Shown here: in pieces, positions 1-64,000 of the stretch
Numbering within the stretch: position 1 is the first letter of the stretch
Layout of the letters: each line of letters begins with the position of its first letter
DNA from: Welwitschia mirabilis
Taxonomy: Eukaryota
Direction of reading: 5' to 3'
NCBI GenBank assembly: GCA_051453625.1
Contig: JBOZIK010000001.1
Location: forward strand, 15,903,427 to 15,967,426
DNA length: 64,000 nt
The notes under the pieces: generated by a model
Databases searched by the model: none
Told to the model about the DNA's origin: nothing
The model's input: the letters and a program-made list of their open reading frames with translations, nothing else
Program-made: the position numbers and the translations under genes

Positions 1-1188
1 TATCTAAAGAAAGAATCTGAAAAAGATTTGTGATATATACTAACAATAGACTAAATTTCTGGAGAATTAAAAAATTGAATAAAAATACCTGTAAAGCATC
101 AGTAAAATTTGTCATCTAGTATGTTGTCTGGATGATAATGAGGATGACAGACTCCTCAAAAGATTTTCAAAAACTGGAACCTGTAATAGAAATCAAATAT
201 TTTGTTAATTAAATTAAACAGCTCCTCACTGTGATAAACAGTCAAATATAAAGATAATTATGTAAAAAGCAAGGAATCCTATTTTAGTAATTGGTGTGAA
301 AGGAGAAACTACAATAATGATTTCTCATAATTGAAAAAAGTGTGTTAGAAATACTAAAAATATATGTGTGTAATTCCCTCCGCTTAAAATATGTAATGCA
401 TCCAGAATTACCTAAACTAATGAAAAGGGAAAATACTAAGGAAAAAGAAAAAAAATGCGNNNNNNNNNNNNNNNNNNNNNNNNNNNNNNNNNNNNNNNNN
501 NNNNNNNNNNNNNNNNNNNNNNNNNNNNNNNNNNNNNNNNNNNNNNNNNNNNNNNNNNNAGAAAAAAAATGCGAGAAGGAGTGTGAAATAAGGGACATGA
601 AAACAGACGAAAATCAGAGGGAAAATGGAGTAATGAACAAGGAGAAGATGGGTTACCTACCCTAAGTCCTAATGTAGCAAACTCCAAAGGAAAACAACAT
701 AACATCACCTGAGTAAATATGCATGATAAAATGTATTAACTTCATAAAGTTCATTCGAAAAGGCAGTGAATAGGGAGATATCCAAAGTGTCAAGTGTGTA
801 GAACAATGAAAGTTAAAATCAAAAGTATCTAAGAAATGAACTCACCTGCTTCGACCTAAAAACTTAGTGAAATCTTCAAAAGTAAAATGATCAAGCAAGA
901 ATACTAAAAGTTTCATTTCTTTTGCCATGATGAAGTGAGTGCAACCACTGTTAGAGTAGTAATAACCTATGAAGCATGTCCAAGTAACCCCCTAGTGGAG
1001 TTCCCATAATTACCACTTATAAATGCTCAAGTATAAAACTAATCATGATACTTTATGAAGTAATACACAAGTCAAGTTTAAAAAATGATCAGGTGAAGTC
1101 ATAGTATTTAATCAAAGGAGTAAGCTAAGATATAACTTAGATAGGGAAAAAATGCATTTATGATATTTATAGTTGCATCTAAAAATCC

Positions 1189-2862
1189 TCACATTATTTC
1201 AACCGTTTTCTCTGTGCGTATACCATTTTCTACTCATAAGTTTTATGATTTTATCTTTTGCAATTTGCTTTAGAGTTAGATGGATTTGTAAAAATAGGTT
1301 AGGTTTTATATCTTTCTCTAATCCTAAATCATTGACTAAATATTTTTCTACTCCATCAAACACTCTTATTGAAAATCATTTATTTTCAAAGTGACATTTC
1401 ATCAATCTATTCCTTAAGTCTATACTGCAATGGGCTCTTGCACAGAAAGCTCTACCTAGAAGTAAGAGATATCCACCTTGATTCTCAACTTCTAAAACAA
1501 CTACATTGATGGGGTAGAAAGATTTTTATATTTGAATAACAAAGTTATTTATCATACCTAAAGGTCTTTTTCTGGATGCATCAGCTAACCCTAAGACTAT
1601 TTGTGTATGTTCTATTCATTCTTCCAATTCTAAATGTTTACAAATGTGCAAGGGCATAATGTTGAAACCGGCTCCTATATCTATCAAGGCTTTCTTAATT
1701 CTTTGGTTTCCCTCTAAAATGATACTAAGAGTTGTTGCTCTTGGATCTTTAAATTTTGAACACTTTTTGGAAACTAAGTTGCTAATGGATTGAGCTAGAA
1801 AGACTTTACTAGGAATGTTTCATTTTTATTTTCTTCTTATTAGATCTTTCCATGGCTTAAAGTATTTGGGGTTTTCTTACAAAAGTTTTCAAAAAGGTAA
1901 GTTAATGCTTACATTTTGCATTAAGCCTTTCAAATGATCATTGAAGATAGGATTTGTGTTAAGCCTATTAAGCCATGGGGTAGTAGGCTTCTTTTGGGAC
2001 TAATCTTTCTTTTTGTTGCTAAGTGAAGAAGGAAAGGAATGATTTTTTAGGATTTCTATGTCTTCTTCCTCATCGTTTTTATCATTGTGGGAAGTTGAAG
2101 TCTCATGAGTAGGGGGAGTTGTATTAGTTCCACTCCTTGTCATCACCTTACAATATTTTCATACTTCATTAGGGTTTGTTTAAGGTTGAGTAGAAAGGGT
2201 CCCTTGTGGTCTTTGATTGGTAGACATGGTTTGTTACAAGATGTTTACTAGATTTTCTATGTTTGCATTTATCTTCTATTGAGTTTTTCTCAACTCCTTA
2301 ATAGAATTTCTAAAAGGATCGCTATGGTTTTGGCAGTTGGAATGGCTTGCCAAGTTATTTGGATAGTTGGATTGAAAGTTTTGATGTTCAAATCTATTTC
2401 AGAATGGTTGGGAGATAAGATAATGTGTTTAAAAATTGTTAGGTTGTTCATTTATTCTATTTTGAAAATTATGATTCGGGACTTATCTTTAGTTATAGTT
2501 TTGAATGTAGTTGGAGGGTATTTGGTTCAAATCATGAACTTATTCATAAATTCTCTCTTTGTACATAGAAAGTAAAGGAAAATCTTTTGTGATGTGATAA
2601 CTATTTTCACACAAATCACAAGTTGGAATAATAATTTGACTTTTCTCAGTTGCTACTTTAGCATCAAGGATCATCTCGATGTATTTCTCTAAGGTAGAAG
2701 TAAAATCCTTAATAATGCTTATTGGTTTATTTTCTATTTTGGTTTCAATTTTTTCATGTTTTACTTTTTTGAGGTCTTTGATGATTTAGCCTACTTTTCT
2801 ATTTTCTCTAGAGAAGGGTTTTGTCCAAGTTTGACTTACTTTGACTAAGTCTTCCAAAATCT
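1189..2862 (-). pseudogene. gag C-terminus and aspartic protease relic, copy 1
   Basis: Minus strand reads ...LIDIGAG... and LLLGRAFCARAHCSID...; colinear with 2963-4636 but diverged; contains stops. Confidence 0.8.
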
Positions 2863-2962
2863 NNNNNNNNNNNNNNNNNNNNNNNNNNNNNNNNNNNNNN
2901 NNNNNNNNNNNNNNNNNNNNNNNNNNNNNNNNNNNNNNNNNNNNNNNNNNNNNNNNNNNNNN

Positions 2963-5190
2963 TCATATTATTTTAATCATTTTCTATATGTACACACCAT
3001 TTTTTACCCATTATTTTGATGATTTGTTCTTTTATGATTTGTGTTAGATTTGGATGGCTTTGTAAAGATAGGCTAGGTTTGATATCTTCATCCAAATATA
3101 AAGTATTGATTAAATCTTTTTCTGCTGCATCAAAGACTCGTATTGAAAATTGTTTATTTCCAAAGTGAAATTTCATTAATCCAATTCTAGTGTCTATGAT
3201 GCAATGGACGGTTGCACAGAAAGCTCTACCTAAAAGTAGGGGATATGTATTTTGATTCTTAACTTCTAAAATAACGACATCTATGGGGTAGAAAGCTTCC
3301 TTAATCTGAATGACCAAGTCTTTTATCACTCTTAAGGGTTTCTTACTAGATGAATTAGCTAACTCTAAGACAATGTCTGTAGGTTCTATTCTATCTTCCA
3401 ATTCTAAACATTTACAAATGTACAAGGGTATGATATTAACACTAGCTCCTATATCGATCAAGAGTTTCTTTATTCTACGGTTCCCTTCTAATGCAATACT
3501 AACTGTTGCTGCCCCTAGATCTTTAAATTTTAGACACTTCTTGGAAACTAAGTTGCTAATAGATTGAGCTAGGAAGACTTTACTCAGGATGACTCATTTT
3601 TACTTTCTTCTGATTAGGTATTTCCATAGCTTAAAGTATTTTGGGTTTTCTTGCAAAATTTTCCAGAAAGGTAAATTAATACTTACGTCTTACATTAAGG
3701 CTTTTAAGTGATCATCAAAGATAGGGTTTTCATTAAGCCTATTAAGCCATGAGGTAGCAGGTTTCTTTTGTAAAGAATTTTTCTTTTTATTACTAAGTGA
3801 AGAAGGAAAGGAATGATTTTCTAAGATTTTTATGTCCTCTTCCTCATCGTTCTTATTATTTTAGGAAGTTAAAGCCTCATGAGTAGGGGGAGTTATGTCA
3901 TGTCCACTCCTTGTCACCACCTTATAATATTTTCATACTTTATTAGGTTATGATAAAGGTTGAATGGCAAGGGTCCCTTGTGTTCTTTAGTTGGCAAACA
4001 TGGTTTCTTGTAAGATGTTTACTATATTTTCTATGTTTGCATTTGTCTTTTATTGAGTTTTTCTCAACTCCTCGATAGAATTATTAAGAGGATCACTATG
4101 GTTCTAGGAGTTGGAAAGGTTTGCCAAGTTATTTGAATAGTTAGATTGAAATTTTTGATGATCAAATCTATTTCAAAATAGTTGGGAGTTAGAATAAAGT
4201 ATTTGACAATTGTTAGGTTGTTCATTCATCCTATATTAAAAATTATGATTGGGGATTTATCTTTGGTTATAGTTTCAAATGTAGTTGGAGGGTCCTTGGT
4301 TCAAAGCATAAACCTCTTCACAAATTCTCTCTTTGCATGTAGGAAGTAAAGGACACTCTTTCATTACATGATAACTATCCTTGCACAAATCACAAGTTGG
4401 AACAATAATATGTCTTTTCTCAGTTGCCACTTTAGCATCAAAGATCATCTAGGTGTATTTCTCTAAAGTAGATGTGAAATCCTTAACGATGCTAATTGGT
4501 TTATTTTCTATTTTAGTTTCAGCTTTCTTGTGCTTAACTTCTTTTAAGTCCTTGATGATTTGGCCTACTGTTCTATTTTCTCTAGAGGTGCGTTTTGACC
4601 AAGTTTGACTTACTTTGACTAAGTCTTCCAAAATCTTCCAAGCATCTTCTAAGGTTTGGTTCAATAGGTTGCCTTTATAAAAAAAATCTACAAGTTGCTT
4701 GGTATAACTATTTAATCCACTATAGAAATAGTCTATTAATTATACCTCTGAAAAGACATCTACGGGGTTTGAATGTAAGCAACAAAGAATCGCTTGTAAG
4801 CAGAGGCATAGTTCTCATTGGGTAATTGTTGGAATTTTGTGACTCCTTTCTTAAATTTCCGGATGACAGTTTCATTTATAAATCTCTTGATAAAGGCTTC
4901 TTGAACTTGAATCTAAGATTTCAGGCTCTTATAAGGTATTATTCTAAGCCAAAGTTTTACCTTATCTTGCAATGTGATGGGAAAAATGACCATATATGTT
5001 CTATCAGTTATTTGCTTTTTACTATTTCCGGAAGTAAGGATGAGTTGTTCAATTTTGGCGATATGTTGTAAAGGGTCTTCATCAGGTTCTTCATGAAAGA
5101 TGGGATAAGCATTCAGGTTTTTAAGTTCTACATCATCACAAGGAGGTAAGTCGAAGGGATTTTAGGTTTCAAGTCTTTTATTCACTATGA
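2963..5190 (-). pseudogene. Athila gag-protease relic, copy 2
   Basis: ORF 2973-3461 (IDIGASVNIIP...PLLLGRAFCATVHCIID) is an Athila-type aspartic protease. ORF 4449-4664 is gag-like. A gag N-terminal motif PFDLPPCDDVELK...FHEEPDEDPLQH lies near 5060-5160. Confidence 0.85.
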
Positions 5191-5712
5191 AATCTCTCAG
5201 AGTAGCATGAGAAGTAGAAGTAATGATTTCAATGATAAGGGGTGAATTCAAAGAGATAGGTTGTTTTTGGTAAGAGGTCAACATGATATTAGATTTTGTA
5301 GAATTAACATTAGAAATTTCAGAAAATTGTAAATCTTGTGTACCTAAGCTATTTTAATTTTCAATTTCAAAATTTAATAAACCTTATCTGATATTTTCTG
5401 CAATAAACTATTCTTCTCTCAGGTATTTTTTGCATTTTTCAATTTTAACCATTTAGTGTTAGATCTGAAACATCGTCTTATACATCTTCTAGATGATAAC
5501 TTGAATGATAAAAACACAGATAACTAGAGAAAAAGGAAAAGAAAAAAGGATCAGTCATCCGACTGTGATGTCTAGATGACTAAGGGGATGTTAGAGGTTA
5601 GTAAAAATAAAAACAAAAACAAAAAACTTACAAAGTACTGGTACACTGCTGCTGTAGCAAATATCTAGAATATCCACTAAAGCAATGATAACTCTCAATC
5701 TCCAAGCAGTCT

Positions 5713-5730
5713 TCCTTGGCAATGGTGCCA
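5713..5730 (-). promoter_or_regulatory. Primer binding site (tRNA-Asp type, Athila)
   Basis: Minus strand TGGCACCATTGCCAAGGA versus the Athila consensus TGGCGCCGTTGCCGGGGA; differences are G>A transitions; 3 nt from the LTR end. Confidence 0.85.
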
Positions 5731-5733
5731 ATT

Positions 5734-6833
5734 TGTTGTGGTTCATATTTATACAATGTTTTGTGCCTTGATCTAAATCCTATTAATTACAAATAAGATG
5801 CAAAAATACAACATGCTAGTATAATCAGGAGTGATCCGAATGTTGTAATTTCATCGAAGGCTAATAGTATAGGAATTTAAGAGTTTATTTCAAGATAGAA
5901 ATATGTAACTCTAATATACTAAAATAATTTGCAATGCATGAAATTAAAATATACTTATGCAAAACTAATTTAAGAAAAGAGATAACAATGCACCTAAACT
6001 AATCAAGCTCAACCTTGATAAAGGATGCCCTCATAATCTATATAATAGAAAAAACCTATCATGAATCTTAAACAACATAAACTATGAGGGATAAGTTCCT
6101 GCATATATTGAACAAAAAAAGGATAATTCATATTAAAATGATAAAAGGTATTTGTATCACAAAGTAGTCATTCCTCAATGGAGGAAACACTGCCCAACAC
6201 CAAGGTAACGTCTCTCTGAATTACAAGATGGTTCTCAGGTCCCAAGATCTCCTATCACAAGTATGTCAAGTACTATCAAAGATGATTAAGGACCAAGGAG
6301 GAGACCTTTATTTATAGATATAAAAGGAAGTGAAACTGACAGAGAAGCAAAGAAAAGAGTCTAGCTAGCATGGAAAGGAGAATTGCAAAGAAGTGGTGAT
6401 AACTCAGGAAAAAAATTGGTAAAAGTATGAGAGAATAGTATCATCCTTCTAGTTGTCCGAATGGTGTAGAAGATGACAAAGACTGATAATTAGATATTTG
6501 TTTAGCTCCCAGTTTAACTGCTTATAAACTGCATGTGAACTTGTTATTGCCTTGTTAGAGATGTCATCCACTGTTGACGTCCAGACAATGAGGTAGATGA
6601 TAGTCTTTTATTAATCTTTAGTTAATTTGATTATGTGTTGTTTGTGGGAATAATTATTTAAAATATAATTTATCCATATCTGTACAAAATACTCATAATT
6701 TATCTGGAATTTCATGTTTTCATTCTCTTCATCTCAGTTCTCGATTATCATAAGAACTAAGCATTTATCTGTTAATCACCTGCAAAATAACTCATAATAT
6801 CCTATCAAATACACATAAGTTGGTTGCATAATA
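5734..6833 (-). repeat. 5' LTR of the left Athila-like element
   Basis: Begins TGTTGTGG next to the PBS and is homologous at both ends to LTRs 10083-11235 and 22999-24151. Its right end is approximate because the terminal CA appears mutated. Confidence 0.75.
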
Positions 6834-7543
6834 GTAATCCTTAACTACATATTCCATTACCTTAGGCCACACTGGGAACTATAGTGGATAATAGTTCTCA
6901 CACCATACTTGGATGTGCATGAACCATTGCAAAAGACAATGCTAAAAAGAGATGATGGTTGCAAATACTTNNNNNNNNNNNNNNNNNNNNNNNNNNNNNN
7001 NNNNNNNNNNNNNNNNNNNNNNNNNNNNNNNNNNNNNNNNNNNNNNNNNNNNNNNNNNNNNNNNNNNNNNCTCACACCATACTTGGATGTGCATGAACCA
7101 TTGCAAAAGACAATGCTAAAAAGAGATGATGGTTGCAAATACTTGTGTGTCGTTTATTTGATAGTTTAGTTGTTATAAGTTTCTAGTTTCTTTTAGTTGT
7201 ATTTGAAGCAAGACATGCCTTATCAGTTTGTTAAATTTGACTAGAATAAATAATTTACCATTTTCTTAAAATAAGATTATAAGTAATATTGTTATTATCA
7301 TTTATTTGGAATCTCATGCATAAGGAATTAATCTTTACTCTTAAAGTTGTCTTTTGTGAAGATAATATGATTGTTTATTTATTTTTAGATTTATTAAATC
7401 ACAATCATTAACTCATAGTTATAATAATAGATAAAAGCATACATGAAAGTTTATAAGTATTATAAGTTGAATTAAATTTTATTATTAGTAAGGTTTTGCT
7501 AGCATACGTTATCTACCAAATTATGTAGTATTAATATTAAAGT

Positions 7544-7607
7544 GGAGTTGTAGCACAATGGCTAAGATAACTAAGAGTTAAACAATAGGTTAAGAGTTTA
7601 AGTTCTT
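7544..7607 (+). other. Decayed tRNA-like sequence (SINE head or tRNA-like motif within an LTR fragment)
   Basis: A-box-like TAGCACAATGG at 7551-7561 and decayed B-box GAGTTTAAGT near 7594-7603 at tRNA-like spacing. An LTR-end-like GAGGACATTACA follows at 7767-7778. Confidence 0.35.
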
Positions 7608-10082
7608 AGATAATATAATGGGTATTATAGTCTTGAAAGCATTATGCTATAGTTTTAAACTTGATTAAAGATAAAATGGTAGATATTACTTCATACTAAT
7701 AAGGCTATGTCATGTTGATAACAATTGATTAATAGAATTTTTGTTTCATTCTTAAATGTAAAAAATGAGGACATTACATTTAAGTACTTGGATGTTTTAA
7801 GCAATTTGTATTAATTTTGTAAATGGAGATTTATACTCAAATTTACTTTTAAGAATTTGTATATCCTCGTATAATTATCTTATCTCTCTTTAAAGATTTC
7901 GAAAGTTCAATTATATTTAATGTAAGAGTTATGATTACAAATTATGGTATTTTTGTGCTTTAAAATTAGCCATAAATTACTATTATTAATTATAGTAGAT
8001 AAATTCCTTAGTATCTAATTAGAAAGTTTTAAAAGTAGAAATTTATTTATTCATCATTTTCTCAAATAATTAAGACATAAGATAGGAGGATATTTAGCAT
8101 AAAATTTTATACATTGCACTACTATTAGCTTGAGATACATTTATTTAATGCATTATATATATGTAGTTTGTATTAAAGCTATATTTGTTAAGAAACACTT
8201 ATGTCTTAATTTATAAAGATGTATTATTATTATTACGAGTTTTCTATGCCTATTCTGTAAAAATTGTAACTTCGCTATTGACTTATTCATATTTTTTATA
8301 TTAACATATAAAATGCATTTAATGATTAATGATTATGATTGTAATTGTTCTTCATCATGTTACTAGCCTTACATTTTTGCTCTTTTTATTTTATTCTCTT
8401 TTTATTTTATAATTTCTTTCTTTTTCTTATTCTTACAAGCTTTACTTTAATTCTAACAGAGAATTATTTTGATGTATTTTAAGAGAAAAATCCTTTTTTC
8501 AATATATTCAACCATTTGCCAGTTGTTTAAGTTTTTTGTTTTAGTCTTTTTAGATTCTAAAGTTATTAGTTTGATTAAAAATAGCTAAAAACTTTACTTT
8601 CTCATAATATTATTATACTATTAACTTAATACATATCCTTTAGGGTAAAACTTAGATGTTTCTAATCAGAAGCACACTCTTCATTTTTATTATTTTTAGA
8701 TCTTCTACATTGCTATTATCATTTGGTGCACTGACAATGCAAAATAGGTTATCATATTCTAGCTAATTCTAATTTAGAATGCTAGCTACATATTATTTAC
8801 TTTTCATAGAAATGGTTTAATGAGATACTCATAAATGGACTTTGCTCAGATCAATAATTTTAATCATATAACTCTTTAATTATAGACTCATACCCTTATA
8901 AATGTTGTTACTTCCAAATAAAATTATTTGATAAATCTAATCTAATCATATGTTAGCATAAATATTATTATTTGGTAACTTCATATTTTTATATTACAAC
9001 ATGATTTACTTTTTTTCTTTAGTTGAAATCTAGTCATATTAGGCATATGTAAATATTTTAGGTTATGTTTAAGATATTTAGAAGAGGACATTACATTTTG
9101 AAATTAAAGTAGTACTCAATTTTTTTGGCTATAAAATTTTGAGATTTATGTTATGGTACAAGAGCAATAATTAAAGTTTTTGAATAAAGTTATGGATCTT
9201 ACAAGATTAAATAGATGTATTGGTGAAATTTGTATATTTTACGGAACATTCAGTATAAATGTTTATATATTTTAAAGGTTTTTACTATATTACTAGATTT
9301 CTATAAAGTGAAAATAAATCTTGTCTAAACTAATGAATCATGTCAAAATATTTTTATAGTTTTTGGAAGACATATACCACACTCTTAGATGTCTATAAGA
9401 TGAAAGACATCTTAGTTAAATTAATAAAGCATAATGTAATATGTCTATCAAGATTAAAGATTTCTTGATAGATCATAAGAGAATTGACATAAATTATCTA
9501 TAGATTAAGTATGTCTGTAACTTATTAATATATTCATAGAGATAAAGATATCTATAATTTATGAATATGTCTATTTGAATTTAAAAGGTAAAAAATAAAA
9601 TATCTATTATAGAGTATGAATTTTGTCCTTTTTTTTTTTGCATGCCATCCTTCTAGTAACCTATTTTGAAAACTTCCACATAAGGGATCAAAAAGAATAA
9701 AACTCTAGAAAAGAAGAAATCTAGTGGATTATTTTGATAAATAAAATCTCTTCTTTCATCTAAAGAAGGTTTTTTATTCTTTAAGAAAAAGAAGCTCTAT
9801 TCCATAACATCAAGAAGAAGAAGGAATCAAAGTCACCATTAAATGGATTATTATTATACAACTTCAAACATCAAGTAAGAAAACATCATTACTCATTTAA
9901 TTTTATTCTTATCTTTATTCCATTATATTGATATACATAAAGAATGACATAAGATTTATAAATTACTATACTTTCATATTCATTTTCTTTACTTCACTCG
10001 TTCCTTAAGTGGCTTATATGTTTTAGGTTCTAAAAGGATTCTAAATTGTATAAGTACTATGTAAGGCATTATGGCGAGTTAT

Positions 10083-11235
10083 TGTTGTGGTGAGAATTTA
10101 TACAATCCTAAAGTTTTTAGGTAAACTTATAAATCAAATAACTTGCAGAAAAACACACACTAGTATAGATGGGATTTCACCTAAATGTCGTAATCCCAAT
10201 GAAGGCACTAGGCTTAGAGTTAGAGAATTGATTTTCAAAGGTATTTTTAGTCTTTTAAATTTAAATAACTAAAAGTAAATAATAAAGTAAATGTAATGCA
10301 ATGAAAATGGATATGAAATGCAAATGGAAATTATATGATTTCTATTGGTTCATAATTCTTCTATCATAAGAACTAGCTTCTCTATAATTTAGATCAGTTA
10401 AGAAGAGTATTTAACTAATTCTTAACTAATATGAACCATGAGATCTACCAAGTAGAATATAGAACGCAATGTGAAATGGAATGGAATAGCAATGCAAATC
10501 TAATACTAACTGAGGTCAACCTTAATAAAGGTTGTCTTTATGATCTAGATAAGTCATAAAATTATCACTTTAAACTATGATCAATGTAAGATATAAGGGA
10601 CATATAGAGAATTAAAATGAAAATAGCAATTTTATTGATTCAAAGAGATATTTAATTAATTTAAGAACTTTACATCTACTTATAATAAATAATATCACCT
10701 CAATAAAAGAGACTCAACCTAACACTAAAGGAACACCTTTCTGTAGCTACTGGCTAGATTTCTTGTCCTTAAATATTTCATCACAAGTATATCAAGTATA
10801 ATAGATGGAAACAGAAATAAAGAAGGGGAGGGGTATTTATAGTTTTATAATGAGGTTATAAAAAATTAACCCTAGAAGGTGGAAAAGAAGCACTAATAAC
10901 TAAAATGGATTACTTGATCCCATTATAAAGATAATTGTTTCTGACCATAGAAAAATAGTTGTCATCCTAACTGTCGTGGGGATGACATAGGGGATGATAA
11001 GATTTCTCATCTTCAATATCAAAGATAAGTTAATCTCTTACAAGATGAAGTCTACTTTCAAATATGCAATATTAGAATAAGCTTAACAATCTGCCAAATA
11101 TATCAAGGATCACATGTTTCATTGATCATCTTGTCAGAACTCCATAATCATTAGTATTACATTCAAACCTGTGTAAATGTCCTACAAAAGAACATAAAAT
11201 ATACCATCAAATTCTTACAAATTAGTCTTGTAACA
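10083..11235 (-). repeat. Athila 3' LTR (LTR-A)
   Basis: TGTTGT...TAACA termini; colinear with 22999-24151. Confidence 0.88.
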
Positions 11236-13289
11236 TAGGCCCTTACTTAGCCTTGTTAATCCCTAATAAAGTAAGTAATCAACTAAATTACAAGTCAATT
11301 TGACTAAGATAAAACAATACTGAAAAGATGTAAATTAATTTCCATTAAATCATGTAAGAAACAATATTACAAATAGATAACTGACATAAATACTTAAAAA
11401 TTTCTCTAAGCCTCCTTCTTAAGCATGTTACTATAGAATAAATGAATGCTATACACATATATAAATAATAAAAATGTAACTTGATAGCTCATGGAATGAA
11501 AATGTATATTCATATTATAGAAACACTAATAATGGACTAATGTAACAGACTTAAGTAGTGCTATCCTTTAAAGAGTGATGTATTTAAGTTCAATAGTATC
11601 ATCAAAAGGGCAAAGGACAAGAGTAGATATAGCATTTTTAGATGATCTAAAACATGGCTATAGGAAAAATTTGTGAGTGTGCTGCTCGATCCTGCAAGAT
11701 AAACTTCATCAATTATCCATAAATTTATTATCTAAATAATCCATCATAAATTTAGATTGTGAAAGCTCAGAATATAAAAAATTTATGCTCAAAATTATAA
11801 AATGCCTAGAAAGGTATCCTACCCCTTCCCACAAGAGGAGCAAGATGTCTCAAATTGCACCAAAAATAAAGGAGTATCATCCCCTCTGTCGTTAAGACAA
11901 TAGGCATGGAATGAAATCATCAAATAAGTTATTTAGAGGAAAAAGTAAAACCAGAAAAATCTAGAAAATAAGAAAACATAAAAAATAGCAGAAAAAATAG
12001 GAAATAGGAAGAAAGTTAAGAAACAGCCTAAAGAACATCCTCATAATGTAGAAGAAAAAGGTGAAAGTAGAAGAAAATACACTAAGTGGAAAGAAGCAAT
12101 GCTCAAAGACTCCTCAAATGTGACCAAACTCATGGAAAAGAAGAACTAGAACTTATCAAATCATGAAAATATATCAAAAAGAAAACAACTATTCTTTAGA
12201 TGAATTATGAAAAAATATCAACAAGGAACTAGAAAATGATTAGATTCATAATATAATGCTAAGAAAGTATGAAAAATAACTTTGAAAAAAATTTAATAAA
12301 ATAAGTAAAGAAAAACAAAAATGAAAATGAACAACTAGAAACATGAAGAAGATTACTTTCTTATCCTAAATGCTAACCTAATAAATTTTCTTAGCAACAA
12401 TCATAAAATCACTTTATGAAAGATGCATGATAGTATGTAGAAATTATAAAGTACCACTTAATTAGGCAATGATTATGATGATGTAAAGTATGTTTAATGT
12501 TATAAAATAATGAATGATAGGATAAAAAACTATTTAAAATAGAAACTTATAAGCTACCATATTAAAATAACACTAAAATCTAAAAAGTAGAGTGATCATG
12601 TGGAAGTACTAGAAATAAATAAATAAAAATGAATCTAAAAAATAAGTAATGCCTCTAATAATACAAAGGACATCACTGATCTCGTAGTCTCAAAATGTAA
12701 TTTATTTTTCCATGATAAGGCAAGTGAAACTAATATCAGAGTAGTAAAGACTTATATAACATGATCAAATGACCCTCCAGTGTAGTTTCTATGGCTACCA
12801 TATTACATTGTTGAAGGCCACTCTTAGAAATATTTGTCATGATGCACTTACGGTAGGACGTCATGATGACCATGTTTTTGAGATTTAATATGAAAGAATA
12901 TGGTCTTTATTTCTTTTCTTTTTCTATTTTTCTATTTTTCTATTTTTAATTTTTATTTTTATTTTTTGAGTATCATTTCACATGACTAAGCACTTACAAG
13001 GATAAAAGTGAAGGAATAAGATGAGTAACAAAGTAAGAATATGCAAAAACAACTAATTACTCACATCATTAAAATAGAAGGAAAGAAATAAGGCTCTTCC
13101 TTTTAAAATGAAGTTCACAAACATAAAAATGTCTAAAGATTAGATAAAGCCAATATTATCATTGAAAATAACTAAATAAAATATTACTAATCATGGAAAC
13201 TTCATAAATAAATACATAGATCAGGTTAAAAATATTCAAGTAATAACATGATGTTTACCTAAGGTATGAGTTAAGAAATAATTAAGATA

Positions 13290-16200
13290 ATGACAAAATA
13301 AAAGTCCTCCTCATGAATAAGGGCTTCTAAAATAAGTGATTCTATCATGTTCAAGGTTTTATTAGGAGATGACCCATAAATTTTTAACCTTTGATCATTA
13401 ACCTTTTGAATTTCTCTAATGTTTCAATTGAAGATTTTAACTGATCCATTTGAGTGTAATTTTTTATAAGATAAGTACCTAACCATTTATAAGTTAACTT
13501 GTTATGTAAAAGATGTACTCAGGTGTTATATAAAAGGATATGTTGATTAGGTTTAAATTACTTATGAATAATATTTTCATCATGTCTAAACCTGACTTGA
13601 GGTTTATGAATGAGTTGATGATGTAAAGCATGACTAATTTTTTCATCTAAATGATTGAGTTGGGATAATCAAATTTTTAAATTGTCATTCAATTCTACAA
13701 GGTTAAGCTGATGAGTAAATCAATAAGAATTATAGCAAACATCAACTAGTAACATACACTCTTCATCTTACACAAATTCATAGGGTAAGAAACCTAGGGA
13801 ATTATTCTAAGTAGTGCAGTAAGCCTAAAGAACATCATTAAGTTTAGAGGATTAAGTTTTCTTATTGATAGAGAATAATTTTTGAAGCATCGTTTTGATT
13901 TCTCTATTTGTGTTTTTAGCTTTTTAATTAGTTTAAAGATAATAGGCACAAGCAATTCTATATTCAAAAATATTTTTTTAAAAAAGGTGATTAATAAAAT
14001 GATTTTCCTAATCACTAATGATAATTCATAGAAAACAAAATCATTAAAAGATATGAGTTCGAACAAAGTTGCAAATAGTTTGGAAATCATTTTTGGTAGT
14101 ACGAATAACTTCTACTTAGTTAGTAACATAATCCATAGCTATACGGATATAATTTTNNNNNNNNNNNNNNNNNNNNNNNNNNNNNNNNNNNNNNNNNNNN
14201 CAATAATCAAAAGGTTCACATCCAAGTATAGGTTTTAGGAGCATGTTATGAGAACATGTTAGGCTACCATAGTGTTGAAATGCATCACACTTTCTAGAAA
14301 TGTCAAATGAGTCTTTGAAAAGAGTAGGCCAATAAAGACTAGAGTGAAGAATTTTCATGATGGTCTTTTAGCCAATAAAATGTCCTACACATATCCACCA
14401 TGGAAAAGTTCTAAGATTTATAAAGTTTCCCACCCAGGCATATACTTATGCATAATTTAATCTTTACAACATCTATAAAGATGGGGTNNNNNNNNNNNNN
14501 NNNNNNNNNNNNNNNNNNNNNNNNNNNNNNNNNNNNNNNNNNNNNNNNNNNNNNNNNNNNNNNNNNNNNNNNNNNNNNNNNNNNNNNACACACTTACACA
14601 TAATTTGATCTTTACAACATCTATAAAGATGGGGTTCATTCCACTCATAGTCACCAATCCTATGAAGACGATTTTTACATTGGTTATGACTCCAATGTAA
14701 AAGATGTTTCATTGTTACAAGTTAGTTTATGATGTCAGCATACCAAAGAGTGAGATGAAAAGATGAGATATCATAAATTTATTTAATCACAAAGAGTTAT
14801 TCATTGAGAAAAGATTCATTAATGGGAGTTTCATCATGAGAGAAATAAAGTCGAGATAAATGATCAATAACATTGTTATGTTTTTTAGCCTTATTAATGA
14901 TATTAAGATTAAATTCTTTCATGAGAAGGATCCACCTAATAAGTATATTATTAGAGTCTTTTTTAGTTATGAGATAGTAAATGGCTGCATGATTTATGTA
15001 AACCTTAATATGAAAACCAAGAAGGTAATGTAGAGGATAATCTAAGTAAAAGATAATGACAAACATTTCTCTCTCTGTAGTAGTGTAGTTGGATTAGGCT
15101 ATGGAAAAGTTTTTACTAAGATAAGATATGACTTTGAAACCATTTTCACATTTTTAGCAAATAACTCCCCCACAGCAATGTTACTTACATCACGTGTAAG
15201 TTCAAAGTCTTTACTTCTATTAAGACCCATGATAATAGGTTTAGAAGAAATCTTTTCTTTGAGGGTTTTAAATGCAAGTTGGCATGACTCATTTCAATCG
15301 AATGTAACATCTTTGTCAAGTAAGGAGTAAAGAGGTTTATAAATTTTGACATAATCATTAATGAAGTATCAATAAGAACCAACATCACTAAGGAAAGATA
15401 TAACTTGTTTGACATTAGTTAGAAGGCTAAGGTTTTTAATGATATCAAATTTTATGGAATCCATCCTAATCCCTTCTTTTAGAATGTGATGATCTAAAAT
15501 ACTTCCATGTTGGACAAAGATAAAACTCTTTTTCCAACTCAAATATAAGCCACTCTCAAGANNNNNNNNNNNNNNNNNNNNNNNNNNNNNNNNNNNNNNN
15601 NNNNNNNNNNNNNNNNNNNNNNNNNNNNNNNNNNNNNNNNNNNNNNNNNNNNNNNNNNNNNGACATCAATCTAGGACTTTTTCTAATCTCACTATAATTT
15701 GTTCAAAAGTATTACCAAAGATGGATAAGTCATCCATAAAAATTTTAATATAATATTCTATCATATCATAAAAGATTCCCATCATGGCTTGTTGGAAGGT
15801 TCCAGGGGAATTGGAAACTCCAAAGGGCATTTACCTAAAAGCAAAGATTTCAAAGGGTGAGGTGAAAGTGGTTTTAGCTTGGTTTTCTCTTACTATACAA
15901 ATTTGATTATAGCCATTATACCCATCAAGGAAATAATAGTAGGAATGACCTTAGATTCTATCAAGTACTTGATCAAAAAAGGGCAAAGAATAATGATACT
16001 TTTTAGTGACCTCATTAAATTTTCAAAAATTAATGCACATTCTCCATTTCCCCCCTTCTTTGGAACTACTATTAAAGGACTAATCCACTTACTATTGGAT
16101 ATGGCATATACAATTTTGGCATCCATAAGTTTAATTATTTCATCTTTAATGATTTATTTAAGGACTTAATTAAGTCTTATTTAGGGCTATTTAATAGGTT

Positions 16201-18700
16201 TAGCATTATCTTCAAGGTAAATCTTATGTTAAACTATGGAAAAAGGAATGGCAGCTAAGTCTTTATCTATCCAAGCAAAGACATTTTATTTCAAACTTAA
16301 GAGTGAGATCAAGTTTGGTTCTTATTTAGGAGTAAGAAGATCACTAATTATTAGAGGTTTCATTTGATTTTCGGAAAGAAAAATTTATTTTAATTCTTGG
16401 GATAATTTCCTAAGTTCAAGGGTAGTATTTTTGGCTATCGTCCCATCTATTGTGGGGATGATAGACGTGGAATGACATTTCTTAAAAAGTTTTTTTACTA
16501 AATAAATATGTTGAGTTTCTTCCTAGTCTATGTGTTCTTCATCCTTAAACACAAGATAGTGTGTTTTAGTGGGAACATCATACAAAGTAGGTTCATGTAG
16601 CATGATTAATCTCTCTTCAATTGGTTAATTTTATAAAAACAAGGTTGGTTTCAATTCATCTTCAAGATTAAATTTAGTTCTTATACTTTTTCAGTAGCAT
16701 TAAAAAATCTAATGCTAATTTTTTTTGTCAAAGTGGTATCTCATCATCCTAGCTCATGTGTTAATGATACAATGGGTAGTTGCATAAAGGCTCTTCCTGA
16801 ATGAAGTGGATATCCTTCATCATGTTCTATTTCAATTATGACAATATTAATAGGATAAAAAAATTCCTTAATTTAGATAACTAGATCTTTAATAATTACT
16901 AATAATTTCTTGATTGAGGTATCAACTAATTCCAAGATGATTGGTGTAGGTTCAACTCTATTTTCTAACCTCAGTCTTTTACATATGTAAAGAGGTATGA
17001 TGTTTACACTTAATCCTATGTTAATTAAAGATTTTATAATTATTTTATTTTCTTATAAGGTAACACTTACAATTGAAACCCTAGGGTTTTTAAATTTAGG
17101 ACATTTTTGCATGACTAAATTAGAAAGAGATTGTACAAGAAAAAATTTGCTAGGAATGATAGTTTTTACTTTCTTCTTACTAAATCCTTTCATAACTTAG
17201 AATATTTAGGATTTGCTTGCAATAGTTTTCAATAGGATAAATTGATGTTGACTTCTTGCATCAAAGCTTTTAGGTGTTTATCAAAGGTAGGATTTGTATT
17301 CAATTAATCAAGCCAAGAAGTGGGTGATTTATTTCCTTTATTTTTTTGTGAATTATTTTTAATGGAAGTATTAGTAGGTAATGTTGATGGAATGTTATAT
17401 GAATCTAAAATTTGTACATCACTTTTCTCATTTATTTCACTATTTTTAGAAGTTGAAAACTCATGGGTAGGAGGTTTTATATTCTTTCCACTTCTTGTCA
17501 CTATCTTTAAATATCTTCCAACTTCATTTAGATTGGGTACTAGTTGAGATGCAAATGACCCTGTGGCCTTTAGTTGATAAGAATTATTTGTTGAAGCACA
17601 TTCACTAAGTTTTCAACATTGCAATTGGTCTTCTCAATGTTGTTATTAGTTTTCTCTTGCACTTTTCTCATCTCTTCTATGGATTCTCTAAGTGGACTAC
17701 TTTGATTTTGTTAAAAATTAGGTTGAAAGTTGGAATTCTTGAATCTACTTTTAAATGGTTTTCATTAACATTATCCATTTAATATTTTTTGAAATTTTGG
17801 TTGATTTTTAAAGTTAGGTGTTCTTTGGTTAAAGGCATAAAATTCCTCAAACATTTTTTCCTTATAGGATGGTAACAAAGGGCATTCTTTTATTGAATGG
17901 AAGTCATCTTCACAAATTTCACAACTTGAAGTTGAGTTTTCATTTTTTTACTACTTTTTTATCAACTATAATTTGTATACACTTCTTTAAAGTAGTAGTA
18001 AAATATTTCATTAGGTTGGTTAAGTCCTCCCTTTTTTCTTCTTTATCATATTTAACTTCCTTTAAATTCTTCAAAATTTGGCCTACAGTCTAATTTTTGT
18101 TAGTGGGTTTAATTCAAGTTTGGCTTATTTCTATAATATTTTCCAACACACTTCATGCATTATCTAGGACTAAATTCAAAAAGTTACCTTCACAAAAGAA
18201 ATCTATAAATTACTTAGTTGAAGAATTCAATCCACTATAGAAATAATCAACTAGCTCTTTCTTACGAAATTCATCTATAAGATTGGAATGGCTAGTTATG
18301 ATAAAATATTAATAGGCTATTGCGTAATCCTTATAAGGTTGTTATTAAAAGTTGATTACTTCTTTTCTTCTTTTCCTCATAGAACTCTCACTCAAAAAAC
18401 ATTTGATAAATATTTCTTGCACTTGATGCTAAGATTAAGAATTTTATGTGAAATAGTTTTAAGCCAAATTTTTTCTATTTCTCTAAGTGTGACTAGAAAA
18501 ATAATCATATAAGTATGGTTAGTAATACATTTCTTCCCATTTCTCAAGGTGAGTCAGCCAAATGTTAAAAAGGTTCTTCCTCTGCCTCCCCTAAAAAAAT
18601 TGGATAAGTACTTAAATTTTTAATTCTACATCATCTTCAAGAGGTAAATTAAAATGATTTTGAATTTCATGTTTTCTATTAGCAAATAAATCTCTAATAG
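13290..18700 (-). pseudogene. Athila gag-PR-RT-RNaseH-integrase, heavily decayed
   Basis: gag NHFNLPLEDDVELK near 18620-18660; protease at about 16700-17100; RT SKWISPLIVVPKKGG (ORF 15893-16126) and IFMDD near 15730; RNase H ORF 14797-15066 (LIRWILLMKEFNL); integrase ORFs 14116-14358 (YWPTLFKD) and 14473-14712. Confidence 0.92.
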
Positions 18701-19073
18701 TAATGTTTTCATTCACGGAACAAGTTCCTATTATGATTATAATATTAGATGAAGCAACTTACTTCTTTTTGCAATGATTTTGATGCATTTGACATATTCG
18801 AAGAAGAAACAACATGATCTACTTTTATACTATAATTTTCTTTTGCAAAATTTGATTATAAAATAATGAAAGCAGAAACATATTCTTGTTTAATTCTGGG
18901 AATTTGTATACCTAGGGTGTGTAAAACTAGATTTAGCTTGAAGTTAAACAATCCTTCTCTAATATTTTCTTAGATCAAGTTTCATTCTCTTTGATATTTT
19001 ATCTTCCTACTAGAATTCATCATGTTCTTGCATGCTCAAGCAACAAATAGAAATCAAAATAAAAAATAGTAGA

Positions 19074-19400
19074 CCATCGTCCACTTGGTCATGGAAATGA
19101 CAAGAAGGATAATAATCACAGTAATAAAAATCTAAAACTAAGAAAAATTATTAATAGTAAAGAAGTAGACTATCATCCAGACTTTCATGGGGATGATGGA
19201 GAAAATGATAGTTTTATTAAAATTACAAAAAAAGAAAATGTAAAAAAATATGTAGATTATTGCCTAGTATGTCATGGGGATGACAAGCGAGATGACAGTA
19301 ACTTTATTACCGAACTTCAAATAGAAGAAAAATGGTGAAAGCAGAAATAAATTTTGAAATTTAAGAACTGTCATGCCCTATATCATTGGGATGATAGAGA
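19074..19400. repeat. Four spaced copies of a ~30-bp imperfect palindrome in the Athila 5' UTR
   Basis: Units at about 19074, 19170, 19256 and 19367 of the form CCATCGTCC..GTCATGGGGATGATGG; the same array recurs at about 22472-22815. Confidence 0.7.
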
Positions 19401-19557
19401 GAATCATAGGGTCCCTAAAAAATTAAAAAATAAAATTTTATGGAAATAAACCTATCTTAAACTAAAATAGAATATAACATTAATTGAAATAAAAAACCTA
19501 AATAAAAGATTCAAGGTACTTATTTGGTTAATGATAATTCTCTAGCTCGTTGTGGCC

Positions 19558-19575
19558 TTCCTGGAAATGGTGCCA
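19558..19575 (-). promoter_or_regulatory. Primer binding site (tRNA-Asp type)
   Basis: Minus strand TGGCACCATTTCCAGGAA adjacent to the LTR starting at 19579. Confidence 0.85.
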
Positions 19576-19578
19576 AAA

Positions 19579-20814
19579 TGTTATAGTGTGAATTTATACA
19601 ATTCTCAAATCCTTTAAGTAAACCCATATATCAAATAACTTACAGAAACACACATGCTAGTATAGATGGGAATTCACTTGAATGTTATAATCCTAATAAA
19701 GGCACTAAGCTTAAAGTTAGAAAATTGATTTTCAAAAGTATTTCTAATCTTTTACATTTTAATAACTAAAAGTAAATAATAAAGTAAATGTAATGTAATG
19801 TAAATAGATATGAAATGAAAATGGAAATGGAATGAATTCTATTACTTTCTAATTATTCTATCACAAAAACTAGCTCTCTATAATTTAGATTAATTAAGAA
19901 GAGTACTTAACTTGTTCCTAATCAACATGAACTATGAGATATACCAAGTAGAATAAGGAATGTAATGTGAAGTAAAAATGGAATAACAATGCAACCTAAT
20001 ACTAACTAAAGTCAACCTTAATAAAGGTTACCTTTTTAATCTAAATCAATCACAAAACTGTCACTTAACTATAACCAACTTAAATTATAAAAGACATAAA
20101 TAGAATTAGAATTAAAAGAGTAATTGTATTGCTTTCAAAGAACTTTATATGTACTTATAAATAAAATAGCAGCATCTCAATGGAAGAGACTCAACCTAAA
20201 CACCATAAAAACTTCTTTTTGTAGCTATTAGATGCATCTCTTATTATTTAATCTTCTGTCATAAGCATATAAGAGTACAAAGGATGAAAACAGAATGAAG
20301 GAAGAAAGGATATTTATAGTTTTACATTGAGATTCTGGAAACGCAATCCTAGAAGTTCGAAAAGAAATCCTAATAGCCCAAATGGATCATTTGACCTCAT
20401 TATAAAGATAACTTTTCTCAATTATAAAAAATACTTATCACCCTAACTATTATGGAGATGATATAGGGGATGTCACCCTACATCAATAGGTACTTCATCA
20501 TCTTCATGCCCTGTTGTTAGTCCTATAGGTTTTGTCCATGTCAGTAATGCTATCGTCCTACTTGTCATGAGCATGACAGAAGGGTTGATAGGCTTTCTTA
20601 TTTCTAATGTCAAAGGTAGACCAGTCTTTTGCATGTTGAGTCCTTCTTTCATGTATGCAATGTCAGAATAAGTCTGAGAAACCTCCAAATATGGTAAGAA
20701 TTGTATTTCATTTATCATCCTATTAGATATTTATAATCATCAGTATTGCATCAAAATCTGTGTAAATAGCCTATAAAAGTACTCAAAATATACTATCAAA
20801 CTCCTACAAACTAG
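19579..20814 (-). repeat. Internal Athila LTR (LTR-B), missing about 10 terminal bases
   Basis: TGTTATAGTGTGAATTTATACAA start; colinear with LTR-A, with an expanded middle; ends at CCTACAAACTAG. Confidence 0.85.
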
Positions 20815-21655
20815 AAATGCATCTAAATTAATAATACTCAACCTTGACAAAGGTTGTCCTTATAACCTCTACCTCAAGAAACTATCACTGAATTAAAAGC
20901 ACCATAAATTATAAGGAATAAGTAATAAGAAGCATAAAAAATGGCAAAGAGTCTTTGTATTAAATGTCAAATCACATCGATGTTGCAAAGTAGCCACACC
21001 TCAATGGAGAAAGCATAATCCAACACTAAGAAAGATGTGTCTTTGCAACTACTAAGGATGAATCTATGGCCCTTCGATTTCCGGTCATGAGAATTGTAGT
21101 GCAAGTAAAGATAAGATGGAGTCAAGGATAGAATTGATACTGATTGATAATAAACACACAAATAATAAGACCAATAAGCAGACATGAGTACAATCCTAAT
21201 AGCCATACAAGAAATAGATAAATAAATGACAAGAATTAGGTGAATGTTTAGTGGAATGTTATAATAATTACCATTCTCCCAGTTACCTAGAGGATATAGG
21301 GGATGATGTCACCTCATAAACGATCCATGTCATTTACCAAATTGATCATAGTCAACATCGTTATTGGAATAATATGTTTTGTTATCCATTTTGGCATCTA
21401 GACAATGAGGTGGATGATAGGCTTTTACAAGTATTTATCAAATGCATCAATCTCAATGTTTGCAAGAAATTTGTATAAAAAATAGAAAGTATTGAAAACT
21501 ACTCCAAATGCTATAAAATATCATAGAAATTATGTGTTTTTATATCTTTCATATTAGCTCTCCATTATCATGGAAATCTAGCATGAACTTATTTAATATC
21601 CTCTAAAACTACTAAAAATACCCTATCAAATCTATGTAAGTTGGTAGTGCAAACA
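20815..21655 (-). repeat. Partial LTR (LTR-C) closer to the 5734-6833 subfamily
   Basis: Matches about 5986-6833 (AATGCA.CTAAA.TAAT.A..CTCAACCTTGA ... CTAGACAATGAGGT.GATGATAG ... CCTATCAAAT) and ends AAACA. Confidence 0.7.
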
Positions 21656-22998
21656 TAGCATTATCAGTCCCTAATAAAACTAGGTAGTAAATTGTAATTG
21701 TGAGCTAGCCTGTTTAATAGAATATAGACAGAGAAGAGGGAGAATTCTTAGGATCAGCAAGGAAACAGAGGTCCAAGAATGTAGAAATAGAATGGACTGT
21801 CTCATAGCCTTAGACATGTACAACCTTTAGGATGTCTACTGTTACACTTTGCTAAATGGAGATACACACTGACACACATCAATAATCTGGTCCTCAAAGT
21901 ATTGGAATCTCTTCTCAACTGTTAAGATTCTCTACTCTAATGTTTGAGTCCTCTAATCTATAGCCTAGATCCTTTAGTCTAATGTCTAGATATTGTGATT
22001 TATGATGTGTTCTTTACCAAGAGGGCCTAAACCTACTCAAGTGTAATCCCAACCACAGGTCTCTATACCTAAGCTCACTCTGCCTCTNNNNNNNNNNNNN
22101 NNNNNNNNNNNNNNNNNNNNNNNNNNNNNNNNNNNNNNNNNNNNNNNNNNNNNNNNNNNNNNNNNNNNNNNNNNNNNNNNNNNNNNNTAACATATTCAAA
22201 GAAGAAATAACATGATCTACTTTTATACTATAATTTTCTTTTGCAAAATATGATTCTAAAATAAAAAAATATAAAAATTTTCTTCTTCAATTTTGGGAAT
22301 TTGCATACCTATGGTGTGTATAAGTGGATTTATCTTAAAGTTAAATAATCCTTATCTGATGTTTTCTTTGATCAGTTTTCATTCCCTCTGATATTATATC
22401 TTTCTAACAGAATTTACCATATCCTTACATGCTCAAGCAATAAATAGAAAACCAAAATAAAAAAATAATAGACCATCATCTGCCTGGTCATGAGGATGAC
22501 AGGAGGGATGATGATCACAGTAACAGAAATCCAAAACTATGAAAATTTATTAACAATAAAAAAAGCTAGACTATCATCTAGACTATTATGAGGACGACAA
22601 ATAAAATGATAATTTATTTAAACTTATGAAAAAGAAAAATTATGAAATGTAGAAAAGAATGTCAAAAAATTCAATTATCGTCTGACTTTTCATGGGGATG
22701 ATAGAGAAGATGACAATATTTTTATTACTAAACTAGAAATAAAAGAAAAATTGTAAAAATAAAAACTAATTTCAAAATTTTAGAACTGTCATGTCCAATG
22801 TCATTGGGACAATAGAGAGAATGATAGGGTTTCTAATAAAAATTACAAAAAAAAATTATGGAAGTAAATCTACTTTAAACTAAACTAGAAATATAGCATT
22901 AATTTAAATAAATGACCTAAACAAAAGATTTAAGAAATGTATCTTATTAATGAAAATTCTTGATCTCCTTGTATCCTTTCTCAGAAAAAACACCAAAA

Positions 22999-24151
22999 TA
23001 TTATGGTATAAATTTATGCAATCCTAAAGTTCTTTAGATAAACTTGTAAATCAAACAACTTGCATAAGCACATGCTAGTATATATAGAAGTTCACGCGGA
23101 TGTTGTAATCCCAACGAAGGCACTAGGCTCAGAGTTAAAGAATTGATTTTCAAAGGTATTTTTAGTCTTTTATCTTTTAATAACTGAAAGTAAATAATAA
23201 AGTAAATGCAATACAATGAAAATGGATATGAGATGCAAATGGAAATGGGATGAATTATATTGGTTTCTAAATCTTCTATCACAAAAACTAGCTTCTTTAT
23301 AATTTAGATCAATTAAGAAGAGTATTCAACTAGTTCTTAACTAACATAAACTAGGAGATCTATCAAGTAGAATATGGAATGCAATGTGAAATGGAATGAA
23401 ATAATAATATAAATATAATACTAACCAAGGTCATCCTTAACAAATATTGTACTTATGATCTAGATAAATCACAAAATTATCACTTTAAACTATGATTAAT
23501 GTAAATCATAAGGGACATATATAGAATTGAAATGAAAATAGCAATTATATTAATTCAAAGAGAAATTGGATAAACTCAAGAACTTTACATCCACTTATAA
23601 TAGAATAATAGCATCTCAATGGAAGATACTTAGTCTAACACCAAGGAAACTCCTTTCTGTATCTACTGGATGGACTTTTTGTCCTTCAATCTTCCATCAC
23701 AAGCATATCAGGTACAATAGATGGAAATAGAAATGAAGAAGGAGAAGGGTATATATAGTTTTACTATGAGATTCTAGAAACGTACCTATAAAAGTCAAAA
23801 AAGAAATCCTAACATCCTAAATGGTTTTCTTGACTCCATTACAAAGATAATTCTTTTCGACCATAGAAAAATAGATATTGTCCTGACTATCATGGGGAAG
23901 ACATAGAGGACAATAAGTTTCCTCATTTTCAATCTCAAAGGTAAGTCAGGCTCTTACAAGATAAAGTCTTCTTCCAAATATACAGTCTCACAATAAGCTT
24001 AAAAAGCCACCAAATATGCCAAGAATTACATGTTTCATTGATTATCTTATCAGATCTCTATAATCATTAGTATTGCATCCAAATTTGTGAAACTTTTTTG
24101 CAAAAGCACTCAAAATACACCATCAAATTCCTACAAATTAGTGTTACAACA
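22999..24151 (-). repeat. Athila 5' LTR (LTR-D)
   Basis: Preceded by a decayed PBS and a 5' UTR (22188-22998) that duplicates about 18790-19578; ends ACAACA followed by the TSD. Confidence 0.88.
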
Positions 24152-24478
24152 GTTATTAAGAGAAATATATTCTTATATGCTTAAATACCATGGGTTTAGA
24201 TTATCTATCATATGAAGAGTAGCTGCATTATATTTCAATCTTTATAAGGTTAACGATGAGCCATAAACTGCAAAATATTTTAAGTAGCAAGATTCAAAGG
24301 CATACAAAGTTTGAAATTCTAAGTGTAGACTCCTAGAGTTTAAAAATTCATAAAATCAGTAATATATCCATATCTTATTTGCATATATTTATTTTTATAA
24401 ATTTAATATTTTTTATTTATAGGATAATTTTTTTAGAAACTCATTTACCGTTTCCCTCTCAGTTCTAGGATTTAAAAG

Positions 24479-24490
24479 TGGTATTAGAGT
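24479..24490 (+). promoter_or_regulatory. Primer binding site (tRNA-iMet), decayed
   Basis: TGGTATTAGAGT versus TGGTATCAGAGC; two C>T changes. Confidence 0.8.
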
Positions 24491-24529
24491 AGGTACTTAT
24501 AAAAAGATATAAAGTCCTTAATTGATCTA

Positions 24530-27500
24530 TTATAAAGGGATTTCTTAAATATTAGACTCCCTTCTTTAATAGGATAAATTATGCTTATTAAAAAATGGGG
24601 ATGTTAATGTACTTATATTCTCTTAAGTTTAAATTATAGCAAACAATTGAAGATGTCTATATCACTCTAATATAAATTAACATGAATACTACTAGTTCAT
24701 GCATCACTAAGTTTAAGACTAGAAAAATTGATTCAATTTAAAAAATGATGTTTATACTATGTTCTTTTACTAGAAGAATTTAATAGAGTTGCTAATTACA
24801 ACATCACAAAATAAGCATGGGAGCTTCTCTAAGGTACTCATGAAAGTACTTCTATAGTTAAATAATATAAGTTGCTAGTTTAGATAAATAAATTTATAAC
24901 CCATATATTAAAGGAGAAACAATTCATAAGTACTTAATTAGAGTAAGTGACATCACAGATTCCACTTGTGAAATTAATGGAGAATTAATAAAGAAGAGCT
25001 AATTCAAAAGTGGTTAGGTCACTTACTCTAGTATATAGGCTTCAAACCACTACCATAAAAGAATCAAAGAATTTTATTACTATGAAGTTTGAATAACTCT
25101 AAACTTTCTTAACTACCTATAAAATGAACCTAATTAATGATCTAATTATCAAATAAAATTCCATAACTTTCAAAGCTAGTAAGAATAAAAAATATTATTA
25201 AAAGGACAAAGCCACTACTATGTCAAACTATGATGTTTTTGAAAAGAATGTTGATGAAGAGCTTGCTATCATTTCTAAGTAGATAAAACATATTATTTAA
25301 AGAAGAAAATAAAATAAGACAACAAAATCTTAGATTACTTTAGCATCAAGCTAAACATAAAAGTATAAAAATAAAGCTTTACAATTATATTTTGAAAATT
25401 ACTTTTTAAATCTAGAGTATTAGGATTTTATGATTCAAGGAATTCTTAACTTAAAATGCCCAAGTGCTAATAGATTATAGAATGAAAGATAAAAGGAATA
25501 CTTCAAAAGAAAGAAAAGCTTCTTTAATTATTAGGATGAATATGAATACATCACTAAGGAGGAAGTCTCAGACAATGATAATGAAGATACCTATTTTATA
25601 TTTATGTTTATTATTAATAATTCATTCAGTAATGATGATAGAGATCAGGGGAAAACAAAAGAGATGAAGTGTAAGATGAGTTAATTCTTTAATAAATTTA
25701 TGATTTTATTTCCAAAGAGCATTAAATTATATAAATTCCATATCAAAATGAAGAAATTGCTTAAGAACAATAAGTTAGCATATGAATAAGAAATTAACTC
25801 TTATTCCAAGTTGATAAGCAAGAATATAGCTTGTAATATTCAGATTATGGAACTAAGGAGTGAATTAAATAATGTAAAATAGGAAAGATAGGATACTAAC
25901 TAAAGTTGAAATGCTAAATGATAAAAATGGATTAAAGAAGAGTGAAGCATTAACAAGTAAATCATAGAGAACATCAAAAATATATTTTTTAAAATGGAAT
26001 TGTAAGTTAAATTATGAACATTTATGTCATAAAAAAACATCATTTGCTTTATNNNNNNNAAAAGAATACATTATAAATACTTTTATCCTTTAATCTTTAG
26101 TAAATAAAAGTATACATATTATGGCCAAAGGGATATGTTAGAAAATATATGTAGCATAATTATAGGATGAAATGGATTTTAAAGCATTACAATAATTATT
26201 TTCTTATTTAGATTACCTTACGGATAATAAAGAAGAATATCTAGCATGAATATAGTGAGTTCTCTTGGCATATGATTGGATACAAGTCAATCTTTACTAC
26301 TCTGGTTGATTAAGATGATGTTTTTTTAAAATTTGGTGATAATAGTAAGATCTTTCATTAGAGGAATTAGTACCATTAAAGTTGGGAACCTTCATAAGGT
26401 AAAAATATATTTTATGTTAATGGATTGCAATGTAACTTATTTAGTATTATCTAATTTGTGATTTAAATTATGATGTTAATATTTTAAAGAAGACTATACT
26501 ATTAAGGATTCTATTTTTAATAATGTAATATTTCCAAGACATATAAAATTAAATTTATATGTTAATTTCCTAAATGATATTTTTTATAAAGATATCAATT
26601 TTTTACTTAGAATCACAAATCTAGAATAGAAATCTTGGACACTTAAACATGGATCTCATGCAAAATTTATCATCCAAACAACTTATAAGAGGATTCCCTA
26701 ATCTCAATAATGTTGATAAATAATTTTGTTATGTTTTTTAAAAAAGGGAAACAAACAAGGATAAGGTTTAATATTTTAAGAAAAATCCCTATCTACCTTT
26801 TTCTCTCTCTATGTATTACATCTTGATTTAATTAGTCCATCTGCAATCAAAAGTCTTAGAAGAAAATAATGTTATCTTATAATTATTAAGTATCACTATT
26901 ACTTTACATTGGTTTCCTTCCTTCCTCATGAGGATGAGACTTTTGACTATTTCTATAAGTTATGAATTAGATTATAGAATGAGACATATTACTCTGTTAA
27001 GATCACTTAAAGTAATAATGTTGGAGAATTGGAAAAATGCATTCTTTAAGAAGTTTTGTAAATAACATGGAATAGATCATTAATATCTACTCTAAGAATA
27101 CCCAAAAGGTAGAGTTTTAGAGTGCAAGAATAAACAATTGAATGAGATGGCAAGCCTTATATTACATGATCAAAAGTTAGTTTATCATTCTTGAGTAGAG
27201 GAGGTAAACACCACTTGTCATGTTCTCAACCATGTCCAAGTAATAAAATTCACTATCAATACTCCTTATAAATTATGATATAGAAATAAAGAAAAAACCA
27301 TTTACAAGTTACTTTACATTTTTTTACTTAAAATGCTACATTTTAAATGGTAAAGATTAGCTTATAAAATTTAGTTCTTAGGCTAATGAAGGTATATTTC
27401 TGGGGTATGCTATGGTTATATAAGTATATAAATTTTATAATAAATGAATTCTAGTGATAGAATAAATAATAAACATGAATAATGATGTTGCTCATATGTT

Positions 27501-28450
27501 AGACATGCATTCTTAAATGGAGTTATCTAAGAAGAGATACAAGCTAAACAACCTAACTTTCAAATGATTTTTATAGAAGTGATTAAATTTATAAATTAAA
27601 GAATGCATTATATAACCTAGAACATGCACCCTAAGCATTTTTAATAATGGTTTAAAACTAAGTACATTATATGTAATATTATTTATTACAATTATTAAAA
27701 ATGATTTTATTACTATTCAAATTTATGTAGATGATGATATCTTTAGTTAACTAATGATTCATTATTAAAAAAAGTACCTAGACTCATGTAGGATGCATTT
27801 GAAATAAGCATGACTAATAAGATGAACAACTTTCTTAGATTGAAAGTTTTATAACACAAAGAAGATATATTTTTCTCAAAATCTAAATACGTTAAGAACT
27901 CACTAATAAAATATAAATTATAGGACCTGAGTCCAAAATAAACACTAATAAGCTCAACTACAAAATTCTACAAGGATGTTCTTAATAAGAAAGTGGATCA
28001 AAGGATGTATAAAGATTAGGTAAGTTGCATAGGCTATTAAATAAGTAAAAATAAATATTGCTACTTCCTTAACTAATGATTAATGGCATGGAGTAGTGAA
28101 AGAGAGAGAAAAAAATCCATATCCCTTCTAATTAAAGAAATTAAGTACATTGTTTTAAAATGAGATTATGCATAAGTTCTATGAATGAGACAAAATGTTA
28201 AAGAATTTAGTATTATCATGAAGTGTATTATTATAAACTATGATAACAAGAGTGTTATTACAATATTGAAGAATCGTATTTAACACTCCAAGATAAAGTA
28301 CATAGAAATCCATCACATGTCCTCCATGAACATGTAGATAGTAGAAATATTAGTTTGAAGTTTGTTAAGATAAATTATTAGTTAGTTGGTATTTTAACAA
28401 ACCTTTGGATGAAGTTAGATTCAATGTGTTGTGCAATGATTTATGGATTA
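24530..28450 (+). pseudogene. copia gag-PR-INT-RT-RNaseH relic with large RT deletions
   Basis: PFFNRINYAY-like gag start; protease-like YSEFSWHMIG at about 26250-26280; integrase relics at 26800-27450; IQIYVDD at 27715-27735; RNase H HSKIKYIEI near 28285. Confidence 0.85.
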
Positions 28451-29127
28451 GGCCATCCCCAATAAAGTAATTTAGAGGTGCATATCTTCTTATCAACTCT
28501 ATTATTTAATTATTTTAATTTTTAATTCTTTAGTATTATTATGCATTGTTGGTAGGATTCGCATGCAATTTACATCATCTTGTAAATTGTTTGTGTAGAT
28601 ATATCTTATGTAGTAAATGTTTCCACATGTATTAGATGTCTTGTATTAATGTAGACATCTATTGCATAACTCTTATTTTTACAACTATTCTCAGTTGAGA
28701 TGTCTAATGTTGACTGGATAACTCATTTTTTAGTGTTTACTATGATCTTTGAGTATTAAAATATTCATAGTTCATAAATGCATCTTATTAAGATTTTCAT
28801 TTTCTAGAATCAATTTAGTGTAGATGTATCCCATGTTATAGATGTCTTTGAAGTGTGTTTTAAACATCTTTAACTTCCAAGATGTCTATAATTTGGGTAA
28901 AAATGAAGTAAATAATTAGGATTAGAAATCTCTAAAATAACAAACCCCTCCTTATAGACATCATTTTTTCATTCACACAAGTTAGAATGTCTATCTTTCA
29001 AGTTTATCAAGCCTTCTAACCTAAAAGTTTAGCTATTAAAAAATGTTTGCTACCTCCACTAAAGATATATACTCAAATGAAAGAATTCTTCTTCATTTAT
29101 TTTATAATTCCTAATCAATCCTTAGGA

Positions 29128-29390
29128 GCTAGCCACCAAAAAAACCTGGATCTATATAGCCCATGCTTAGTTAGGAACAAGCGAGTAAAAAAGAGGCTTA
29201 AATCTATGTTACCGATGTTAATTCGGGAACTTACCCTATTGTACCCATCCTCACTTAGGCGCTAGCCACCAAAAACAAACCTAGATCTATGTTACCCATG
29301 TTGACTTGCTTTACATTACTTATATTGACTTAAAAACTAACCTCCCAAAAAACCTAGATCTATGTTATCCGTGCTAACTAGGACTACCCG
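29128..29390 (+). repeat. Degenerate tandem repeat upstream of the host gene
   Basis: Three to four copies of (GCTAGCCA)CCAAAAAA.CCT(A/G)GATCTAT(G)TTA(C/T)CC(A/G)TG at about 29128, 29200 (partial), 29261 and 29345. Confidence 0.7.
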
Positions 29391-30018
29391 TAAAAAATAT
29401 CGACTATGACGGAGATTCGTACAATTAAAAGTTTAACATTTACTACCATATAAAAGACTTCGAAACTTGTCAAATATAGACTTACAAACATAACAGAATG
29501 CTTTCAAACTTACTAATTACAGACATGACATGGTAAGGATTCACAAATAGAATAATGATATGTAGCGACGAATGTCGACCAGCCAAAACTTTTATATCCA
29601 GGGAATTTGCAATTCAAATGAGAAGACGTAGCCAAAATGAGAAGACATAGCCAAAGCAGTTGTTGACACTTGTACTGCCATGGCTGTCAAAGCACAGTCC
29701 TTTTCCCCTTCAGAGCGTGGATCATGGACCACAACTCTCGCTGCATCTCCACTTCACTCGTTGTACGCAACATGAAACCCAGCGCACTCTGAAATGACAA
29801 AAGTAAGAGAGAAAATCGTAAACTTTTGCATTTGCAAGTTTTTGCAGAAGGTACAGTGATTCCCTCTCTTCTCTTTCTCGTTCGTCCTCTTCCGTTTTCC
29901 TTTCGCACTTCGATCCAAAATCTTCTTACGTAATCCACAGTCCGGATCTCCTTTTTATGCTTCATAACGTGAATTGTTATTTCAGAACTCTGGAAATCTT
30001 TGAGTCCGGAACTGAAGA

Positions 30019-30711
30019 ATGATGACAGAAATCGCAGATTTAAAGAATAAGAATCATAAGCGAATTTCAGGTCCTTCTGCGAGTGTTTCGTCTTCCGCGT
30101 GTGAGGTGATACGGCGGAGATGCTCCCGCTCTTCGGCTCCGCTTCTTCCGAGCACCGCTGATCAAATAAATTCAGACGAAAGTAAGGAAACGGAGAAAAC
30201 GGAGAAGCAGAAAAGGAAGCAAAGAACGAATTTTCAGTGCGGACATCTGGCGAGATTCGCAGCTTCGTTGTTTAGCTGGAAATATCACAAGCGCAGCAAC
30301 AGCAGTAGCACTTGCCTTTCGAAAACCGCGTCGAATAACAGACCTTGTGAATATTCTAGCCGTAAAGAAGCTACGCGTGATGAGAGTTATGGGAAGAATA
30401 ACTTGATAGAACATGATGGAAACGCAGAGAGAGGTATGGAATCGGATTCAGAACTCTTTGATCTTCCGTCTTTCAAGTATGCAGATGCTGAAGCTAAATC
30501 CTGCACTACCGTTGTCGCTGCTGCACCTCTCTCCCTCGTATCCGCCAAAAGAACAAGTAAATTCACTAAGAAGAGCGATCTGGACGAAGATGACAGCAAG
30601 AATGGAGGGAGAAGTAGTGGCTCCAGTTCAGATCTGTTTGATCTTCCTGCATTCTTCCTTTTAGCACAACCTGCAACTCATGCAGCTTTCACTACAGCTT
30701 GTGTCACATAA
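30019..30711 (+). CDS. BG1-like: BIG GRAIN 1-like protein (230 aa, intronless)
   Basis: The only long intact ORF, in a CpG-rich island. Motifs GHLARFAASLFS (cf. GGRLASFLNSLF), SSSTCLSKT (cf. SRSCLSKT) and SSSDLFDL (cf. SSDLFEL) occur in BG1 family order. A pyrimidine-rich leader lies upstream. Family assignment is from recalled motifs. Confidence 0.8.
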   Translation: MMTEIADLKNKNHKRISGPSASVSSSACEVIRRRCSRSSAPLLPSTADQINSDESKETEKTEKQKRKQRTNFQCGHLARFAASLFSWKYHKRSNSSSTCLSKTASNNRPCEYSSRKEATRDESYGKNNLIEHDGNAERGMESDSELFDLPSFKYADAEAKSCTTVVAAAPLSLVSAKRTSKFTKKSDLDEDDSKNGGRSSGSSSDLFDLPAFFLLAQPATHAAFTTACVT

Positions 30712-31506
30712 AATGGAGTGAAGTACAGGTGATTCATAGATTTTCATTTGACTAAGAAAATTTCTAACCTTGGAAACGGTGATAAGATTTCTTTGACGAT
30801 TGTGGTGGATATCTAAAAACACCTGGAAATTTTTTTTGAAATCCTCTATTTTTGTAGATAACTTCTTGCAGTGGATTTAGTCTGGAAAATGTTTGGGCTT
30901 CCGCGAATAAGACTTTCGGAGGAGACATTTGTGTGGATAGCCTGTTGGTCCAGGTTTAGTGAGCATATGAACAATCAGTACAAGGATGATTTGTTTCATC
31001 AGGTCTTTTTACTAGTTTTTATTTTAACTTTCTGTCTACATCTTTTGACAAATTTTCAAGTTGTTTTGAGATTTTATTAATAGTTATAATTTCATATATT
31101 TAGTTGCAAAGCGAAGAGTGTTAGCAAGTTCATCAAATCTAATGGTTTTGTAAGGAAACAATTTCAGTTTATGTATTTAAATAAAATATATTTGTTATTT
31201 TTATTTATATGTTAATAAATTGCATGCTTCTTAGAAATTCGAAATCAAAAGTCATTTGATAGACTTAAAAAAGACAAATGTGAATATTAAATTTTTTCAA
31301 AACATCGAACTACAAAAACAAATTGGGAAAAACGAAAATTTATGGTCATTTATTAAGAAGAGCATTATTTCTCAAAAGCAAAATACGCTCAAGAAAATTT
31401 ATTAGTATAACTTTGTTAAATTTAGTTAAAAACATTTTAATGGCAAAGCAGTGCTCCTATAACTTTGTATTTCTGAGTTCAATTATAAAATAAAAACTCT
31501 TTCAGC

Positions 31507-31545
31507 AAAAAAAAAAAAAAAGAAAGAAAGAAAGAAAGAAAAGGA
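31507..31545 (+). repeat. poly(A) plus (GAAA)n microsatellite
   Basis: Read directly from the sequence. Confidence 0.9.
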
Positions 31546-32549
31546 AAAGAGGTAGGGTTTTTAAAAGACCTTTTCAATAATCAAAGTTATAACCACAAAT
31601 AAACAATAATGCTTTACTATTAAGATGTCTATCTAGAGACTCTAATATTAGTATTTTGTTAAGGTATATGTTTTTTCAAATTTCTTAAAGGGATATACAA
31701 TTTAGGTAATTTAATCTATAAGTTATTAGTCTCAATGTTTTGGACTTAAGTCCTAGACTATGTGTACTTTGACTCTTTACTATAGTGGGAAATGAAAATC
31801 TAGAATTAAATAAAGAGTTTTAGATTAACAATCCAAGGAGGACAAGAAGTTTTAAAGAGTATAACAAAGAAAAAAAATAAGAGTAAAATATGGAATACAT
31901 TTTTTATCTTTTTACTTCATTACTTGCTTCCAATAATTCACTTAAAAATGGCTCTATTCTCTTTGTTTTGAAGTCTTTTCTAGTCATGAGATTTAATATA
32001 ATACCCATTTATTATATCACAACTAACAATCAAAAGTTAAGAGTTACACATTTAGAAATAAGANNNNNNNNNNTATTACTATAGATTCTTTGATTTTTTG
32101 CAATCTTTCCATTCTCTGCTACATTTTATGTCAAATTGAAACTAGAATAAATATTAAAATTCTAAGATCAATGGAGATATTCAAAAAATAGTAGCAATAT
32201 AAGAATTTGTAATAATGTTCTAGAGATTTATAAAGAAAGACTATAAGAAGTGACTAAAGAGACTTGAAAAAAAAAAATACTTAAGAGGATGTTATAAAAA
32301 ATTTGGACAAGAGAATGAAAATACAAGAATAAAGAATGATGCCATGTTAGCCTGAAGGAAGAAAATAATAAAGAATTTAAACCTTGAAGAGATTCTAGAG
32401 GTGTGTGAGAATCCAATTAAAAAAACAATAATTAGGAAAAGGAAAGAAAGGAATAAGTGAAGACAAAAGAGCCTATGAGAAGATTCTTCAAAAGTTTTAA
32501 AGGATATAGGAAAAGGTGGTAAATACTTTGGGAAGTGTAGGCAAGAAAA

Positions 32550-34900
32550 TCATTATGAAGGTATTATTTTATGATTAGATTAGATTTATAGAGAAACATT
32601 TTGAAAAAGAGAAGATGAAGGAAGGAGATGAAGTTTCATTTGCAAAGGGAAAAATAAAAGTAGTAGCCACTTAGTAGGAAAAAGGATAAGATGATCATAC
32701 AAAAAAGAGATTATATCCACTTTAAGATATAGAAAACATGAAGGAGAAGATGAAGCATAATTTTTCAGTTTTAACATATAATATTGACATTATTAAAAGG
32801 ATGCACGCTTTAACATAATAAGAAAAGACTATCAAAGAACATAGGAAAGTATTTCATTAAAGTTCTATTCATGTGGACCACATTGGAATTAGGGAAGAAG
32901 AGATTGCAAGGTTCATTAATAGCTTAATATTCTTAATTAAACAAGAATTATCAATTTGAATGTCCAAAAATTTGGAGAAAGCATATTTTTATGTTTCAAG
33001 ACTAGAGGAGAAATAGAAAATATTTACAAAAGTAACATAAGAAAAAAACAATATTGAAGAGGTAGACATGGAGGCGATATGTTAGAATAACAAAGAAAAA
33101 ACAGAAAATCGTATGAAGAATATTCTTTCTTAAGGGAAAGATGAAGAAGTGGAATAGGCAAAGGAAGGGAAGATCCTCCCATTTCTTCATTTGTAAAGGA
33201 AGTAAACATAAAATCTATGATTATTCATGCACGTAAAAATGAGGATCTAGAAATGTAATATTTTAATAAGATTAAAAAAATAAAATAGCAAAAGTACATA
33301 AAGAAAGAGAAAATAATAAAAAGTTAGAAACTTATTACTAAAAAGCAAGTTAATTCAAGGACAAACTAAAAAAGAAGAATCATCCCAAAAGAGCATATCC
33401 TTTAAATCCGTTGTAGATGCAAGGGTTAAATTTATGAAGTCATTATAGATAGTGGGAGCTTTTATACTATTTTTCCTATAAAGGAGGTTAATAAATGCAA
33501 GTTGAAATTAAGGGCACATCTTACACCACATAAGGTGTCATAGGTTCAAAAAGGTCATTAGGTTATATTAAAGGAATATTGTAGGGTAAGTTTTAATGTG
33601 TGTAATTATCATAATCATGTGTTATGTGATGTAATAATCATGGATGCATTCCATATTTTACTTGAAAATTCTTGGTATTTTAATGTGCAAAACAAAGATT
33701 ATGAAGTCCAAAACACTAATTCTATTATTAAAAGTAATAAATGGTTTAGGTTGAAATATTAGAATGAAAATAAAATGTTCTTTTTTAAAGCATTTACTAT
33801 CTAAACAAAAAGTTGTTTCTTTGTAAATAAAAGAAAGAAAAGTATGCACTCATAATGGTAATGAGACTAATGCACGAAGACATATAAGTTGTGAAATTAA
33901 ATTCTAGAAGTTGAAGAATTAAGAAGAAAATTTGCAAACATTTTAATCAAAGAACTACCACATAAACCACCTCCTCATAGAACCATAAAACACCAAACAC
34001 ATATTATTCCATAAGCATTAGTTTCCAATAAATCCTACTAGATGATACCAAAGAAGATAAGATAGAAGCTAGATTTAAGAACTCTTAGAAAAGGTACTCA
34101 CTTATGAAAGGTTATCTCCATGTAGTATACCTATGGTTTTAACATCAAGAAAATATAATTAAGAGATAGCAATGTACACAAACTCAAAAGCCATTAATAA
34201 AAACATTATTAAATACTAGTTTTCATATGAAGAATAGATGATACCTTCCATAGCTTAGTAGGGGCTTACTAGTTTAATAAGATTTATCTTAAAAATGATT
34301 TTTATTAATTTCATGTAAGAAAAGAAGATGATTAAAAGAATATCTTTAAAATATCTAATGGCCTTATGCCATTTTGATTAATAAATGATCTTACATCTTC
34401 GATGAGAATAATGATAGATGTACTAAAATATTTTCTATGGATATCTTGATGATATTTTAAAATATAATAGAAACAAAGGAATAAATTAAAATACCTAAAA
34501 ATGGTATGGATAAGATTAATAGAATTTTTTTAATATTTAAAAAATGTGCATTAAGGAAAACTTAGTATCTTTAAGCATAATAGATTGTGAAGAAGGTGTA
34601 AAAATAAATCCCAGTAAGATTGCAACTATTAAAAATGGATAATTTCATAAAATAAAAAGGGAAATAGAAGCCTTTACGAATTGACAACCTTCTATAGAAG
34701 ATTTATTTAAGGATTCTTAAAGATATGTGTTCTCATTTTAGGCACCATAAAAAAAAAAAAAGAGAAAGCATTTTAGCTCATAAAAGTTGCCCATGAAATA
34801 TTTTAGCTTTCAAATGAAAAAAATATCTTTAAAATAGATTCTTGTAATACTAGGATTTTAGAAAAAACAACTTACCATGCAATGTGATTCTAGTAGATGA
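32550..34900 (+). pseudogene. Ty3/gypsy CRM-like gag-PR-RT relic, truncated at the start of RNase H
   Basis: VIIDSGS near 33440, RAHLTPHKVS near 33511, LPHKPPPHRTIKHQ near 33955, YLDDIL at 34442, TMQCDSS near 34875; no LTRs recognised. Confidence 0.8.
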
Positions 34901-35099
34901 TGCACCTTGAGACTTATAATAATTTTAAATCTTTAAGGATCATTCNNNNNNNNNNTTATAAAACTAGGGTATTCTGTTTAGTATAATTTATCCTAGTTCT
35001 TATGTTATTTGAAGGACTAAAAAGAAATATTATAGATCACAAATATTTAGGTTATGCAAAATTAGGTTTAACTAAGATTTAAATGAAAATATATTTTAA

Positions 35100-36700
35100 A
35101 AAAGTATTATCTATATAAATATTTTAAATTCCCAAGGTTATCTCTCCAAATCGACATAGCTTCATCTGCTTGAGGTACATATAAGGTGAAAAGGTACATA
35201 TAAGGTCAAATTTTACTTACTTATGAGATTATTTATTCTGTTAAAAAAACATACATTTCCTATAATACTTATCAAAATTGATATAGCTAAGGCATATAAC
35301 ACAATTAGCTAGATTGTTGTAGGAATCATACTTAGGAAAACTTGATTTATGATAGATATGATAAATCTATGGATGGACATGCAGGCTTTAGCTAAATTCT
35401 ACCTAAAGATCAATGTCACAGATCTAAGTATTTCATTATAGGATGAGGCCTTAAATAAGATTATCCATTATCACCTTACCTATTTCTATTTGTTATGAAT
35501 GTTGTGTAGAAAATGCCAAAAAGAAATGGCATTGAATGAATCAAGATAAAAAAGAAAACATTCATTAATAATCATTATGATAATGATACAATCATAATGA
35601 TTCAAGCCTCTTATTAGCAAGTAGAGCCATCATAAATGTAATGAAGTTATTCAAAAAGGCCATGAAATTAAGGATAAAGTAGAATAAGATGAAAATCCAC
35701 TTTATAATTTTGAAATCATGCATAAGGATGATATGGCATAGATCTGGGAAGCCAAAAAAGGGGAAATTAATTATATTTATTATAAATCCCATTATAGCAT
35801 TGAAATAAATTTCAAATGTGGAAGCACATCATCAAGAAAATTCAAAGAAAATGTAGTACCTAGACAAACATATTTCTCTTCTCAAAAGCAAAAGTTATCC
35901 TTACTAACTCCTCCCTCATAGCTAGTTTTAGATACTTAGCTTTTGTTATCGGGGGGCGGCGNNNNNNNNNNTTAGTAGATAAGGATAAAAATGGAATCCC
36001 CTTTTACAAATGGAACATTATTTATCACCTCAAAGCATTTAAAAGCTAGGGGATTTAAAGAACATAACATTATCTTGTAATAGAAGAAAATAAAAGAATT
36101 AGAAGATTCTACACAGAGGGTATCTCTTGAAGTGACTTGATTAAGTATAAATACAATCCATGAGATAGTAAAGAAGGGGAGTCTTACCTTTGAAGGCCCC
36201 TAGTAAACTCATACTAAGAGCTTAAGGGTGTAGATTCCACTTTGTAGGAGGCTTTCAAATCATCCAAATTAAAAATTATAGTAAGATGTAAGGAGCAAAA
36301 GAATTTTAAAAGGAAAATATAATAGGAAAAATTAAAATTTATTCTTGGATTTTAAAAGAGAATTAGATCTTAACTATAAATAAATTAATTAGAGGGGGAA
36401 CTATAGGTTCCCCTTTCTATTCCATTTACTAAAGGAGTAAAGAGACACTTGATCATTTAGTTAAAGATTGTACATGGTATGAATGGCTTACTGTATTAAT
36501 GCATAATTAGTACATTAGAAGAAAAAAGTACAGAAGAAAATACTTGAGAGACTACATGTAACACACTAGTAGATTTGAAAGATATTTAATTAGACTTTTT
36601 TTTTCTAATGTTCCTCTTTATTTTCCTACATATATGGCCTATAACATGAAATGATATTTTTCTAAAATTAGAGCATCAATGGGTATCACTTCTCTATTTG
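35100..36700 (+). pseudogene. LINE (L1 clade) ORF2 reverse transcriptase and zf-RVT relic
   Basis: IKIDIAKAYNTIS* at 35271 (KxDxxKAYDxVxW), GLK*DYPLSPYLFLFVM near 35448 (GLRQGDPLSPYLF), KETLDHLVKDC near 36440. Confidence 0.85.
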
Positions 36701-38020
36701 AACTAAAGAAATTAATCCTCTTTAAATCTTACCTAGAGTTATGGTAGAAAGTTTAAGCCATTCGATGGAATCCCCTCATGAAGAAACTGAAAGCAAAATA
36801 AGAGATAAATATCACCTCCTTTTTTAGGAACTAAGAAGAAGACTTCATAAAGTTTAATAGAGTGAAAATTTATCTTATAAAAGACACTTTAGTAGGATAT
36901 CTTGAGATGTTAATGGAGGGAAAAATAATTCTTATTGATGCTAAGAAATAGTTGGAAGCTCATCACTTCTTTGCAATAAGTATCCCTAAGCTCTCAAGTG
37001 GATGCATTCATAGATGTGCTCTTCCACCTCCATGGGATCTAGGGAGGGAAATGATGAATAGATACTTTATATAATATTGTGAAACTTCTAAGATAACAGG
37101 TATTCTTTTCATCTTTCTTAAAGCCCTAGACTTAGAATAATGATTTAATATACCATATTTCTTTCTCCAAGTTTTGAACAAAAAAGATAAAACTAGACAT
37201 TCAGGTCTAATTATGGCCTTATGAAGGGTAGTAAACATAGATCAAGAGACTCCTCAAGGACAACCTTAGAAGAAGGCAAAAGTGAAAAAGAAGAATTTCC
37301 CTTAAAGAAACAAAGGAAATCCCCAAGAAGGTAGAGTAAGAATGAGATAAGAACGGAATCAACCTCCTTCCCATAGGAGATGATAAAGGAGACTTCACTC
37401 CTATCCTTCAGTGAACAAGCAAGGATAACCTTGATTTTTCCATCTAAGAAGAAATATGAAGAAAATGTTGACTAGGAGTATGAAAAGCCTTAGTAAAGTT
37501 AAGAGCCAAAATTTGAGAAGCTAGTTATGAAAGAGGCTACATGCTTAGTTTTGATGGAAACTATCAAAGAACTATAGAAATCCCCATCACCTATGATAAA
37601 GGCTAGTCATAGAGCCCCTTTGAGTTCCATCAAAGCCACATATAGAAGGAATTCCCTAGGAATCCACCTTGATAAAAGTATAATAGGGCCTAACACGTTT
37701 AATGAACTAAATCAAGCCTTTGAGTTTCTAGTAGATGATCTAGATAAAAATTTCATATAGAAGCATCATAGGGATCTATTTCTTAGATTAAGAGCCTTTT
37801 AATCATATTTAGTTTTATAGTTTTTATATTTTGAGATGGCCTTATTCTTTTTGTTATGTTTTTATTAGTTTGAGTTATGTTTTAGTGATTGCCTAGTCTT
37901 TTTTGGATGTATGATCAAAAGCTAGCTGATTCCTTGCTTATCTCATGTCTAAGGGCATCTTTGTTTCTCCTGTAAAGTGTTTGTATAGAATTTTTAATTT
38001 TTATTTTTAAAAAAATATTC
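36700..38020 (+). pseudogene. Possible L1 ORF1 relic, endonuclease N-terminus and T-rich 3' UTR
   Basis: MKKMLTRSMKSL...CLVLMETIK from 37456 resembles the L1 endonuclease start (MKILSWNVRGL...LQETK); weak ORF1-like relics upstream; T-rich tail ending in an A run. Confidence 0.45.
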
Positions 38021-38840
38021 AAAATAAATTATCCTCCTAGGAATTAGTTATTATTATTTATAAGATACTTAATATAACTAGACATCCTGAGATAATTTAA
38101 AGATATTGAGTCAAGCCTAAAATAGATTTATGAATAAGTAATAAATTTTATTCACTGTGGATCTAATATGTGATGAAACTAGTCAATTTAAAAATGTAAT
38201 GTATTATAATAAAATATAGGAATACTAGAATAGTATAAAAGTATCATAAACAATAAATACATTAAATTAATAAAATGTAAATGTAAAAGCAAAAGAACTT
38301 TCAAAATGTACTATTACATGAGTAGCAGTTGTAATTGTATTTATGATGGAACAAAAGATAGGTTTAGTTATAAATCAAAGCGCATTTATAAGTGATGTAG
38401 ACACCACTGTAAATATTAGTTTAGGATAGAATTAAAAGCTTTAACATTTTAAGGAAAATATCTTATGAATCAATTATTTCCTCATACCCATGAAGGCAGA
38501 AAAGAATCTTATCATCTTATAATAAAAAAATACCTCTTCATGACATAAGAAATTTGGAACTAAAAAATAAACTTTAGATAGAATAATGGATTTTTAAATG
38601 TTAATTAATGATATAACTAATGAAGGATTTATTGATTAAAAGATCAAATAATTAAAAGATGATTAACCCTTAATGTCATCTTTATTTTTATATCCTTGCA
38701 TATGGTCATGGATTAGATGGGTATGTATGTGTTATGTACATGCTAATAATAGCTTTTTTATTGATGAATTTACTTAGGTCATATGATTTAGATGCATAAT
38801 AATTAATATTATTAATGTATCATTTAATGATTTAGTTATA

Positions 38841-40301
38841 TGAGGATTATTAAATTGAGAAGAGAAGGGTGAATGAGTTTCATTAAATAAAATTTAAATT
38901 GAATTATAAAATGAAAATGTACAATAAAAACACCATATCAAATGACATGATTATCCAACTTGGGTACATTCACATACAAAGGATACCTTCTACTCACATA
39001 TCTAGATATTCTTAACCTAAACGAAAATAGTGGTTTTCTAGCACATCACTAACCTTTTGAAAAATGCAAGTCACCTCATAAGATAGTACTCTCTTCACCT
39101 CAAGGGAAAAGTGGTTTTTATAGTTGCATCATGAACCTTTATAATAGTAAAGCTCTCCTCGTAAGGCAACACTCTCTTCCTCATAAGAAAATAATGGTTT
39201 TCTAACTATCTAGTAATATTAATTAAACAAGTGCCTTAAAGCACAATCTAAAATGCACACTCCTACAAGGACTGCCTTACAAAGTGTTTGATATTTAGGA
39301 ATGGACTTACAATAATATTTAATAATAAGATAGTCCAAAATGTAAACTAAAAGAACAAAGCAATAATAAGCCTAAATATTTTTCTTTGATTATGACTTAA
39401 TCTCCTTGATGATGTTGTTATTATCAAAATCAGGAATCAAGATAATAGCACTATAGATTCAAGATTTAAAGATGAAAGTAATGCAAGCTTCATGCTAATG
39501 ATTCCTTGATTCTTCATGAGAAGTTCCTTTCACTTGTGCATTTGTCATTCTTGATCTAATTATTGTGTATCAAGATTCAAATTTGAGTATTCATTATTGT
39601 TCCAAAAGTTCTTCTTTGTTTTGTCATGTTGAGTCTTTATATGATTTAGAAAGATCTAGCTTTTTGGGCATGAAATTTAGCCATTTAACTTTATAACCAT
39701 CATATAATGGATAAAGAGCATCTAGGCATTAGACACATAACTTTAGTTTTAATTGACATGAACTTTGATTTGAGATATCTTCTAAGAGTCATAGATCTTT
39801 ACCTTATAGATGTCTTTAGTTAACTTGCACAAATCTAGATGAATTTTATTCTATAATTTTCTTAGGCCATTTTGACCATGAATCTGTGATGTATAAGTTC
39901 ATATCTCACCTAAAATCCTAGTTATTAGTTTAAAAAAATTAAATTTATTACTTGTTTTAGCTTAGTATGGACATCTTCAAATATGTAGATGTTTTCATCT
40001 ATGTTAGGTTCAACTTTAAACTTAGTTATCGTGAATAGGTAATCGTCTTTTAACCTATGACTTGATTTTAGTACATCCAAAACATCTTCAAATTCCTTGA
40101 CATATTTACTTAAAACATATTTAATATTTTATATGTTTTCAAATAATTGATCTTATAGTTTTAGCATCTAATCCTTTTATAAGATGTTGTAGCTAAAGAT
40201 CCATTATGATTCTAGTATCTATCAAGATTTGATGTTCTTGTGATAACCTATTTATGCAAAATATTTGATAAGTGGAATCATCAAAACTAGATTTATCAAC
40301 A
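38841..40301 (-). repeat. SIRE 3' LTR
   Basis: TGAGG...TCAACA; colinear with 45938-47425. Confidence 0.9.
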
Positions 40302-40302
40302 A

Positions 40303-40315
40303 TCTCCCCCTTTTT
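40303..40315 (-). promoter_or_regulatory. Polypurine tract
   Basis: TCTCCCCCTTTTT next to the LTR; a second decayed PPT-like copy lies near 41062. Confidence 0.9.
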
Positions 40316-41099
40316 GATAATGTCCAAATATTGCAAAATCACATTATTACAATCTCATTTAATTGATTAAAATTAGAAATTTATATTATAGATAAATGCA
40401 CATAATTACTAGATGTAATAATCATGATATAAGCCACTTGAAATTAGATAAAATACATAGATATATATTACTTTAAAAAAATAGAATAAGACACATTTAA
40501 GAATCATTTAAGCAATTGGCTAAATACATAAAAATAGACAATAAATCATGGTATTTGCCCTTCAAATATGCATTTAAATAGTAAAGGACATAAAAAATTT
40601 TTACAATCTCTCAATTGAAATATACTAATGATAATGTACCATGTTAGAGCATGAAATTGAATTGTGTGCTAATAATACATCATAAAGAATGTACTCATGG
40701 AAATAATATTCAATAAATATTAGTACAAGATTATATAGGATATGTGCAAAAATCATTTTAACAGTAAATGATTAGAGTATAACATATTTAAAAATGTATT
40801 AATGAAAACATAATATTAAGACAAATAGTGTGTCAATCATAAAAACATGTGCTAACAGGTAGTAATGATAGAAAATGTCAGATAACAAAGATTTCTACCA
40901 AAATATCAAAGAGGGATCATTAAGAATACTAATGACACTAATGTATTCAATACAAAATCTCATAATCAAGAACTCCAAGCCCAATAAAATGTCCTCAAAC
41001 TAAAATCTATAGTGCCTAACTGAAATTCACTTAATTTCCAATGATTTGTTAATACTTATCATCCTTTTTTGACATCAGAAAAGGCTCTAGTCACTAAGA

Positions 41100-42830
41100 G
41101 ATAAACCACTTATGTAATTCTTACCTTGATCTTCTTCATTACTATTAATACTATCATGGGGTGGTAGAGGTTGGCTAGGTATAAGATGATGAGGAAGTAG
41201 GAGTTGGAGTGTGTTTTTTTTTCTAGAGGAGAGCTATTATATCTTACTAGGACCCCCAAAAATCTATTTTCTCATATGTTGATAGATTTTAGGAGTGATA
41301 TAAGTCTAAATAAAAGTAGCAATGAAAGTCTCTATAAAGGATGATGGTAACTACATAGATGAAAGCTGTTCTACTAAATCAGTTCTATATGAGAAGGTAG
41401 TGATAAAGGTGGATGCACTAGAGGTGAATAAGGTATAGGTGGTGGCAATTAAACTATGGAATATAGTGATGATAGCTGTGTAGGAGAGTGGAATGTAATC
41501 TTACAGTAATAATGATGAAAGATAAAAGGCAGTGCATTTGAGCTCTTAGAATCTATCCCCTAATATGCTTGCCTCTATTGTGAAGGACTTAGAACCTATT
41601 ACTCCTCCTATACATGTGTGTCTCTGGGAGTTTGGTACTCCCCCCGAGCTTGTGCCTTATCTCTAGAAGACTTGTTTGAGAATTCATTATTTGATACTCT
41701 GCCTAAACTATAACCTATGCCAAATGGAGCTGAAGGTCCTACTTCCTCTTCTTCTTTTAACTCCTCCTATAAGTCTAACCATGTGGGCGTCCTTATGTAT
41801 TTCCAACTCTCTCTTAGTACTTTGCTCTTCCTTAATATGGATTTATGTTTCTTAAGTCTTAAAATATTTCTTTCAATTTTAACCATCACTTTCACAATTG
41901 AATTTAATCCCTTTTTCATTAATTAATATATATGAGTAGTAGTAGAAAATGAATGCTAATACTAGAGTGTCTTTCTACTTGTAGCCTTGGTTGGTGGAAC
42001 TAGTACTTTATGTTTTTCACTGAATTCTACCAATAGTTTCTTTTGATGAATGAGATTATCTTGTGAAATATAATTGTTTGTACTATAATAATTAGACTAA
42101 TAAGATAAGGATGACTAAAATTATACCACTTTTGAAACAATGAGATGATATTCATGGATAGGAAAAAACCCAAATCTATCTATAAACTAGTGAGGGAATA
42201 ATACACAATGAAATTCTGCTTGGGTTTGTAATAACTGTAGCGATTTCTCCTAATAAACATGTTGTAAAAAGTTATCAAACTAAGAATTAAGACATTTACT
42301 ATCATATCTTTTCTCTAAGTTTTCTTAATATAGTTCATTATACTATGCCCAAATAAAACATTACTCATATTATGTCGAGACATATTGATAACTCTATAAC
42401 TGAATATTTCTTTAAAGAAACGAGTGTAAATATGAGGAACTATTAAGTATTGAATTTATAAAGCTTAGAATAATGTGCAAATTAGTATCTCTTACTTATA
42501 TATGAGCATAGAACTCTCTTACCACTAATCTCATTAATCTCATGTATTATCATTAATCTCATGTATATGAGCATAGAACTCTCTTACCACTAGATCTGAA
42601 TTAGGATTAAGTAGTTACACAATCATTTGCCATCCAAGTTAAATAAAGTAACTTATAAGCTAATCTCTATACTTCTTCTAAAATCCAAGAGTTCTCTCTA
42701 CAATAATAAAATTTTTAAATCATGTTCTAAATCTTCTTTCTATTCCCTCATGATAGAATAGGATTCATATTAGGATCTCTAATGTTGTAAGACTTGTTCC
42801 TTTCCTCTAAAGATTTTTACTTTTTTACTA
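41100..42830 (-). pseudogene. SIRE env-like (extra) ORF relic
   Basis: Minus strand FINLGWQMIV...DLVVREFYAHI near 42500-42650, followed by charged and Ser/Thr/Pro-rich stretches; located upstream of the PPTs as in sireviruses. Confidence 0.65.
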
Positions 42831-44129
42831 CCCTTATTCTAGCTATTTTTTATAAGATAGAATAAGAAACTAATAAAATATTAATTAAAATATAAGAAAC
42901 TATAACAAATATGTACCTATTTGAGAGAAAGACCTATTCTTGCCTATTGTTAAGATGTATTAAAAATCTAAGATGTATTTCTAGGGAAATCTGAGAAAAT
43001 GTAGCCTAGAAAATCAATTGAGAGGAATACTTATTAAGTAGGGACTTGAAAATTAGATTTAATAGTCTCTTTTTCTATTAAAAAGGGTCGAAATCATAGC
43101 TTCTACTATGTTTTTAATTTCTACAATAGTATAGTTAAGATGTCATAAATGCAAAAAGTAGAAATCTATAAAACTCAAGACATCTCTTGTTAAAAACTTT
43201 TCAATACATTTTCTTCTACTAAGATGTCTATAAAACTTAAGACATATAATTTTAAAAAATTAAAATATTAAAAAACTTAAAATAATGTACCTACCCTCTC
43301 AAGACATCTACTTTTTAAGACATCTATAAATGTTAAGACATATCCCACTAGAGACATCTACAAAATTGAAGATGTCTACAANNNNNNNNNNNNNNNNNNN
43401 NNNNNNNNNNNNNNNNNNNNNNNNNNNNNNNNNNNNNNNNNNNNNNNNNNNNNNNNNNNNNNNNNNNNNNNNNNNNNNNNNNNNNNNNNNNNNNNNNNNN
43501 NNNNNNNNNNNNNNNNNNNNNNNNNNNNNNNNNNNNNNNNNNNNNNNNNNNNNNNNNNNNNNNNNNNNNNNNNNNNNNNNNNNNNNNNNNNNNNNNNNNN
43601 NNNNNNNNNNNNNNNNNNNNNNNNNNNNNNNNNNNNNNNNNNNNNNNNNNNNNNNNNNNNNNNNNNNNNNNNNNNNNNNNNNNNNNNNNNNNNNNNNNNN
43701 NNNNNNNNNNNNNNNNNNNNNNNNNNNNNNNNNNNNNNNNNNNNNNNNNNNNNNNNNNNNNNNNNNNNNNNNNNNNNNNNNNNNNNTCCCACTAGAGACA
43801 TCTACAAAATTGAAGATGTCTACAATGAAAGTTCCATATTTTTTAACAAGATCTATGACTAATACAAACATAATAATACTTCAAAAAATATGTATATCAT
43901 ATGCACAATGTAACTTATATCAATTATATCTAATTCAAATCCCAACTCATATAATAAATCTAATGTGGAGTTGAGAAATTTAAAAAAAATTACCTTTTGA
44001 AATCTCATTTTTAAGTAGATTAATAGTATCCTATATTGTCATGCCTTTGTTCTATCTCTTCTTCTCTATTGAGTCCTCCTCATTTTATGCCTATGCTTTA
44101 TTTCTCCAGTTTTCTTAAAAACATTTAAA

Positions 44130-45885
44130 TTAATTGGAAGTACTTTGTAAGGAAGTTTGTATTAGAAGTTTTAATTTTTCTTTTGATACTGAAGCATTTC
44201 TTAGTTTAAGTTGCACAAAATGTTGTACCATTCTACTAGACCTTTTGGTCTTATTAGTATAATACCTATTTTTATACTTTATTAGACATCTATACTCATA
44301 ATAATCTTTATTATAATAATAATAGCAAATAATATTATTTGTAAATTCCAAATGTTCATAACTTGACTTGTATTTTCCCTTGTCATATAGAGAAACTAAA
44401 GTGCCAGTTGTGACTATATTGTATTTCAAACCACTCTTGTCATTTGGATTTCTATTTTGTTCAAGCATGATATTTAAAGTCTATTTGCCTTATGTAGATC
44501 TTTTAATGAGTTTATTTAAATTTGAAAGCTCTTATTTTACATTATCTAGTTCATACATTAGACTATTAATCTTAGCTTTAAGAGCTAAGTTTTTAAAGGA
44601 CAAATTTCTACAAGCATCATTTTCTTCTTTATATTCATCTTCATGAGTATGAAGTATCTCTTTCATTTTAGTACATAATTTTTGTAGATTAATAAATTCT
44701 TCAACAATTACAATATACTTTTCTTTAATACTCATACCTAAGTCATCTTTACTATCTAAATCATAATCTTCTTCTATCTCATCATCTTCTTCTTGAAGGT
44801 GTGCAATGTCCATGTATGAAGGATGTGCTTTCTTATTATTAGATGTTTTTTCTTCTATTGACTCTTTACCATCATCCCATCATATAAAAAATGATTTATT
44901 CTTCTTTGGATTTTTATTTTATTTTTTATCCTATAATTTATTAGTACTAAGTTATTCTGAGGCTATATGTTCTTGTCCTCCACATATCCAACATTCTACT
45001 TTTGAAATATTAAGAAAAGAAGCATTATTAGAAGACATACCTTTGGCTACAAACTTAGATTGTTTTTTGAAGTTCTCTCTTTTATTGTATTCACATGAAA
45101 GAATTCATTTTACTCTTTTTGTAATAGAAGTAAGTTTCTAATTGTCATCATTAGATCCATCTTATTATTATTCTTTATTCACCTTTTCTTTTAATGTTTG
45201 ATTTGTGCTTTGGCTTGCCTTAATATAATAGGTTTTTCTTTTAATGATTCATCTTATATGAGATTCATTTTGTATGTTATAAAAGTACTCTATAGCTTTT
45301 CTATCTTTATTATGTTAAAGTCTCTAGATTCTTCTATGGCCATGGTATTCAGCCTTTATTTAGGGGCTAGTTATCTAATGTTTTATATTACCTTCCCTTC
45401 TGGAAGATCTTATCCAATGTCATGTATTATGTTTAAAACTCTAGTAAAGTACTCATATATCTTTTGTTCATGGTTCATCTTAAGATCCTTAAATTGATAT
45501 GTCCAGACTAAAAGCTTAGATTATTTTACAATAGACATGCCTTCATATGTTCCAATTAGAACATTCTAAATTTCTTGTATCATATTACAACCTACTATTA
45601 TATTGAACTATTTATTAATAAAGTAAAATAAAGTGCATTCTTATATTTAGAGTCATACATAAAAGAATATTTTTCTTAACCTAACTAGTCTTTACTTTTC
45701 ATGATCTAAGTAATGATATTATTTGTAGCATTTTTAACAGTCTCCATATGGTCCAAATATCCTTATTCTCTACTTTGTTATATTTAAAAATTAAAATACT
45801 ATAAGTAAACTTGCATCCTATCTTTTTAATAGACATAGTTTCTCCCATTAAAGAGTAGAGGTCTAATAGATGACATCCCTTCCAT
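44130..45885 (-). pseudogene. SIRE extended gag relic with two zinc knuckles
   Basis: MEGMSSIRPLLFNGRNYVY*KDRMQ start; ECWICGGQEHIASE near 44960-45000; coiled-coil ORF 44532-44813; ORF 44130-44468 (DKSGL...IICYYY...YRC). Confidence 0.85.
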
Positions 45886-45937
45886 TATTTACTTAAGAAA
45901 GTTACTCCTTTTTGTGAGTATAGGTTATAATACCACT

Positions 45938-47425
45938 TGAGAATCATTAAACTTAAATGAGATGGATGAATGAGTTTTACCAAATTAAATTTAAATCAAA
46001 TTATTGAATGAAAATGCTCAATAAAAAACACCTTATCAAATAATGTGATTGCCTAACCTAGGTACATTTACACACAGAGGGGAGCTTCTACTCACACCTC
46101 CAGATATTTTTGACCTATAAGAAACTAGTGATTTTTTGGTATACCACCAACTTTATAACAAATAAGATTCATCTTATAAGGTAGTAATATCTTTGTCTCA
46201 AGGAAATAGTGGTTTCAATAGGTGCACCATCAACCATTATAATAATGAGAGTGTCTTCAAAAGATAACACTCTCTTCCTCACAAGGGAATAATGGTCTTC
46301 TAGCTTAATAACAACCTCACATCAAATAAGTACCTAAAAGCATAATTTCAAATGCATATTCCTATAAGAGCTACCTTATAAAGTTTTTAATATTCAAGAA
46401 TGAACTAATAATAATATTTAATAATATAATAGTTTACAATGTAAACCAAAAGGACAAAATAATAACAAGCCTTAAGATTTTATCTTAATAAGATTTAAGA
46501 TCCTTGATGATGTTGTTATCATTATGAGTATCAATGAAGATAATAGGAATGTAGATCTAAGATCTAGAGATGAACTTAATGCAAGTTTCTTGCTAATGAT
46601 GTCTTAATTCTTTATGATAAGTTCATTTTACTCATGTATTCATTATTTTTAATCTAGTCATTATGTGTCGAGATTAAAAGTTGAGTAATTGTTATCATTT
46701 CAAAAGTTCTTCTTTATTTCATGGCGTCAAGGCTTTATACATTTGAGGAAGATCTTATCATTTGAGCTTGAAAGGTAGTCGTTTAACTTTGTAACTATCA
46801 CACAATGAATATGAATATCTAGGCATCAAATTCATGACTTTGGTTTTAATCAATGTGAACTTTGGTCTGAGATGTTTTCACTTTTATAAACATCTACTAA
46901 TAGTCAGATGTCTTTACCTTATAGACATTTTTAGTTAATTTGCTTAGATTTTATTGAGTTTTACTATTTAGTATACTTAGTCCTCCATGGTTACAAATCT
47001 ATAATGTACAAGTTTAGAGATCAATTCAAATCCAAGATATTAATTAAAAACAATGGACTCTATTCCTTGTTTTAGCTTAGTATAGATGTCTTCAAATATG
47101 TAGACATCTTCATCTATGTTAGGTTCAATTTTTAGCTTAGTTATCTTAAATAAGGTAGTTTTCTTTTAGCTTATGACTTGATTTTAGTACATTCAAGATG
47201 TCTTCAAATTCCTAGAAACATTTACTCAAGACATTTTGAATATTTTAGAAATCTTCAAACAATTGATCTTGCTATTTTAGCGTCTTATCTTTTTTATGAG
47301 ATGTTATCTCTGAAGATCCATTATGATCTAGTATTTATCAAGATTTTATGTTCTTGTAATGACATGTCTATACAATGACACAAAATATTTAACAAGTAAA
47401 ATTATCAAAACTAGATTTACCAATA
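45938..47425 (-). repeat. SIRE 5' LTR
   Basis: Adjacent to the PBS (TACCA at 45931-45935); colinear with 38841-40301. Confidence 0.9.
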
Positions 47426-47999
47426 CTATAATACTAAATTTAAGCCCATGCTATTAGTGTGAATCTGAAATGTATTAGTATTTAGTAATTCATATTGTTC
47501 TAAAACCCATTTCTTCTAAAAACTTAGGTTGTGCTAGTGATGTATCTCGGTGTTAGTCTTATTAATCCATTTGTCTTTTATAAAATTTAGGCCCCTCAAA
47601 GCAACCTATGATTAATATTTTAATTATTAGTCTTTATTAATAACATTTTATAAATTAAAAGGATAAAATCTAGTAAACAATAATTAAATAATAAATAATG
47701 TGTCTGTGTCCTTAAAATATATTATTTACTAAAGTTTAAGGAGATAACTATAAAAATTTGATTGTAAACACATTGTTTAACTAGCCATTTAGTAAAATAT
47801 ATTATGTAAAAATAAGTTATAAAGGCTACTTGAGATTGAAATCCTTTTTATTCACAAACATGTATACTTTATATATCAAAATAAACTTTTTTTATGCATA
47901 AATTTATTAAATAAAGAAAAATGTCTAACTTTTAAAGTTCCATTTAATTTTTAGGTTTTTAATTTTTCATCTTTTAAAAATTTTCTAACAAATGGAAAT

Positions 48000-49700
48000 G
48001 TATGACTAGGATAAAACTTAATTAATTTTTAAAAAAATATATTTTCTTACATCTTCCAACCAATTTCTTGACATTGTTCTTATTGTTAAAAATGGAGTAA
48101 ACCATCAGTATGAAATGCAATTTAAAAGAAATTAAATTTAGCTTTACAAGTTGAATTAGAAATGAAATGGTATATTAATAATATTGTTATTTTTTTAAAA
48201 AAAGGAAAATAAGAATGATATAGATAACTATAGGTTGATTATGATCACTATTTTTTTTTTCAACTTTACTCTAAAGTTTCTGATTAGAAGATAAGCTAAA
48301 GAAAAAGATACATGTAGTTTTATGAAATAATTTTAAGTGACATAATTTAAATGTAAATAAGCTCATGATCCTAAAACATCTTACTAATAAATAGAAATAT
48401 GCAGATAAGAAACCATTTATCTTCTTTGTACATGTTATTAAAACATATTATGTAGTCAACCCAAGTAAGTTATAAAGGAACGTGTGTAATTTAGAAGCTT
48501 TAATTGAAGTGTTATTTATAATTCAAACACAGTACAAAGAAGTATACATCACAACTAAAGATAGTTAAGAAATTATTTTATTTAATAGTTAGATGTGAAA
48601 CAAAAATGCTCATTTTTTCCAAATTTATTTAAATAGTTTATTGATAAGCTTAAAGATTAGATTCATAATTTGCTAAATAAATACGTAACTATAATTGAAG
48701 AGAGTTCTATTACACTCTTACCATAAACTATAATGATAATTTTTTTAATTTAAAACTTAAAAAGTAAATTACAGAAAATGCTAAGAACTTTTGATGAAAT
48801 TTCTAGCATTTAAAAATGGAAGTTAATCTATGGAAACCAAAGTAATGGTGTGTAACACATGTAGTAATGAATGAAAATTTACTCTAGGAAATGAGTATTT
48901 TGATATTATTTCCTCTTATAAATATCTTGATTTAGAATGTTCATGAAGACATAAATGGGATAAATGTATTTATCAAAAATTACAAGTGAAAAAAAAACTT
49001 TATTTTTCTTAGAATAAAAATAAAAGAAGGAATCTTTTTTAGCTTGAAAAATTCAATTGTAACTCTATCATACCATTATTTAAATAATTGTTTTTTATCG
49101 ATGGTTTGAAGTTTTGGTTTAGAAGATAAATATCAAGAGGAAAAAATAAATTTAAAATCTTTAATAAATGAATTTAAAGTAAAGATATGAACATAACATT
49201 ATATTTTGCTACTTTAAGTAAGGATGATTTCCTTATAAGTAAGCTATTTACTAGTTTAGAGAATATACTCAAAATATTTTTGTATTCATTGTGAATAAAT
49301 ACTTAAACTAGTGATGTGATTAGTACAAGATAAAGAATGGTCTGATGATGGAATTTTATGATATAATTATTTTAATATTTAAGAAAACATTTTGTATTAT
49401 GATCCCAAATAACTTCATGACTTTATAAAAGACAAAATGATTCAGAATATTTAAGGAAACATAGAACATCATTAGAGGGATCCTAATATAAAGGTAAACT
49501 ATTTAGTAGATCAATAATGTAATTTCATTATTTGAGAGCTAATAGAAATATGACTAAAGTTTCTTAAGAAAAGTAGAGCTATAAATTATATAATCAAAAT
49601 ATTATTGAAGATAAACACTATGTTTCTCATAATGTCTTGTAGTTGTGCACTTAAGTCAGAAGCGATATATTAAAATTATTAACATAATTTATTTGTTCTA
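48000..49700 (+). pseudogene. Possible hAT transposase relic
   Basis: CSYC near 48076 (BED-finger-like) and YFCIHCE*ILKLVM near 49275-49316 (cf. HxRCxAHILNLIV); otherwise unreadable. Confidence 0.3.
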
Positions 49701-52700
49701 AATTATACCAAGAACACTTGGTAACTTTATTAATGATGCTTTAAAATCTTATAGCATGTACATTTAAATTGTCTAGTTTATTCTTAGGATTTATGAATGT
49801 AATAAAATTTTAGTTTTAGTTTTACTTTAGTAAAAATAGGTTAAAAAGTTAAAAAAATATATGACTATTATATCTTTAAAAAATAATATAGGTATATTTA
49901 TATTGGTCAAATTTAAAGCATTACATATTAAGAAAAATGAAGATAAGTAAGAGATAAATAAGAGAGAAGTAAAGTTAAGAAAATGAGAATACTCTACAAG
50001 AATTCCTCCTTTGAGAGTAACCTTCTCTATTAGCAAGGATTCTTTAAAATTCATTGAATCTTTTTCTTATTATTTTTACCTAAAAGATTATACCCAGTTA
50101 TTTTACCTTCTTGGTACTATTTCAATCAACTCTATTTTATCTTAAAGGGAAGTTGGAGTCGGTATTCTTTGTGTTTACCTTAATTATTTTTTTTTCTTTT
50201 TAATTTGTTTAAGATTCTACTTTTATTCTTGAAACATAAGTAGGTTTATCATGTTTCTTTACCCTTGTAAATTATCTAACAATGATAAAAATTATAGATT
50301 TTGCATCTATTCTTTTATGTTAAATGGATTACTTTAATTAATAAGTCTTAATATCTTACTAAATAAGATAGTGAGTTGAAACTTTCATGTATCTTCTCTT
50401 GCTTTCCTCATTACATTAGATAGGAATTTACATTTTTGAAGAAAACAAATTCATTTTCAATGATGGATATAAGGGAAGAGGATTTAGCATATGCATATAA
50501 TACAAGTGATGAAAATAATTAATTTCAAAGTATAAATCTAAAGAGATATAATTAGTTCTTGAATTGAAATTTACATAGTAAAGCTTCTTCTGTTTTGGGA
50601 ACATATCGTACATCTATCTCATTACATAGTCTAGCTAAATATTTATATATAATAAAGAGATAAATATTAGGATTTGGAATAAAAGTGATATTAAAATTAA
50701 AGGAGTGGTATAGAGATATTATAAGTTTCTTTCTTCATTTCTTTAGATTATTTAAAATTCTTTTTTTCCACGAAATAGGATAAAAATTTTATAGAATTTT
50801 TATTCTTCATTATGAAGTGTGTTTGAATTATTTATTGGAATAAATTATCTTATTCTACTTATTTTATCTTTGTAATGTATATAGAATTATATGATAGTAA
50901 AAATCATAGAACATCCCATATATAATGAGCTTTCTAAATCTTATAAATATCATGCTTAAAGCATGTGATGAATTTTTCAAAAAATGTAGGATCTTGGTTT
51001 AGGTATAATCATATTTGTTAAAAATAACAAGGTTAAAGTTACATTTTTACACATGAGATGATAAATCATAATTGTTAATTAATTCTTGAGAATATATGAT
51101 GGAGATTTCTTATTACTGAATCAAGTCTATAGTAAAGTTGTTATTCTTTTGGTAATACTTAATCTTCTATTGGTATTTAGAATTCTATTTTCTAAAAGAA
51201 ACTTTGAAAGTTTAAAAATAGAAGGGAATCCTAAGTTTGAGATAGGTAAAATTTTATTTTTAACCTTCTATTTTTTACTTAATTTTTGGCTTAATTATTT
51301 TATTTAATTTAAAAATCATTAATTACTCATATAATTTAAAGACTGATTATAGTAATTAATGGTTTCTTATTTTTGGCTTCATATACCTACTTTAAATAAT
51401 TAAAATACCTTACTTATGATATTTCCAATCACATATGATTCATAATTTAATATATTTCTAATGAGAAGTGGTTTATTTTATAAAATCATAAAATAAAGAA
51501 AACAAAATTGTAATTTAATTAGTTTGATAAAATTGGGTAAATTTATGTTTTAACAATTCATCTTAACTAATATAGCAAACTGGTTATGATAATATTTAAT
51601 TATGATTCTTCATATATGTGCTATGCCATGTGTTACTATTGTTTAATTGGTTTGTCCCTTGGTTTATTATTAATCTAAAATAATAATGTTTTTAAAGGAA
51701 AAGGATTATTCCCAACTTACACTCAAATTTATTATGATTTTATGATAGATTAGATATATCTTGCATTGTAATCTCAATAGTTTACACATAATCAACTATT
51801 ATGTATTTAATTTCTAAATCTTTAAAAATACAAATATTAGGTTTAAAAAATATAAGTTGAATATAATTTTAATGATATAGAGATTATCCACATATGACTT
51901 AAGTAGTTTTCATATAGGTTATAATATTTTACATCTGTATGTACCACTTGGTCATCCTTTATATTAATGAGCTGACTTTCACATGTCCTAAGTTTTTAAA
52001 CATAATACAGCTAACGCACTTGTAGTCCAAAGAACTAATTTTAATAAATGTTTTCTAGTAAAGAAATTTTAACATATATTATCTTTATAATAATATTTTT
52101 ACTAATATGTGTATCTTTAGTAACAGATTTTATTTTATTTTTTAGAATTTTAATTTTTTTCTCATATACATTAGTTATTAGCTCATAATCTAGTAGAAAA
52201 CATCTAGCATGTATAACATAGACTGATAATAAGTTGAAACACTATTTTAAGACTTTTCTTAGCCTAGTTACTCCCTAGTTAAATAAGTAGTTGGATGTAC
52301 CTTAAAAATAATTTCTTTTAAATGCAACAATTCCAATTATGTTCTTTGTATAACTCTAGATCTTAGCTAAAATAAAACTGAAGACTTTACATTTATTATA
52401 TGATGCTAATATTAACTTTATTTAGATCTTTCTTTTTATTTATTTACCTAAGATTCTACTTAAGGATATAGGCTTAAAATCATGGACCATGAAGATATAT
52501 TTGTAAATTTTTTTTAAATATTTAGCCATTAACTTTGAATGAAAATTCATTTTTAATGCTTAAAATCATAATAAATTCATGAGAAAATAATCATAAAACT
52601 TATAATGAATAAGTTGACTTAGATACATATTCTCTAAGAAACTTGTATAGTTAAGAATCATATAGTGAAACCATGTTATTTTAGTGAANNNNNNNNNNNN

Positions 52701-53419
52701 NNNNNNNNNNNNNNNNNNNNNNNNNNNNNNNNNNNNNNNNNNNNNNNNNNNNNNNNNNNNNNNNNNNNNNNNNNNNNNNNNNNNNNNNNNNNNNNNNNNN
52801 NNNNNNNNNNNNNNNNNNNNNNNNNNNNNNNNNNNNNNNNNNNNNNNNNNNNNNNNNNNNNNNNNNNNNNNNNNNNNNNNNNNNNNNNNNNNNNNNNNNN
52901 NNNNNNNNNNNNNNNNNNNNNNNNNNNNNNNNNNNNNNNNNNNNNNNNNNNNNNNNNNNNNNNNNNNNNNNNNNNNNNNNNNNNNNNNNNNNNNNNNNNN
53001 NNNNNNNNNNNNNNNNNNNNNNNNNNNNNNNNNNNNNNNNNNNNNNNNNNNNNNNNNNNNNACATTTTCTTAATTAAATATTTATCATCATAAGTTTTAA
53101 TTATTTATTTTGTATCTAGTGATTTAGATATGGTTAATTTATAATATCTTCTATATCATTTTGAAGGGTTATGATACTTCTCTTCTGAAGTGTAATCTAT
53201 GGTCAAATCCTAGGTGGGACTAAGGCTCTTTTCGACTCAAGGGGAGCCTAGCCATGTGGTTGCTCCTTCTTCTCCTAGGATTTGATAGAAATATGCTCCT
53301 AAGTTATCTCCGCCTGAATTATGAATGAATTTAGCTTCTCTATCTGAGATTCTATGGATGGAGTCAGTTCTTTCTGAGAGCTAGGGATTCCCTATTCAAT
53401 GTTCCCCTTAGATCAAGAA

Positions 53420-53666
53420 TGTAATGTTCCAAAATCATTAATTAAATAATGATATATGTTAAACACTAATGATGCATGGTTAATAACATATGTAAATGTG
53501 TGTAATCCAAATATGTAAAGATGTGTCCCTTCATTATGTAGTATAAGCCTATGGCATTAGGTAGAGGTGAATAGACTGGGTGGATTTAACCGATGATAAC
53601 CTTGCTTAATCTCCAAGGGTCCCAGAAGGGGGACTAAGGTCATAGTTCCTGTCTTTACCTATAACC
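53420..53666 (+). repeat. Partial LTR of the chromovirus family, cut by an N gap
   Basis: TGTAATGTTCCAAAATCATTAATT...; colinear with 54827-55072. Confidence 0.9.
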
Positions 53667-54199
53667 NNNNNNNNNNNNNNNNNNNNNNNNNNNNNNNNNN
53701 NNNNNNNNNNNNNNNNNNNNNNNNNNNNNNNNNNNNNNNNNNNNNNNNNNNNNNNNNNNNNNNNNNAAAATTGATATCAAAATGTATTACATAGTTTAGA
53801 AACTTTATTAATTAAAGCTTACAAAATGTGGGTTATAACAAAAATCACTTACCTCTATTCTCAAATGAAATTTGTTCTCCTCATCAGGTGAAACAAGATC
53901 ATGAGATGAAACAAGAAGTAGAAGAATCTTTTCCTTTTATTGAGATCAAGATGTTCAAGATGAAGATTCCTCCTAAGCACACATCTATGAAAAAAAAGCA
54001 ACTTAGTAATAAAAAAGCTTAAGAAAAATAAGGAAAACATAGTATTATAAAAAAAAAAGAATACCTTATCAAATAACATAACACCGACAGATGAATACAC
54101 AAGGTCACCCTTCTTATTAGAAAAAAAATATGGCTTCATAAGGATCAAGTTGAGGAAGAGAAGATAAAGGTATGATAACATTAGAAGGAAGATTAGATT

Positions 54200-54826
54200 A
54201 TTGAATATTTATGAAGGAGGTGCCATCATGAAATGCAAAGTACAAGGATAGAAAACCCATCTATAGGTTAGAAGACCACTATCAAAATTCTACTTTGTCC
54301 TATCAAGCTATGAAATAATCTTTGAATAAATGATAAAACTCTAATCATAGGAGACATCCTTGTAGGGAGCAATAGATAAAAGATACAAAGCATATTTTAA
54401 AATCATAGATAATCGAGAATGTAATAAAACTCTACAAGAAATTAGTAGTCTAAGAGACTTAAAGTGGAAGACAGGAATAGTCTTTAAGGATTTCCCATGA
54501 TAGCCATGTCAATGCAATTTTTCACCGATAAAATCAAAAGATGTAGTTTCTAAAAAGTTTAAATTCTATAATTCATAAGTATAAAACTTTATGAGCTTAA
54601 GAATACCTTGAGATAAGCCTAAAATATCTTAAGTCAACTATGCATTAATGGAAACCAAATCAAACTTTGAATACAAAAGAACTAAGTTTTTGTATTATAA
54701 GAAAAGAAAATAGAGTCCAAACTCAACCAAACTCCTCTTAATTTAATAAATTACAAATGTATTCATCCACAGAATAAAGGTTACAAGTAGACCAATAAGT
54801 TTTTGGAAAGGCTTTTGAAGGGTTAT
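54200..54826 (+). pseudogene. Possible L1 ORF1 relic, target of the chromovirus insertion
   Basis: Weak DUF4283-like pattern and a decayed knuckle (CIHPQNKGYK) near 54757-54787. Confidence 0.3.
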
Positions 54827-55245
54827 TGTAATGTTCCAAAATCATTAATTGAATAATGATGTATGTTAAGCACTAATAAAGTGTGGTTAATAAGAGATGT
54901 GAACAGGTGTAATCCAAATATGTAAAGATGTGTTCGTTCATTATGTAATATAAGCCTATGGCATTAGATGGGAGTGGATAGACTAGGTGGATGTAACCAA
55001 TAACAATGTTGGCTAATCCTCAAGGGTTCCAAAAGGGGGACTAAGGCCATAGTCCATGTATTTACCTATAACCATTAGTATAAGACTATTTTCTAATGAT
55101 GTGGAATGTAAAATTCTGCTATTAATAATAAAAGGCTGCTTCTTTTTAAATTTTTCCTTGTTATTTCTATGAATCCTAGTATATTATTTTAAATATTCTC
55201 TTTTTTTTTGAAAGTAATCCAAAAATAGTAAAATGGAACATTACA
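54827..55245 (+). repeat. 5' LTR (419 bp) with 12-bp perfect terminal inverted repeats
   Basis: TGTAATGTTCCA ... TGGAACATTACA. Confidence 0.93.
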
Positions 55246-55247
55246 TT

Positions 55248-55260
55248 TGGTATCAGAGCC
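55248..55260 (+). promoter_or_regulatory. Primer binding site (tRNA-iMet)
   Basis: TGGTATCAGAGCC, 2 nt after the LTR. Confidence 0.95.
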
Positions 55261-55399
55261 AATAACAAGTGGTAAATCACTACTTAAGGAAAACAAGAAA
55301 GAAACTTAGTTTATAAATTAAATAGCTAAAGGCCAAAGAGTACATCAAAGGATAGGAATATAATGATCAAAAAAAGCAAGGTGCCAACAAAAATAGGGT

Positions 55400-56609
55400 T
55401 TATAATACCTTGATAAAGAAAATTAAAACATCACTACTAAGGAGGAAGAAGAGCCTCCATAGAGAAGTTAACAAGGTTGTGATCCTTCATGCTTAGGATG
55501 GTAGGCTTCATGTCATTGGATCTACTTTCATCCCCATAGGCTATGTTGGAACTGCCACAATACTAATTTTAATTAAAGAAGAAGCTTCTATAGATTATGC
55601 TCTACTAATAGGATATGGCTACTTATAGAGCTTCATATGAAGCTCAATATAAGCAATCAAAGTCCCCAGTATATGTTCTTTAGAGATCTTCCCATCATAA
55701 TATAATACATTGATGTTATCAATAGTAATGGCTAAATAATCCACATAGGCCTAAATCATCCTCTCACTCTTTGTTAGCTGAGTAGACAAGGCAGTTTGAC
55801 TTTCTTCTATTGCAGTCATACATGAAGCATCTACCTATGATTTCTTCTCTGAATAATGCATGTTATACCTCATTCGCTAACATCTAGAGGAAATCACTCA
55901 TGGACTTCCACTCATTGATCCCATGATGAGCCATTCAGTAAAATGACTCCATCATATCAATCATGTTATAGAAATCTTGGAGTGGAGAAGGCTATTCACA
56001 CTGTGAAGAATAATGAAGGGTGAAATAATCAGAATGAATGTATTGAAAGTTCCATGGTACATTTGTTTCCTTAGATTGATGATGGATGTAGACATCATCT
56101 AGTCTTAAATGATGTGTAACCTATGCATGCAAAGGACTGAAAAGGGACAGTTAATCCCCTATCTAATCCATCAAGTCCTTGACCTTAAGGTACAAGGTAT
56201 TTACCATTAATAGAAGCTGATTGATATGATAAGATACTTAACATTGTTCATTTATAATGAAATATGGAGCTATAGGAAAGTGGTGAGAAAGCTTTAAAGA
56301 AGAGTAAGCAATAGGAGGACTCTGACTTAGAGGGTAAAAATAGAGGGTTGGAAGAGGACATATCCCCTTGATCCATTAAGGTATCAAAATCATTAAGTAC
56401 CTCTTCTCCTTGAGATTTGAAAGAGAACAATAAATCCATGAAGAGGCCATTAGAAGGGGCAGAAGGAAAACTTTCACTTACAATGATGCACTCCTTCCTT
56501 AACTACCGATAAGAGAGCTTCTCTAAAGGCTATGGGATAAAATCCATATTCTTCTTGACCAAAGTCTCTGCATAAGAAACCTAAAATAAAATGAGCAAAT
56601 ACCTATGGT

Positions 56610-56647
<38 letters not shown>

Positions 56648-56747
56648 NNNNNNNNNNNNNNNNNNNNNNNNNNNNNNNNNNNNNNNNNNNNNNNNNNNNN
56701 NNNNNNNNNNNNNNNNNNNNNNNNNNNNNNNNNNNNNNNNNNNNNNN

Positions 56748-56819
<72 letters not shown>

Positions 56820-57729
56820 AAAAAAGAGATGGTAGTGGATGATACCCCATGGAGTTAGTGTTGCTTAGAAATACTAAGGAGTACATCCTCTTCATATTTT
56901 AGGTCTACATGCATAGGGCAATTTACTAGAGCTTTTTCATGTTTCTAGTAGAAAGAGTCATAAGATCCCAAAGCCTTACTCATCTACAAACAATAAATAA
57001 TAAAAACTAGAGTTATTAGAAATATAGTTAATAATAAGATTCCTTAGCAAAACTCATACCTTAGATGGAATAGAGAAATTACTCTGAGATCTCTCTCCAG
57101 GGTTATATCTCTTAAAGCCTTTATCCTCCATAGATGAGGAAGAATGAGGATGTAATAAAGATTAAGAAGCAATCTCATGAGGAGCTAAAACATAAGAGGA
57201 ATCTACAGAAATAGCCATAAATGATTATAGAACCTCTAAATCCCTAAAAGAAAAAATATAAACTAGTAAAATATGATCACAAAAACACTTCCCCTTTCCC
57301 TATTTTTCTTTAAGTGGGTTAATTAAAAAAGAGTGGAAGAACAAACAACTAAGGCCAAATCAAAAGAAACTCCACTAGTGAAAAAAGTGAATAAGTAAAT
57401 TATGTAGGTGGGAATCTCACTCACCCAATCATGAAGAAAGGCCCTACTAGCAATCAGCTTTCTAAAAGCTACAAAATATGAAGTGGTAAAATTGATAGTA
57501 GAGATCATATGGCGATAGGTATCCACCTCCTGCATACACATAAAATCATCCAAGAAATTGGCCAAGACGTAATGGATATTCTCATCTAAATAAGAGACTT
57601 TAAGAGTAACATGATTACCTTCACTTATTTTAATGATCAACTAGATGCTCTCCTCTAAAATTTGAATTGGACCATGGTGAGTATAGATAATGATATAAGT
57701 ATGTGTATCAAAGGAAGAATATAGGGAAT
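55400..57729 (-). pseudogene. Decayed spliced antisense accessory gene of unknown function inside the chromovirus
   Basis: Long minus-strand reading frames (including ORFs 57323-57640 and 56248-56439) broken mostly by single stops consistent with C>T changes. A candidate intron 57059-56581 (AAG|GTATGA...TTTATTTTAG|G) joins two frames in phase 0. Confidence 0.6.
56610..56816. repeat. (GA)n microsatellite spanning an N gap
   Basis: Read directly from the sequence. Confidence 0.95.
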
Positions 57730-58308
57730 CTAGGATGAAAATAATTATAAGATGATAAAAATAGAAATATGAAAAGCCACAGAGATTTAAGAAATTAGAG
57801 GAGAAGACCTAAGAGAATCCTTACTCTAAAGGGTGTTATTGTATTTTCAACTTTATAGACCTAACATTGGAAGAATTCTAAGAAATGGTTGGAAAATGTT
57901 TGGAAGACATACCTTAACCAAAAGAAGAAGTACATCTACAAATATTAAAGGGAATTCATATTTATAGGTAAAAAAAAGTTATGAAGGGCCTACACAAAAA
58001 ATAAAAAAGGAAAAAAATATTAAAATAAAAGCAAAGGAGAAAATAAAAATATCAAAAAAAGAGATAATGGAAGAATAAATAAAAAATTACTAATTTAATT
58101 ATGGAGGCATGTGATAAAAAGAAGTAAAAAATGACAAGACCATGGATCTATTTATAGCAGTGTAACAGGGTTTAACCTAATTATAAAATAATAATTTAAC
58201 CTAATCCTAAAATAATAATTAACTATAGTTAATGATATCTCAGTTAAATGGAAACAACTCCAGTTAACTACAAAAAAACCAAGGCCCTAAAATATAGTGA
58301 ACTAAAGG

Positions 58309-59075
58309 CCAATGTCACAGTCTTAAATGGTCAAGATTGCACTGTAGAGGTCAACATCGCACTTCCAAATGGCCGATGTCATACTTCATAGGCCAACATT
58401 ACACTCTTAGATGACTAGTGTTTCACTTCAAAGACTGAACCAAAGGACCAATGTCACACTTCCAAAAGGCTGACGTTACACTTTGAAGGTCAGTTTTACA
58501 CTTTAAAGGCCCACATCTCACTTGGTCTCACCAAACTTGATGTTGTAATTTGAAGTCCCTCAAAGCCTGATGTCATACTTGGGTGCTTAACATTACATTT
58601 GGATGCCCAACATTGCACTTTTCCTTTATAGGTCTAGATTTTACTATTTTTCCACAAAAATTACTTGCTCTACTCACTTGCCCTAGGAATCCTAATGTCG
58701 CGCTTAGGTTGCCAACGTTGCACTTGAGTGGTTGACATCGCACTTGAGTGCCTGACATTGCATTTGCCCCGCATAGGCCCAAAACCTTTTGTCATATATT
58801 AGAAATCACACATTCTTTCACTGACACAAAGGATCTAATGTTGCACTTGGATGGTCAATGTTAAATTAGAGTGGCCCATGTCACACTTGGATGGCTGATG
58901 TTATACTTTGGTGCTTGATATCAGACTTGTTATCTGTAACCCTAAAATCTTTTATTGCCTCTTATAAATCACCTATTTTGTTCACTAGAATAAGGGTCTG
59001 ATGTTACACTTGATGGTTTGATGTCATACTTAGTGACCCGATGTCGTACTTGAGTCCTTGACACCATCCTTGGAC
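58309..59075 (+). repeat. Degenerate tandem array, about 20-22 bp period, inferred core CCGACGTCGCGCTT
   Basis: Roughly two dozen variants such as CCAATGTCACACTT, CTGACGTTACACTT, CTAATGTCGCGCTT, CCAACGTTGCACTT and CCGATGTCGTACTT. Confidence 0.85.
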
Positions 59076-59499
59076 GCTTGGTAACACGTGAATTCCCTTT
59101 GACAATTGTTAGCCATGTTAGTAAGTTTGCTATGGTAACTGCTAAAACCTATTTTCTCTAACCATTTTCTTAACTACTAGGTGGTTATAGATTCCCAAAT
59201 ACCACCAACAACACTATAAAAAGGTAGCATCACTAGAGGTAAAAGGGGAGGGAGAGCAAGAGAATACTTTCACAATAAGGCAGAGATGTATAAGTTGAAA
59301 AAGGCAGTGAACCCACTAGTATATCATGGAACACAAGATCAATGGATGAATTATGCATTAGAAGGCCAAATTAATAATATCCACTCCTAAAATTAACAGT
59401 TAGCTAATATGATCAATAGCTTTCTTTCTCACATAGAAGAAAGACCTATAGAATGCAACCTAAGGGCATCTCAAGAACTGCCATCCACATCAGGACAAC

Positions 59500-62400
59500 A
59501 TACTCCTACAACTAATATTAACCTCTAAAACATTCAAATGAGGTTATTAAACATGGAGGCGAATCTTCAAGATTTTTTGATAAATAAAGCCAATCATTCT
59601 AACATTGAACAACATGAAGAAGAGGAACTTATAAGAATGAAATTTTGAAAGACCTATGAAGGCAAGCCTAAAATAAGTGAGGAACCCATATCTTGGATCT
59701 AGTAATTAAATAAGTATTTCAAACTTTAAACTATACCTCTAGAAAGGTGGTGCATATATGTTATTGCATTTATTATAGGAAATGCACAACAATGATGCTC
59801 TAGATATCAACAGAAACACCTGCATAGGATATCATGGATTACTTTCATTAAAGAATTTAAAAGAAAATTCATTCTAGAAGATTTTATTGAAGATTAAATG
59901 GTGGAATTTCAATGTATACACTTGGGTAAATGATTATTTGATGAACATTGGTTAGAATTCTAATGTCTTAAGAACTATCAAAAGAAGTTTTTAGAAAAGT
60001 AACTAATTAATAGTTTTATTGGGACTTTTTCATCCAAACTTTAAAGCGTTCTATGCACTTTGAAAATCGAGTCCATAGAAGATTCCTAATGAAAAACAAG
60101 GTACTATCTCTAAGGACAAAAGAATAGATGAATGAACTAATCATACCAAGGAGATTGGCATCCTCCTTCAATCACAGCACTAACAAGGAAGCCATATAGA
60201 ACAAATTGTACCTATTATAAGTACCATAAGAGGGAACATATTACCAGGAATTATATTTCCAAAGCATAACCATCAAATGTTCCCTAGCACAATTAGCCTC
60301 AAACTCTTTAGAATCAGTCCATGCCATCCAAAAGGATTTATGTTGCCATTCAAACATGTGCTTACAATCAATACTTCATCTTAGAACTATGTCATCATAT
60401 TTCAACATGTTATTGTTTAATTTCTAATTGATATTAGTGCATCACATAATTTCATTTTACCATCTTTATTTTACAAATTAAATATCACTTCTTTTAAAGA
60501 ATAAAAGTCCACCATAGGAGTTACAGGAGATAGTGTTCTTACATAAGATGGAACTATTGCTCTTATTACTTTTACCATTTATAACTTATAGTCTAGGGAT
60601 AAGTTTTATATCTTATAAATTCAAGAAAATCATACCATTTTAGGAAATCATTTCTTAATTAGATATAATGTTTATATTAACTTTCATCAAAGAACCTTAT
60701 GGCTATCTCATTTATTTGAACAACAAAATTTTAAAAGGGAGTAGAGGAGTAAAAAATAACTTTTTAACCTCATCCAAATAAATTACAAAAGTTATCAAAA
60801 GGAAATAGATGTTCATTACTTTAGTACAAGAAAAAGATCATAAAAAAGGTCCTTTTGTACTAGAAGAACTAAATGAATTTTCAAATGTATTTGAAGATCC
60901 ACAAATGCTACTACTCAAGAGAAAATTACAGCACGCAATTAATTTAATCCCTCGAGCACAGGTAATAGCTAAAGCATCTTATTGTTTCTCAAAAATAGAA
61001 CTAAGAGAACTAAAGTTATAGATCAAATAGCTATTATTGGAAGGAAAGATGCATCTTAGTATGTCACCATGGGTGAAACTAGTATTATTTATTAAGAAAA
61101 AGGATGATAACTTATCACTCTACATGGACTATAGATAATTCAACAAAGTAACCATCAAGAATAGATACATACTATCATGGATCAATGACCTATTAGATTA
61201 ATTGTAGGAAACCAAGTACTCTTCAAAGATCATTAAAAATCTAGATACCATCAGATCTGTATCAAGGATAAGGACATCTATATAACTTCTTTCAAAATAA
61301 GATATAAACATTAAAAATTTGTAGTAATGCCTTTTTATTTGACAAATGTCATAGCCACTTTTATGAATTTAATGAATGATGTTTTTTGGACATACTTGAA
61401 TAAATTTATGGTTTTATTTTTAGATGATTTCCTAATATATTCTAAAAGTTAGAATGATCATGTTACACATTTGAATAAAGTTCTATAGGTTTTTCCCAGT
61501 TCTATAGATTTTTTCCAAGATAAATTCAAGAAAAAATTAAGTAAATGTGAATTTTATTATACATAAATCAATTATCTGGAGCATATCATCTCCAATAAAG
61601 AAAGTATAACACATTAAGCTAAAGTACAAGTAGTAAGAAAATGGCTAAAATTAAAGGATGCCAGTCAAGTACGAAGTTTCTGAAAATTGGCTAGCTTCTA
61701 CCAGAAATTTGTTCTAGGATTTTCTCAACTTGTAGTACCATTAACAGATTTTACTAAAGTGAGAAATACATTCTACTTCGATGATAAATGCAAGGAGGCA
61801 TTTCTTATATTCAATTTACTACTTATAACAACACTAGTCCTTAAGATTATAGATGTAAACAAATCATTTATAGTCACCACAAATGCATTTACTTAAGGAA
61901 TTGGAGCCATACTTAGCTAAGATGATCAGGTAATTGCATATGAATCATGGAAACTAAACCATCATGAGAAGAACTATTACATACATGACTTGGAATTATT
62001 ATCCATACTTCATGCCTTAAAGATTTGGAGGTATTATCTTATGGAAAGTGAATTCCTTTTCAAAACAGATCATAAAATCTTGGAATCTTTTCAGAAACAA
62101 CCCCTTTTAAATATGCGATAGAGGAAATGGGGTGAGTTAATTAAAAAATGTAACTTCAAGTTACAATACATGCTTGTAAAATAAAACAAAGTGATAGATG
62201 TCTTGACTACAATGTGATGTATATTAGCTACCACTATCACATCTGACTTGTCCACCTTCATTAAAACTTCCTTGATTGATGATTCATACTTCAAGGACAT
62301 ATATCAATAAGTTCAAAAAGGAAAAGAAGTAGATACATATATAATCTTATGAGATGGATTCCTTCTGAAAAGAAGATAATTATGCATTCCATAAGATCCA

Positions 62401-63650
62401 TAGAGAAGGACGCTAAAGTCTAAACTGCATAAAGTTTCATATGCAAGACATTTGGAATTTGTCAAAAAATACCATCAATTATAGAAATACTAATTTTGAC
62501 TCAATATGAAAGTAGATTTAAAAGAATACATTTGCAACTATCCTATATGCTAGTAGATGAAAATTAACCAAGGAAGACCCACTAGACATCTTCAGCTATT
62601 AGGAATACCATAATGGAAATGGAAAGAGATATTCATCACTAGGTTACCTTTCACTAATAAACATTATGATGTAATTTTTAATTATGTAAATAGCTTAATT
62701 AAGATAGCCCATTTTATCCTACTCTGAATTACTAATATAGTAGAAGAGGTAGATCTTCATTTTATATAGAAGGTCTTTAGATTATATGAAGCACCTCAAG
62801 TTGTAGTATCTAATTAAGACCTAAAGTTATTATCTAAATTTTAGCAAAGCTTCTTTCACCACTTGGGTATCAAACTCAATTTTAGTATTGCTAGATGACC
62901 AAATAGAAAGAATAAATCATATATTGAAAGAAACTCTAAGATGTTATGTGGCAGGAAGGCTCAAACAATAGAAAAACTACCTACATCTAGTAAAATTTGC
63001 TTATAACTAGATATTTCAAACTTCCATCCATTATTCACCATTAGAGACAATATATGATAGAAACTATTCTACCCCTGTCACATGATTAGATCCTTCATAG
63101 AGATTAGAAAATACAACGCCTTCAAAATTAAATATAATGGAGGAAGCAATCAATAAAATAAAATACACCTATAGGTGACACAAGATCAATATAAGAAATA
63201 TTATGATTAAAAGCACTAGACCTGCATATTTTAGATAGTTAAATAAGTTTTATTAAGAATTAAGCCAAAAAGAAACTCCTTGAAAATCAAAAAGTATAGG
63301 ATATTAGTACCACAGTTCAACAATCCATTTAAAATTATTGAAAAGATTGTGAATCTAGTTTACAAACTAGAGCTTTCTCTCCAAATGTCCCAAATACATC
63401 CAGTTTTTCATGTGAGCATAATGAAACCATACTATAAAGATTAAAACTAGGACTAAACCTTGAACTAGCAATATATCATGCTCAAACCCAATTTGACTTT
63501 TATTATTCAATTAGAAAAAGTCATAAGTACTAGACCTAGGCAACTAAGAAATAAAATTATAAAAGAAGAACTTATTTAATGGACTCATTATAATCAACAA
63601 ATAGGGTAAAATAGGGAGTACATATAAAAGACCTTTTCTAGAATTTTTAA
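59500..63650 (+). pseudogene. Chromovirus gag-PR-RT-RNaseH-INT-chromodomain relic
   Basis: LIDISASHNFI at 60424; FLDD at 61417; RNase H HEKNYYIHDLELL near 61960; PFKIIEK...IHPVFHVS at about 63325-63417; chromodomain-like EKVISTRPRQLRNKIIKEELI*W near 63510-63582. Confidence 0.92.
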
Positions 63651-63836
63651 TAAAGTTTGATATACCATTTTTAGGTTGTATTATTAATGTATATATTAAT
63701 TAAATGATGTATTCTCTTTTGTGTTATGTATTATAGCTTATACCAAAAATAACTCAAAGTTGCATGACTTTAATAATGATGCAAATAGAAGAGAGAATGT
63801 ACTCAAGAATAAGCAAGATTATTAATAGGAAGGGAA

Positions 63837-64000
63837 TGTAATGTTCTAAAACCATTAATTGAATAATGATGTGTTTTAAATGCTAATGATGCATAATTAA
63901 CAAGAGATGCAAATGGGTGTGAATTAAATATGTAAAGATATATTTCTTCATTATATAGTATAAGCCTATAGTATTAGGTAAAAGTGGATAGATGAGGTGG
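63837..64000 (+). repeat. 3' LTR (partial, runs off the window)
   Basis: TGTAATGTTC... after the PPT; colinear with 54827-54990. Confidence 0.92.

Follow-up and report, generated by a model that had tools for sequence, protein, structure and literature searches.

The window, that is the whole stretch of 64,000 nucleotides analysed here, carries in a TE-dense and strongly deaminated region a single very old, dead and heavily decayed copy of a chromovirus of the Tekay/Del type (Table 1). The element has TG...CA ends and a tRNA-type primer-binding site (PBS), as is expected for the LTR structure of a chromovirus. The PBS, TGGTATCAGAGCC, presumably matches the initiator tRNA-Met. Further downstream, Pfam domains follow each other in the expected chromovirus order gag - RT - RNase H - INT, with RT, RNase H, integrase zinc finger and SH3 held in a single frame, and no protease domain was detected by Pfam in gag-pol. 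The protein relatives are Tekay/Del-like polyproteins, including Lilium del1-46. At its C-terminal end the integrase can be aligned with one relative, P0013, inside the Pfam Chromo domain of that protein (residues 1458-1506); the chromodomain remnant is seen via this alignment only, with no Pfam Chromo detection in the window copy itself, and PF00385 is present in 11 of the 120 listed relatives. An earlier reading of this DNA from its letters alone (the sequence-only reading) had called the element a chromovirus, and the one-frame domain array, the Tekay/Del-like relatives and the P0013 alignment support this assignment.

The age and decay of the copy are evident from its LTR pair, which differs at 36 of 164 positions (31 transitions and 5 transversions; K2P 0.278), from the near absence of CpG throughout the element and from the number of stops in each gag-pol frame. 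Given that CpG is depleted everywhere, CpG and GC content provided no discrimination as relative age markers of the spacer between PBS and gag. The first ATG in the gag frame is located at 59286, leaving a spacer of 4,025 bp (55261-59285), in agreement with the approximately 4 kb noted previously.

Table 1. Features of the element and of its PBS-gag spacer (positions in the window)
Feature	Position	Strand	Remarks
Third LTR copy, partial	53417-53666	+	Same LTR family; cut by a 100-N gap
5' LTR	54827-55245	+	419 bp; termini TGTAATGTTCC...GGAACATTACA, an 11-bp terminal inverted repeat
PBS TGGTATCAGAGCC	55248-55260	+	Starts 2 nt downstream of 5' LTR
S1, period-3 segment	55500-55900	not assigned	chi2 up to 23.0 in 240-nt windows; phase fits minus frame anchored at 59278
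S2, period-3 segment	55860-56280	not assigned	chi2 up to 19.5; phase fits minus frame anchored at 59279
P3, stop-poor frame	56248-56580	-	Includes the VSYAETLVKK...MDLLFSFK piece and an 84-aa ORF (56251-56502)
(AG)n microsatellite	56610-56816		Two parts, 56610-56647 and 56748-56816; reads (TC)n on the minus strand
S3, period-3 segment	57060-57300	-	chi2 up to 21.4; holds ...MEDKGFKRYNPGERSQSNFSIPSK; terminates at donor-like AAG/GTATGAG, 57059
S4, 161 codons with one internal stop	57323-57808	-	Includes a 105-aa ORF (57326-57640)
A-rich stretch	57975-58110	+	
Degenerate ~20-bp tandem units (GATGTCACACTTG-like)	58310-59071	+	Array adjoining gag; no period-3 signal
Decayed gag-pol	59286-63600	+	97-138 stops per frame
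Retrotrans_gag	59769-60020	+	Pfam, E 0.0018, below cut-off
RT (RVT_1)	61234-61578	+	Pfam
RNase H (RT_RNaseH)	61780-62145	+	Pfam
Integrase zinc finger (Integrase_H2C2)	62401-62562	+	Pfam
SH3 (SH3_Tf2-1)	63247-63432	+	Pfam
Chromodomain remnant, first half	63508-63582	+	Aligned to P0013 residues 1458-1482
Polypurine tract AGGAAGGGAA	63827-63836	+	
3' LTR, truncated by window end	63837-64000	+	

Coding-like signals in the spacer

The spacer is a composite of a probable coding relic, an (AG)n microsatellite, an A-rich stretch and a repeat array. A 100-N scaffold gap (56648-56747) sits within the microsatellite, with (AG)n on both flanks, and the microsatellite would be the part that the assembly failed to cross. 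The approximately 0.8-kb array of degenerate 20-bp repeats adjoins gag; 12 of the 22 matches to the GATGTCACACTTG-like motif in the window fall within 58375-59052, with 11.98 expected by chance.

Taken one by one, the open reading frames of the spacer are unremarkable. Stops number 79-96 in each minus frame of 55260-59279 (about 1,340 codons), the same as the average over the shuffles, and the longest ORF free of N has 105 aa. ORFs of this length were matched in 79 of 1000 shuffles and those of 84 aa in 161 of 1000, and both single minus-strand ORFs are therefore within chance. Rarer is the 161-codon span S4, the longest with one stop, which was equalled in 10 of 1000 shuffles. The minus strand is rich in T and C and yields longer random ORFs, the mean longest ORF in shuffles being 80 aa on the minus and 70 aa on the plus strand; the longest plus-strand ORF of the spacer has 56 aa.

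A different picture emerges from period-3 composition, tested on the two N-free blocks with dinucleotide shuffles that preserve the strand bias. The chi2 maxima of 27.4 (block 55261-56609) and 28.0 (block 56817-59285) were reached by none of 1000 shuffles each. In a calibration on 370 segments taken across the 64 kb, periods 2, 4, and 5 passed p<0.05 in 4.3-4.6% of cases and p<0.001 in none. The signal resolves into four segments, the strongest of which is S4, and their inferred phases match stop-poor minus frames; P3 shows weak period-3 (chi2 10.5), and the LTR, the A-rich stretch and the tandem-repeat array show none.

To assign a strand, we compared observed stops with those expected from position-specific composition. 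Four homology-confirmed decayed genes served as controls and gave 37/54.6, 5/8.7, 6/14.2, and 2/4.7 observed/expected stops in the true frame, with ratios near 1 in the opposite in-register frame. The minus frames of the spacer total 22 stops against 32.0 expected, with the depletion residing in S4 (1/4.2), S3 (2/4.8), and P3 (3/6.7), whereas the plus in-register frames contain 40 stops against 30.1 expected (9 vs 4.8 opposite S3 and 7 vs 4.2 opposite S4). S1 and S2 are depleted on neither strand (S1: minus 8 vs 7.2, plus 8 vs 6.6; S2: minus 8 vs 9.1, plus 7 vs 7.5). Some of these frames were picked for looking open, which makes the P of 0.04 optimistic. The minus frames lose stops as homology-confirmed decayed genes do, and there is some statistical support for reading the coding trace at 56.25-57.8 kb best on the minus strand. 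The purine fraction of the putative coding strand in S4, S3, and P3 is 0.41-0.43, and pyrimidine-rich coding strands of this kind are unusual among genes. Two further strand tests were dropped: a model of nucleotide use by codon position, although trained on pol, did not pick out pol's own frame, and a rule based on C outnumbering G at codon position 2 broke down in the controls.

Proposed introns and searches for relatives

The sequence-only reading had gone further and proposed a spliced antisense gene. All four peptides that it quoted are present on the minus strand, but VSYAETLVKK...MDLLFSFK crosses two in-frame stops. For the first intron, GT at 57059-57058 (AAG/GTATGAG) and AG at 56582-56581 do join in phase 0, yet the joined frame is open for only 34 codons upstream and 16 downstream. 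The (TC)n tract lies inside this intron, as had been stated, and so does the scaffold gap, so that the intron length is nominal and the two halves are, strictly, only presumed to be contiguous. For the second intron, GT at 57912 and AG at 57731-57730 exist, but only 22 + 24 codons are open, the joined frame differs from that of the long ORF, and the upstream exon has neither an ATG nor a period-3 signal. Donor-like sites, taken as those that agree with the canonical donor at 6 or more of 8 positions, number nine on the minus and seven on the plus strand of 55261-58000; three of them end stop-poor pieces (57912, 57424 with GG/GTGAGT, and 57059). The GT/AG pairs of the proposed introns are ordinary chance dinucleotides, and an antisense gene that is intact or can be shown to be spliced is absent from this copy. 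With no open joined frame, splice motifs at chance frequency and a gap within the intron, the spliced gene is without support, while the broader claim of antisense coding sequence retains some statistical support from period-3 and minus-frame stop depletion, albeit in broken frames.

No relative of the spacer was recovered at the protein level. Even with E values of 1 or 5 allowed, Pfam searches in the six frames returned no real match (the sole one being low-complexity DUF3915 on (RE)n), and among the domains of known extra ORFs none of PMD (PF10536), Transposase_28 (PF04195), and Athila ORF-1 (PF03078) was found. Given that Pfam matched just one of 10 other period-3-rich stretches of the window, and that one weakly, such silence is normal for decayed coding sequence here. 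A HMMER search with the minus frame anchored at 59278 (55681-59278) against 1.84 billion protein representatives, which include many plant TE proteins, gave only a low-complexity (LS)n match. Homologue searches returned 17 candidates of lengths 89-284 for S4 (P0008; 57323-57808, minus), none at E<=0.01, and 8000 candidates without a homologue for 56100-57201 minus, covering S3 and P3, where the search words were probably mostly (SL)n and little informative. Searching the PDB by phmmer with the three minus frames produced zero, zero, and one chance match (E 0.48), and metagenome contigs scanned with pieces of S4 and S2 yielded 594 and 43 pattern matches and no relative. The plus frames of the spacer showed no similarity to N-terminal extensions in a set of 120 related polyproteins (best E 0.53).

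Protein language-model recognition of the 105-aa ORF was low (1213, best match 0.78) when compared to an equally decayed 70-aa pol ORF (3027, matches at 0.96), and an AlphaFold2 model of P0008 computed without alignment was uninformative (mean pLDDT 34.7). Rfam detected nothing at E<=0.1 in 54700-59400, and a search of 55200-59400 for long repeats, direct or inverted, was negative. Within the window, blastn and tblastn recovered the LTRs and one unrelated RT fragment, but no second internal copy. Nested-element termini, poly(A), and a convincing TSD were not found in the spacer; the best bracket is a 17/20 direct repeat (55357-55376 and 58042-58061), which was equalled in 24 of 200 shuffles.

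Readings of the leader

The reading we prefer, and to which we give about an even chance, is that of a dead Tekay/Del-type copy whose leader carries a broken, orphan antisense coding relic and no spliced gene. Approximately 2.3 kb (roughly 55.5-57.8 kb) would represent the worn remains of protein-coding sequence, best read on the minus strand over 56.25-57.8 kb at the minimum and now interrupted by stops and changes of frame; they have no detectable relative and presumably no function today. Extra sequence entering the leader in antisense orientation is the likely origin, and we lean towards a private nested or captured fragment, which we regard as about twice as probable as an extra ORF of the element family.

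By established retroelement biology, an antisense ORF that belonged to the element would be handed on unaltered by the sense-strand RNA genome together with any introns, since splicing and reverse transcription act on the sense RNA alone. A family-wide, stable antisense accessory gene between PBS and gag, possibly with introns, perhaps an anti-silencing factor, and decayed in this copy, is in our view unlikely. In its favour are the period-3 signal and the shortage of stops in the minus frames, the donor-like motifs at the ends of three stop-poor pieces and the failure to find termini of a nested element; antisense extra ORFs are also known from Tat, Retand, and Ogre elements (PMC7264820, PMC11963269, PMC4408406), and the extra ORFs of plant elements covered by PMC6317226 are mostly without known domains. 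However, both proposed junctions fail to open a frame, donor-like motifs are equally frequent on the plus strand, the exon upstream of the second intron lacks period-3 and ATG, the frame with the longest span is unmatched in the 1.84 billion representatives, and the Tekay 5' extra ORFs described in PMC11728184 are on the sense strand. That a Tekay-like lineage once had an antisense leader gene of several hundred codons, maybe intron-bearing, with this copy as its fossil, is equally unlikely. If other copies carried a conserved antisense gene in the chromovirus leader, retrotransposon accessory genes would gain a new position, orientation, and lineage, and the element would provide a natural example of introns shielded from its own splicing.

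Next in probability, and again unlikely, is a long and purely non-coding leader, in which the signals reflect purine/pyrimidine strand bias and post hoc choice of windows. The chance-level ORF lengths and stop counts, the stretching of random ORFs by a T/C-rich strand, the low recognition score, the poor pLDDT, and the missing homologue would all be accounted for. What this explanation leaves aside is period-3 itself: shuffles preserving the bias never reach the maxima in either block, periods 2, 4, and 5 act as a null, and the signal is confined to parts other than the LTR, the A-rich stretch, and the tandem array. The comparison holds a general caution, namely that in AT-rich DNA that has decayed, long frames on the strand rich in pyrimidines, and GT/AG pairs as well, come up by chance; period-3 composition and stop depletion can still mark former coding sequence when homology fails.

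We assign a small probability to two pieces of the same family, an LTR+PBS stub and a 5'-truncated gag-pol-LTR, with unrelated DNA such as a pseudogene between them, possibly joined by scaffolding. One family in one orientation, with complementary parts in order, makes a single element the simplest solution, and (AG)n flanks the gap on both sides. The scaffold gap in the middle and the polypurine tract-like GAAGGG that precedes the 5' LTR are nevertheless compatible with two pieces, as are the LTR comparisons, although these counts depend on 164 columns: the 5' LTR differs in 22 of 164 shared columns from the partial copy that lies 1.4 kb upstream of it but at 36 positions from the 3' LTR, which is the outlier among the three copies with 23 private changes compared to 13 and 9. 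The least probable account, in which the remains are those of a Tekay-type sense-strand 5' extra ORF and the minus frames its in-register shadow, would suit the location between 5' LTR and gag of a Tekay-like element (PMC11728184), the ambiguous strand of S1 and S2, and a plus strand that is purine-rich as retroelement sense strands are, but it conflicts with the excess of stops in the plus in-register frames, the depletion of the true frame in four of four controls, the short plus ORFs and the lack of similarity to polyprotein N-terminal extensions.

Comparison with known systems

A broken antisense relic in a dead copy resembles the nested or captured fragments of old plant LTR retrotransposons in its TE-dense, deaminated setting, its inflated leader, and its content without relatives, and differs from nested insertions in that insert termini, poly(A), and a convincing TSD are lacking. 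Extra ORFs (eORFs) of such elements have been defined as at least 250 codons outside gag-pol (PMC6317226), and the spacer, with its 105-aa ORF and 161-codon span, falls short of this length. Full-text searches of the literature turned up no chromovirus with an extra ORF that lies 5' and in antisense orientation; the supplementary lineage lists of PMC6317226 and PMC11728184 may record some.

Antisense extra ORFs are described for Ty3/gypsy elements other than chromoviruses, including Grande gene23, RIRE2, the TRP28 ORFs of Retand, and the PMD ORFs of Tat/Ogre (PMC7264820, PMC11963269, PMC4408406). In common with the relic, those reported there are antisense to gag-pol, are accompanied by long non-coding regions and tandem-repeat arrays, and have no assigned function. 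They are mostly located between pol and the 3' LTR, whereas the relic is found 5' of gag and in a chromovirus, and many of them carry PF04195 or PF10536, neither of which Pfam detected in the six frames of the spacer.

A parallel by position comes from the Tekay clade, for which conserved sense-strand 5' aORFs have been described in sunflower Tekay group 2, maize Tekay, sorghum Sb7, and rice Retrosat-2 (PMC11728184). The premise that chromoviruses typically lack extra ORFs is thus only partly right. Like these elements, the copy analysed here combines a Tekay/Del-like pol with coding-like sequence between 5' LTR/PBS and gag that contains no known domain. The coding strand of the Tekay aORFs is that of gag-pol, whereas here the minus frames are depleted of stops and the plus frames are not. 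As described in PMC11728184, the Tekay aORFs are sense, open, about 400 aa long, and conserved in hundreds of copies; the sequence in this leader is broken, best read on the minus strand, and known from one copy.

The chromovirus and its surroundings

Between the LTRs of the retrotransposon beginning at 54827, Pfam identified, in order on the plus strand, Retrotrans_gag (E 0.0018), RVT_1, RT_RNaseH, Integrase_H2C2, and SH3_Tf2-1. Stops number 138, 97, and 128 in the three plus frames. Of 7175 candidate proteins retrieved with the pol stretch, 356 matched at E<=1e-5, the top one at E 3.6e-164 with ~30-33% identity. Pfam did not detect a chromodomain in the window copy; 63508-63582 aligns into the Chromo domain (residues 1458-1506) of the related polyprotein P0013. 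Given this alignment and pol relatives that include Lilium del1-46, with PF00385 in 11 of the 120 relatives listed, the element can be assigned by similarity to the Tekay/Del-like chromoviruses.

Features of the element, and stop counts in spacer segments and control genes
Feature	Position	Strand	Stops, observed / expected	Remark
5' LTR	54827-55245	+		419 bp; termini TGTAATGTTCC...GGAACATTACA
PBS	55248-55260	+		TGGTATCAGAGCC; starts 2 bases beyond 5' LTR
Polypurine tract	63827-63836	+		AGGAAGGGAA
Second (3') LTR	from 63837	+		start only; cut by window end
Third LTR copy	53417-53666			partial
S1	55500-55900		8 / 7.2 (minus frame)	period-3 segment
S2	55860-56280		8 / 9.1 (minus frame)	period-3 segment
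P3	56248-56580		3 / 6.7 (minus frame)	stop-poor minus frame
S3	about 57000-57300		2 / 4.8 (minus frame)	period-3 segment
S4	about 57300-57780		1 / 4.2 (minus frame)	period-3 segment
Control pol			37 / 54.6 (true frame)
Control gag			5 / 8.7 (true frame)
Control second gypsy fragment, first part			6 / 14.2 (true frame)
Control second gypsy fragment, second part			2 / 4.7 (true frame)

The element is old, since 36 of 164 aligned positions differ between its 5' and 3' LTRs (K2P 0.278). With 31 transitions to 5 transversions among these differences, a GC content of 0.21-0.34 (2-kb windows) in the AT-rich window, and CpG nearly absent throughout the element, the region looks strongly eroded by deamination, a process that riddles genuine genes with stops and lets long frames arise by chance on pyrimidine-rich strands. 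The window holds 15 N gaps and no second copy of the element's internal region. The partial LTR 1.4 kb upstream is nearer the 5' LTR (22/164 differences) than the 3' LTR is, private changes number 23 in the 3' LTR and 13 and 9 in the other two copies, and a PPT-like GAAGGG precedes the 5' LTR. The pattern across 53417-55245 may reflect a tandem array with a common middle LTR, or gene conversion between adjacent LTRs.

Elsewhere in the window, the minus strand carries two paralogous stop-poor frames with strong period-3 (1202-2398 and 3003-4199; 12 and 10 stops per 399 codons), one with a weak Asp_protease match (E 0.0023), and the pair probably represents the gag-protease regions of another retroelement, present in two copies. 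With 120 polyproteins as queries, tblastn located an unrelated second fragment of Ty3/gypsy RT and RNase H on the minus strand at 14800-16076 (up to 142 bits). Nowhere in the window is period-3 stronger (chi2 45.8) than in a stop-poor minus-strand frame at 44253-45299, which shows a CCHC-knuckle-like motif by eye, has no Pfam match, and sits within a pair of 1.2-kb repeats 7.1 kb apart (38926-40178 and 46024-47294) that resemble a second element's LTRs. A Ser-rich plus-strand frame at 30001-30900 (6 stops/300 codons, chi2 up to 32.1, GC 0.32-0.34), for which Pfam returned no match, may be an exon of a host gene or a further orphan TE ORF.

Coding-like signal and strand in the PBS-gag spacer

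The first ATG in the gag frame lies at 59286, which puts 4,025 bp between PBS and gag and bears out an earlier estimate of ~4 kb. The sequence-only reading had proposed a spliced antisense gene in this composite spacer (55261-59285), and its observations were confirmed, and its interpretation supported, in part. All four peptides that it quoted are encoded on the minus strand, but the frames are not open (91, 79, and 96 stops per ~1,340 codons). GT and AG dinucleotides do border its two candidate introns (donor 57059 with acceptor 56581, and 57912-57730), yet neither join stays open far: the first for 34+16 codons, and the second for 22+24 codons without an ATG, missing the frame of the long ORF. 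The (TC)n tract lies inside the first of these intervals, but encloses a 100-N scaffold gap (56648-56747). Long ORFs and donor-like motifs of the spacer are no more than chance gives: minus-strand ORFs of 84 aa and 105 aa were matched in 161/1000 and 79/1000 dinucleotide shuffles (21% and 7.4% in a separate 500-shuffle run), and the minus strand has 9 donor-like motifs vs 7 for the plus strand.

Period-3 signal, scored as chi-square of nucleotide against position modulo 3, peaks in the spacer at 27.4 (55261-56609) and 28.0 (56817-59285), each reached in 0/1000 shuffles of its own block; in gag-pol it rises to no more than 18.5. Across the 64 kb, control periods 2, 4, and 5 were null in 370 windows and period 3 was enriched (20.8% of them at p<0.05, 5.9% at p<0.001), as expected where a region consists of decayed coding repeats. 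Fine mapping placed the signal in segments S1-S4, and detected none in the LTR, the A-rich stretch, or the 20-bp repeat array. Phases read from the G-poor second position agree with the stop-poor minus frames, and 57323-57808 forms a 161-codon minus span with one stop (matched in 10/1000 shuffles).

Two simple strand tests were dropped after failing on positive controls. A third compared observed stops with those expected from position-specific composition, using four homology-supported decayed genes as controls; their opposite in-register frames had stops near expectation in 4/4. Spacer minus frames carry 22 stops overall against 32.0 expected, and plus in-register frames 40 against 30.1. Because stops are depleted in minus frames, as in the controls' true frames, the 56.25-57.8 kb part looks like what was once a minus-strand gene, which is suggestive rather than proof given that the frames were partly picked for looking open; in S1 and S2 the test favours neither strand. 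Against a minus-strand gene, the minus strand is pyrimidine-rich here (purine 0.41-0.43), and the 105-aa ORF is low in a protein atlas (recognition 1213, best match 0.78), where a 70-aa pol ORF in the same state of decay reaches 3027, with matches of 0.96 to RT_RNaseH_2.

Origin of the putative coding-like relic

Across all six frames of the spacer Pfam found no domain, its sole match being DUF3915 on an (RE)n translation; PMD, Transposase_28, and Athila ORF-1 are thus absent. The missing match is weak evidence here, because only 1/10 other period-3-rich stretches of the window had one, itself weak. A search of 1.84 billion protein representatives with the frame that contains S4 and part of S1 brought up no relative (single match, (LS)n low complexity). 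No relative emerged from a word-indexed protein library (two queries, the second compromised by low-complexity words), the PDB, or two metagenome scans, nothing similar from 120 related polyproteins, and nothing from Rfam.

An antisense coding-like relic is plausible, and the most economical reading is a dead copy whose leader holds such a relic, broken and lacking a detectable relative, together with tandem repeats and a microsatellite. The sequence-only reading is biologically sound in arguing that retrotransposition would spare antisense introns; those proposed here are candidates only. Genomes of this kind often contain leaders swollen by nested DNA, and partly for this reason we lean towards a private insertion or capture into a single copy. 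Nested-element termini were not found in the spacer (the best bracketing repeat was matched in 24/200 shuffles), which keeps alive the unlikely reading of the relic as a gene of the element family.

Catalogues of plant elements include extra ORFs of both orientations and at both ends (PMC6317226); those in antisense are typical of Tat, Retand, and Ogre, where they lie 3' of pol (PMC7264820, PMC11963269, PMC4408406). Full-text literature searches, supplementary tables of such cases lying outside their scope, turned up no chromovirus described with an antisense 5' ORF. Further support for a private insertion or capture comes from Tekay groups, in which 5' extra ORFs are conserved: those described are sense-strand and open (PMC11728184), whereas the spacer relic is antisense and broken.

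Follow-up and report, generated by a model that had tools for sequence, protein, structure and literature searches.

The tandem array at positions 58303-59071 of the 64-kb stretch of DNA analyzed here (referred to below as the window) is best read, from its sequence, as a worn minisatellite that lies in the 5' leader of a retrotransposon, upstream of gag. Our best explanation, to which we assign a probability of roughly 0.45, is that this decayed minisatellite was carried on RNA driven by the long terminal repeat (LTR) and was once a cluster of sites bound by a factor; a neutral minisatellite is nearly as likely as such a former cluster. The initial annotation had presented the array as a divergent, LTR-independent promoter flanked by two TATA boxes, a claim that we consider unsupported but not refuted.

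RESULTS

The array-bearing element is an old, inactive, and degenerate LTR retrotransposon of the plant Ty3/gypsy type. Its layout comprises a 5' LTR (54827-55245), a primer binding site (PBS) (55248-55259), a leader of about 4.0 kb, a gag-pol region (about 59286-63600), a polypurine tract (PPT), and a 3' LTR that extends past the window edge. The 5' LTR (419 bp, plus strand) starts with TGTAATGTTCC and ends with GGAACATTACA, its inverted repeat, and is homologous to 63837-64000, the plus-strand start of a 3' LTR that continues beyond the window. We thus find what is expected of Ty3/gypsy elements, namely, two LTRs bounded by TG...CA and by short inverted repeats at their termini, the end of the 3' LTR lying outside the window, as well as a PBS adjoining the 5' LTR and a PPT adjoining the 3' LTR. 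The PBS, TGGTATCAGAGC, which we take to be of the initiator tRNA-Met (tRNA-iMet) type, stands on the plus strand 2 bp past the LTR end and is the sole match without mismatch in the window; the PPT, AGGAAGGGAA (63827-63836, plus strand), directly precedes the start of the 3' LTR at 63837. Over 163 bp, the 5' and 3' LTRs are 77.9% identical (31 transitions, 5 transversions, K2P distance of 0.28), which at commonly used plant substitution rates would suggest an age on the order of 10 to 20 million years.

Sequences that begin with TGTAATGTTCC occur three times in the window, at 53420, 54827, and 63837. The first of these is an additional plus-strand copy of the LTR start (53420-53666, LTR "A"), 84.6% identical to 54827-55073 and ended by a 100-N gap. 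It is 86.5% identical to the 5' LTR over 163 bp, with K2P distances of 0.15 to the 5' LTR and 0.24 to the 3' LTR, and it is nearer to the 5' LTR than the 3' LTR is (77.9%). LTR "A" may be a solo LTR or reflect an assembly problem, and the stretch that follows it (53767-54826) resembles the leader, gag, and the end of pol no more than shuffles do. A TATAAG word in the 5' LTR (54949-54954, plus strand) is embedded in TATAAGCCTAT, which is identical across all three diverged LTR copies, and this word is a candidate for the ordinary promoter box of the LTR.

A Pfam scan of the window translations, with stops read as X, identified a degenerate pol on the plus strand (60845-63600) that contains RVT_1 (61234-61578), RNase H (61852-62145, RT_RNaseH with an E value of 6e-23), an integrase zinc domain (62401-62562), and SH3_Tf2-1 (63247-63432). 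Upstream, gag is represented by a weak Retrotrans_gag match (59769-60020), the E value of which (0.0019) is under the curated cutoff and the frame of which differs from that of the pol domains. In these read-through translations, the domains follow one another in the order gag, RT, RNase H, and integrase, which is that of Ty3/gypsy elements. Twelve full-length plant polyproteins, chosen from the 120 matches listed, all match 60845-63600 in tblastn comparisons, and none of the 12 matches gag at an E value of ≤0.001. The RT match starts at residues 439 to 621 of these polyproteins, which places the start of the polyprotein of the element at about 59000-59540. The ATG at 59286 fits this interval and is our candidate gag start, an approximate placement given that it relies on the length of gag and protease in the 12 references. 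From this ATG to the end of the weak gag match (59286-60020, plus strand), the frame is broken by many stops, and stops occur throughout every frame of the element, which makes this copy a dead one. In the protein comparison, 227 of 2712 candidates scored an E value of ≤0.001; because the best full-length plant matches are only 26 to 33% identical, these candidates provided neither a protein of the same family nor a lineage assignment.

The window as a whole has a GC content of about 0.28, with a range of 0.15 to 0.35 except for one stretch, together with a CpG observed/expected ratio of 0.195 and 15 runs of N, and it looks like part of a draft plant assembly. The sole stretch of raised GC content (0.37 to 0.43), at 29001-31000, may be a gene. 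A pair of direct repeats of 1.49 kb (38841-40299 and 45938-47423), 75% identical and about 7.1 kb apart, may represent the two LTRs of a further old element. Other long direct repeats, 77 to 83% identical, were found at 1189-2862 and 2963-4636, at 18792-20470 and 22190-23910, and at 10095-11235 and 23011-24151; only a 100-N gap separates the members of the first of these pairs, which points to a tandem duplication or to an assembly artifact.

The leader, at about 4 kb between the PBS and gag, is unusually long for an untranslated leader. Its exact length is uncertain because a 100-N assembly gap in mid-leader splits an (AG)n microsatellite (56610-56816) in which at least 53 units are present. 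No recognizable gene was found on either strand of its first 2.9 kb (55260-58139). An A-rich tract lies at about 57971-58140, and a 24-bp unit repeated 2.1 times lies on the plus strand at 58171-58220. Self-comparison revealed no further copy of the leader in the 64-kb window. Two metagenome contigs, L001 and L002, each carry a plant-like LTR retroelement with the same junction of LTR end and PBS (25 bp, 96% identical to that of the window), and in both of them only about 130 bp separate the PBS from a gag ATG that is followed by a broken gag, with a weak gag match in L002. On this comparison, a leader of about 4 kb is not the rule for such junctions. We rejected the two contigs as further copies of the family since their likeness to the element of the window is limited to the 25-bp junction.

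The initial annotation described a tandem array of about two dozen repeats internal to the element, and both parts of this description hold. We counted 27 units of 20 to 22 bp, each made of a 13-bp core and a linker of about 7 bp, all on the plus strand and spaced mostly by 20 or 22 bp (58303-59071); 26 of them were recognized with at most two mismatches, and one more stands in register at 58856. The degenerate core YRAYRTYRYRCTT, with at most one mismatch, matches the window 37 times versus 15.8 ± 4.1 times in shuffles, none of 100 shuffles reaching 37, and 21 of the 37 matches fall within 700 bp (58352-59051), 20 of them on the plus strand and one, overlapping, on the minus strand. The array lies 3 kb into the element and ends about 215 bp before the candidate gag ATG; it is outside the LTR, which ends at 55245 with its inverted repeat and is followed at 55248 by an exact PBS. 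The units are of two types, type I at 58310-58523 and type II at 58538-59071. Three homologous higher-order blocks (58621-58765, 58766-58928, and 58929-59071, plus strand), each composed of a spacer of about 70 bp and of four to five units, measure 145 to 163 bp and align along both spacers and units upon self-comparison. The array is strongly degenerate, to the point that TRF recovers only pieces of it, with scores of 52 to 66.

The mean frequency of the major base is 0.87 to 0.90 at the non-CpG positions of the core versus 0.56 to 0.74 in the linkers, a contrast that is partly circular, given that the units were chosen by their match to the core, and that is confounded because the G-rich linkers are more mutable. 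The present array shows no excess of RNA structure (z score of -0.87, with 6 of 20 shuffles folding as well), and no Rfam match was obtained at E values of up to 1. A degenerate pattern spanning three units had no match in viral contigs, and we discarded its two matches in genome contigs, which are bacterial, as due to chance.

The array had also been called CpG rich, which it is not today, with 11 CpGs in 789 bp, a GC content of 0.41, and a CpG observed/expected ratio of 0.34, values that fall short of the usual CpG island thresholds (observed/expected ratio of 0.6 and GC content of 0.5). The ratio is nevertheless above that of the surroundings (0.05 in the leader, 0.11 in gag-pol, and 0.195 in the whole window), and this value, about six times that of the rest of the leader, could reflect partial protection from methylation rather than a richer start. 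An ancestral CpG had been proposed at four sites of the unit, and the coexistence of TG and CA variants supports three of them: among the units, the first site reads CA in 9, TG in 10, TA in 4, and CG in 2; the second reads TG in 14, CA in 8, CG in 2, and TA in 1; and the third reads CA in 8, TA in 7, TG in 6, and CG in 4. At the fourth site, with CA in 17 units, TA in 6, CG in 1, and TG in none, the ancestor was more likely CA than CG, and the reconstruction ending in GCGCTT thus overshoots. Similarly, the proposed GACGTC with its ACGT core is found in none of the 27 units today, and ACGT is found in only 2 of the 27, so that the present units do not display the C-box or ACGT element of bZIP target sites; what stands of this proposal is a palindromic core, the former ACGT center of which we infer from the mixture of CG, TG, CA, and TA at the core sites, a pattern of decay.

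The words to which the initial annotation had pointed are all present in the sequence. The left TATA word, CTATTTATAG on the plus strand, reads CTATAAATAG on the minus strand (58148-58157); the right one, TATAAAAA (59215-59222, plus strand), stands 64 bp ahead of the candidate gag ATG; and the telo-box-like AACCCTAA lies at 58938-58945. The two TATA words are nearly symmetric about the array, at about 146 and 144 bp from its ends, which counts in favor of the initial annotation. Their density, however, is no more than chance would produce and lends no support to their interpretation as divergent TATA boxes: the window contains 207 copies of TATAAA (3.3 per kb over both strands), six of them within 57900-59400. 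From the densities in the window, we estimate at roughly 0.1 the joint chance that a plus-strand word lies within about 215 bp to the right of the array and a minus-strand word within about 215 bp to its left, and the true value is above this estimate because the local DNA is even more AT rich. The full CTATAAATA is found on the minus strand both at 58149-58157 and at 57959-57967, 190 bp apart and flanking the A-rich tract, and seven of its eight occurrences in the window are on the minus strand. We conclude that the two flanking words most likely reflect chance in AT-rich DNA rather than a dedicated divergent promoter.

A G-box word, CACGTG (59085-59090, plus strand), one of two in the window, stands 14 bp past the last unit and 125 bp before TATAAAAA, and it may be a G-box or a further, decayed unit. 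The order formed by the array, CACGTG, 125 bp, TATAAAAA, 64 bp, and the ATG resembles that of a plant promoter. A polypurine run at 59241-59265 (AAAAGGGGAGGGAGAG, then C, then AAGAGAA), situated downstream of the right TATA word and ahead of the candidate gag ATG, is PPT-like and has no LTR start after it. The telo-box-like word is located on the plus strand in the spacer of the third higher-order block and in that block only: TAACCCTAA is read there once, the corresponding positions of the other two blocks have a different sequence, and the telo-box AAACCCTA(A) itself does not occur, AAACCCTA being absent from 58000-59300. This part of the initial annotation is thus correct as to the presence of the word, which is not kept in two of the three paralogous blocks.

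The antisense gene that the left TATA word was supposed to serve went undetected. The six frames of 54800-58300 gave no Pfam match apart from a subthreshold one on the translated (AG)n, and a phmmer comparison of one of the three minus frames with 1.84 billion representative proteins gave a single match of low complexity (SLSL). The frame submitted to phmmer was that containing 6 of the 11 minus-strand open reading frames (ORFs) of at least 40 amino acids, the other two minus frames being covered by Pfam only. The protein matched, P0121 (E value of 3.4e-4), was rejected as a relative of an antisense product since the SLSL match falls on the translated (AG)n. The longest ORF of the leader is 105 amino acids, and ORF lengths and stop counts on both strands are within those of shuffles; this result is uninformative about an antisense gene because the true gag region, equally decayed, is equally devoid of ORF signal. 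With a purine fraction of 0.55 to 0.60 on the plus strand of the leader, an mRNA from the minus strand would be pyrimidine rich. An orphan antisense ORF decayed past detection may nevertheless have existed; published antisense extra ORFs are also reported to be mostly without database relatives (PMC7264820).

DISCUSSION

We favor, tentatively, the explanation that the array is a decayed minisatellite that once formed a cluster of binding sites. The young unit would have contained a palindromic 8-mer with an ACGT center and three CpGs. The array would have arisen by slippage, template switching, or unequal exchange, and the ordinary LTR promoter would have driven its transcription within the full-length RNA. 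In this copy, methylation and subsequent deamination would have removed the CpGs except for about one in ten, and we count in favor of this picture the dominance of transitions in the divergence of the LTRs (31 versus 5). In the active family, and this is the most conjectural step, the cores may have been binding sites, two helical turns apart, for a dimeric DNA-binding factor, a role that we favor because the core is better kept than the linker and because the units are phased by 20 bp. Such a cluster would modulate the transcription of the element from inside the leader, as do the Su(Hw) sites of Drosophila gypsy, and the array would in addition offer CpG methylation a dense set of targets. 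This explanation is built on one copy of the leader. Points against it are the partly circular and confounded contrast between core and linker, the promoter-like order of the array, CACGTG, TATAAAAA, and the ATG, the near symmetry of the two TATA words, the CpG ratio of the array relative to that of the rest of the leader, the leaders of about 130 bp in the two contigs that share the junction, and the possibility that a leader of 4 kb holds foreign inserted DNA.

The rival that survives best, although somewhat unlikely when taken by itself, is that the array is a neutral by-product, a minisatellite generated by slippage or template switching in a noncoding leader and without a role for the element or the host. 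Its strong degeneracy, with TRF recovering pieces only, would fit such an origin, as would the lack of excess RNA structure and of Rfam matches in the present array. In addition, about half of the recently active Retand clusters possess family-specific internal arrays, the function of which is stated to be unknown (PMC11963269). A neutral origin accounts less well for the palindromic core, for the regular 20-bp phase, and for a core that is better kept than the linker in both unit types, this last contrast being the partly circular and composition-confounded one described above.

We regard as improbable the reading of the array as an LTR-independent promoter firing in both directions, toward gag from 59215 and toward an antisense gene from 58157, or, in a weaker form, in the sense direction only to yield a subgenomic gag-pol mRNA. 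The array is indeed internal to the element, CACGTG, TATAAAAA, and the ATG have a spacing like that of plant promoters, and the left word, which is a good full CTATAAATA with respect to the TATA consensus, is followed by a pyrimidine-rich tract on the minus strand. Against this reading, the TATA words are at chance density, the antisense gene was detected neither by Pfam in six frames nor by phmmer in one minus frame, the mRNA from the minus strand would be pyrimidine rich, the CpGs have decayed the way those of methylated DNA do, the telo-box-like word is not retained among the blocks, and a TATA-like word is already present in the LTR, identical in three of three copies. There are precedents for internal promoters: gene23 of Grande is reported to have its own (PMC7264820) and the 5' untranslated region (UTR) monomers of mouse L1 are tandem promoter units (PMC9022269, PMC6454616).

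We give little credence to the idea that all or part of 55260-59285, including the array and the right TATA word, was brought in by another mobile element, for example as a solo LTR with U3 repeats and a TATA box. The distance of about 130 bp between the PBS and the gag ATG in the two contigs that share the junction would be consistent with an insertion, as would the sharp shift in composition from the A-rich tract (57971-58140) to an array with a purine fraction of 0.45. Yet neither an LTR pair nor terminal inverted repeats nor a target duplication delimits the segment, no part of it has a second copy in the window, and Pfam identified no remains of a transposase or a reverse transcriptase in it. 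The best inverted repeat, at 57938-57958 and 59089-59109 (21 nucleotides, 86%), was rejected as a boundary since it is at chance level and is strongest at its inner end.

Very improbable, in our estimation, is a leader-embedded module like the monomers of L1, evolved by a plant Ty3/gypsy family with short LTRs, in which tandem CpG palindromes would drive an LTR-independent subgenomic gag-pol mRNA from the local TATA box together with an antisense transcript, under a methylation- or bZIP-type switch. Finally, we consider highly unlikely an RNA-level signal, in which the self-complementary cores of the leader RNA would serve genome dimerization or Gag packaging: the core is palindromic and, like retroviral packaging and dimerization signals, the array sits between the PBS and gag, but the present sequence shows no folding advantage over shuffles (z score of -0.87, 6 of 20), the array is 3 kb from the PBS, and we know of no precedent in plants.

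As it stands, the array is ordinary, in that plant LTR retrotransposons commonly possess internal tandem arrays and the copy described here has long been dead. Two points have some value: the location is the 5' leader and not the interval from pol to the 3' LTR, which is better known, and the decay of CpGs around a palindromic core can be clearly read from the units. If LTR-independent transcription starts or the binding of a factor to the core were established in young copies, the array would represent a control module embedded in the leader of a plant LTR element, with a bearing on how such elements escape or attract silencing.

Several known systems provide points of comparison. Mouse L1 monomers are about 200 bp long, and Ty1i of yeast starts within gag, which results in a truncated Gag. 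The likeness to L1 lies in tandem units placed upstream of the first ORF, which in the L1 5' UTR act as an internal promoter (PMC9022269, PMC6454616). L1 differs in having no LTR and hence needing such a promoter, whereas the element described here has an LTR with a TATA-like word, and its units of 20 bp (in blocks of about 150 bp) are unlike the L1 monomers in size. Ty1i offers a case of an LTR-independent start within an LTR retroelement (bioRxiv 10.1101/176248), with no repeat array involved. The VANC targets of Arabidopsis VANDAL21 are short motifs that likewise occur as tandem repeats in noncoding parts of a mobile element (PMC5735166, PMC10398659), and the initial annotation had suggested, by analogy, a platform bound by the antisense product of the element itself. 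However, VANDALs are DNA transposons described as encoding the binding protein, whereas here we found the array only, the Pfam and phmmer comparisons having yielded neither such a protein nor an antisense product.

Among plant Ty3/gypsy elements, internal tandem arrays are reported to be common (PMC11963269). The families of the Tat lineage (Retand, Grande, and RIRE2) are similar in that they are described as combining a long noncoding internal region with a family-specific short tandem array (PMC11963269), and they also possess antisense ORFs, with gene23 of Grande under its own promoter (PMC7264820). In these families, the extra region is placed downstream of pol, before the 3' LTR, and carries an antisense ORF, often with a TRP28 domain, whereas that of the present element lies between the PBS and gag, upstream of gag, with no match to TRP28 (PF04195) or another domain in Pfam and with a PBS of the presumed initiator-Met type.

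A close parallel to the arrangement that we favor is Drosophila gypsy, the 5' UTR of which contains 12 Su(Hw) sites in 340 bp that act as an insulator (PMC2374998). Both are Ty3/gypsy elements with short, phased sites that point one way, are separated by variable linkers, and occupy the leader upstream of the first ORF. They differ in the kingdom of the host and in the motif, and the present array has 27 units and higher-order blocks, its function being putative. We place the locus among the internal tandem arrays known from plant LTR retrotransposons; it is unusual solely in its position, within a very long 5' leader.
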